Of a stretch of 32,000 bases of DNA, positions 1-32,000 are shown piece after piece. The stretch is from the NCBI GenBank assembly GCA_017934955.1, contig JAGBIO010000011.1, positions 116,377 through 148,376 of the forward strand, written 5' to 3'. Under the pieces are notes generated by a model. That model did no database searches, had not been told where the DNA came from, and worked only from the letters and a program-made list of their open reading frames with translations. Source of the stretch: Clostridia bacterium (GTDB lineage: Bacteria; Bacillota; Clostridia; TANB77; RGIG9151). A program made the position numbers and the translations under genes. Numbering within the stretch: the first letter of the stretch is position 1; each line of letters starts with the position of its first letter.

Positions 1-1
1 G

Positions 2-139
2 ACGACGCGGGTTTGTTTTTATTATGAGCGGGAGAAGGTGACGAAGGTTGCTCCGGAGAGCTTGAGTGTGCGGGTGACGGAGGAGCTGGTTGAGGCGTTG
101 GAGAATTTGCTTGGTGAGGGATGCGTGAAGTTGGTGTGA
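2..139 (+). CDS. 3' end of an unidentified CDS entering from the left edge (...VTEELVEALENLLGEGCVKLV*)
   Basis: Frame 2 is open from the window edge to TGA at 137-139. Coding-like and comparatively GC-rich. No family recognised. Confidence 0.3.
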   Translation, partial: TTRVCFYYEREKVTKVAPESLSVRVTEELVEALENLLGEGCVKLV

Positions 140-155
140 TTTAGAGGCTGATGCC

Positions 156-359
156 GTGAGAAAGAAGAAAAAATAGGGAAAAGGCGGAATAATATAGTTT
201 ATTTGCTCAGGGATTTTTGACCGAATCCTCGATGTGCCTAAAATGGGGCGAAAGCGGGCCCCATTTCTTAACGGCACTTTGCGGGAAGTTGGATTCGGAA
301 AATCATTCGCATATAAACTATATTATTCCGCCTTTTCCCTATTTTTTCTTCTTTCTCAC
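156..359. repeat. 204-nt foldback: 47-bp perfect inverted repeat (156-202 / 313-359) around a 110-nt imperfectly palindromic core
   Basis: Arms compared base by base: 47/47 complementary. The core ends in the hairpin AAATGGGGC-GAAAGCGG-GCCCCATTT (241-266). Confidence 0.9.
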
Positions 360-374
360 TACGTGGAGGTATAA

Positions 375-403
375 TTGACTTTTTATGAAATATGTAATAT
401 AAT
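375..403 (+). promoter_or_regulatory. sigma-A type promoter for the toxin-antitoxin operon
   Basis: TTGACT (375-380), 17-nt spacer, TATAAT (398-403), 50 nt upstream of the TTG start at 453. Confidence 0.6.
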
Positions 404-452
404 AAAATTGCCATCAAAAAGAGGCGAAAAAGGATAAAAGGAGAATAAAGTA

Positions 453-779
453 TTGAAACTGATAAGAGATAGACTAATATTGATTAAAAGTATCGTTACA
501 AAAGACAAGAATGGAGAGACTTTTTCTATTATTCCGAGAAATAAAAATAGAAATTTTATGCGAGAGTATGGATTAAAGTTGAATGATGTGAAAAATATAA
601 TTTTAGGGCTATCGGTGGAAGATTATGCCGGTGGTCCGGAAGAAGATGAAGGTGGTTATGCGGGAGAAGTTTGGTTTTTTGAGCCAAGATTTCGAGGTAT
701 AAAGTGGTATGTGAAGTTAAGAATTCAAGATAATAAACTGATAGTGTGTATATCTATACATGAAACTGGTGTTTATTAA
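453..779 (+). CDS. MqsR-family type II toxin (108 aa)
   Basis: TTG start 8 nt after AGGAG. The C-terminal half (VKNIILGLSVEDY...EVWFFEPRF...WYVKLRI..LIVCISIHE) follows the E. coli MqsR pattern (NVIIGLSESDF...DVYRP...YLKITV..LIVSFKE). Toxin-first order matches mqsRA. Confidence 0.65.
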   Translation: MKLIRDRLILIKSIVTKDKNGETFSIIPRNKNRNFMREYGLKLNDVKNIILGLSVEDYAGGPEEDEGGYAGEVWFFEPRFRGIKWYVKLRIQDNKLIVCISIHETGVY

Positions 780-793
780 GGAGGTTGAGTGGT

Positions 794-1801
794 ATGAAAC
801 ATTATTGTCCGTATTGTAATAGTGTGGAGAAATATAGAGTTGAGAAGCGAATAATAGAGGAATATAAGGGTATAAAAGTAGATGTAGAAGAGAAGGTAAC
901 TTTTTGTGAAAAATGTGGTAATGAAATAATTGTGAATAACATTGAAGATGATAATTTAGTGAGACTTTATGCGAGGTATAGAGAGTTACAGGGAACAGTA
1001 AGTTCGGAAGATATTGTGAAGTTGAGAGAAAAGTATAATTTATCTCAAAGGGAACTTACCGGAATTTTAGGTTGGGGAAAGATGACGATAAATCGGTATG
1101 AAAATGGGAGTTTGCCGACGAAGTCGCATAGTGATTACTTAATAGATTTAATTAAGGATGAAAAGAGGCTATTAGAGAAGGCGAAAATGGCGTATGAGAA
1201 AAAGCAGATAACAGAGAAAACATTTGACAAATTAGTCAAGAACGAGAAAAAAGATACGGATTTGAGAGGTTATTTAGAAAAAGAATTAGTAAGGGAACCC
1301 AATATTTATAATGGCTATAAGCAATTTGATATAGATAAAGTGGAGAATTTAATATCTTATATAGCGAGTAAAGTGGATAATTTGTATTTAACGAGTTTGA
1401 ATAAGTATTTGTGGTTTATAGATATGGTATCTTTTCAGAGAAGAGCCGTGGGTATTACGGGGTTAACTTATATGAAGGAACAGTTTGGACCAGTAATAGT
1501 AGGGGCAAAGTATGAGGAATTATCTAAATTGGAGGATAAGTATAAAAGAGAAGATAGTGAAAAAAATGATGGTGGTTTGATAAGTAAGATAAAGTCGAAG
1601 GGGAATTTTGATTTAAGTGATTTTACGGAGAATGAAATGGAAATTGTTGATGAGGTAATTGAGTTATTAAAGGATAAGTCAGTTAAGGAGATATCTGATT
1701 TGTCGCATAAGGAATTGGGATGGAAAAAGACGGAGCGGTTTAAGCGGATATCGTTTGAGTTTGCAGAGGAGATGGTAATAAATGAAAGAAAAAATTTTTG
1801 A
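794..1801 (+). CDS. Fusion antitoxin: MqsA-like zinc ribbon + XRE HTH fused to a DUF4065/SocA (Panacea) domain
   Basis: ATG at 794 lies 9 nt after AAGGAGG (the ORF-track TTG at 785 is less likely). CPYC...CEKC zinc ribbon plus LREKYNLSQRELTGILGWGKMTINRYENG HTH mirrors MqsA. The C-terminal ~200 aa (KYLWFIDMVSFQRRAVGITGLTYMKEQFGPV) looks like DUF4065. Confidence 0.7.
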   Translation: MKHYCPYCNSVEKYRVEKRIIEEYKGIKVDVEEKVTFCEKCGNEIIVNNIEDDNLVRLYARYRELQGTVSSEDIVKLREKYNLSQRELTGILGWGKMTINRYENGSLPTKSHSDYLIDLIKDEKRLLEKAKMAYEKKQITEKTFDKLVKNEKKDTDLRGYLEKELVREPNIYNGYKQFDIDKVENLISYIASKVDNLYLTSLNKYLWFIDMVSFQRRAVGITGLTYMKEQFGPVIVGAKYEELSKLEDKYKREDSEKNDGGLISKIKSKGNFDLSDFTENEMEIVDEVIELLKDKSVKEISDLSHKELGWKKTERFKRISFEFAEEMVINERKNF

Positions 1802-1931
1802 ATTATTTGGTATAAATTCAATCGGTGAATTGAAAAATTTGATTAGTAAATTGAAGATATATCTTGAAAAAGGTGGTAAAAGATGTAATTATAATTTAGC
1901 GTTTGAATCGGCAGAATTAGTAATAGATTGA
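1782..1931 (+). CDS. Possible 49-aa small ORF overlapping the antitoxin 3' end (MKEKIFELFGINSIGELKNLISKLKIYLEKGGKRCNYNLAFESAELVID)
   Basis: ATG at 1782 about 10 nt after GAGGAG. Overlaps the upstream stop by 20 nt, a coupling-like layout. Below the ORF-track size cutoff; no homology recognised. Confidence 0.2.
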   Translation: MKEKIFELFGINSIGELKNLISKLKIYLEKGGKRCNYNLAFESAELVID

Positions 1932-1973
1932 AATAGATGAGATTGGTGCGTTTAACTAACTGTTGTTTAATGG

Positions 1974-2008
1974 CTTATTAACGGAATAATTTGTTAATAA
2001 GTCTTTTA
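1974..2008 (+). terminator. weak AT-rich hairpin after the TA module
   Basis: CTTATTAAC (1974-1982) / GTTAATAAG (1993-2001), 10-nt loop, followed by TCTTTTAATT. Confidence 0.3.
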
Positions 2009-2091
2009 ATTATGATAAATTTGTTGAAATATAGAAAGCATTAAAATAATATGATAAAATATTAGCAAAATATGAAAATCGGAGGTATTTT

Positions 2092-3540
2092 ATGGATGCC
2101 AATATTAAGAGTGCGATAGATAGAATTTGGGAGTATTTTTGGACGGGTGGAGTTACCAATCCGCTTACTGTTATTGAGCAGATTACATATCTTTTATTTA
2201 TAAAGGGCTTAGATGATGTTGATATTAGTAGAGAGAAAAATGAGGTTTTGTTGGGAATAAAGAAAGCTAAGATTTTTGATGAGAAGCATCAAAATTTGAG
2301 ATGGAGCATTTTTAAGGATTTTGAAGCAGAGAGAATGTATAAAGTTGTTCAAGAAGAAGTTTTTCCATTTATAAAGAGTATGGGAATGGGAAAAGATTCG
2401 AATTATACAAAGTACATGGAAGATGCTATTTTTCTTATTCCGACTCCTATTATGTTACAAAGAGTAGTAACTGCGATAGATAAATTAGAAATGAAAGATA
2501 GAGATACTAAGGGCGATGTGTATGAGTATTTACTTTCTAAATTATCAACAGCTGGCACGAATGGACAATTTAGAACACCGCGACACATTATAAAGATGAT
2601 GGTAGAACTTATGAAGCCTACTGCACAGGATGTTATCGTCGATCCGGCGAGTGGTTCTGCGGGTTTTTTGGTACAAGCAGGGGAATATTTAAGAGAAAAT
2701 CATGCGGATTTATTTAATGTGGCTAATTTAAAAGAGCATTTTAATAATACGATGTTTTATGGTTTTGATATGGATAGAACGATGCTTAGAATTGGTGCGA
2801 TGAACCTTATGCAACATGGAATTGAGAATCCGAATATAAGTTATAAGGATTCATTATCGGAAGATAATGAGGACAATAGTAAATATACCTTAGTTTTAGC
2901 TAATCCACCGTTTAAAGGCTCGATTGATGATGAAAGAACATCGAAGGATTTACTTGCCGTAACGAAAACAAAGAAAACAGAGTTGCTGTTTTTGGCATTG
3001 TTTTTGAGAATATTAAAAGTAGGTGGAAGATGTGCATCCATTGTACCGGATGGAGTTTTATTTGGTAGTTCGAACGCACATAAGTCTATTCGAAGAGAGA
3101 TTATTGAAAATAATAAGTTAGAGGCGATTATATCAATGCCAAGTGGTGTGTTTAAGCCTTATGCAGGGGTTTCGACAGCGATTATGATTTTTACAAAAAC
3201 AGGTGTTGGAGCAACGGATAAAGTTTGGTTTTATGACATGACTGCGGATGGTTTTAGTTTAGATGATCAAAGACAAGAAGTTAAGGAGAATGATATACCG
3301 GATATTATTGCGAGATTTAATAATTTAGAGGGAGAGGAAGATAGAAAGAGAACAGATAAGTCCTTTTTTGTGAGTAAAGAGGAGATTGGTGAAAATGATT
3401 ATGATTTGTCGATTAATAAGTATAAAGAGGTAGTTGTGGAGCAAAAACATTATGATGAGCCTAAGGTGATTTTTAACAGGATTAAAGCTATGGAGGTTGA
3501 ACTTCAGCAGAAACTTGAGGAGTTGGAGGGGATGCTGTAG
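2092..3540 (+). CDS. hsdM: Type I restriction-modification system methyltransferase subunit M
   Basis: 482 aa. AdoMet motif DPASGSAGFL and catalytic LANPPFKG (NPPF) of N6-adenine MTases. The stop overlaps the hsdS start. Confidence 0.95.
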   Translation: MDANIKSAIDRIWEYFWTGGVTNPLTVIEQITYLLFIKGLDDVDISREKNEVLLGIKKAKIFDEKHQNLRWSIFKDFEAERMYKVVQEEVFPFIKSMGMGKDSNYTKYMEDAIFLIPTPIMLQRVVTAIDKLEMKDRDTKGDVYEYLLSKLSTAGTNGQFRTPRHIIKMMVELMKPTAQDVIVDPASGSAGFLVQAGEYLRENHADLFNVANLKEHFNNTMFYGFDMDRTMLRIGAMNLMQHGIENPNISYKDSLSEDNEDNSKYTLVLANPPFKGSIDDERTSKDLLAVTKTKKTELLFLALFLRILKVGGRCASIVPDGVLFGSSNAHKSIRREIIENNKLEAIISMPSGVFKPYAGVSTAIMIFTKTGVGATDKVWFYDMTADGFSLDDQRQEVKENDIPDIIARFNNLEGEEDRKRTDKSFFVSKEEIGENDYDLSINKYKEVVVEQKHYDEPKVIFNRIKAMEVELQQKLEELEGML

Positions 3541-4640
3541 TGATAGTAAAATTAAAAGATGTGACATTATTTTCTAAAGGTAAACAAATTAATGGTAGTG
3601 AATTAAGCGAAGAAGGTAAATTTCCGTATTTAAATGGTGGAATAAAGCCATCTGGAAATTGGAATATGGCAAATACTAAGGCGAATACTGTTACAATTAG
3701 TGAAGGCGGAAATTCTTGTGGATATGTAAATTTTATGAAAGAGCCTTTTTGGTGTGGCGCTCATTGCTATTATTTTTACTCAACAAAAGGTAATTCTAAG
3801 TATTTATATTATGCTTTAAAAAGTCAACAGAATAAAATAATGAAGCTTCGTTCAGGGGCTTGCATGCCTAATATAAAGAAAAATGATTTAGCTAATTTTG
3901 AGTTTGAATATGACTTTAATGAAATTAATCAAAACTTAGTGGTTAATAAATTAGATAAAATTCAAGAAATTATTGATATTCGTATGGAGCAAATAAGGCA
4001 GTTGGAGGAGCTTGTTAAAGCTCGATTTGTCGAACTGTTTGGAGATACCATTCTTAATCCGTATGGTTGGAATGTTGTTACTGTTGGCGATATTGTTACT
4101 GATGTTAGATATGGAACAAGCAAACCCGCTGTCGAAGGTGGAAAATATCCTTATCTGAGAATGAACAACCTTACTTATGACGGGCATTTAGATTTATCTG
4201 ATATGAAGTATATCGACATTTCTGATAATGAAATCGAGAAATGTATTGTCCGCAAAGGTGATGTTCTTTTCAACAGAACCAATAGTATTGAATTGGTTGG
4301 TAAAACCTGTGTGTTTGACTTGGATGATGATATGGTTATAGCAGGATATATCATCCGTGTAAGGTTGAATGAAAAACTCTTGCCTATTGTGCTATCAAGT
4401 TATTTGAACTTGCCTTCGCTCAAAGAACAGCTTAGAAGTATGGCAAAAGGTGCTGTAAATCAAGCCAATATCAATGCGCAGGAATTACAGAGCATAAAAA
4501 TTTATTTGCCACCTATTGAATTACAAAACCAGTTCGCCACCTTTGTCGAACAGACCGACAAATCAAAATTGGAGTATAAGAAAAGTTTAGTAGAAATGCA
4601 AAATTTAATGGAGAGTTTAATGAATCAATATTTTAGCTAA
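3540..4640 (+). CDS. hsdS: Type I restriction-modification system specificity subunit S
   Basis: 366 aa. GTG start shares one base (3540) with the hsdM TAG stop (3538-3540). Two variable target-recognition halves separated by conserved helical spacers (EQIRQLEELVKARFVELFGD; LPPIELQNQFATFVEQ...). Confidence 0.9.
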   Translation: MIVKLKDVTLFSKGKQINGSELSEEGKFPYLNGGIKPSGNWNMANTKANTVTISEGGNSCGYVNFMKEPFWCGAHCYYFYSTKGNSKYLYYALKSQQNKIMKLRSGACMPNIKKNDLANFEFEYDFNEINQNLVVNKLDKIQEIIDIRMEQIRQLEELVKARFVELFGDTILNPYGWNVVTVGDIVTDVRYGTSKPAVEGGKYPYLRMNNLTYDGHLDLSDMKYIDISDNEIEKCIVRKGDVLFNRTNSIELVGKTCVFDLDDDMVIAGYIIRVRLNEKLLPIVLSSYLNLPSLKEQLRSMAKGAVNQANINAQELQSIKIYLPPIELQNQFATFVEQTDKSKLEYKKSLVEMQNLMESLMNQYFS

Positions 4641-4717
4641 ACGAGATTAATAAAAAAGATAGCTTCAATATGCATTAGATGAAAAATGAATGCTGAAAAA
4701 ATGAGGAGAGAATTGAT

Positions 4718-7700
4718 ATGTCAAATTTTGATTTTCTATTAAAAAACAAAATCTTTGAAAGTTTTGCATCATCGTGTGTTGATGCTGAAAAGGCATTAGA
4801 GATAAATAGTGTAACTTCTGCAATTCTTGCACGTCGTGCGGTGGAACTTGCGGTTAAGTGGATGTATGCGAATGATGAATATTTAAAACTTCCATATCAA
4901 GACAATGTTTCTGCTCTTATTCATGATATTACTTTTAAGAACATAATAGATGAGACAATTTTTGAACAAATCAAGTACATTATAAAATTAGGAAATTTTG
5001 CAGTACATAGCAATAAGAAATTAACCAGAGAAGAAGCGATTTTGTCATTAAATTACTTGTTTAACTTTACACAATGGATTATGTATTGTTATACATACGA
5101 AGAGTATATAGAGACAGAATTCAATGAAGGCTTATTGCCAAGTGGAAAAGAAGTTTTGGTTCCTGTGGCGGAGAAGGAAAATTTATATGAGGAGCTAAGT
5201 AAAAAGGACAAAAAGCTTGAGGAAATAATTCGTGAGAACGAAGAGTTAAGAAAGCAATTAACAGAAAAGCGGAAGAAAAAGGTAGTAAAAGATGAGTTTA
5301 AAATTAAAGATATTTCGGAATATGATACGAGAAAGAAGTATATTGATTTAGATTTGAAACTTGCTGGTTGGGATTTTAGTGAGAATATGACTGCAGAATT
5401 ACCGTTAAGTGGTATGCCGAATAATGCAGATAGTGGACGAGCAGATTATGTTTTGTTTGGGAAAAATGGATTACCTCTTGCTGTTGTTGAGGCGAAAAGG
5501 ACAAGCGTAGATTCAAAAGTTGGACAACATCAGGCGAAGCTGTATGCGGATTGTTTAGAGAAGGAGTATCATCAGAGACCGATTATTTTCTATACAAATG
5601 GTTATGAAATCCATATGTGGGATGATATGAATTATGCACCACGAAAAGTATGGGGGTTTTATACGCAAGATGAATTGCAATTGTTGATTAATCGAAGGAC
5701 TTCAAGAGAGAGTTTGAAACATATCGTAATTAGTGATGCAATTACAAACCGTGGTTATCAACATGAGGCAATTAGAAGTGTTTGCGAGGCTTTTGATGAG
5801 GGTCATAGAAAAGCTTTACTTGTGATGGCAACCGGTACCGGTAAGACAAGAACTGCAATATCGATTGTGGATGTATTGACGACTAAAAATTGGGCGAAGA
5901 ATGTGTTATTTTTGGCAGATAGAAAGACTTTGGTAAAGCAAGCTAAGAATAATTTTGTGAAGTTATTGCCGAATCAGTCCTGTTGTAATTTATTGAATGC
6001 AAATGATAAAGAAAATCCGGAAGAGTGTAGAATTGTTTTTTCGACTTACCAGACAATGATGAATGAAATTGATAATAGAAAGGGAAAGAATGGAAATAAG
6101 CTTTTTACGCCGGGACATTTTGATTTAATTATTATAGATGAGGCTCATAGAAGTATTTATAAGAAGTATCAGGCTATTTTTGAGTATTTTGATGGCTTAT
6201 TGGTAGGGCTTACGGCAACTCCGCGAAATGATGTAGATAAAAATACATATAAGTTTTTTGAAATTGAGAATGATGTTCCTACGTTTGCCTATGAGCTTGA
6301 TGAAGCGGTTAAAGAGGGATATTTGGTAGATTACCACTGTATAAGAACCGGAACGGAGTTTATGAGTCGTGGAATACGATATGCGGATTTATCGGAAGAA
6401 GAGAAAGAAGAATATGAAACCTTATTTGAAGAGTATAATACGCCGGATGAAATAGAAGCATCTGCTATGAATTCTTGGATATTTAATCATAATACAATAA
6501 TGCAGTTGTTAGAAATTCTTATGGAGAAAGGGCTTAAAGTAGAAGGTGGAGATAAACTCGGAAAGACAATAATTTTTGCAAAAAATCATAGACATGCGGA
6601 AAAAATAGTGGATGTATTTAATGAGCTATATCCTAATAAAAATGAGGGTGGTCATTTTATAAAGTTGATAGACAATCAAGTAAAGTATAATGATAACTTG
6701 ATTGATGATTTTACATTTAAGGACTTGCCTGTGATTGCGGTGTCGGTAGATATGTTAGATACAGGTGTGGACGTGCCCGAAGTATTGAATTTAGTGTTTT
6801 TTAAACCGGTGAAATCAAAAATAAAGTTTTGGCAGATGATTGGACGTGGGACTAGACTTTGCAAGGATTTATTTGGTCCGGGAATGGATAAAAAAGAGTT
6901 TTACATATTTGATTATTGTGGAAATTTTGATTTCTTTGCTGCAAATCCTAAGGGGACAGAAACTGCAAATGATGCAGGGCTTACAGAGAAGATATATAAT
7001 GCTAAATTGGATTTAATTGTAGAGTTTCAAAATATGAAGTATCAGGATTCTGATGAGTATGTTAATTATAGAAATAGCCTTATAGAAGATTTCCAAAGAG
7101 AAATACAACGCTTGAATCGAGATAGTTTTATTGTAAAGGCGAAGACAATCTATGTTGAGAAATATAGTAAAGCTGATAGTTTTAATTATATCTCAATTTT
7201 AGATGCGAAGGAAATTAAAGATCATATTACGCCTTTATTTTATGGTAATGATGAGGAAGAGTGTGCGAAACGATTTGATTCGTTGCTTTATGGTCTTCAA
7301 GTGTCAAAAATTAATAAAAAAGAAGATAATAGACGAATTTCAGGAATTATTAGCTTAATGGAGGAATTGCAGAAATTAGGAACGATTCCGCAAGTTTTTG
7401 CTAAGAAAGAATTGATTTTGAAGGCATCAACGTCTGCTTTTTGGAAGACATCTGGTTTCTTTGAAATTGAGAAGGCAAGAGCAGAGTTGAGAGAGTTAAT
7501 TCAATATATTGAGCTTTATAAAAGAATTTCGCTATATACTAATTTTACAGATATAGTGATTCCTGTTCAAGAAGGAAAAGTGGATGTATCGTATGGTAGT
7601 GATTTTACGAATTATCGCAAGAAGGTAAATCAGTATTTGGCAGGAAATTTGGAGAGTTTGATTATTTATAAAATAAGACATAATCAGAGATTAACAGAAG

Positions 7701-8071
7701 CTGAAAAGAAGGATTTAGAAAGAATAATGTTTGAGGAGCTTGGTACCAATAAAGAGTATGTTGAGGCTTTTGGTAATAAGCATGTTATGGAAGTGGTAAG
7801 GAATATGGTTGGAATTGCGCCGGAGACTGCAAATGAGATTTTTTCTAAGTACATTAATGATAATAAGCTTAATTTGAAGCAGATTAAGTTTGTGAAGCTT
7901 TTGATTGATTATGTTATAAAGAATGGAACCGTTGAAATGGAAGTGTTGACGGAAGATCCGTTTAGGTCTTTAGGGGAAGTTTATGAGGTTTTTGAGAATA
8001 ATATTGGTGTTATTAAGGAGTTGAGGAGAGATATCGAGCATCTTAATGATAATGCGAAGCTAGTGGGATAG
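4718..8071 (+). CDS. hsdR: Type I restriction endonuclease subunit R with an N-terminal DUF4145-like extension
   Basis: 1117 aa. PD-(D/E)xK core GRADYVLF...AVVEAKR. SF2 helicase motifs ATGTGKT, IIDEAHRS (DEAH) and QMIGRGTR. Confidence 0.95.
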   Translation: MSNFDFLLKNKIFESFASSCVDAEKALEINSVTSAILARRAVELAVKWMYANDEYLKLPYQDNVSALIHDITFKNIIDETIFEQIKYIIKLGNFAVHSNKKLTREEAILSLNYLFNFTQWIMYCYTYEEYIETEFNEGLLPSGKEVLVPVAEKENLYEELSKKDKKLEEIIRENEELRKQLTEKRKKKVVKDEFKIKDISEYDTRKKYIDLDLKLAGWDFSENMTAELPLSGMPNNADSGRADYVLFGKNGLPLAVVEAKRTSVDSKVGQHQAKLYADCLEKEYHQRPIIFYTNGYEIHMWDDMNYAPRKVWGFYTQDELQLLINRRTSRESLKHIVISDAITNRGYQHEAIRSVCEAFDEGHRKALLVMATGTGKTRTAISIVDVLTTKNWAKNVLFLADRKTLVKQAKNNFVKLLPNQSCCNLLNANDKENPEECRIVFSTYQTMMNEIDNRKGKNGNKLFTPGHFDLIIIDEAHRSIYKKYQAIFEYFDGLLVGLTATPRNDVDKNTYKFFEIENDVPTFAYELDEAVKEGYLVDYHCIRTGTEFMSRGIRYADLSEEEKEEYETLFEEYNTPDEIEASAMNSWIFNHNTIMQLLEILMEKGLKVEGGDKLGKTIIFAKNHRHAEKIVDVFNELYPNKNEGGHFIKLIDNQVKYNDNLIDDFTFKDLPVIAVSVDMLDTGVDVPEVLNLVFFKPVKSKIKFWQMIGRGTRLCKDLFGPGMDKKEFYIFDYCGNFDFFAANPKGTETANDAGLTEKIYNAKLDLIVEFQNMKYQDSDEYVNYRNSLIEDFQREIQRLNRDSFIVKAKTIYVEKYSKADSFNYISILDAKEIKDHITPLFYGNDEEECAKRFDSLLYGLQVSKINKKEDNRRISGIISLMEELQKLGTIPQVFAKKELILKASTSAFWKTSGFFEIEKARAELRELIQYIELYKRISLYTNFTDIVIPVQEGKVDVSYGSDFTNYRKKVNQYLAGNLESLIIYKIRHNQRLTEAEKKDLERIMFEELGTNKEYVEAFGNKHVMEVVRNMVGIAPETANEIFSKYINDNKLNLKQIKFVKLLIDYVIKNGTVEMEVLTEDPFRSLGEVYEVFENNIGVIKELRRDIEHLNDNAKLVG

Positions 8072-8151
8072 GTGATGAATTAAAAAGGAAATATGAGATA
8101 CATATTGTAGAATATTAAGAGAAAATATCGGAAAATTTTTTTTGTAATAAG

Positions 8152-8190
8152 AATACCGAAAGAAAATTGAAAAATCTTCCGGTATTTTCT
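8152..8190. terminator. bidirectional terminator between hsdR and the convergent HTH pseudogene
   Basis: AATACCGAAAG (8152-8162) pairs with CTTCCGGTATT (8176-8186), 10/11, followed by a T-rich tail. Confidence 0.5.
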
Positions 8191-8834
8191 TATTTCACAC
8201 GTTCCACTAAATCTTCCATCTCGCAACACAGCACTTTCGACAACGCCACAAGATACTCTGCCTGAGCTTTATTAATATTCTTTTGTCTTTATTCATACTG
8301 TTGAATGGTACGAACCGGTATTCCGGATAATTCAGCAAGTTCACGTTGACTGAGATTGGCTTTTTGACGTAAAAATTTAAGATTGGTTTCCGGTTTAGCG
8401 ATTTTATATAGCGAATTCATTTTATCCACAAATTGCCGAATATCCATTTCGTGATAAGGAGAATAGAGTGCCATTATCTCTTTTATAGGAATATAGCGAA
8501 CAATTTCGGAAAAATGAAGTCCGGTTTCCCATTGGTAATATGCTAATGCCCATCCGGTCCAATATTCTTTACTTCTATTTACTGCATAGTTCGGTTGTAT
8601 TCGTTCCACAGAAACATTTGCTTTTTCAAGTACTTCATAAGCCACTTCTACACCCGACATTCCAACAAGTATGTGAAAATCTCCGCTTTCGAATTTGGAA
8701 GCGACACCCGAGGTTAAGAACAATTCAAAGAAATTTGCAATATCATATTTCAAGTCATATACTGCAAAATCCAACATTCTTCCAAGAGCAATACGAGCTT
8801 TTTCCAAATAGGTTTTATCGTAAGCGTTTGTCAT
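8190..8834 (-). pseudogene. XRE-family HTH regulator interrupted by an in-frame TAA (8289-8291)
   Basis: The 181-aa ORF stops inside its HTH (...LSQRELAELSGIPVRTIQQYE*). The same frame then reads RQKNINKAQAEYLVALSKVLCCEMEDLVERVK* for 33 more codons to a TAA at 8190-8192, next to the terminator. Confidence 0.6.
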
Positions 8835-8914
8835 CCGCTTTCATCTCCTCATTCATAATTTGTGTGATGTATAAATCTCCGCCTTGAAATTTATTTCGTT
8901 CTACATCAAAATAT

Positions 8915-9400
8915 TCACGTCATGCAGTTTTGTCTCGTAACAATATGCTCAAATTCACCCTCTAAATTCTTCAACTTTTCCGCTAAAAACGCCGGAAAAG
9001 CCTTATAATCTTTTAACTTATCAATCGGCAACCAACAAACATTTTCCTCCGCACCACAAGTAGCGGTACTGGTGCATTTTAATTCTTTTTTGCCTTTCGG
9101 CTTCATCAAGAAATAAACCGCAATTTCATGACATTCTAACCCATCAAGTGTTCCGGACCCGGTAAAGAAATTTTCATGAAGAAAAGCAAGTCTGTCGATT
9201 TCATAATGTTCACCGGTTTCTTCTAAAACTTCTCTTTTTACTGCATCTTCTACAGTTTCGCCAAATTCAACAGCGCCTCCGATTGAGTAGTAATAGTCGT
9301 CTAAGCTGTTTTTTGCAAAAAGAACATAGCCATCTTCCACGATTATCGCACAAGCACGATATCGAAATCTTTTATTTCCTTCTACGAAACAACAATCCAT
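8915..9400 (-). CDS. Nudix hydrolase
   Basis: Nudix box GGAVEFGETVEDAVKREVLEETG. RBS GGAGG upstream of the ATG. Confidence 0.85.
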   Translation of the reverse strand: MDCCFVEGNKRFRYRACAIIVEDGYVLFAKNSLDDYYYSIGGAVEFGETVEDAVKREVLEETGEHYEIDRLAFLHENFFTGSGTLDGLECHEIAVYFLMKPKGKKELKCTSTATCGAEENVCWLPIDKLKDYKAFPAFLAEKLKNLEGEFEHIVTRQNCMT

Positions 9401-9513
9401 AATAAAGCCTCCTATCCATTATCTTTTACTTCTAAATAATAATCCTTACTTTCAAAGTGCTTTTTGCCACTAAAACTTTCATAGGTACTATCATTAGAGT
9501 GAACAAAGCTTAA

Positions 9514-10284
9514 TTTAAGCATCACCTTCATAGAAGTAAGTTCAATGATTTGGAAAAAGCAATTGCGGTGGAAGAAGAAAAACTCAAAAATTTATATGGG
9601 ATAGAAAAAGAATTACAAAATATTGTATTGGTGATTAATGCCGGTAAGGAAAGTATTTCACGCGTTGAAAATGAAAAGAAGATTAGAACAGAGGAAATAA
9701 TTTCAGAATTACAATTATTGGAAGATACTTTTAAGCGTAAAAATGCCGAATTGCAGAAAGAATTTGACGATAAGAGTAAACAGCTAAAGATTGAGCGAGA
9801 AAGAGAAAATGAATAATATACTTATAAATTAAAAAGGGAACGCGAAATTGAAAATGACAAATGGGAAGATGAAAAGCTTAATAGAGAGGCCAAGCTGTCG
9901 AAGCTTGAAACAGAAGCCCAAAAGCTCTTAGAAGAAGCTACTAATAAGACAGAATACATTAAAGAGCTTGAAGAAAAAGTGAATAGTATTCCGAAAGCAC
10001 TACAGGAAGAATATGAGCGTGCAAAGAAAGAAGTTTCTAAAGACTTAAATAAGGAATTTGAGTATAAAACTGCTTTAGCCGAAAAAGATTATGCCAATAC
10101 TACCGATAGGCTTAATGATAAAATTGAGGCACTTACTAAAAAACTTGAAAAATCAAATCAGTTAAACGTAACTTTGCAGGAAAAACTTGATAAAGCGTAT
10201 ATAGAAATTAAGGAACTTGCTACAAAGACCGTCGAGACTGCCGGAACGGTTAAGTTTATTAAAACTTCAACCGACAATGAATAA
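9514..10284 (+). pseudogene. 5'-truncated coiled-coil protein gene with a single in-frame TAA (9814-9816)
   Basis: ORFs 9550-9816 and 9979-10284 share one frame (429 nt apart). The 54 codons between them are open, so one TAA breaks a 257-codon frame. The frame opens at 9514 with no credible start or RBS. Confidence 0.55.
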
Positions 10285-10512
10285 TTGACAAAGTCTTATT
10301 TAGTTGAAGGAATTGTTCAAGAACTAATTCAATATTTAAGGGAAGAAGCGATGGATATAGTTTATAAATCTAAAATTTTGAAAAACTGAATGATTATGAA
10401 ACTCATTGAGTATGTAGAAAAGTTTGTGTAAACTTCACAAATCCTTTCTATGAAAAGAATTCAAAAAATTTAATTGACTAAAAAATTTACAATTTCATTA
10501 TACAATTCTTAA

Positions 10513-10549
10513 ACCTTGGAAAATTTTATTTTTTCCGAGGTGTTTTTTT
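10513..10549 (+). terminator. rho-independent terminator upstream of cotJ
   Basis: ACCTTGGA (10513-10520) / TCCGAGGT (10534-10541), one G-U pair, then G plus T7. Confidence 0.5.
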
Positions 10550-10603
10550 ACAGTCTCTTTTCTTTTAACAAAATGTCGAAAGAGCACATATTATAGAATG
10601 TGA

Positions 10604-10798
10604 TTGTATTATCACGAAGAAAGGGGACTTATTCAATTGAACGGAAATGAAAGTTTAGATAATTTACCGCTTGCTATGGCGTATGTGCCGATGCAAAGAT
10701 GGAGAAATATTTATGACGCCGATGTCGGAATCGACAGAGGAACCATGTTTCAAGAGTTAGATCTTCCGTTTTTAGGAGATAGAGGTGATGCGCAATGA
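10604..10798 (+). CDS. cotJA: Spore coat-associated protein CotJA
   Basis: LAMAYVPMQRW...GTMFQELDLPF is a CotJA-type signature. Stop overlaps the cotJB ATG (ATGA). Start uncertain: TTG 10604, or TTG 10637 after AAAGGGGA. Confidence 0.7.
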   Translation: MYYHEERGLIQLNGNESLDNLPLAMAYVPMQRWRNIYDADVGIDRGTMFQELDLPFLGDRGDAQ

Positions 10799-11055
10799 TG
10801 GGAGAAAAAGAGTTGCTTTTTAAGAAATTACAAGCGGCTTCTTTTGCGCTTGATGACATAAAACTTTTCCTTGATTCGCATCCGAACGATAGAGGAGCAT
10901 TAGAGTGCTTCTGCAAGTATCAAAAAATTTATATGGAATTACGAGATGAGTATGAATCAAAATGCGGCGCATTGATGGCAAACCGTGTGGATACTAACAA
11001 GGGATGGACTTGGATTGAAAATCCGTGGCCTTGGGAATTGGAGGCGAATCGTTAA
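10795..11055 (+). CDS. cotJB: Spore coat protein CotJB
   Basis: 86 aa. LQAASFALDDIKLFLDSHPND...KYQKIY is typical of CotJB. Sits between cotJA and cotJC with overlapping stop/start codons. Confidence 0.85.
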   Translation: MMGEKELLFKKLQAASFALDDIKLFLDSHPNDRGALECFCKYQKIYMELRDEYESKCGALMANRVDTNKGWTWIENPWPWELEANR

Positions 11056-11660
11056 TGTGGCAATATGATAAAAAATTACAATACCCGGTAAAGATTGAAC
11101 GTCCGAATCCGGCGACAGCGAAGATTATCATGGCGCAACTCGGTGGTCCTGATGGTGAGTTAGCGGCGTCTATGCGTTATTTGTCGCAGAGATATGCGAT
11201 GCCTCATAAAGAAGTAAAAGGAATGCTGACGGATATAGGTACGGAAGAGCTTGCACATTTGGAAATGATTAGTGCCATCCTTCACCAATTAACAAGAAAT
11301 ATGACTCCGGAAGAAATAAAAAAAGCTGGATTTTCAGACTACTTTGTAAATCATACCGCTGGAATTTGGCCGAGTAATTCTTCCGGTGAACCGTTTACCT
11401 CTGCCTATTTTCAATCCAAAGGCGACCCAATTACCGATTTAACGGAGGATATGGCTGCAGAACAAAAAGCAAGAACGACATACGATAATATTTTAAGACT
11501 TGTCGACGATCCTGATATTCGTGAACCGATTAAGTTTTTACGTGAAAGAGAAATTGTGCATTTCCAACGGTTTGGCGAGAGCTTGAGAACTGTGCAGGAT
11601 CATTTGGATTCAAAGAATTTTTATGCGTTTAACCCTGCGTTTGATAAGAAACAAAAATAG
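11055..11660 (+). CDS. cotJC: Spore coat protein CotJC (manganese catalase family)
   Basis: MWQYDKKLQYPVKIERPNP, GGPDGELAASMRYLSQRY, EELAHLEMI. ATG 11055 overlaps the cotJB TAA (TAATG) and follows GGAGG. The ORF-track GTG at 11025 lies inside cotJB. Confidence 0.9.
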   Translation: MWQYDKKLQYPVKIERPNPATAKIIMAQLGGPDGELAASMRYLSQRYAMPHKEVKGMLTDIGTEELAHLEMISAILHQLTRNMTPEEIKKAGFSDYFVNHTAGIWPSNSSGEPFTSAYFQSKGDPITDLTEDMAAEQKARTTYDNILRLVDDPDIREPIKFLREREIVHFQRFGESLRTVQDHLDSKNFYAFNPAFDKKQK

Positions 11661-11661
11661 A

Positions 11662-11695
11662 AGAAACCTTGGAGCATTTTCCAAGGTTTCTTTTC
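11662..11695. terminator. bidirectional terminator between cotJC and the convergent secreted-protein gene
   Basis: AGAAACCTTGG (11662-11672) / CCAAGGTTTCT (11681-11691), perfect 11-bp stem, T-run after it. Confidence 0.8.
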
Positions 11696-12409
11696 CTACT
11701 TAATACAGATTGAACAAGGGCTATAGCCTGCCGCTTTCGCTTTTGATGCTGATGCAAAATATGTTTTATTAGCACTCTTGATTTTCTTTGCAGAAGAACA
11801 AGTTGCTAAGTGGTATTTTGAACCGGATTTGCTGGCGACATAGTTTCCTGAAGAGGATGAAGCGGAATTTTCCGTATTGTTCTTTGAATCATTGGTACTG
11901 CTTTCCGTTTCATATCTGATATTGATTTTAGAATCGTCATCCCAACTCCATAGCCAGTCGAGAGAGAAGGAGTAGTCCTCTTCATTTTCTTCGGGTTCCT
12001 CCTCTTTTTCTTCTATTTCTTCGTCCTCCTCATCCTCTATACCGTACCAATCCATTAACCACTCAAGATAGGAGGAATAAGTTTTTTCTCCGTCTTTCGT
12101 CTCCTCCTTTGTATCTTCTTTTTCGGAATCTTCCGTCTCTTCATAGTCTTCCGAGGAAGATTCACTGTAGATTTCAACTTGACGTTTTCTTTCATTCCAA
12201 GCGATATCCACATCTAAAAGCTCACTGATTTCCGTCAGCGAAATATAAGTTTTTCCGTTAATTGCAATAACCGGATTTTGGGGTTCCCATTTTTTCCCGT
12301 TCACCACGATAGAATAAGAAGCGGTAGCCACGTTATAAGTTTCGGCAATCGCCGGAGTGAAATTAAATAGAATTAAGATGGGCAGAAATAGTTTGAAAAA
12401 TTTTTTCAT
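11696..12409 (-). CDS. Secreted protein: signal peptide, copper-amine-oxidase-N/stalk-like domain, acidic low-complexity region, C-terminal Cys motif
   Basis: MKKFFKLFLPILILFNFTPAIA signal peptide 7 nt after AGGAGG (the ORF-track start at 12427 is 6 codons too early). E/D-rich middle. C-terminus KYHLATCSSAKKI...FASASKAKAAGYSPCSIC resembles Ada-type Zn-binding / sunset-like motifs. Confidence 0.7.
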   Translation of the reverse strand: MKKFFKLFLPILILFNFTPAIAETYNVATASYSIVVNGKKWEPQNPVIAINGKTYISLTEISELLDVDIAWNERKRQVEIYSESSSEDYEETEDSEKEDTKEETKDGEKTYSSYLEWLMDWYGIEDEEDEEIEEKEEEPEENEEDYSFSLDWLWSWDDDSKINIRYETESSTNDSKNNTENSASSSSGNYVASKSGSKYHLATCSSAKKIKSANKTYFASASKAKAAGYSPCSICIK

Positions 12410-12442
12410 AGTACACCTCCTTTCCAATTTTTGGATGATTTT

Positions 12443-12471
12443 AGTATATTACAGTTTTTTACAAATTACAA
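12443..12471 (-). promoter_or_regulatory. promoter of the secreted-protein gene
   Basis: Minus strand: TTGTAA, 17-nt spacer, TATACT. Confidence 0.5.
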
Positions 12472-12555
12472 GAATAAAATGTAAGAAAAGTATAAAAATG
12501 TAAAATTATTTTCTATAGAATAAAAAAGTGATAAAATAATTATTTTATAAATGTA

Positions 12556-12793
12556 GTGGAACTTTTGAAAAAAGTGGACAGCATAAATGCTGTTCGTACG
12601 AAATAAGATGAATACTAAAAAACTTAAGAGGAGCAAAAGTTTTGAAAAAAAGTGGACAGCATAAATGCTGTCCGTACGAAATAAGATGAATACTAAAAAA
12701 CTTAAGAGGAGTGGAAATTTAGAAAAATGGACAGCATAAATGCTGTCCGTACGAAATAAGATGAATAGCAAAAAACTTAAGAGGAGCGAGAAT
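12556..12793 (+). repeat. Tandem array (partial + 78 + 75 + ~65 bp units), each unit a REP hairpin GGACAGCATAAATGCTGTCC plus a copy of the DUF368 leader/5' codons
   Basis: Hairpins start at 12576, 12654 and 12729. Inter-hairpin sequence CGTACGAAATAAGATGAATACTAAAAAACTTAAGAGGAG is conserved between units. Confidence 0.9.
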
Positions 12794-13606
12794 ATGAAAG
12801 AGAAAAAATGGAGCGTGTTTTTAAAAGGGCTGATTGTTGGCGGGACGATGACGGTGCCGGGAGTAAGCGGGGGTTCCATGGCGATGATTTTGGGAATCTA
12901 TGAGCGATTAATTTCTTCAATCAGTTCCTTTCGGAAACAGAAAAAAGAAAGTATCTTGTTTTTGAGTATATTTTTGGCAGGAAGTTTTTTAGGAATGTTT
13001 TTATTTGCGAATTGGCTATTGCGATTAATGGAACGCTATCCGATACCGGTTAAATATTTCTTTGTAGGCGCGGTTGCGGGAGGAATTCCGATGATATTTC
13101 GTGCTGCGAAAGTAAAAAAGTTAACAGGGAAAGCAATCCTCTATTTAATTCTTGGGATTGCTGTCGTATGGCTTATTTCTTTGCTTCCGAACGGACTGTT
13201 TTCGGCACAAAACAATACCGGTCTATACGGAAGTTTATTACAAATTATCGGAGGTTTTATTGTTGCAATCGCCTTGGTACTTCCGGGAATCAGCGTTTCT
13301 CAAATGCTTTTGATGCTTGGATTATATGAGGAAGTAATCAGTGCGATTGGAAGTTTAAATGTTTTAGGAATTCTTCCGTTGGGATTTGGGATAATCATCG
13401 GAATTTTTCTTACGACAAAGGTATTGGAAGGGACAATGCAACGCTATCCACAGGCGACTTACTTGATTGTTTTGGGATTTATCTTAGGGTCGATTCCGGA
13501 ACTGTTTCCCGGCTTTTCGGCAAGTTTAGAACAAGTAATCGCGATTGTAACCGCAATTTCCGGATTTTTTGCGGTATATAGTATTTCACGAAAAGAGAAC
13601 GAATAA
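12794..13606 (+). CDS. DUF368 family polytopic membrane protein (family recently linked to undecaprenyl-phosphate recycling)
   Basis: ATG 12794 follows GAGGAG by 5 nt. N-terminal TMTVPGVSGGSMAMILGIYERLI and a second PGISVSQMLLMLG repeat, with multiple TM segments. Confidence 0.85.
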   Translation: MKEKKWSVFLKGLIVGGTMTVPGVSGGSMAMILGIYERLISSISSFRKQKKESILFLSIFLAGSFLGMFLFANWLLRLMERYPIPVKYFFVGAVAGGIPMIFRAAKVKKLTGKAILYLILGIAVVWLISLLPNGLFSAQNNTGLYGSLLQIIGGFIVAIALVLPGISVSQMLLMLGLYEEVISAIGSLNVLGILPLGFGIIIGIFLTTKVLEGTMQRYPQATYLIVLGFILGSIPELFPGFSASLEQVIAIVTAISGFFAVYSISRKENE

Positions 13607-13739
13607 AGAAAAGAGGAAAAAAAGACTTTCTTGCTGTCAATAACAAAGAAAAATTTCATCCTTAAAATATAAAAAGTTAACAAACGAAAATGACATCCCT
13701 ATTATTATCTGAGAGCTAATTCTCAAGCCAGTAATAAGT

Positions 13740-13980
13740 CTATCCTGCAGAGTATTCCAATTTCTTTTCAAGTTCAGCAGAAGGAGCTTTAATAGGTTTA
13801 CGCCCCTTGTTTTTATGAATAGTACCATCAACACTATTTAATAAAACACTCCTTTTGAGTCGTTGAATTTAGTGTTTTAAGAAATCTAACAGCTTGAGGA
13901 AAAGTGTACTTACCATTAATAACGCCATCAATAATACTAAATTTTCTTACTTCTTTTTCACTCATAAAATATCTTTCCAT
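13740..13980 (-). pseudogene. N-terminal remnant of an ISNCY (IS1202-group) transposase, frameshifted and truncated
   Basis: Minus strand reads MERYFMSEKEVRKFSIIDGVINGKYTFPQAVRFLK..., then in another frame QRLKRSVLLNSVDGTIHKNKGRKPIKAPSAELEKKLEY. This matches the HTH N-terminus (..STRQ..RLK....IHKNRGRKP) of ISNCY transposases. No catalytic domain follows. Confidence 0.55.
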
Positions 13981-13984
13981 AATA

Positions 13985-14156
13985 GTTACTACCATAAAAA
14001 CACCCGTCTATTCAGACTTAAATTTATAGAGAAGGCGTAAACACTGTAGGGACAGCATTTATGCTGTCCACAGAAAATGCGGAATGCAGGACAGCATAAA
14101 TGCTGTCCCTACAAGGCTTTGGCGAAAATAATAAGTTGTTAAGTCAGAATAGTAAC
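13985..14156 (+). mobile_element. MITE-like element copy a with REP doublet core (14045-14113)
   Basis: Ends GTTACT...ATTCAGACTT / AAGTCAGAATAGTAAC, with a 19-nt insertion in the left TIR. Flanks CCATAATA / CTATAATA (7/8). Confidence 0.75.
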
Positions 14157-14226
14157 CTATAATAAATTTATTTTAGCATTAAAGGTTGATATTGTTACTG
14201 AGTAATAAGATTTTTTGAAAGTGGAA

Positions 14227-14256
14227 TTGACATAAATAATATACTTGGTGTATAAT
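14227..14256 (+). promoter_or_regulatory. promoter of the HD-domain gene
   Basis: TTGACA (14227-14232), 18-nt spacer, TATAAT (14251-14256). Leaves a ~170-nt leader containing the hairpin 14286-14324. Confidence 0.6.
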
Positions 14257-14431
14257 GGTGGTGGTTGGTAAATAAGGATAGAGTAGGGCAATTGCTGAAC
14301 TCGGAGGTGGAAAAGGCAATGCCCGAATGCCAAAACAGACGGTATTAGAAGCAGGAAGGAATGAAAATTAAAAAAATTCATAAACTTTCTGCCGGAACTC
14401 AACGACTACGCGTAATGCGGGAGGGACTGCA

Positions 14432-15748
14432 ATGAACGCTATCCTCATGAACATCGTTTACTTTATCCTGGCGGAAGCCTTTTACCGCTTGAAACTTTCG
14501 GAGTCCTGGCGTGGCCTTCAAAAGTCTCAAGAAGGTTTCTCCAAGGAAGACAAAGAAGCGTTGAATGCGCTTGTCGCGATGGTACTTGTGCCGATTTTCC
14601 AGAGCGAATACGGACTCATCTGCAGCATTGAAAATATGGCAAAGTATGTCCTGTACCGTATTTTCAAGAAGGCATTCCTTTGGGATTCTAAGCCGCAGAA
14701 TAAGCGGTTCCTGGAGCAGAAAATCGACTTCGACGCGGAAGCGAAAAAGTACGTGAAGGAATGTATTCGTAAGATGCTGAATGAGTATCGCGAAGAGGAA
14801 AACTACAAAGCCGCATGTGCTCTCGCGACAGATGTCCTTTCGCAGACCGACGCGAAGTATCGTGCGTCCTTTAGCTATTCGGTTTTGGCGTCTTCTCCTG
14901 CGACAGAAGAGGATATCGAGCGATTGGCTGATTGGATTTGTGGCGATCTTGCGAACTGCGATCCGAACGTAGAATACATCTACGAGGCAGCGAAGGACTT
15001 GACAACTGTCATCGAGTACGAAGAAGTTCGTGATAATCTTCGTGCGGATGCGGTAGATGAGATCAAGAAGAGCGTCTACAGCAAGTTGGACAAGTTCCAT
15101 GATCATCCCATTATTTACGAGATTGCACTCGGAACCGGTAAATACGGGAAATTGAACCAGCTCCTTCACACGATTTCGTGGGCTCGCTATACCTTTAGGT
15201 GGCAAGGATACAAGATGACCATTCGCTGCTCTATCCTGACACACATGCTGGAAACTGGTCTTCTTGGCTATGTAGCTGCCTATGAAGGACTGCAGAAAGC
15301 AACGAATGAACAGGAGTATGCGGAGAGGAAAGCAATGATGGAAAAAGCTTTTAAAGTGGGGCTTTTCCACGATGTTGCTGAGATCTGGACCGACGATATT
15401 CCTTCGCCGGCGAAGGATGGAATGGGAATTCGTCCCTTGGCAGAGGAACAGGAACTTCACGCGATTGAAGAAAAATTCTACCCCAATTTGCCTGAGTATG
15501 TGGTAGAGTTTTTCCGGAATGGCGTAATGCTGGAGGATACGAAGGATCTGCGTGAAAAGAGCTTCTACAAGGCGGCGGATTATTTCTCCGCAGACCTGGA
15601 GGTCTGGTGGAATATCCGTGCCGGCGCTCGAGATAAGCGTCTCCTTCGTATCTTGCAGAAGTCTCTGAAGTGCGAGCGGACGCCCGGTCAGTTGACCAGC
15701 ATCCAGTATTTCCTGCTGGAGATGAAAGGCGTCAAGTTCTACCTGTAA
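14432..15748 (+). CDS. 438-aa protein: unknown ~230-aa N-terminal domain + YfbR-like HD-domain 5'-deoxynucleotidase fold
   Basis: GGGAGGGA RBS. The C-terminal half aligns by eye with E. coli YfbR: RWQGYKMTIRCSILTH vs RWPLMRNVRTENVSEH; GLFHDVAEIWTDDIPSPAKD vs MYHDASEVLTGDLPTPVKY; KSFYKAADYFSA vs KSLVKQADALCA. Confidence 0.8.
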   Translation: MNAILMNIVYFILAEAFYRLKLSESWRGLQKSQEGFSKEDKEALNALVAMVLVPIFQSEYGLICSIENMAKYVLYRIFKKAFLWDSKPQNKRFLEQKIDFDAEAKKYVKECIRKMLNEYREEENYKAACALATDVLSQTDAKYRASFSYSVLASSPATEEDIERLADWICGDLANCDPNVEYIYEAAKDLTTVIEYEEVRDNLRADAVDEIKKSVYSKLDKFHDHPIIYEIALGTGKYGKLNQLLHTISWARYTFRWQGYKMTIRCSILTHMLETGLLGYVAAYEGLQKATNEQEYAERKAMMEKAFKVGLFHDVAEIWTDDIPSPAKDGMGIRPLAEEQELHAIEEKFYPNLPEYVVEFFRNGVMLEDTKDLREKSFYKAADYFSADLEVWWNIRAGARDKRLLRILQKSLKCERTPGQLTSIQYFLLEMKGVKFYL

Positions 15749-15757
15749 CTTCTTTTA

Positions 15758-15800
15758 CCCCGCGAAGATTAAACAGCCCTTCGCGGGGCTTTTCTTTTTG
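15758..15800 (+). terminator. rho-independent terminator of the HD-domain gene
   Basis: CCCCGCGAAG (15758-15767) / CTTCGCGGGG (15779-15788), then CTTTTCTTTTT. Confidence 0.85.
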
Positions 15801-15803
15801 GGG

Positions 15804-15956
15804 GTTACTATTTAGACTTAAAATTGTAAAAATGGCACAAACACTGTAGGGACAGCATTTATGCTGTCCACAGAAAAGGCAGAAAGCAGGACAGCATGAA
15901 TGCTGTCCGTACAATGATTGCATCAATATTATAGGAAATATAGTCTGAACAGTAAC
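15804..15956 (+). mobile_element. MITE-like element copy b with REP doublet core (15845-15913)
   Basis: GTTACTATTTAGACTTAAA ... TATAGTCTGAACAGTAAC. Core TGTAGGGACAGCATTTATGCTGTCC-ACAGAAAAGGCAGAAAGCA-GGACAGCATGAATGCTGTCCGTACA. Confidence 0.8.
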
Positions 15957-15985
15957 TTTTTTGGAAAATTTGTTGAAAAAAGCAC

Positions 15986-16014
15986 TTGACGACGATGAAA
16001 AAAAAGGCTATACT
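15986..16014 (+). promoter_or_regulatory. promoter of tRNA-Met
   Basis: TTGACG, 17-nt spacer, TATACT, ending 15 nt before the tRNA 5' end. Confidence 0.65.
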
Positions 16015-16029
16015 ATTCAAGTAACTTAT

Positions 16030-16106
16030 GGCGGCGTAGCTCAGTTGGCTAGAGCATACGGTTCATACCCGTAGTGTCGTTGGTTCGATCCCGACCGCCG
16101 CTACCA
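16030..16106 (+). tRNA. tRNA-Met (anticodon CAT), elongator type, CCA encoded
   Basis: Cloverleaf readable: acceptor GGCGGCG/CGCCGCT, D arm GCTC-AGTTGGCTA-GAGC, anticodon arm TACGG-TTCATAC-CCGTA, T arm GTTGG-TTCGATC-CCGAC. From memory, close to the B. subtilis elongator tRNA-Met. Confidence 0.93.
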
Positions 16107-16110
16107 AGTA

Positions 16111-16137
16111 AAGCACGCAGGAATGCGTGCTTTTTTC
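16111..16137 (+). terminator. terminator after tRNA-Met
   Basis: AGCACGCA-GGAA-TGCGTGCT followed by TTTTT. Confidence 0.85.
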
Positions 16138-16156
16138 AATTTATTAATCGGAGCAG

Positions 16157-17134
16157 GTGAAACAAGTGATTAAACCAATAAAAATCGGAAGCGTGGAAAT
16201 AAAAAATAATGTGTTTTTGGCACCGATGGCGGGAGTGACCGATATGCCTTTTCGAAAATTGTGTCGAGAGTTTGGTGCAGGGTTGGTTTATACCGAAATG
16301 GCAAGTTCTAAGGCAGTCGAGTATAAAAGCGAAAAGACCGAAAATATTTATAGAGTATTTGAAGAAGAACATCCGATTGCAATTCAAATTTTTGGTTCCG
16401 AACCGGAAATTATGGCAAATACGGCAGAAAAATTAAGTAATTTTGCAGATTTAATCGATATTAATATGGGCTGTCCTGCCAATAAAATTGTAAAAAACGG
16501 CGAAGGTTCGGCGTTAATGAAGAATTTGGACTTAGCGGCAAGAATTATAGAGGCAACGGTGAAAGCTTCGAAAGTTCCGGTTAGCGTAAAAATGCGAAAA
16601 GGTTGGGATGAGAAGCATATTAATGCACCGGAATTGGCGAAGGTTGCTGAAAATTGCGGGGCTGTTATGGTTACGATTCATGGCAGGACGAGGGAACAAA
16701 TGTATAGCGGAGAGGCAGATTTGGAAATCATTCGAAAAGTGAAGGAAACCGTAAAAATACCGGTTATCGGAAACGGGGACATTCGTGACTTTGCGTCGGC
16801 AGAGAGAATGTTTAAAGAAACCCGCTGTGACGGAATTATGGTGGCACGTGGCGCACAGGGAAATCCATGGATTTTCCGTGAAATTTTGACCGGTAAATCC
16901 GATAAGCCGACAGTACAAGAGAAAATTGCGTTAATTATTCGTCATTTGGAGCTTGAAGTGGCACATAAAGGGGAATATACCGGTATTCGCGAGATGAGAA
17001 AACATATTGCGAATTACTTAAAAGGAGTTCCAAATTCTTCGCAAATAAAAGAGGAAATTAATCATTTAGAGAGTGCAGAAGAAGTAAAGGCAGTGTTAAA
17101 TAATATACGAAAGATGGGAGAGAAAATATGTTAG
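16157..17134 (+). CDS. dusB: tRNA dihydrouridine synthase DusB
   Basis: FLAPMAGVTDMPFR, INMGCP, HGRTREQ and the C-terminal helical domain typical of the Dus family. GTG start; GTG 16166 is an alternative. Confidence 0.9.
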   Translation: MKQVIKPIKIGSVEIKNNVFLAPMAGVTDMPFRKLCREFGAGLVYTEMASSKAVEYKSEKTENIYRVFEEEHPIAIQIFGSEPEIMANTAEKLSNFADLIDINMGCPANKIVKNGEGSALMKNLDLAARIIEATVKASKVPVSVKMRKGWDEKHINAPELAKVAENCGAVMVTIHGRTREQMYSGEADLEIIRKVKETVKIPVIGNGDIRDFASAERMFKETRCDGIMVARGAQGNPWIFREILTGKSDKPTVQEKIALIIRHLELEVAHKGEYTGIREMRKHIANYLKGVPNSSQIKEEINHLESAEEVKAVLNNIRKMGEKIC

Positions 17135-17694
17135 AGCGTTTTTTTCCGAATTACTATACAGACAAAGTTTCTGATTTAAAAACCGAATTTTTTACAGAAA
17201 GAAAGATAAAAGGAATTTTAATCGATATTGATAATACATTAATTGATTATTATGAAAATATCGCAGAAGACACGTTACAGTGGATTGAACATATAAAAAA
17301 GAGTGGAATAAAAATTCTATTATTATCCAATAATAACAAAGATAGGGTAAATCGAATCGGAAATCGTCTTGGCGTGGAGGGAATTTATTATGCCGCAAAG
17401 CCAAGAAGAAGAGGATTTGTATCGGCAATGGAAAAAATGCACCTTAAAAATCATGAAGTTTGTATTATAGGAGATCAATTGTTTACCGATATTTACGGTG
17501 GAAATCGCCTAAATATTTTTACAGTTTTGGTGAAACAAGTACATGAACGAGATATTTGGATTACCAAATTTAAAAGACCTTTAGAAAAGCACATTATGAG
17601 GCTTTTCCTGAAAAATGATGATAAAATGGCTAAAAGACGCGATTCTTGGAAAGAAAAGAGCGCTATCAGTAAGAAAATTCAAGAAAAAAATTAA
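17128..17694 (+). CDS. yqeG: YqeG-family HAD-IIIA phosphatase
   Basis: GILIDIDNTL (DxDxT), LLSNN, IGDQLFTD. Overlaps the dusB stop by 7 nt. Confidence 0.8.
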   Translation: MLERFFPNYYTDKVSDLKTEFFTERKIKGILIDIDNTLIDYYENIAEDTLQWIEHIKKSGIKILLLSNNNKDRVNRIGNRLGVEGIYYAAKPRRRGFVSAMEKMHLKNHEVCIIGDQLFTDIYGGNRLNIFTVLVKQVHERDIWITKFKRPLEKHIMRLFLKNDDKMAKRRDSWKEKSAISKKIQEKN

Positions 17695-17719
17695 GAAAAA
17701 TTTAGGAAAATGCTATAAT
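17691..17719 (+). promoter_or_regulatory. hup promoter
   Basis: TTAAGA, 17-nt spacer, extended -10 TGCTATAAT (17711-17719). Confidence 0.5.
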
Positions 17720-17785
17720 ATTTTCTTAAAATGCCGATAATAACCATGAAAGTTGAAATACAAAATTTTAGAGGGGGTATTTTTA

Positions 17786-18061
17786 ATGAACAAAGCTGAA
17801 TTAATCGCAGCAATGGCAGCAAAAGCTGATTTGACAAAAAAGGATTCGGAAAGTGCGTTAAATGCATTTATTGATACAGTTTCTGAATCTCTTAAAAAAG
17901 GAGACAAAGTTGGTTTAGTTGGATTCGGTACATTCGAAGTTAAGAGCAGAGCAGCTCGTGAAGGTGTTAACCCACAAACGAAAAAAGCTATCAAGATTCC
18001 TGCTAAGAAAGCTCCTGTTTTCAAAGCTGGTAAAGGCTTAAAAGAATTAGTAAATGGCTAA
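17786..18061 (+). CDS. hup: DNA-binding protein HU
   Basis: [11 protein letters not shown]...[23 protein letters not shown] 17786 follows GAGGGGG; the ORF-track start at 17753 is too early. Confidence 0.95.
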
Positions 18062-18070
18062 CACACAAAA

Positions 18071-18100
18071 CTGCTTGAAAATTCCTTCAAGCAGTTTTTC
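18071..18100 (+). terminator. hup terminator
   Basis: CTGCTTGAA / TTCAAGCAG stem followed by TTTTTC. Confidence 0.85.
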
Positions 18101-18114
18101 TTTATACAGTGTTA

Positions 18115-18156
18115 AAATAAAGAGATACCGTATAACGCTCGGTATCTCTTTATTTT
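18115..18156 (-). terminator. motB terminator (hairpin also usable in the + direction)
   Basis: AGAGATACCG (18121-18130) / CGGTATCTCT (18140-18149), flanked by A/T runs. Confidence 0.7.
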
Positions 18157-18158
18157 AT

Positions 18159-18926
18159 CTACTCAACTGCATAATTTCTTAAAATCGTAATTTCCACACG
18201 TCGATTCTGCGCTCTGCCTTCCGCCGTATCGTTTGTAGCAATCGGCTGAAACTCTCCGTTGCTTGTTGCCGTTAAATAACTTGGCGTCAAAGCACATTCA
18301 TTCACTAAATACTTTAATACGTTAATCGCTCTTAATCCACCCAGTTCCCAGTTTGACGGAATCATAGGATTTCCTCTCATCGGAATATTATCGGTATGTC
18401 CCTCAATTTGAATGTAGTTATTCGGAAGATTTTTTAAAACATCTCCGATTTTCGCCATAATCGGTTTCGATTCTTCGTTAATATAGGGGCTTCCGCTGTT
18501 AAATAAAACAGCATCTTTAATTCGAATATGTACTCCAACATCGTCAATAACAACTTCTAATGAATCGGATAAGCCTTCCAATTCAGCAATATCTTCTACC
18601 TGCTGTTTAATCATATCCATATTTCTGGCTTCAATAGCACTATTGGATAACGTAGCATCTCCTGAGTAACCATCAATAATGCTATCGCCGGAATACATTT
18701 CGATTACAGAACCACTAAGAGTCGTGTTACCAAATGCACTTGCAATTGCAGCTAAAGCGGAAGCTTGACCTGAGCCATCTGAACCGGCTGCCTTTGCATC
18801 GGCAGAAGCCATAGAATATAAAATAATGAATACAGCACATAAAAGCGTTATAAAGTCGGAATATGAAACTAGCCAACGTTCGCTGTTTTCTTTTTCAGCT
18901 GGTTTGGCTTTTTTCTTTATAGCCAT
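18159..18926 (-). CDS. motB: MotB-like stator protein (OmpA-like C-terminal domain)
   Basis: N-terminal SERWLVSYSDFITLLCAVFIILY (TM with conserved Asp). C-terminal peptidoglycan-binding region ...AQNRRVEITIL. Confidence 0.8.
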   Translation of the reverse strand: MAIKKKAKPAEKENSERWLVSYSDFITLLCAVFIILYSMASADAKAAGSDGSGQASALAAIASAFGNTTLSGSVIEMYSGDSIIDGYSGDATLSNSAIEARNMDMIKQQVEDIAELEGLSDSLEVVIDDVGVHIRIKDAVLFNSGSPYINEESKPIMAKIGDVLKNLPNNYIQIEGHTDNIPMRGNPMIPSNWELGGLRAINVLKYLVNECALTPSYLTATSNGEFQPIATNDTAEGRAQNRRVEITILRNYAVE

Positions 18927-18943
18927 AATCTAATCCCTCCAGT

Positions 18944-19753
18944 TTATTCAGCATTTCTTGATGATTTTTTTGCATTACTTTCATTTGGAGCAATTCCGTT
19001 TAATTCAGCAATTAAATCATAACTCAATTTATCTTTCATAATTTTAGGATTTTCGCCGGCTTGAATAGATAAAACTCCTTCAATAACAAGCTCTGCAGTA
19101 GCAGATTCATGTTTAGCAATTGTTTTTACTTTATTTGCAAAAGGTAAATAGATAACATTAGCAAAACATACGCCGTATAGTGTTGCAACGAAAGCAACTG
19201 CAATAGCATGTCCTAAGTGGGCCATATCAGCAGTTGCAAGATTTTGTAAAAGATTTATTAATCCCATAACGGTACCGATAATACCCATTGTAGGCGAATA
19301 TCCACCTGCCGCCTCAAATCCGGCAGCTGCTGCGTGTAAATCATTTTCTGAAATTTCGGCTTGACGCATTAATGTTTCAGCAACTAAGTCCTTATCCAGC
19401 CCACTCATAATAAGTTCTAATCCTTTTTTTATTAATGCATTATCTTGTTTTGGAATTTCCTCTTCTAAGCTTAATATTCCAGACCGCCTTGCTTTATCAC
19501 CGAGTTCAGCCAATCGGTTTATTATTGCAAGTTGATCGATCGGTTTATTGTTGAAAACAATTTTTACTGCCTTACCCATTTTTTTAATTTCTTCCATAGG
19601 AAAGGATATTAAAACCGCTCCAACAGTACCACCTACGACAATCATAAATGCTGTTATCTGGAACAAATTGGCAAATGCTCCGCCTTCTAACCAAAAGGCA
19701 GATAAAAACATTCCGAATGCAACAAATAATCCAGCAAGACTTAATATATCCAT
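18944..19753 (-). CDS. motA: MotA-like stator protein (MotA/TolQ/ExbB proton channel family)
   Basis: 269 aa. Two N-terminal TM segments, a cytoplasmic loop, and the C-terminal channel helices YSPTMGIIGTVMGLI...AVAFVATLYG. Confidence 0.85.
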   Translation of the reverse strand: MDILSLAGLFVAFGMFLSAFWLEGGAFANLFQITAFMIVVGGTVGAVLISFPMEEIKKMGKAVKIVFNNKPIDQLAIINRLAELGDKARRSGILSLEEEIPKQDNALIKKGLELIMSGLDKDLVAETLMRQAEISENDLHAAAAGFEAAGGYSPTMGIIGTVMGLINLLQNLATADMAHLGHAIAVAFVATLYGVCFANVIYLPFANKVKTIAKHESATAELVIEGVLSIQAGENPKIMKDKLSYDLIAELNGIAPNESNAKKSSRNAE

Positions 19754-19840
19754 AACTTATTCAATCCTCCTAATATTCTCAATCACTCATTGTTATCGGT
19801 TTTCCGTAAAAAAAACTTAACAAAAAGCGACAAGGAAAGC

Positions 19841-19871
19841 AAAAAAAATCGGGTTCTAAAATTAAGAACCC
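19841..19871 (-). terminator. topA terminator
   Basis: Minus strand: GGGTTCT-TAATTTT-AGAACCC followed by GATTTTTTTT. Confidence 0.75.
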
Positions 19872-19881
19872 ATTTTTCTGG

Positions 19882-21963
19882 CTATTTTTTTACACTTTCC
19901 GATTCGATTTCGTATTTACAATTATCGTTACAACAAATCAATTTTTTCCCTTTCTTATACATAAAATTACCGCATTTCGGGCAATTGGTATCGGTTGGTT
20001 CTTCCCAAATCATGAAATTGCAGGCTTTACTGTTTTCGCAAGCATAATATTTTTTACCACGTCTTGTTTTTCGAATTAAAACTTTTCCATGACATACCGG
20101 ACAGAACTTTCCGGTTTCTTCGACAATCGGTTTTGCGTTTCGACATTCCGGGAATCCGGGGCACGCTAAGAATTTACCGTATTTTCCTTGTTTAATCACC
20201 ATCATTCTGCCGCATTTTTCGCATTGTACGTCGCTCTCTTCATAAGTCAATTCCACTTTTCCAATTTTCTCTTCCGCAACTTTCAATGTTTCTGAAAAAG
20301 GACCGTAGAAGTTATCGATAACTTCTTTCCAAGGAATTTTTCCTTCCTCAATTTCATCCAAATCGGTTTCCATTTCCGCCGTAAATGCAATATCCATAAT
20401 ATTCGCAAAATTTTCTTTTAATAAGTCGGTTACAATAGTCCCTAATTCTGTCGGATAAAGAACTTTCTTTTCTTTTTCGATGTAGCCTCTTGAAATAATC
20501 GTCGTAATAGTAGGAGCATAGGTACTCGGTCTTCCGATACCTTTTTCTTCTAATGCTTTCACTAAACTTGCTTCGGAATAACGAGGAGGCGGTTCGGTAA
20601 AATGCTGTTTTGGAGAAATCTCTTTCTTTACGACTTTTTCTCCTTCGCTAAGAGGAGGAAGAATCACATCTTTTTCATTTTCTCCGGATTCATTTGTTTC
20701 GGTATATAACGTCATAAATCCCGGAAATTTTATTTGCGAACCGTTCGCTTTTAAGAGATATTCTCCGGCACGAATGTCAATCGCCAAAGTTGTAAAAACA
20801 GCAGATGCCATCTGGCTTGCCATAAAGCGTTCCCAAATTAGTTTGTACAGCTTAAATTGTTCGTTGCTTAATGAATCTTTAATTTCTTCCGGCTTGATAT
20901 GCAAATAAGAAGGACGAATCGCTTCGTGAGCGTCTTGTGCAGACTTTTTCGATTTATACACATTCGGAGCAGTAGGGTAGAAGTCATTTCCGTAGGTACT
21001 TTTGATAATCGATTCCGCTTCTTTTTGAGCTTCTTCTGAAATTCTGGCGGAATCGGTTCTCATATAAGTAATCAAACCGATTGTACCGTGTCCTTTGATA
21101 TCTAATCCTTCATATAACTGTTGCGCAATCATCATAGTTTTGGAAGCACCGAAACCGTATTTTCTGGATGCTTCCTGCTGTAATGTACTGGTGATAAACG
21201 GTGGGGCAGGGTGACGTTTCTTTTCACCGGGCTTGATGGAAGAAATAATATAATCTGCATTTTTTAAATCTTTTAGAATTTTATCCGCTTCTTCTTTGGA
21301 AGAAATGTCTGTTTTTTTGTCGCCTTTTCCGTAGAATTTCGCTTCAAATGTTTTTGTACTTTTTTCCTTTGCGAGGGTCGCGGTAATCGTCCAATATTCT
21401 TCCGGAATAAACTTTTCGATTTCTCTTTCCCGGTCAACAATCAATTCTACCGCAACCGATTGAACACGTCCGGCACTCAATCCTTTTTTGACGTTTTTCC
21501 ATAAAAGCGGGCTGATTTTATAACCCACAATTCGATCCAAAACACGTCTTGCTTGTTGGGCATCTACTAAATTCATATCAATATTTCGCGGATTAGCAAT
21601 TGCCTTTTTTACAGCACTTTCGGTAATTTCATTAAACGTCACACGAACTAAATTTTTTTCCGGTACGTCCAACAAAGACGCAAGATGCCAAGAAATTGCT
21701 TCTCCCTCACGATCCGGGTCGGTTGCGAGAAAAACTTTTTTACTGTCTTTTGCCGCTTTTTTTAGTTTCTTAATTAAATCGGCTTTACCACGTATATTAA
21801 TGTATTTCGGTTCAAAATGATTTTCAATATCGATTCCAAGTTGGCTTTTCGGAAGATCCCGAATGTGTCCCATCGAAGCTTCTACTTTGTAGTTACTTCC
21901 TAAGAATTTTTTAATTGTCTTTGATTTTGCAGGTGACTCAACGATAATCAAATAACTTGCCAT
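19882..21963 (-). CDS. topA: DNA topoisomerase I
   Basis: 693 aa. Toprim N-terminus IIVESPAKSKTIKKFLG, a conserved type IA core, and three C-terminal C4 zinc ribbons. Confidence 0.97.
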   Translation of the reverse strand: MASYLIIVESPAKSKTIKKFLGSNYKVEASMGHIRDLPKSQLGIDIENHFEPKYINIRGKADLIKKLKKAAKDSKKVFLATDPDREGEAISWHLASLLDVPEKNLVRVTFNEITESAVKKAIANPRNIDMNLVDAQQARRVLDRIVGYKISPLLWKNVKKGLSAGRVQSVAVELIVDREREIEKFIPEEYWTITATLAKEKSTKTFEAKFYGKGDKKTDISSKEEADKILKDLKNADYIISSIKPGEKKRHPAPPFITSTLQQEASRKYGFGASKTMMIAQQLYEGLDIKGHGTIGLITYMRTDSARISEEAQKEAESIIKSTYGNDFYPTAPNVYKSKKSAQDAHEAIRPSYLHIKPEEIKDSLSNEQFKLYKLIWERFMASQMASAVFTTLAIDIRAGEYLLKANGSQIKFPGFMTLYTETNESGENEKDVILPPLSEGEKVVKKEISPKQHFTEPPPRYSEASLVKALEEKGIGRPSTYAPTITTIISRGYIEKEKKVLYPTELGTIVTDLLKENFANIMDIAFTAEMETDLDEIEEGKIPWKEVIDNFYGPFSETLKVAEEKIGKVELTYEESDVQCEKCGRMMVIKQGKYGKFLACPGFPECRNAKPIVEETGKFCPVCHGKVLIRKTRRGKKYYACENSKACNFMIWEEPTDTNCPKCGNFMYKKGKKLICCNDNCKYEIESESVKK

Positions 21964-22077
21964 TGTTTCACTCCTATTCTGAAGAATTAATCTTCCTTTA
22001 ATTCAAATAGAGTGTACATTAAAAAAAAAAAATATGCAACAACTTTTGAAAAAATGAAAATCTCCCACATCTAATCT

Positions 22078-23160
22078 TTATTCTTTAATATAGTTGCTTC
22101 CCGGAAGTTGTTTAATGTATCCGCTTAACTCCATGTCGGTTAAAAGGGGGAGTAATTCGCTTGCCGGAATTTGTGTTTCTTGAATAATGATATCGAGTGG
22201 TGTTGGAGTGAGAGACAGCAAGTTATACACTTTCCTTTCTATTGGTGTTAAAGAGGGTGGAGGTGATTTTTTTATTTTTTTCTGCGGAGTAGGCAAGATT
22301 TGGCGGAGGTAGTGCTGCAAGTCACTGATGATGTCTTGAGCGGAAGTGACGATTTTAGCACCGTCTTTGATTAATTCGTTGGTTCCTTCTGAGAAAGGTG
22401 TGCAGATATTGCCGGGGACTGCGTAAACTTCTCGCCCGGCTTCGGCGGCTAATCGTGCGGTGATGAGAGTTCCGCTTTTTTTTGCGGCTTCGATGACTAA
22501 AGTTCCTAAAGAAAGACCGGCGACAATGCGGTTTCGCACCGGAAAATTTTGCGAGATTGGTGCGGTATGGAGAGGAAATTCTGAAAAAACCGCTCCGTTT
22601 TCTGCGATTTGCTCATATAATTTTCTGTTTTCCGAAGGATAAATAACGTCAATTCCGCTACCTAAAACGGCTATGGTACGTCCGTTTGCAGAAATGGCGG
22701 ATTGATGAGAAAAAGAATCAATCCCTCTTGCCATACCGCTGATGACGGTAATACCGGCAGAAGCTAATTCAAAAGCCATTTTTTGTGTGACCGCTTTCCC
22801 GTAAGGGGTGTAGTTTCGAGAGCCGACGATAGAGATAGAAACTTCGTCTTGCGGTAAAAGACTTCCTTTATAAAAGAGAATAGGTGGCGGGGAAGGAGCG
22901 TTTTGCAGATTAATTGGATATTCCTGTGAAAGAAAACTGATTAAATGAATATTGTTTTTTCGACAAAATTCAAATTCTCTTTCCGCTTGTTTTTTGAGTG
23001 CATCAAAAGAGAAGCGGAAACGAACTTTTTCGGGAAAGGGTTCCTCTGTATTTTGTAAAGAAAAAAGATTTTCCGGAGTAGGATGGTTTATTAAAAATTG
23101 TTGTAATAATGTGTAATTGCTTTCAAATATCAGAGAAAGCCAGAGTAAATATAATTCCAT
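22078..23160 (-). CDS. dprA: DNA-processing protein DprA
   Basis: GSRNYTPYG...SGMARGIDSFSH...AVLGSGIDVIYPSEN Rossmann-like DprA core, plus a C-terminal winged-helix-like tail. Confidence 0.9.
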   Translation of the reverse strand: MELYLLWLSLIFESNYTLLQQFLINHPTPENLFSLQNTEEPFPEKVRFRFSFDALKKQAEREFEFCRKNNIHLISFLSQEYPINLQNAPSPPPILFYKGSLLPQDEVSISIVGSRNYTPYGKAVTQKMAFELASAGITVISGMARGIDSFSHQSAISANGRTIAVLGSGIDVIYPSENRKLYEQIAENGAVFSEFPLHTAPISQNFPVRNRIVAGLSLGTLVIEAAKKSGTLITARLAAEAGREVYAVPGNICTPFSEGTNELIKDGAKIVTSAQDIISDLQHYLRQILPTPQKKIKKSPPPSLTPIERKVYNLLSLTPTPLDIIIQETQIPASELLPLLTDMELSGYIKQLPGSNYIKE

Positions 23161-23216
23161 AATGTCACCTCATTACAAATCATAACATATTTTACAAATT
23201 ATTACAATACATTTTT

Positions 23217-23437
23217 GTTACAGTTCAGAATGAACCTTATATATACCTTAAAATGTTTCTTAATCATTGTAGGGACAGCATTTATGCTGTCCACAGAAAA
23301 GGCGGAAAGCAGGACAGCATGAATTGTGTCCGCGGAATAGGCAGAAGGTAGAATTAGGACACAATAAATTGTGTCCGTATAAACCGCATTCTGGCGATAT
23401 TTTTCGAAAGATACAAGATTATAGTCTGACCTGTAAC
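23217..23437 (+). mobile_element. MITE-like element copy c with a three-hairpin chimeric REP core
   Basis: GTTACAGTTCAGAATG ... ATAGTCTGACCTGTAAC. ACATTTTT is present at both flanks (23209-23216 and 23436-23443). Hairpins at ~23273, 23312 and 23357. Confidence 0.8.
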
Positions 23438-23465
23438 ATTTTTTGAACAAATATTGGAAAAGTTG

Positions 23466-23495
23466 TTGACATATTTGCATTTCCGGTGGTAAAAT
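23466..23495 (+). promoter_or_regulatory. str operon promoter
   Basis: TTGACA (23466-23471), 18-nt spacer, extended -10 TGGTAAAAT (23487-23495). Confidence 0.7.
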
Positions 23496-23537
23496 ATAGG
23501 CTGTACGTCAATATTTAAATAAGGAGGTGAAAAAGAA

Positions 23538-23951
23538 GTGCCAACCTTTAATCAGTTAGTAAAAAAGGGAAGATCCACAGTAACAAAAAAATCTACTGCT
23601 CCTGCTTTACAAAAAGGTTTGAACTCTAAGAGAAAAATTGAAACAGATATCAGTTGTCCTCAAAAGAGAGGTGTTTGTACCGTTGTAAAAACAACAACAC
23701 CGAAAAAACCGAATTCTGCATTAAGAAAAATTGCCAGAGTTAAGTTGACGAACGGTATGGAAGTAACATCTTACATTCCGGGAATCGGACACAATTTACA
23801 GGAACATAGTGTTGTGTTAATCAGAGGTGGAAAAGTAAAAGACCTTCCGGGTGTTCGTTATCATATCATCCGTGGTGTATTGGATACAGCCGGTGTTAAC
23901 GACAGAAAGCAAGGAAGATCGAAATACGGCGCAAAGAGACCTAAGAAATAG
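23538..23951 (+). CDS. rpsL: 30S ribosomal protein S12
   Basis: GTG start after [27 protein letters not shown]...[13 protein letters not shown]. Confidence 0.97.
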
Positions 23952-24073
23952 AAATTCGTACAGTCTCAATGCAGGAAACAGAAATGTTTCTTGAACGTAT
24001 GGCTTGTACGGTTTTAATATATATTAGATAGTACGAGCGCTAACGGCTTTAAGCCGAGTACCTGAAACAGTGA

Positions 24074-24574
<501 letters not shown>

Positions 24575-24581
24575 GCATTAT

Positions 24582-24875
24582 TTGCTTAATGAATTCGAGC
24601 CTAAAAGGCGAAGAATGAATTTAGCAAATAAGCCCGCAGCAATTCGCAGAATTGCTGTGTACCGCTAAAAAGTAAGTAAAATAATTGCGGTTCTATGAAA
24701 GCGAAGCTTGAATAGAACATTGGTAAAGTTGCTTAATGAATTCGAGCCTAAAAGGCGAAGAATGAATTTAGCAAATAAGCCCGCAGCAATTCGCAAAATT
24801 GCTGTGTACCGCTAAAAAAGTAAAATATAACTCCGTTCTGTGAAAGCGAAGCTTGAACAGAACAATAGTAGTTTT
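24582..24875 (+). repeat. 2 x 147-bp tandem repeat of a hairpin-rich element in the rpsG-fusA spacer
   Basis: TTGCTTAATGAATTCGAGCC... begins at 24582 and again at 24729. The first ~88 nt of each unit differ at one base; the 3' parts diverge. Confidence 0.9.
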
Positions 24876-24919
24876 ATATTACATTTTTTATTGTTTGAAA
24901 AAATACAAGGAGGGTAATT

Positions 24920-27007
24920 ATGCCGAGACAATTTCCGTTGGAAAAAACAAGAAATATCGGTATTATGGCTCATATAGATGCTGGTAAGACAACTACAACA
25001 GAAAGAATTTTGTTCTATACCGGTAAGGTTCATAAGATTGGTGAAACCCACGAGGGTGCCGCTACAATGGACTGGATGGAACAAGAGCAGGAAAGAGGTA
25101 TTACTATTACTTCGGCTGCTACAACTTGTCAATGGAAAGGTAATAGAATCAATATTATCGATACTCCGGGACACGTTGACTTTACCGTTGAGGTTGAAAG
25201 ATCTTTAAGAGTATTAGATGGTGCCGTTGCAGTATTCTGTGCTAAGGGCGGTGTTGAGCCTCAATCAGAAACTGTATGGAGACAAGCCGATAAATATAAT
25301 GTTCCAAGAATTGCATACATTAATAAGATGGATATCATGGGAGCAGATTTCTATGCTGACGTTCAAATGATGAAAGACAGACTTGGAGCAAATGCAGTTC
25401 CACTTCAATTACCAATCGGTAAGGAAGATACCTTCAAAGGAATCATTGATTTGATTACGATGAAGAGTGAAGTGTATTATGATGATTTAGGAAAAGATAT
25501 TCGTGAAGAAGAAATTCCTGAAGATATGAAAGCAAAAGCAGAAGAATATAGAAATGCTATGTTGGAAGCTGTTGCTGAAGAAGACGAAGAGCTTATGATG
25601 AAGTACTTAGAAGGTCAGGAAATTACTGTTGAAGAAATTAAGAAAGCCATTCGAAAAGCAACAATTGCTGTAAGAATGACTCCTGTACTTTGCGGTTCTT
25701 CTTATAAAAACAAAGGTGTTCAAATGATGTTGGATGCTGTTATTGACTACTTACCTGCACCAATCGATGTTCCTCATATTAAAGGAACGGTTGAAGGAGT
25801 AGAGGGAGAAGTAGAAAGAGCTTCCAGCGATGAAGAACCTTTTGCAGCTTTGGCGTTTAAGATTATGACAGACCCGTTTGTTGGAAAGTTATGTTTCTTC
25901 AGAGTATATTCCGGTATCTTAGAATCCGGTTCATACGTATTAAATGCAACAAAGAACAGCAAGGAAAGAGTTGGCCGTATCGTATTGATGCATGCTAACC
26001 ACAGAGAAGATGTAGATAAAGTATATGCCGGAGATATTGCTGCGGCAGTTGGATTAAAGAATGTTACGACGGGTGATACCCTTTGCGACATCGAACATCC
26101 GATTATTTTGGAATCTATGGAATTCCCTGATCCGGTTATCTCTGTTGCGATTGAGCCAAAGGATAAAGCAAGCCAAGAAAAAATGGGTATTGCGTTATCA
26201 AAACTTGCGGAAGAAGATCCTACATTTAAGACTCATACAGACCAAGATTCCGGTCAAACCATTATCTCCGGTATGGGTGAGTTACACTTAGATATCATCG
26301 TTGACAGAATGAAACGTGAATTTAAGGTTGAATGTAACGTTGGTAAGCCACAAGTTGCTTATAAAGAAACCATTCGTAAGAAGGTTAAAGCAGAAGGTAA
26401 ATTTATTCGTCAATCCGGTGGTCGTGGACAATACGGTCATGCTATTATAGAGGTAGAACCGTTAGAGCGCGGAACCGGTTACGAATTTGTTAATAAGATT
26501 GTCGGTGGTGCGGTTCCTAAGGAATTTATCGGACCAATCGATAACGGTATTCAAGAAGCTATGGAGACCGGTATTTTAGCCGGATTCCCGGTAGTTGACT
26601 TGAGAGTAACGTTAGTAGATGGTTCTTACCATGATGTCGATTCTTCGGAAATGGCGTTCAAGATTGCCGGATCTATGGCAATTAAGGAAGCACAAAAACT
26701 TGGTGAATCGGTATTGTTAGAACCGGTTGAAAAAGTTGATATTACTGTTCCGGAAGAATATATGGGAGATGTTATCGGTGATATTAACTCTCGTCGTGGA
26801 CGTTTGGAAGGTATGGAAGACAGAGCGAATACAAAAGTTATTCACGGTTATGTTCCACTTTCCGAAATGTTTGGATATGCAACTGACCTTCGTTCCAGAA
26901 CGCAAGGTAGAGGCGCATACTCCATGCAGTTTGACCACTACGAAGAAGTTCCTAAGTCTGTTCAAGAGGCCGTTATGGGTCAGAGAGCAAACGTAAAGAA
27001 GGACTAA
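24920..27007 (+). CDS. fusA: Elongation factor G
   Basis: 695 aa. G1 [21 protein letters not shown]; EF-G domains II-V readable. Confidence 0.98.
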
Positions 27008-27015
27008 GTAAATAG

Positions 27016-27049
27016 ATTGTAAGGACGGCGGAACTGTCGTCCCTACAAT
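27016..27049 (+). repeat. single REP-like palindrome (GC-rich variant) just after the fusA stop
   Basis: ATTGTAAGGACGGC-GGAA-CTGTCGTCCCTACAAT. Keeps the GGAC...GTCC foot and the CTACA tail of the family. Confidence 0.7.
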
Positions 27050-27053
27050 AATA

Positions 27054-27216
27054 GTTACTGGTCAGACTCAAATTTATAAAGAAGGCACAAACACTGTAGG
27101 GACAGCATTCATGCTGTCCACAGAATAGGCAGAAGAGCAGGACAGCATAAATGCTGTCCGTACAATAAATTGAGAAAAAATTAAGGCCGTATATAAAGTT
27201 AAGACTGACTTGTAAC
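27054..27216 (+). mobile_element. MITE-like element copy d with REP doublet core (27095-27164)
   Basis: GTTACTGGTCAGACTCAAA ... TTAAGACTGACTTGTAAC. Perfect 8-bp direct repeat CAATAATA at 27046-27053 and 27217-27224. Confidence 0.85.
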
Positions 27217-27244
27217 CAATAATATTTGATAAGAAAAAATTTTC

Positions 27245-27273
27245 TTGCATTTTTACCTTATATGGTATAGAAT
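27245..27273 (+). promoter_or_regulatory. tuf-proximal promoter
   Basis: TTGCAT, 17-nt spacer, TAGAAT, located between MITE d and tuf. Confidence 0.55.
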
Positions 27274-27307
27274 GTAAGCGAGTAATAAATAAAAGGAGGA
27301 AATGAAA

Positions 27308-28510
27308 ATGGCTAAAGCAAAATTTGAAAGAACTAAGCCACACGTTAATATCGGTACTATCGGTCACGTTGACCATGGTAAGACTTCTTTAACAGCGGCT
27401 ATTACAAAAGTATTAGCATTACAAGGAAAGGCTCAATACGAAGCTTATGATCAAATCGATAAGGCTCCGGAAGAGAGAGAAAGAGGTATTACAATTTCTA
27501 CAGCACACGTAGAATACGAAACAGAAAACAGACACTATGCACACGTTGACTGCCCGGGACACGCTGACTATGTTAAAAACATGATCACAGGTGCTGCTCA
27601 GATGGACGGTGCAATCTTGGTTGTATCTTCTGCTGATGGTCCTATGCCACAAACAAGAGAACACATCTTACTTGCTCGTCAGGTTGGTGTTCCTTACATT
27701 GTAGTATTCATGAACAAAGTAGACCAAGTTGATGATCCTGAATTATTAGACTTAGTTGAAATGGAAATTAGAGAATTATTGTCTAAATATGAATTCCCAG
27801 GTGACGATATTCCAATCGTTAAGGGTTCTGCATTAAAGGTTTTGGAATCTACTTCTCAAGATCCTAATGCTCCTGAATATGCTTGTATCAATGAGTTGAT
27901 GGCAGCTGTTGATAGCTACATCCCTACACCGGAAAGAGATACAGCTAAACCTTTCTTGATGCCTGTTGAAGACGTTTTCACAATTACCGGTCGTGGAACC
28001 GTTGCTACCGGTAGAGTAGAAAGAGGTACATTGAAGATTTCTGACGAAGTTGAAATCGTTGGTTTAACTCCGGAAGCTAAGAAAACGGTTGTTACCGGTA
28101 TTGAAATGTTCAGAAAGCTTCTTGATGAAGCTGTTACAGGTGATAACATCGGTGCATTACTCCGTGGTATCCAAAGAAATGAAATTGAAAGAGGTCAAGT
28201 TTTGGCTAAGCCGGGTTCTATTCACCCACATACTCACTTCAAAGGTGAAGTATATATCTTGACAAAAGAAGAAGGTGGACGTCATACACCGTTCTTCAAT
28301 AACTACAGACCACAGTTCTATTTAAGAACAACTGACGTTACAGGTGTTATCGAACTTCCTGAAGGAACAGAAATGGTTATGCCTGGAGATAACGTAACAA
28401 TGACAATTAAATTGATTCAACCAATCGCTATCGAAGAAGGATTAAGATTCGCTATTCGTGAAGGCGGAAGAACAGTTGGATCCGGTGTTGTTACATCTAT
28501 CATTGAATAA
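27308..28510 (+). CDS. tuf: Elongation factor Tu
   Basis: [41 protein letters not shown] 27308 is 8 nt after AGGAGG; the ORF-track ATG at 27302 is too close to the RBS. Confidence 0.98.
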
Positions 28511-28525
28511 TTTATAAGGAATAGC

Positions 28526-28558
28526 AAGGGTATCGAGAAATCGGTACCTTTGTTTTTT
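28526..28558 (+). terminator. tuf terminator
   Basis: AAGGGTATCGA-GAAA-TCGGTACCTTT (two G-U pairs) followed by GTTTTTTG. Confidence 0.8.
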
Positions 28559-28597
28559 GTTGTATAGGCAAAATTTTTGATTTTTCCTATACAACAA

Positions 28598-28691
28598 AAC
28601 GCTCCGCGGGGGAGCACACTCACGCGAAAGGAATGTTGCTGCGCAACTCGCGTTCGGCGCAGGTGTTTTGCCTTCGCAAAACACTTTTGTT
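28598..28691 (+). ncRNA. candidate small structured RNA (GC-rich, ends in its own terminator)
   Basis: Hairpins GCTCC-GCGGG-GGAGC (28601-28615), ACGCGA..GTTGC-TGC-GCAAC-TCGCGT (28622-28653), and terminator GTGTTTTGC-CTTC-GCAAAACAC+TTTT (28663-28688). No convincing promoter found; no known family recognised. Confidence 0.3.
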
Positions 28692-28715
28692 CTATAGAAC
28701 GATTTTTAGATTTGC

Positions 28716-28891
28716 AAACTACATTCAGACTATAATCTTTCTAAAATGTGGCACAATCGCTGTAGGGACACAATTTATTGTGTCCGCGAAATAGGCAGAT
28801 GATAGAATTAGGACACAATAAATTGTGTCCCTACAAAAGATGTTCTAACGATATTTTTTGAAAGTTATAAATTTATAGTTTGAATAGTAAC
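28716..28891 (+). mobile_element. MITE-like element copy e with B-type REP doublet core (28761-28836)
   Basis: AAACTACATTCAGACTATAATC ... TTTATAGTTTGAATAGTAAC. Core TGTAGGGACACAATTTATTGTGTCC...GGACACAATAAATTGTGTCCCTACA. The left end is degenerate. Confidence 0.7.
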
Positions 28892-28917
28892 ACGCAAAAC
28901 ACTTTTTTCGATAATTC

Positions 28918-28946
28918 TTGCTATTTCGACATTTGGCGGATATAAT
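28918..28946 (+). promoter_or_regulatory. promoter of the DUF4435 gene
   Basis: TTGCTA, 17-nt spacer, TATAAT (28941-28946). Confidence 0.65.
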
Positions 28947-29000
28947 ATTCTTACAACATTTGAATAAAAAAATCCTTTTTTGTTTTAAGGAGGAGGACGT

Positions 29001-29759
29001 ATGACTGAGTTGACATTGCGGCAGCAGGAGAAGCGAAGGGTGAAACAATTAGCAGAATTAGCGATCGAAGAGTACTATAATCATCCGGAGAAAAAAGGAA
29101 TTTTGCTTTGTGAAGGAACTTACGACAGCATTGATTTCGCAGTGTATTCGTTAGTATATCCGGAATTAGTGGTTGTTCCTTGTGAAGGATGTACGGTGGT
29201 TACTAAAATGGTTTCGAAAGTACTTTGGCGTTTAAAAGGAAAGACGGAGGCAAATGTTTTCGCAATTATCGATCGAGATGATTTAACAAAGAAACGGATT
29301 CGTGCATTGGAAAAGCAAGGAATTTTTTGTACCAGATTACCGTTTATCGAGAATATTATCTGTTGTCCTGAGGTATTGAAGATTCTTTGTAATGTTTATG
29401 GAAAGAATTATATTGCGGTGAGAAATCGCATCAGTTCAGGACTGTTGGAAAGGTTGCAACACCGTATTAAGCAGTATCTACCGATTAATTTGGATTGTTC
29501 GGAATGGGAGCGTTCTGCTTCTGTTACGATTGTTTATCGTGATTCTAATGGAAATGTGAAAAAGGAAAAAACAGTTACAAGAGATAATGTCTTTTATGTA
29601 TTTCGTTCTAAAGAAACAGCAAGTCAGGCGGCATGCGCGTTGGGATTGACAGATCGAGACAAATATTATGAAGCAGTGAAAGAACAAATTAAAGGAGCGT
29701 ATGGAGGGGCGTTGATTTTAGCGATGAAAAAATATCTTCCCGTACTTTCTTTAGAATAA
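29001..29759 (+). CDS. DUF4435-like protein (OLD-family/AriB-type Toprim fold), no ATPase partner
   Basis: AGGAGGAGG RBS. Ordered motifs GILLCEGTYDSIDF, VVPCEGC..V, FAIIDRDD and LPFIENIICCPEVL fit the DUF4435 pattern (xVEGxxD ... GGk..V ... IvDrD ... lE.yeIENy) as I remember it. Confidence 0.65.
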   Translation: MTELTLRQQEKRRVKQLAELAIEEYYNHPEKKGILLCEGTYDSIDFAVYSLVYPELVVVPCEGCTVVTKMVSKVLWRLKGKTEANVFAIIDRDDLTKKRIRALEKQGIFCTRLPFIENIICCPEVLKILCNVYGKNYIAVRNRISSGLLERLQHRIKQYLPINLDCSEWERSASVTIVYRDSNGNVKKEKTVTRDNVFYVFRSKETASQAACALGLTDRDKYYEAVKEQIKGAYGGALILAMKKYLPVLSLE

Positions 29760-29760
29760 G

Positions 29761-29792
29761 AGGTTACCACAAGGTAACTTCTTTTCTTTTTT
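29761..29792 (+). terminator. terminator of the DUF4435 gene
   Basis: AGGTTACC-ACAA-GGTAACTT followed by CTTTTCTTTTTT. Confidence 0.8.
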
Positions 29793-29799
29793 AAATCAA

Positions 29800-29828
29800 T
29801 TGATAAATCAATGAATATCTTGTAAAAT
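29800..29828 (+). promoter_or_regulatory. possible promoter of the second Nudix gene, upstream of MITE f
   Basis: TTGATA, 17-nt spacer, TAAAAT (29823-29828). Confidence 0.45.
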
Positions 29829-29840
29829 AGAGTAGGTGTG

Positions 29841-29946
29841 GTTAAAGTTCAGATTTAAATTGTCACAAATATAGCGGGACGTCGAGGACGCCGTCCCCTA
29901 CAATGATGTCAGAATCATTGTAGAAAGATATAGTCTGACCTGTAAC
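29841..29946 (+). mobile_element. MITE-like element copy f (short; single GC-rich REP)
   Basis: GTTAAAGTTCAGATTTAAATTG ... TATAGTCTGACCTGTAAC. Core GGGACGTCGAGGACGCCGTCCCCTACA. Flanks TAGGTGTG / TATGTGTG (7/8). Confidence 0.75.
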
Positions 29947-29969
29947 TATGTGTGAAAGGATGAAAATGA

Positions 29970-30527
29970 ATGGAGCAATTTGAATGGTTAAGAAATTATA
30001 TTCCGCAAAATGAGCAGGAGGAGAAGGATAAGCAAGTGATGCTGAATTTTACGGAAAAGTTTGATAATTTATTTACTCGTGAGAATGATATTGCACATTT
30101 TACAGCGTCGGCGTGGGTTGTAAATCCGGAGCGGACAAAGGTTTTGATGATTTATCATAATATTTATCAGTCTTGGGCGTGGACAGGTGGTCACGCAGAT
30201 GGAGAGACGGATTTGTTGAAAGTTGCAGTGAAGGAATTAAAAGAGGAAACCGGTGTTGAGAAGGTAACAGTTATTTCAGAAGAACCGTTTTCGATTGAGG
30301 TTCTTTGTGTGAATGGGCATGAGAAAAGAGGAAAATATGTTTCTTCGCATCTTCATTTTAATGTTACTTTTCTGTTGGAGGTAACGGAGGAAGAGATGTT
30401 ACGTTGTAAGCCGGATGAGAATAGCGGGGTAAAGTGGTGCTGCTTAAAGGATGTGGAGAAATTGTCGAGTGAGCCGTGGATGAATGAGAGAATTTATAGA
30501 AAGTTAAATGGGCGATTGAATATGTAG
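29970..30527 (+). CDS. Nudix hydrolase
   Basis: Nudix box GGHADGETDLLKVAVKELKEETGV. The stop TAG (30525-30527) lies inside the GTAG of the next REP. Confidence 0.85.
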   Translation: MEQFEWLRNYIPQNEQEEKDKQVMLNFTEKFDNLFTRENDIAHFTASAWVVNPERTKVLMIYHNIYQSWAWTGGHADGETDLLKVAVKELKEETGVEKVTVISEEPFSIEVLCVNGHEKRGKYVSSHLHFNVTFLLEVTEEEMLRCKPDENSGVKWCCLKDVEKLSSEPWMNERIYRKLNGRLNM

Positions 30528-30595
30528 GGACACAATTCATTGTGTCCTTTAAATAGCAGAAAACCGAAATGGACAGCATAAATGCTGTCCGTACG
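30523..30595 (+). repeat. shell-less REP doublet (B-type left, A-type right)
   Basis: TGTAGGGACACAATTCATTGTGTCC-TTTAAATAGCAGAAAACCGAAAT-GGACAGCATAAATGCTGTCCGTACG. No GTTAC...AGACT ends around it. Confidence 0.85.
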
Positions 30596-30613
30596 ATTGG
30601 AGGGAGGAGAAAT

Positions 30614-31306
30614 ATGGATCAGTTTTCACGGACAAGATTGTTGATTGGAGAAGAGGGAATAAATAAATTAAAAAGAGCGAAAGTGGCCATTTTCGGCGTG
30701 GGAGGCGTTGGTTCTTATACGGCGGAAGGGTTGGCACGTGCCGGTGTGGGGCACTTTGTTTTGGTAGATAAGGACGATATTTGCGTGACAAATTTGAATC
30801 GACAAATTCATGCATTACATAGTACGATTGGAAAGCCGAAAGTGGAAGTGATGAAGGAGCGGATTTCGGAAATTAATCCGGAGGCAGAGGTAGAGGCTTT
30901 GCAGGCGTTTTATTTGCCGGAAAATGCGGAGCAATTTTTACAGGAAAAGTACGATTATATCGTGGATGCGGTGGATAATGTAACGGCGAAAATCGATTTG
31001 GCGGTGAGGGCGGAACAGGCAGGAATTCCGTTGATTTCAGCGATGGGAGCGGCAAATAAGTTGAATCCGTTTTTATTTGAAGTGGCAGATATTTATAAAA
31101 CGTCGGTTTGTCCGCTTGCGAAAGTAGTTCGCAGGGAGTTGCGAAATCGAGGTGTAAAATCTTTAAAAGTGGTGTATTCTAAAGAAGACCCGATAAAACC
31201 CAAGGAGACGGAGGAGGGACAGCGAGTTGTGGGGAGTATTTCTTTTGTCCCGTCAGTGATGGGTTTGATGATTGCGAGCGAAGTGGTGAAGGATTTATTA
31301 TATTGA
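30614..31306 (+). CDS. tcdA: tRNA threonylcarbamoyladenosine dehydratase (ThiF/MoeB-fold, TcdA/CsdL-like)
   Basis: ATG 30614 follows GGAGGGAGGAG. VAIFGVGGVGSYTAEGLARAGVGHFVLVDKDDICVTNLNRQ. The ORF-track start at 30569 lies in the REP. Confidence 0.8.
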   Translation: MDQFSRTRLLIGEEGINKLKRAKVAIFGVGGVGSYTAEGLARAGVGHFVLVDKDDICVTNLNRQIHALHSTIGKPKVEVMKERISEINPEAEVEALQAFYLPENAEQFLQEKYDYIVDAVDNVTAKIDLAVRAEQAGIPLISAMGAANKLNPFLFEVADIYKTSVCPLAKVVRRELRNRGVKSLKVVYSKEDPIKPKETEEGQRVVGSISFVPSVMGLMIASEVVKDLLY

Positions 31307-31323
31307 AAGGATATGAATGAGAG

Positions 31324-32000
31324 ATGGAAAAACGCAGAATCGTGATTCCGGTAGTGTTTTTATTGTTGATTGCGTTATTATTGGAAGTCTTTTCTGTTGC
31401 GAAGGATCAATATGAGGAAACTCCGACGTTACATCTTTTAATGATGCATGTGGTTTGTGAGGAAATGCCGGAGGATAAAAAACTGCATAATTTATATATT
31501 ACGACGGAACGTTTGGCGGAATACTGTGATTATTTTACAAATAGCGATTACCAGATTGTGAGTTTGGAAGAGGCGTATCGGATTTTTAAAGGGGAGGAAG
31601 AAGCAAAAAAGTCAGATTTGTTGGTTTTTACCTTTGATGACGGATATGAAGATAATTATTTGTTGGGGTATCCGGTTTTGCAGAAGTACGGTGTGAAGGC
31701 GAATATTAATGTGGTTGCAAAGGTGATAGAGGATGAAGTGCCTTTGTGGGGAACACGGTATTTGAGGTGGGAGCAGATAAAAGAGATGCAGGATTCCGGC
31801 TTGATTGAGATTGGTTCACATACTTATAATTCGCATGAATATACGACGGATGAACGGGGAAAAAGTGTTCCGTTATTGAAGGCAAAATTGGCGGGAGAAA
31901 CGGATGAAATGCGGAAGAATCGAATTTTTGACGATTTAATGAAGGCAGATCAATTGATTTCGGAAAATCTTGGTGTTAAGACAAAAATCATGGCATATCC
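31324..32000 (+). CDS. Polysaccharide deacetylase family protein (NodB domain), 3'-partial
   Basis: ATG 31324, N-terminal TM anchor IVIPVVFLLLIALLL, NodB motifs TFDDGY and GSHTYNSH. Open to the window end. Confidence 0.8.
   Translation, partial: MEKRRIVIPVVFLLLIALLLEVFSVAKDQYEETPTLHLLMMHVVCEEMPEDKKLHNLYITTERLAEYCDYFTNSDYQIVSLEEAYRIFKGEEEAKKSDLLVFTFDDGYEDNYLLGYPVLQKYGVKANINVVAKVIEDEVPLWGTRYLRWEQIKEMQDSGLIEIGSHTYNSHEYTTDERGKSVPLLKAKLAGETDEMRKNRIFDDLMKADQLISENLGVKTKIMAY

Follow-up and report, generated by a model that had tools for sequence, protein, structure and literature searches.

A 32,000-nt stretch of a Clostridia contig (the window) contains a gene for a 438-aa protein (the HD gene, 14432-15748) whose codon usage is foreign to its host and which lies between two copies of a MITE-like repeat. 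Is this gene a recent arrival, and what does its product do? A preliminary description of this DNA took it for a horizontally acquired cassette and a candidate defence system, with an unknown domain, perhaps a sensor or regulator, fused to an HD nucleotidase. We consider another answer fairly probable: that this is a vertically inherited, fast-evolving chromosomal unit whose single gene encodes a dNMP nucleotidase under the control of a leader RNA. The coordinates below are those of the window, and the promoter, leader, HD gene, terminator, and tRNA features are all on the forward strand.

The unit is indeed self-contained. It begins with a sigma-70-type promoter (TTGACA-18-TATAAT, 14227-14256) that matches the consensus at 12 of 12 positions and whose TTGACATAA -35 region recurs in most of the homologous loci. 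The promoter is followed by a 5' leader of about 170 nt (14262-14431, with the start inferred from the -10 box; GC 0.44) that includes a GGAGGG ribosome-binding site at 14420-14425. A strong intrinsic terminator closes the unit (CCCCGCGAAG..CTTCGCGGGG and then a T-run, 15758-15799; arms at 15758-15767 and 15779-15788), and a similar terminator lies 3' of the HD gene in the homologous loci L021 and L024. Further downstream are a tRNA-Met promoter (15986-16014) and the tRNA-Met gene (16030-16106). This conserved neighbour anchors the positional orthology that we use below.

The MITE copies flank the unit as described: copy a is at 14008-14156 (149 nt, with two GGACAGCATnnATGCTGTCC palindromes), and copy b is at 15808-15956, between the terminator and the tRNA-Met promoter (no strand is assigned to either). 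They are in direct orientation and 1800 nt apart. The MITE is absent from the orthologous site in L021 and L024. We conclude that copies a and b are secondary insertions that came later than the ancestral unit. In another locus (L026), the HD gene is also flanked on both sides by MITEs, but these are of a different family. Two small ORFs at 13637-13995, which had been described as an ISNCY remnant, had no match in a Pfam scan.

Domain architecture and probable activity of the protein

The C-terminal part of the protein (residues 241-438 and the stop codon; 15152-15748) is predicted to be a catalytic YfbR-like HD domain, in agreement with the preliminary description. PF12917 from Pfam covers residues 246-428 (56.8 bits versus a cutoff of 25.9, E = 3e-15), and a profile search matched E. 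coli YfbR (2paq) at 5.8e-10. YfbR from E. coli (2paq, 2par, and 2pau; PF12917) and its yeast relative YGK1 have an all-helical HD fold in common with this domain. In YfbR, the mononuclear metal site is formed by H..HD..D, and R18, W19, and D77 account for the deoxyribose specificity (PMC8177086). R256, W257, H271, H313, D314, E317, D322, and D383 of our protein are equivalent to R18, W19, H33, H68, D69, E72, D77, and D137 of YfbR. All eight (the equivalents of seven essential residues and of E72) are invariant in our alignment of 42 homologues (A1).

Judging from this alignment, the C-terminal domain is YfbR-like and has kept the H..HD..D ligands, the catalytic Glu, and the R-W and Asp residues for deoxyribose specificity. 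Because this copy appears to retain all of the residues with which YfbR binds metal and specifies deoxyribose, we predict that its most likely activity is to hydrolyze 2'-deoxynucleoside 5'-monophosphates to deoxynucleosides and phosphate. The protein scores 30.6 bits with the NCBIfam equivalog model for YfbR (NF003009), which is far under the cutoff of 122, so it is not an orthologue of YfbR and its substrate could differ.

The N-terminal part (residues 1-240; 14432-15151) had been described as 230 residues of unknown domain that might be a sensor. Structure prediction gives a different picture: it is modelled as a degenerate YfbR-like HD fold. The AlphaFold2 model of this domain has a pLDDT of 87 (92 for the model of the full protein), and its top matches in Foldseek were OxsA (5tk7), YfbR (2pau), and Lin2634, with probabilities of 0.99-1.0 and weak E-values of 0.03-0.6. 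Against 2pau, the target-normalized TM score was 0.70, with an rmsd of 4.0. The N-terminal domain does not have the H..HD..D metal ligands. The residues that are invariant across the family in this domain are K21, W26, G28, F36, K38, K41, E42, R76, K80, W84, D85, K87, P88, and E195.

Some of these positions echo motifs of the C-terminal half in alignment A1 (ESWRG and FRWQG; ..E42 and ..E274; WD.KP..K and W.DD.P...K). A profile-profile comparison of the two halves with hhalign was not significant (E = 0.057, and in the wrong register), so the case for a duplication rests on fold matches with weak E-values and on short motif echoes. A search of the N-terminal sequence profile against the PDB gave no match.

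We propose that this is an internally duplicated YfbR-type HD protein whose N-terminal copy has probably lost its metal ligands. YfbR is a homodimer of subunits of about 200 residues, whereas this protein has 438 residues and two tandem HD-fold domains, and, unlike in YfbR, one of the two copies is predicted to be catalytically dead. The N-terminal copy may act as a pseudo-partner or as a nucleotide-binding regulatory module, in place of the other subunit in a YfbR dimer. The best structural matches to both halves are OxsA (the HD phosphohydrolase of the oxetanocin pathway, 5tk7), Lin2634 (3mzo), and the phage dATPase DatZ (6zpa), which show that mono-, di-, and triphosphates can all be substrates for this small HD fold. 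Unlike our protein, these are single-domain enzymes. We found no description of the two-domain architecture in the literature. This predicted pseudo-dimeric YfbR-type arrangement, in which a dead copy is joined to a live one, is very rare, and it would be a tractable system for studying how pseudoenzyme domains regulate nucleotide-pool enzymes.

Descent and codon usage

The HD gene is found at the same site in the window and in L015, L021, and L024, in the order HD gene, terminator, tRNA-Met promoter (followed by dus in L024). The flanking DNA is 83-86% identical, and the Dus protein is 88% identical. L015 and L021 also share spoIIIAH upstream of the HD gene, while two other loci (L012 and L014) share the order ogg - HD gene - rpsL. 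From these four plus two syntenic loci, we infer that the gene is vertically inherited, and they do not support a horizontally acquired cassette; as noted above, two of the four loci do not have the MITEs.

The protein evolves quickly. It is 54-56% identical where the neighbouring proteins are 73-89% identical, and between the same pair of genomes, dN is 0.39 for the HD gene versus 0.06 for dus. Among the positional orthologues, the HD proteins of L021 and L024 are 81% identical, those of L015 and L021 are 64% identical, and the protein from the window is about 56% identical to all three. Between close pairs, dN/dS is about 0.11-0.13. Alleles may also have been replaced by recombination across the conserved flanks.

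The family is rare. We found 2 matches in a scan of contigs from 185,579 species genomes and 4 loci in a scan of metagenome contigs, so the gene contexts that we describe come mainly from exact-protein look-ups. A profile of the N-terminal domain identified 54 clusters among 1.84 billion representatives, and all nine of the real full-length members that we checked also carry the YfbR domain. (One apparent member, P0070, with 1503 residues and 20 matched stretches, is a low-complexity artefact and was set aside.) The carriers belong to a narrow group of Clostridia that are AT-rich, form spores, and are for the most part uncultured. In this respect, as in having its own structured leader and host-foreign codons, the HD gene is unlike yfbR. 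We also note that the family is patchy and that two of its lineages (the window and L026) have MITEs on both sides of the gene.

The codon usage is as foreign as had been claimed. The HD gene has a GC content of 0.484 and a GC3 of 0.590, versus a GC3 of 0.21-0.46 across the 23 other measured genes of the window. TTA, CTA, and TCA are absent from all 438 codons, and not just from the first 343 as had been noted. Together these codons have a background frequency of 4.66%, so by our own arithmetic the chance expectation of finding none is (1-0.0466)^438, or about 8e-10. Compared to the host, the usage of TTA is 0 versus 0.53, of AGA 0 versus 0.72, and of CTG 0.31 versus 0.00. The correlation of codon usage is 0.37 with ordinary genes of the host and 0.33 with its highly expressed genes; this comparison rules out the idea that the HD gene simply has the codons of highly expressed genes.

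This anomaly had been read as a signature of horizontal transfer, but it is shared by the whole group: all 12 genes of subfamilies 1 and 2 have a GC3 of 0.42-0.59 and a GC content of 42-48%, versus 29-38% for their flanks. Between positional orthologues of the HD gene, dS is at least 1, and dS for dus is 1.28 between the window and L024, so synonymous sites have turned over. Since 12 of 12 genes are GC-rich despite this turnover, the composition must be maintained and is not left over from a recent transfer. The homologues are syntenic, but their codon usage does not match that of their hosts either. The GC-rich, A3-poor codon usage is an old family trait.

This makes the HD gene a clear counter-example to the practice of inferring recent horizontal transfer from an atypical GC content or codon usage. 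Its positional orthologues hold GC3 at about 0.5-0.6 within genomes of about 30-36% GC and with saturated synonymous sites, so something besides mutation bias must be acting on the coding sequence as a whole. The shift differs between the strands: A3 drops from 0.33-0.46 to 0.09-0.27, while T3 is hardly altered. GC3 is uniformly raised in both halves of the gene.

One candidate for this force is recombination. The site could be a hotspot at which divergent alleles are swapped via conserved flanks (tRNA-Met, rpsL, topA, or parAB), with GC-biased conversion or GC-richer donors keeping GC3 high. This bears only on the composition and is compatible with the nucleotidase function. It would fit with the even rise in GC3, with the low identity of the HD proteins relative to their neighbours, and with the fact that the HD gene always adjoins highly conserved sequences. 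We consider it unlikely, as GC-biased conversion does not predict a shift in A3 with a near-constant T3, the identities of the HD proteins agree with the shared synteny across the four loci, and none of the homologues in the loci that we examined was in a GC-rich genomic background.

The leader RNA

The leader had been suggested to be a cis-regulatory RNA that does not belong to a known riboswitch class, and comparing it across homologues strengthens this suggestion. A hairpin, P1, lies at 14281-14302 (basal pairs 14281-14284/14299-14302, inner pairs 14287-14289/14294-14296) and is followed by a single-stranded tail, GGAGGTGGAAAA (14303-14314; consensus GG-N2-5-GTR-(C)AAA). In our alignment of 14 leaders (A5), 91.8% of the cells in P1 are paired, versus 20-50% in slid controls, and 4 of the 7 pairs show compensatory changes. 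These leaders represent about nine lineages in three clades, so the independent covariation events are few. The covarying hairpin and the GG..GUR..AAA tail are common to all 14. The covariance model (R1) scores 47.7 bits on the leader in the window. We discarded two extra matches to the model (L016 8795-8845 and L011 2077-2127, 23.5 bits): the match in L016 is inside a dnaI-like coding sequence, and the match in L011 has the same score.

P1 competes for its left arm with a longer hairpin (14286-14324). This is the bulged 9-bp hairpin of the preliminary description, and it folds at -15 kcal/mol (z = -2.64). In L006, L012, L014, and L016-L018, the long hairpin folds at -24 to -33 kcal/mol (z = -4.5 to -7.8) and is followed by a U-run; L026 also has a U-run, but after a weak hairpin (-12.3 kcal/mol, z = +0.16). 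With a U-run 3' of it, the long hairpin is terminator-like in subfamily 2 as well as in L026. The hairpin of the window has no U-run, so attenuation is not simply transferable to this leader.

We propose that the unit is transcribed from the consensus promoter and that transcription is then probably gated by the conserved leader RNA. The 5' half of P1 would join the longer hairpin instead, which would form a strong intrinsic terminator in several lineages, and a ligand or a protein would set the switch between P1 and the terminator.

Only the tRNA-Met matched Rfam 15 at gathering thresholds. When eight loci, and also the isolated leaders (up to E = 10), were scanned by E-value, all matches were at chance level. 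We found no description of this leader in the literature. It is a compact candidate cis-regulatory RNA outside of Rfam. It resembles small riboswitches made of a hairpin and an A-rich tail (preQ1-I type) and terminator/antiterminator attenuators such as the PyrR leader: its conserved core is short (about 35-45 nt) and combines a hairpin with a conserved tail rich in purines and in A, and in several lineages the core can pair in an alternative way to give an intrinsic terminator upstream of the ribosome-binding site and downstream of the promoter. Unlike both, it matches no Rfam family, and the version in the window has no U-run.

We also considered other roles for the element. STAB-SD elements are 5' mRNA stabilizers of Bacillus, of the cryIIIA type. 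In subfamily 1, the tail doubles as a perfect Shine-Dalgarno-like GGAGGTG far upstream of the true ribosome-binding site, which resembles STAB-SD. In subfamilies 2 and 3, the tail is GGTTGTA or GGTATCCGTA and GGAGG is not kept, so STAB-SD is ruled out as the function that all versions of the element share. A CsrA site in the loop or tail was rejected because the GGA/GGAGG motif varies across subfamilies, and a leader peptide was rejected because small upstream ORFs are not conserved across subfamilies.

The leader and the codon usage might be linked, although we hold this idea tentatively and rate it as improbable. The leader would be a new class of small riboswitch or protein-controlled attenuator, and the GC-rich, A3-poor coding sequence would be actively selected. 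The leader could be dedicated to the nucleotidase and sense a signal related to deoxynucleotides. The HD gene avoids the codons that the host uses most (TTA, AGA, ATA, CAA, and AAA). Toxin or phage nucleases, for example, or the dormancy or outgrowth of spores might compromise the AU-rich mRNAs of the host or its U34 tRNAs, and selection might favour an mRNA that can then still be translated or remains stable. Alternatively, the codon bias might throttle a potentially toxic enzyme. As a test for nuclease avoidance, we checked whether UA or AA is avoided where codons of the HD gene adjoin and saw nothing notable. If the idea is true, the HD gene would be "codon-insulated" and inherited vertically.

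Defence and antisense readings

We think it quite unlikely that the HD gene is a recently acquired anti-phage module that was delivered by MITEs or an IS, with an N-terminal domain that senses infection and an HD domain that drains deoxynucleotide pools. Several observations do point this way. Besides the foreign codons, the flanking MITEs of two families, the fast evolution, and the very rare and patchy distribution, an rve transposase adjoins the closest homologue in L020. The window also carries a type I restriction-modification system, an MqsA/SocA-like gene, and a DUF4435 gene. Single-domain HD nucleotidases and dATPases are common in phages. The preliminary description drew an analogy to dNTP-depleting defence enzymes (bacterial dGTPase or SAMHD1-like dNTPases and dCTP deaminase), which resemble our protein in their HD superfamily and their link to nucleotide pools.

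Four related genomes have the gene in one and the same position, although two of them do not have the MITEs, and the GC anomaly persists despite a dS of at least 1; both observations argue against recent acquisition. The defence models of PADLOC-DB v2 gave no matching families at E values up to 1. No relative of the two-domain protein was found in 2.9 million viral contigs; PHROGs gave weak HD-domain matches only, and the phage HD proteins in BFVD are all single-domain. In about ten distinct neighbourhoods (a small sample), housekeeping genes dominate (rpsL, topA, ogg, dnaD/dnaI, parAB, murA-ftsZ, and spoIIIA), with no consistent defence neighbourhood and no enrichment of the homologues in defence islands or on mobile elements. 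A dN/dS of about 0.12 indicates purifying, not diversifying, selection. Finally, the active site resembles that of the monophosphatase YfbR and not that of a dNTP triphosphohydrolase. The dNTP-depleting defence enzymes are HD proteins of far greater size that have allosteric sites and whose active site is laid out differently, and the Foldseek probability against E. coli dGTPase was at most 0.05.

The codon-aligned antisense frame is open, as reported: a 353-aa ORF lies on the reverse strand at 14399-15460, and in the window this frame has no stop over the full HD gene. The frame is also free of stops over at least 400 codons in L014, L015, L016, and L018. The remaining genes of subfamilies 1 and 2 have 1-6 stops in this frame, and the other four alternative frames have 9-55 stops each. 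TTA, CTA, and TCA, whose complements are stops, occur at 0.05, 0.03, and 0.09 of their background frequencies.

It is nevertheless extremely unlikely that a second gene on the opposite strand imposes the codon usage by forbidding these codons: ATA (0.04) and CCA (0.03) are equally depleted although their complements are not stops, the product has no match in Pfam, in the window the open frame lacks a start codon over its first 96 codons, an antisense transcript would collide head-on with the consensus promoter, and 8-18 in-phase antisense stops interrupt the frame in subfamily 3 and in the L027 paralogues, which shows that conservation of the protein does not extend to the ORF. Codons ending in A are depleted in general, and we judge the antisense ORF to be a by-product of the avoidance of TTA, CTA, and TCA rather than a gene.

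The HD gene and its product

The gene of interest (the HD gene; 14432-15748, + strand) encodes a protein of 438 amino acids. Residues 246-428 match Pfam's YfbR-like family (PF12917; 56.8 bits versus a cutoff of 25.9), and a profile built from 42 homologues matched E. coli YfbR (2paq) at 5.8e-10. In the profile alignment, the metal ligands of YfbR (H33, H68, D69, and D137) correspond to H271, H313, D314, and D383; its catalytic E72 corresponds to E317; and its deoxyribose-specificity residues R18, W19, and D77 correspond to R256, W257, and D322 (roles as given in PMC8177086). Every one of these columns is invariant in the family. The score against the equivalog model for YfbR is 30.6 bits, versus a cutoff of 122, so the C-terminal domain appears from its sequence to be a YfbR-type enzyme but not an orthologue of YfbR. 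We are quite confident of this enzyme class.

The preliminary description called the N-terminal domain unknown. This holds at the level of sequence, as the N-terminal 240 residues have no match in Pfam, PDB sequences, or PADLOC, but the predicted fold resembles small HD phosphohydrolases. AlphaFold2 gave a pLDDT of 87 for the N-terminal domain alone and 92 for the full-length protein. Foldseek matched the N-terminal model to OxsA (5tk7), YfbR (2pau), and Lin2634, with probabilities of 0.99-1.0, yet with weak E-values (0.03-0.6). The superposition on 2pau has a target-normalised TM score of 0.70 and an rmsd of 4.0 Å. In the protein alignment of the family, motifs of the C-terminal half are echoed in the N-terminal half (ESWRG / FRWQG; E42 / E274; WD.KP..K / W.DD.P...K; N-terminal motif first), which lacks the His and His-Asp ligands. 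A profile-profile comparison of the two halves was not significant. We conclude that the protein arose by an ancient internal duplication and that a dead HD copy is fused to a live one. The dead copy may take the place of the other subunit in the YfbR dimer, or it may bind a regulatory nucleotide via an invariant Lys/Arg cluster.

This two-domain architecture is very rare. A profile of the N-terminal domain found 54 proteins among 1.84 billion cluster representatives, and the YfbR domain follows in 9/9 real full-length members that we checked. Just two of 185,579 species-representative genomes are carriers, both of them uncultured MAGs (one is labelled Clostridia). None of the viral contigs that we scanned encodes this architecture. 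The homologue in L010 (5677-6880) seems to be interrupted: its ORF stops after 130 amino acids and the tblastn match runs to residue 437. Members of 129-133 amino acids are in the same 90% cluster. L010 comes from a MAG; the interruption reflects either pseudogenisation or a fault in the assembly.

Codon usage and descent

The HD gene is indeed GC-rich and foreign in its codon usage, with a GC content of 0.484 and a GC3 of 0.590 (GC3 is 0.21-0.46 for 23 other measured genes in the window). None of its 438 codons is TTA, CTA, or TCA, which together make up 4.66% of the background; by our arithmetic, the probability of this by chance is around 8e-10. Because these codons are absent, the codon-aligned antisense frame has no stops across the entire gene and includes an ORF of 353 amino acids (14399-15460, - strand), as had been noticed. 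Codon usage also differs from that of the host's highly expressed genes (rpsL, rpsG, fusA, tuf, and hup): TTA is at 0 versus 0.53, AGA at 0 versus 0.72, CAA at 0.21 versus 0.80, and CTG at 0.31 versus 0.00.

The preliminary description took this codon usage as a sign of horizontal import, but the anomaly is a maintained trait of the family. Across the loci compared (labelled with L numbers), all 12 HD genes of subfamilies 1 and 2 have high GC (0.42-0.48, with GC3 of 0.42-0.59), versus 0.29-0.38 in the flanks. Third-position A drops from 0.33-0.46 to 0.09-0.27 and third-position T is nearly unchanged; the codons that are most strongly avoided (CTA, CCA, ATA, TTA, and TCA) are at 0.03-0.09 of background. 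In subfamily 3 and in the paralogues in L027, the anomaly is slight or absent (0.339 versus 0.342 in L022). Between the window and L024, dS is 1.28 for dus (dN = 0.06) and is saturated for the HD gene (dN = 0.39), so synonymous sites have turned over since these two diverged, and the HD gene still has a GC3 of 0.50-0.59 in both. An import that has not yet ameliorated cannot explain this; either selection or a biased process must maintain GC3. The protein itself is under purifying selection (dN/dS of 0.11-0.13 for close pairs), yet its evolution is several times as fast as that of the neighbouring proteins (54-56% versus 73-89% identity).

What might maintain this composition? An overlapping antisense gene is an unlikely cause: ATA and CCA are just as depleted, subfamily 3 has stops in the frame, and the hypothetical product has no match in Pfam. 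GC-biased conversion would not predict the asymmetry between A and T at third positions. Adaptation to the host's high-expression codons does not fit the usage. We found no junction-dinucleotide signal in the coding sequence.

Within about 180 kb of fetched loci, ORFs with GC3 of at least 0.44 are almost exclusively HD genes and their shadow ORFs. The only other genes with GC3 above 0.44 are a ThiF-family gene in the window (30569-31306, GC3 = 0.46) and an orphan ORF in L016 (10629-11357, + strand; 242 amino acids, GC = 0.50, GC3 = 0.55), whose genome is about 31% GC. The orphan is preceded by a TTGACA promoter and flanked by aspartokinase and rsmI; it has no match in Pfam and recurs at the end of L011.

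The HD gene is probably vertically inherited rather than a recently delivered cassette. The MITE-like repeats that were thought to flank a cassette are present, as two direct copies of 149 nt (14008-14156 and 15808-15956). However, L015, L021, and L024 hold the gene at the same site. A similar terminator comes next, then the same tRNA-Met promoter and tRNA-Met gene (the contigs of L015 and L021 break off in the tRNA gene); in L024, dus lies past it. Identity with the window is 83-86% for the flanking DNA of these loci and 88% for the Dus protein. Neither MITE copy is present in L021 or L024, so those in the window were inserted later. spoIIIAH lies upstream in both L015 and L021. L012 and L014, which belong to a second lineage, have the order rsmI - methyltransferase - ogg - HD gene - rpsL in common. 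A claimed ISNCY remnant (two small ORFs, 13637-13995) has no match in Pfam. Overall, the initial observations were right, and what was read into the codon usage and the MITE flanks was wrong.

Elsewhere, the HD gene is directly upstream of rpsL (L006), divergent from topA (L003, L004, and L010) or from murA-ftsQAZ (L022), or between a Tex-like gene and dnaD-dnaI (L016 and L017). In L027, two tandem paralogues (433-1701 and 1983-3377; 422 and 464 amino acids) lie directly upstream of parA-parB, each with its own TTGACATAA promoter and only slightly raised GC. The window has a type I R-M system 6 kb upstream of the gene. The neighbourhoods that we compared share no consistent defence context; together with the lack of PADLOC matches to the N-terminal domain and of viral carriers, this argues against the proposed defence role.

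The palindrome of the window's MITE occurs in about seven intergenic regions within the 32 kb. A different MITE family, with terminal inverted repeats of 46-61 nt, is on both sides of the HD gene in L026 (297-466 and 2082-2177) and directly follows its stop codon in L014 (10717-10914). The intergenic regions around this gene attract MITEs in several lineages.

Leader RNA and proposed role

The window's promoter (14227-14256) matches the consensus at 12/12 positions, and the previously described leader hairpin (14286-14324; -15 kcal/mol, z = -2.64) and terminator (15758-15799) are present. A strong TTGACA(TAA) promoter occurs at every locus, with leaders 50-170 nt long. In the 14 leaders from subfamilies 1-3, an A-R-R-G box is followed 19 nt later by a C-T-Y-R-G box, and the alignment from one box to the other is gapless. 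The two boxes make up the base of a hairpin, P1 (14281-14302 in the window), with 7 pairs; 91.8% of cells are paired, versus 20-50% with a slid partner. Four pairs show compensatory changes (such as G-C to A-U, or U-A to C-G, A-U, or G-U), and the covariation score is 0.64, versus 0.29 in shuffles (0/500 reach 0.64). A18, T20, and the following G in the loop are invariant, and a GG-N2-5-GUR-(C)AAA tail follows (14303-14314).

The longer hairpin at 14286-14324 can form as an alternative, when the left arm of P1 pairs with sequence further downstream. In subfamily 2 (L006, L012, L014, and L016-18), the long hairpin is a strong stem (-24 to -33 kcal/mol, z = -4.5 to -7.8 for the four that we folded) with a U-run immediately after it, about 25 nt before the ribosome-binding site, as in a terminator/antiterminator switch. 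The equivalent hairpin in L026 is weak (-12.3 kcal/mol, z = +0.16); a U-run follows there too. The U-run is absent from the window, L015, L021, and L024, so these leaders may control translation or stability, or may no longer exert control at all. The leader matches no family in Rfam. Run on the window and 18 other loci, a covariance model from the 14 leaders found no additional genuine copy. As there are few independent lineages, this undescribed motif is a good candidate for a structured RNA, in line with the earlier suggestion, but it is not proven; we give it an even chance of acting as a regulatory switch.

We propose that the HD gene encodes a pseudo-dimeric YfbR-type 5'-deoxynucleotidase that would dephosphorylate dNMPs. 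Transcription would start from a strong constitutive promoter, and the leader would toggle between P1 and the longer hairpin or terminator, limiting output upon a ligand or protein signal. In these Clostridia, the enzyme would serve in housekeeping or house-cleaning of the deoxynucleotide pool. The genes that often lie nearby (ogg, dnaD/dnaI, topA, dprA, and NUDIX genes) fit DNA-precursor hygiene, but this is only suggestive. Selection-maintained foreign codon usage would be notable in a vertically inherited gene.

Other elements

In L005, the 737-nt gap after the HD gene's terminator holds a c-di-GMP-I riboswitch (1439-1523; RF01051; 76 bits, E = 1.2e-13), and the same riboswitch is downstream of the HD gene in L003. 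It presumably controls a downstream transcript.

The window contains three defence-type genes (785-1801, 2092-8071, and 29001-29759). A complete type I R-M system (hsdM, hsdS, and hsdR) is preceded by a gene for an MqsA-HTH/SocA-Panacea fusion protein. After tuf comes a lone DUF4435 (OLD/AriB-like) gene flanked by MITE copies.

A unit that contains the GGACAGCATAAATGCTGTCC palindrome and an AAGAGGAG box occurs three times in tandem at 12565-12804, at intervals of about 78 nt; the array overlaps the annotated start of a VCA0040-like gene (12740-13606). Between rpsG and fusA in the str operon (24582-24870), there are two near-identical tandem repeat units, with 99% identity over 90 nt, 89% over another 36 nt, and a period of about 147 nt. 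At the left end of the window (156-359) is a 51-nt inverted repeat that is 98% complementary, with arms 102 nt apart.

Follow-up and report, generated by a model that had tools for sequence, protein, structure and literature searches.

A family of short hairpins, many of them inside longer repeated elements, lies in the intergenic regions of a 32,000-nucleotide stretch of bacterial DNA (the window). The source is a MAG of an uncultured gut organism, annotated as Clostridia bacterium, with a G+C content of about 37%, and the initial annotation was correct in placing the repeats in a low-GC Firmicute. Genes next to them include a DUF368/VCA0040-like gene, dprA, rpsL, fusA, tuf, a NUDIX gene, and a tRNA-Met gene. 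The hairpins are referred to here as REPs, their inverted pairs as doublets, and the longer elements with terminal inverted repeats (TIRs) as shells. In Proteobacteria, REPs with a 5' GTAG and their inverted doublets (REPINs/BIMEs) are substrates of Y1 HUH transposases (RAYT/TnpA_REP), and work on REP/REPIN-RAYT systems has been almost entirely on that group. The features are listed below, with a strand where one was assigned.

12563..12787, + strand: tandem array, 2.9 copies of a 78-bp unit, 5' of the DUF368/VCA0040-like gene (12794-13606)
12576-12595, 12654-12673, and 12729-12748, + strand: array hairpins, one per unit, followed by GTAC and then the ribosome-binding site AAGAGGAG
13985..14156, + strand: shell a, TIRs GTTACT..TTCAGACTTAAA and TTAAGTCAGAATAGTAAC, flanks CCATAATA/CTATAATA
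14045..14113: REP doublet a, TGTAG-GGACAGCATTTATGCTGTCC, 19-nt spacer, GGACAGCATAAATGCTGTCC-CTACA
15804..15956, + strand: shell b, flanks TTTTGGGG/TTTTTTGG
15845..15913: REP doublet b, left tag GTAG, right tag GTAC
23217..23437, + strand: shell c, in the spacer between divergent dprA and rpsL
23268..23380: the three hairpins of shell c
23273-23292: hairpin 1 of shell c, GC type
23312-23331: hairpin 2 of shell c, a chimera of GGACAGCATGA and ATTGTGTCC with the junction in the loop
23357-23376: hairpin 3 of shell c, CA type, degenerate tag
27018..27047: single 'double-foot' REP, TGTAA-GGACGGCGGAACTGTCGTCC-CTACA, directly 3' of the fusA stop codon
27054..27216, + strand: shell d, in the fusA-tuf spacer, with a perfect 8-bp duplication CAATAATA at 27046-27053 and 27217-24
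27095..27164: REP doublet d, tags GTAG and GTAC, 20-nt spacer
28716..28891, + strand: shell e, degenerate left end, no recognisable target-site duplication
28761..28835: REP doublet e, compensatory stems GGACACAAT..ATTGTGTCC, 25-nt spacer
29841..29946, + strand: shell f, flanks TAGGTGTG/TATGTGTG
29876-29901: the only hairpin of shell f, G+C-rich, GGGACGTCG-AGGA-CGCCGTCCC-CTAC
30523..30594: shell-less doublet, a CA-type REP (30528-30547) and a GC-type REP (30571-30590), the latter tagged GTAC

Hairpins and shells of the window

A total of 18 hairpins of the form GGAC-N5-loop-N5-GTCC were identified in the window, all within 12576-30590, and none are expected by chance. This agrees with the earlier count of about 18 in 18 kb. 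A looser scan for this form gave 16 of them; the other two are the chimera at 23312 and the hairpin with G.T wobbles at 27023. The pattern GGACAGCAT-NN-ATGCTGTCC, with two mismatches at most, was found 12 times in the window and 0 times in 100 shuffles. The hairpins are 20 nt long with perfect or near-perfect 9-bp stems and 2-4-nt loops, as in REP palindromes. GC/GC and CA/TG stem variants are both present and are compensatory. All 18 lie between called genes, with one tag overlapping a stop codon. It had been claimed that GTAG precedes each hairpin. This is the case for 10 of the 18, but six carry GTAC and two have degenerate tags. GTAC falls outside published REP tag definitions (GT[AG]G, 0-2 nt from the stem foot). 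A reading of ACACAATAAATTGTGT as an NrdR box was rejected; it fits the CA variant only, and no nrd genes lie downstream of the sites.

Every doublet core that had been listed (14045, 15845, 23268, 27095, 28761, and 30523) was recovered, as were the single hairpins at 12576, 12654, 12729, about 27018, and about 29876, the first three of which form the tandem array with its 78-bp period. The core of copy c was described as a doublet; its hairpins were found, but there are three of them and the middle one is chimeric. The second hairpin that had been given for copy b (GGACAGCATAAATGCTGTCCCTACA) belongs to copy a, and that of copy b is GGACAGCATGAATGCTGTCCGTACA. The six inverted doublets have outward tags and 19-25-nt spacers, which is the REPIN arrangement. 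In a and e, the two 25-nt arms are 100% complementary, and in the predicted fold of b the first REP pairs with the second. The 30523 doublet does not fold in this way; its arms are not complementary because its two stems differ. Within the TGTAG of this doublet, TAG (30525-30527) serves as the NUDIX stop codon, and other GTAG REPs that supply a TAG stop codon are reported in PMC3733652. The single REP at 27018-27047 has two G.T pairs in its stem on the + strand. REP copies and shells were found past both window ends too. In the 46.4 kb of host genome that could be read (the window with 7.9 kb and 6.5 kb of flanks), there are 26 hairpins, and the local density is about 0.6-0.7 per kb.

The six shells of the window are 106-221 bp long, can all be aligned with each other, and have TIRs of the form GTTAC-N3-TCAGACT. 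The pattern GTTAC-N2-5-TYAGAMT has 6 matches in the window, where 0.04 are expected. The shell ends are inverted repeats as claimed, but the left end of shell e is degenerate. The left TIR of shell a has an internal indel of 19 nt. Six doublet cores had been assigned to shells. Five of these (a-e) are correct, but shell f contains a single hairpin and the 30523 doublet has no shell. The 8-bp sequences that flank the shells were identical at 8/8 positions for d, at 7/8 for a, f, and h, at 6/8 for b and g, at 5/8 for c, and at 1/8 for e, where the chance of at least 7/8 matches is 0.001 per pair. Shells g and h lie beyond the window ends (h is L001 20101-20291), and the flanks of g were re-read by eye. 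These target-site duplications, of a fixed 8-bp length, are newly recognised. The shells are therefore true transposase-type MITEs, which adds to the initial annotation's description of a second, TIR-type non-autonomous element.

The shells differ in their internal history. Shell b follows a canonical terminator (15775-15790) and precedes the tRNA-Met promoter, and its predicted fold is one long hairpin (DNA -31.5 kcal/mol, z -8.0; RNA -62.2, z -10.0). A separate canonical terminator also stands 5' of shell f. Shell c is chimeric; its left half is like a, b, and d and its right half is like e, with 23312-23438 and 28766-28892 being 80% identical. A 101-nt segment of paralogue h, comprising a CA-type doublet and bounded by direct GTAG repeats, is missing from shell f. 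This could be a deletion between short GTAG repeats instead of a transposition footprint. An 88-nt insertion was found within one hairpin loop. The REP units are 95-98% identical among copies, while the surrounding shell has drifted to 57-84%.

No mobilising enzyme was found by protein family scans of the window genes, as had been stated, and no autonomous IS with shell ends was found in the 46.4 kb. A search for a transposase gene flanked by shell ends had been suggested; the shell TIR pattern is at none of the 115 genome loci listed as matches to the hairpin pattern. In 70 metagenome loci, it gave just two isolated one-ended matches, and no shell was seen. The one candidate for a parent IS, a transposase N-terminal fragment at 13620-13995 next to shell a, was rejected for lying outside both TIRs. 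No Pfam or NCBIfam model matched it, and the target-site duplication of shell a indicates that the MITE inserted into it. Three TIR matches in viral contigs are chance matches in coding sequence, and four REP matches there are unrelated.

The hairpin in other genomes and in relatives of the host

The GTAG-GGACA..TGTCC stem-loop is not confined to this lineage; it is also present in Chloroflexota, Bacteroidota, Cyanobacteria, and many Clostridia MAGs, and the changes in its stem are compensatory. It occurs without this shell at more than 180 loci in many phyla (at least 115 genome loci and 70 metagenome loci). Among the matches listed for GTAGGGACA-NN-AT-NN-AT-NN-TGTCC, both free stem pairs are complementary in 159 of 169, versus 10.6 expected, and 11 dinucleotide types are represented. 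A hairpin type that crosses phyla with covarying stems points to one old, widespread hairpin-enzyme partnership.

In three genomes, the hairpin flanks a Y1/HUH RayT-like gene, and in two of the three it is also found in-frame inside the gene. The ORF of L099 (Chloroflexota) has NHVH, WQSRYHD, and YVLNNP motifs, and REPs lie on both sides of it and within it. That of L150 has NHFH and YIRKNP motifs; its internal REP encodes MDSMHAVRT, and a GTAC-tagged REP lies 12 nt past the stop codon. In L058 (Prevotella), there is a frameshifted RayT-like homologue with a doublet about 40 nt downstream. The REP-flanked proteins match only the NCBIfam model NF047646, REP-associated tyrosine transposase (E 5e-11 and 1.5e-15), and Pfam gave no call (Y1_Tnp with E 0.0098 or nothing). 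Their homologues are named RayT by JGI. Most of the homologues listed have an in-frame REP peptide 3' of the HUH motif, and these peptides include DSIDAVPT, which corresponds to the stem in the window; P0152 is a RayT with the same stem. An AlphaFold model of a REP-flanked protein (pLDDT 80), in which the REP-encoded segment is a low-confidence loop, matches IS608, ISDra2, and TnpA(REP) 4ER8 (E 5e-6, rmsd 4.0 A). By their motifs and the description in PMC6006769, rather than by a phylogeny, these putative enzymes match TnpA(REP) subclass 2.4. All-against-all clustering of ORFs from the 115 genome loci listed yielded no gene family that accompanies the hairpin, which would be expected of a single-copy enzyme. 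With the foot tags, the extragenic positions, and the doublets that fold as one hairpin, the association with RayT-like genes upholds the earlier proposal of a REPIN-like system.

The host's own enzyme was searched for in several ways. No RayT-like gene was found in the window or in the 46.4 kb. The REP peptide of the host is in none of the best 120 of more than 1584 homologues or the best 120 of more than 2710, and among these listed homologues there is no recognisable RayT of the host and no named RayT match from Firmicutes. A synthetic query with the conserved motifs and DSINAVRT matched only fragments of 112 aa or less. None of the 70 hairpin loci in the metagenome scan is from the host organism; the G+C content differs.

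Relatives with a 93.7% identical EF-G have a fusA-tuf spacer of 87 nt that is empty, being without shell d. Alignment with the window places its sequence immediately 3' of the fusA stop codon and again immediately 3' of shell d and its duplication. The 27018-27047 REP is also absent from this spacer, and no GTAG hairpins were found in the 9-16 kb of these relatives. A sister strain that is 97-99% identical has the same insertions at four comparable sites, and there is thus no sign of recent movement. Of the occupied and empty sites that the initial annotation called for, an empty site was seen in the relatives, but the sister strain gave no difference at its four sites. Short-read contigs of the sister strain start or end inside REP hairpins, which suggests many copies in the genome.

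Likeness to known systems

TnpA(REP) subclass 2.4, or RAYT group 4, is found in Cyanobacteria, Bacteroidetes, Chloroflexi, and scattered phyla (PMC6006769; PMC5581495). As in the REPs of this subclass, the window hairpins have a G/C-rich stem foot directly after the tetranucleotide, exist as singles and inverted dimers, and include a 'double-foot' form (27018-47). Their consensus is identical to that of the REPs at the RayT-like genes of L099, L150, L058, and P0152. They differ in that one third of the tags are GTAC and that the cognate gene was not found in 46.4 kb. The host also differs, being a Clostridia MAG; Firmicutes and Clostridia are not listed as hosts of GTAG REPs or of this subclass in the surveys consulted. 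The flanking 16-mers of RAYT group 4 occur about 14 times genome-wide (PMC5581495), whereas the figure of about 0.6-0.7 hairpins per kb given above is a local one.

The REPIN-RAYT systems of Pseudomonas and Escherichia (E. coli REP/BIME, 4ER8) share the inverted pair with a short spacer that forms one long hairpin, the extragenic location, and a GTAG guide-like tetranucleotide. They belong to another sequence family, however, and their RAYTs are of groups 2/3. The window stems, by contrast, are perfect over 9 bp and have no bulge; some doublets are made of two stem variants (30523), and many are passengers of a TIR element. IS200/IS605 elements (IS608, ISDra2) serve as the mechanistic model, with a Y1 HUH enzyme, subterminal hairpins that are recognised as single-stranded DNA, and a tetranucleotide 5' of the hairpin as the guide for cleavage, and the modelled fold of the REP-flanked protein from other genomes resembles theirs. 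In contrast, REPs are much shorter than these elements and non-autonomous, with neither tnpA nor tnpB inside.

The shells can be compared with the Firmicutes MITEs RUP (S. pneumoniae), Bcr1 (B. cereus), and EFAR (enterococci), which are listed in PMC3733652. These are also non-coding intergenic elements of 100-250 bp with TIRs, target-site duplications, and a long whole-element hairpin. The shells differ in that a REP doublet whose family also occurs independently forms their centre, that their TIR sequence is in no other organism among the loci examined, and that no parent IS was identified. PMC3733652 also reports composite TIRs from P. putida and P. fluorescens, in which degenerate GTAG-1 units are joined to unrelated stem-loops. 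There, too, REPs and unrelated inverted repeats make a larger multicopy unit. Those composites flank a RAYT gene, and no target-site duplication is described for them, whereas the outer repeats here behave as a DDE-type MITE with 8-bp duplications.

A probable two-layer arrangement and the alternatives

Two nested layers of non-autonomous mobile DNA, REP/REPIN hairpins and a lineage-specific MITE, are the probable explanation of these repeats. In the first layer, the REP is GGAC-N5, a 2-4-nt loop, and N5'-GTCC, with GTAG or GTAC at the foot, as a single or an inverted doublet. Elsewhere this hairpin family borders single RayT/TnpA(REP)-like Y1 HUH genes (subclass 2.4, Bertels group 4) and also lies in-frame within them. 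On the model of E. coli TnpA(REP) and IS608, the RayT enzyme would bind the folded single-stranded hairpin, and the foot tetranucleotide would guide it so that single-stranded DNA is cut and rejoined nearby. The second layer is a MITE of 106-245 bp with GTTAC-N3-TCAGACTTAAA TIRs and a central REP doublet. It would have been copied to new intergenic sites in trans by a classical DDE-type transposase, which left the 8-bp duplications. REP doublets would thus spread in two ways, alone and as MITE passengers. Stem-variant swaps, the chimeric hairpin, the GTAG-bounded doublet-sized indel, and the 88-nt loop insertion would be later REP changes in homologous shells. The elements are further members of known REP/REPIN and MITE kinds in a nested arrangement, and are largely ordinary selfish DNA. 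They are placed between the terminator of one gene and the promoter of the next, and so appear for the most part selfish or neutral.

An unlikely alternative is that there is a single MITE family, with the hairpins as its internal palindromes, the shell-less ones as decayed or truncated remnants, and no tyrosine transposase in the lineage. The TIRs and 8-bp duplications on the shells, the lack of a RayT gene in 46 kb, and the insertions shared with the 97-99% identical strain would all fit. However, seven shell-less singles, including the three of the tandem array, and a shell-less doublet in the window and flanks have kept a perfect stem and tag and show no remains of a shell. The REP units are also far better conserved than the shell, and REP content varies between homologous shells. 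In addition, the hairpin is shell-less at its more than 180 loci in many phyla, and it flanks and interrupts RayT genes in other genomes.

It appears equally improbable that the hairpins are host-serving RNA or DNA elements under selection (5'-UTR or 3'-end stabilisers, attenuators, or protein-binding sites) and not transposon substrates. The conservation of REP units within drifting shells could be read this way, and a role of REPs as RNA elements in other bacteria is reported in PMC3733652. Wherever single hairpins could be oriented, they are hairpin-then-tag on the strand of the downstream gene. Several are 16-150 nt 5' of a start codon, and the G.T pairs of the 27023 hairpin are on the transcribed strand only. 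The orientation bias is from about five independent sites on one replichore (L195 2885, L195 4516, the 12576 array, 27023, and L001 17500), however, and strand-specific insertion explains it equally well. On the + strand, an intrinsic terminator test called no REP and the hairpins lack a T-tract; canonical terminators of the genes are already present 5' of shells. The Rfam scan found tRNA only, with no match to the hairpins. A freely covarying 20-bp site across phyla argues for a folded strand and not a duplex operator. The hairpins are absent from the relatives with near-identical genes, and are therefore dispensable. Chance, an assembly artefact, or a CRISPR-like array can be dismissed, since only the metagenome-assembly source speaks for an artefact and this is already refuted by the same sequence in independent assemblies (ENA contigs, the NCBI MAG, and a Logan run), shuffles gave 0 matches, and the copies are irregularly spaced over eight different intergenic regions, partly inverted, and without cas genes.

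Within the two-layer explanation, a further possibility is more doubtful. The MITE-captured REP doublet could be a passenger by which a Y1-type replicator persists and multiplies without or alongside its own tyrosine transposase, with the f/h indel and the shell c chimera as direct traces of cutting and joining at the REP level in a Firmicute.

The repeats also have practical effects: short-read assemblies of gut Clostridia are broken at them, and they give rise to spurious ORFs. One such ORF is a 245-aa 'ThiF' form with its start inside a hairpin. A REP-dense Clostridia genome would extend the host range past that in the surveys consulted. The nested arrangement also provides a natural system for testing whether REP doublets that ride a MITE can outlive their transposase or bypass it.

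Hairpins of the window

The window has a G+C content of about 37% and its GC skew is positive throughout. Exact protein matches (MBP3284481-97) are annotated as 'MAG: Clostridia bacterium', and the DNA matches an ENA metagenome contig of 249 kb. The following features are present.

Features of the window
~450-8071, toxin-antitoxin and type I restriction-modification island
~10640-11660, spore genes, cotJ-like (CotJA, CotJB, Mn-catalase-type CotJC)
DUF368 gene and HD-domain gene
16030-16106, tRNA-Met
dus, motAB, topA and dprA
str operon: rpsL (23538), rpsG, fusA (24920), tuf (27308)
DUF4435, NUDIX and ThiF-like protein genes

The cotJ genes indicate that the host is a spore former. The 20-nt palindrome GGACAGCAT-NN-ATGCTGTCC (at most two mismatches) has 12 matches in the window and none in 100 shuffles. 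Sixteen hairpins are found once any N5 stem is permitted. Two more, one chimeric (23312) and one with G.T pairs (27023), bring the total to 18, within 12576-30590, which bears out the initial annotation's estimate of about 18; small slips aside, its coordinates were also correct. Another stem variant, GGACACAAT..ATTGTGTCC, departs from the first at two compensated positions, and two G+C-rich variants retain only GGAC..GTCC. The tag at the foot is GTAG in 10, GTAC in 6 and degenerate in 2. Inverted doublets with outward tags and spacers of 19-25 nt occur at six sites, and the 25-nt arms of doublets a and e are 100% complementary. The element at 27018-27047 is a double-foot REP. To the left of the window are two single hairpins (flank L195, 2885 and 4516), and to the right are one single hairpin and two further shells, g and h. 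Window and flanks together hold 26 hairpins in 46.4 kb.

The NUDIX gene ends on a hairpin tag: its TAG stop (30525-30527) is part of the TGTAG of a REP. For the ThiF-like gene, a mechanically called ORF of 245 aa (30569-31306) begins inside the next hairpin, and one public gene call (P0144) has that extended start. REPs and shells are absent from the island (SocA/MqsA-type antitoxin, HsdM, HsdS and HsdR; 32-35% G+C) but present to either side of it, which is consistent with recent acquisition. Just 5' of its first ORF is a 51-nt inverted repeat (156-206 and 309-359; 98% complementary, arms 102 nt apart). The rpsG-fusA spacer is 345 nt, compared to 30-40 nt in relatives, and carries a tandem duplication of about 147 bp (24582-24871) with 90-nt cores that are 99% identical. 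Each unit has three hairpins, one of which is CAGCAATTC-GCA-GAATTGCTG followed by TGTAC.

Shells, target sites and empty sites

The shell ends, GTTAC-N2-5-TYAGAMT, have six matches in the window against 0.04 expected, and the shells align with one another. Six doublet cores had been placed within six shells. The shells hold up, and they enclose five doublets and one single hairpin. The TIR ends were set by the shell alignment and the 8 nt outside each end were compared.

Flanking 8-nt sequences of the shells (left / right) and matching positions
Shell d, 27054-27216: CAATAATA / CAATAATA, 8/8
Shell a, 13985-14156: CCATAATA / CTATAATA, 7/8
Shell f, 29841-29946: TAGGTGTG / TATGTGTG, 7/8
Shell h, right flank L001 20101-20291, just beyond the window: CTTGAGGG / CTTGAGGC, 7/8
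Shell b, 15804-15956: TTTTGGGG / TTTTTTGG, 6/8
Shell g, L001 19851-20093: TTGAGGCG / TTGAGGGT, 6/8 (read by eye, right end moved 2 nt)
Shell c, 23217-23437: ACATTTTT / ATTTTTTG, 5/8
Shell e, 28716-28891: AGATTTGC / ACGCAAAA, 1/8

A match of at least 7/8 has a probability of 0.001 for random position pairs at equal spacing. TIRs with an 8-bp duplication are the signature of DDE-type cut or copy transposition, and the Y1 enzymes (IS200/IS605) are not known to make such a target-site duplication. By these marks the shells are true MITEs. The proposal that they are a second, TIR-type element is supported by the flanks of d, a, f and h.

Relatives were taken as contigs with an S12 protein of the same 90% cluster (EF-G 93.7% and EF-Tu 95.3% identical). 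Their fusA-tuf spacer, only 87 nt long, lacks shell d and the double-foot REP. It aligns right after the stop codon and again right after shell d and its duplication, so both elements are insertions. No GTAG-tagged hairpins were found in 9-16 kb of the relatives; the same scan gave 17 for the window and 0.07 for shuffles. Occupied and empty sites, envisaged by the initial annotation, can thus be seen against these relatives. They were not seen against a sister strain of 97-99% nucleotide identity (Logan SRR32406730), which shares the elements at all four comparable sites. Three of its short-read contig ends (L193, L204) lie inside REP hairpins (window positions 23291, 12738 and 14108), as expected of multicopy repeats; these repeats fragment assemblies of the organism.

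None of the 115 genome loci listed carries the TIR pattern. A looser pattern gave two isolated one-ended matches among 70 metagenome loci, and three matches in viral contigs are chance matches that fall within coding sequence. On this evidence the shell appears specific to the lineage. The window, its flanks and both sets of loci yielded no parent IS. A transposase-like gene remnant (13620-13995, minus strand) has about 85 N-terminal codons and is frameshifted (MERYFMSEKEVRKFSIIDGVINGKYTF.., then ..HKNKGRKPIKAPS..). Its start codon is the insertion site of shell a, and no Pfam or NCBIfam model matched it.

The shells have changed internally. In the four copies of the same type (a, b, d and g), identity is 95-98% across the REP units, compared to 72-83% in the TIRs and 57-82% in the inner flanks. 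Shell c is chimeric: its left part resembles a/b/d and its right part e. The two parts meet in the middle hairpin's loop, and that hairpin no longer pairs because GGACAGCATGA is joined to ATTGTGTCC. Shells f and h are homologous throughout except for a 101-nt segment with a CA-type doublet, found in h only. It is bounded by a GTAG direct repeat, of which f keeps one copy. The difference may have arisen by insertion or excision at the REP level beside GTAG, or by a deletion between short repeats. Shell g is inverted relative to the others, and the loop of one of its REP hairpins carries an 88-nt insertion (L001 19947-20034, about 5.3 kb past the window's right end). The insert starts with GTAG and includes both a direct repeat (CACTTCGTTC) and a further hairpin, GGACGTA..TACGTCC; a second copy is present in none of the fetched sequences.

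The hairpin family and RayT-like genes

One genome per species was scanned with GTAGGGACA-NN-AT-NN-AT-NN-TGTCC, yielding at least 115 loci. Hosts among the matches listed are Chloroflexota, Prevotella and other Bacteroidota, Cyanobacteria, Myxococcales and about a dozen Clostridia MAGs (Oscillospiraceae, Christensenella, Defluviitaleaceae and 'Clostridiales' RUGs). In 159 of the 169 matches listed from other organisms, the two free stem pairs are each complementary, against 10.6 expected, with at least 11 different types of free stem dinucleotide. This covariation supports the folded single strand as the selected object. The window's own stem retrieved the 70 metagenome loci, none of them from the window's organism. 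Judging by the MAG titles of the matches listed, uncultured Clostridia commonly carry the hairpin, with a density like the window's. Inverted doublets at other Clostridia or low-GC loci (L094, L102, L110, L181, L184) often combine two stem variants (e.g., CC with CG), like the one at window 30523; many such doublets thus cannot make one long hairpin.

Three loci have a gene with HUH and Tyr motifs that is bracketed by the hairpin.

RayT-like genes bracketed by the hairpin
L099, Chloroflexota: NHVH, WQSRYHD, YVLNNP; REPs upstream and downstream, doublet inside the ORF
L150, 37% G+C: NHFH, YIRKNP; REP inside the ORF (MDSMHAVRT), GTAC-tagged REP 12 nt past the stop
L058, Prevotella: frameshifted; doublet about 40 nt downstream

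These proteins are not called by Pfam. Their sole NCBIfam match is NF047646, 'REP-associated tyrosine transposase' (E 5e-11 and 1.5e-15, below the equivalog cut-off). Homologues number in the thousands and carry the JGI name RayT. Most of those listed (best 120 of more than 1584 and best 120 of more than 2710; L099, L150, P0001-P0265), from several phyla, have a REP-encoded peptide after the HUH motif in one conserved frame (D-x-x-x-x-V-x-T). Examples are RDAMHCVST, DTIDRVPT, DSMHAVRT and DSIDAVPT, the last encoded with the window's own stem. An AlphaFold model of the L150 protein (pLDDT 80.4) matches IS608, ISDra2 and TnpA(REP) 4ER8 (E about 5e-6), with the best rmsd to 4ER8 (4.0 A); the REP-encoded stretch is a low-confidence loop. 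The hairpin belongs to a widespread family with covarying stems and a tie to RayT-like genes. No RayT or MITE transposase gene was found in 46.4 kb of this genome.

Possible function and mechanism

Canonical terminators precede the shells (15775-15790 before b, 29758-29783 before f), and the next promoter is downstream of them. On the transcribed strand no T-tract follows the REPs, so they are not needed as terminators. The whole element folds strongly (z -8 as DNA, -10 as RNA). Every single hairpin that can be oriented has its tag after the hairpin when read along the downstream gene's strand, and several are close to ribosome-binding sites. In a 78-bp array (12563-12787), hairpin and ribosome-binding site are triplicated together. 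Drawn from about five independent sites, all on one replichore, the orientation bias fits a regulatory role and strand-specific insertion equally well.

In the published REP/TnpA(REP) model, the hairpin is recognized as single-stranded DNA and the tetranucleotide at its foot guides a nearby cut (PMC8266576). The mechanism proposed here is the same: an enzyme would recognize the REP as a single-stranded hairpin, and the foot tag would serve as its guide for cutting nearby. GTAG REPs have been reported from Proteobacteria, Cyanobacteria, Chloroflexi and the PVC group (Di Nocera 2013, PMC3733652), and subclass 2.4 from 'Cyanobacteria Bacteroidetes and various phyla' (Quentin 2018, PMC6006769). 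The host ranges in the surveys compared, these two among them, do not mention Firmicutes, whereas REP-type hairpins are found here in a Clostridia MAG. Given the comparison with published REP systems and the frequency of the hairpin in uncultured Clostridia, both layers belong to known kinds, a REP/REPIN family and a MITE family. What stands out is the nesting of one family of elements in the other.
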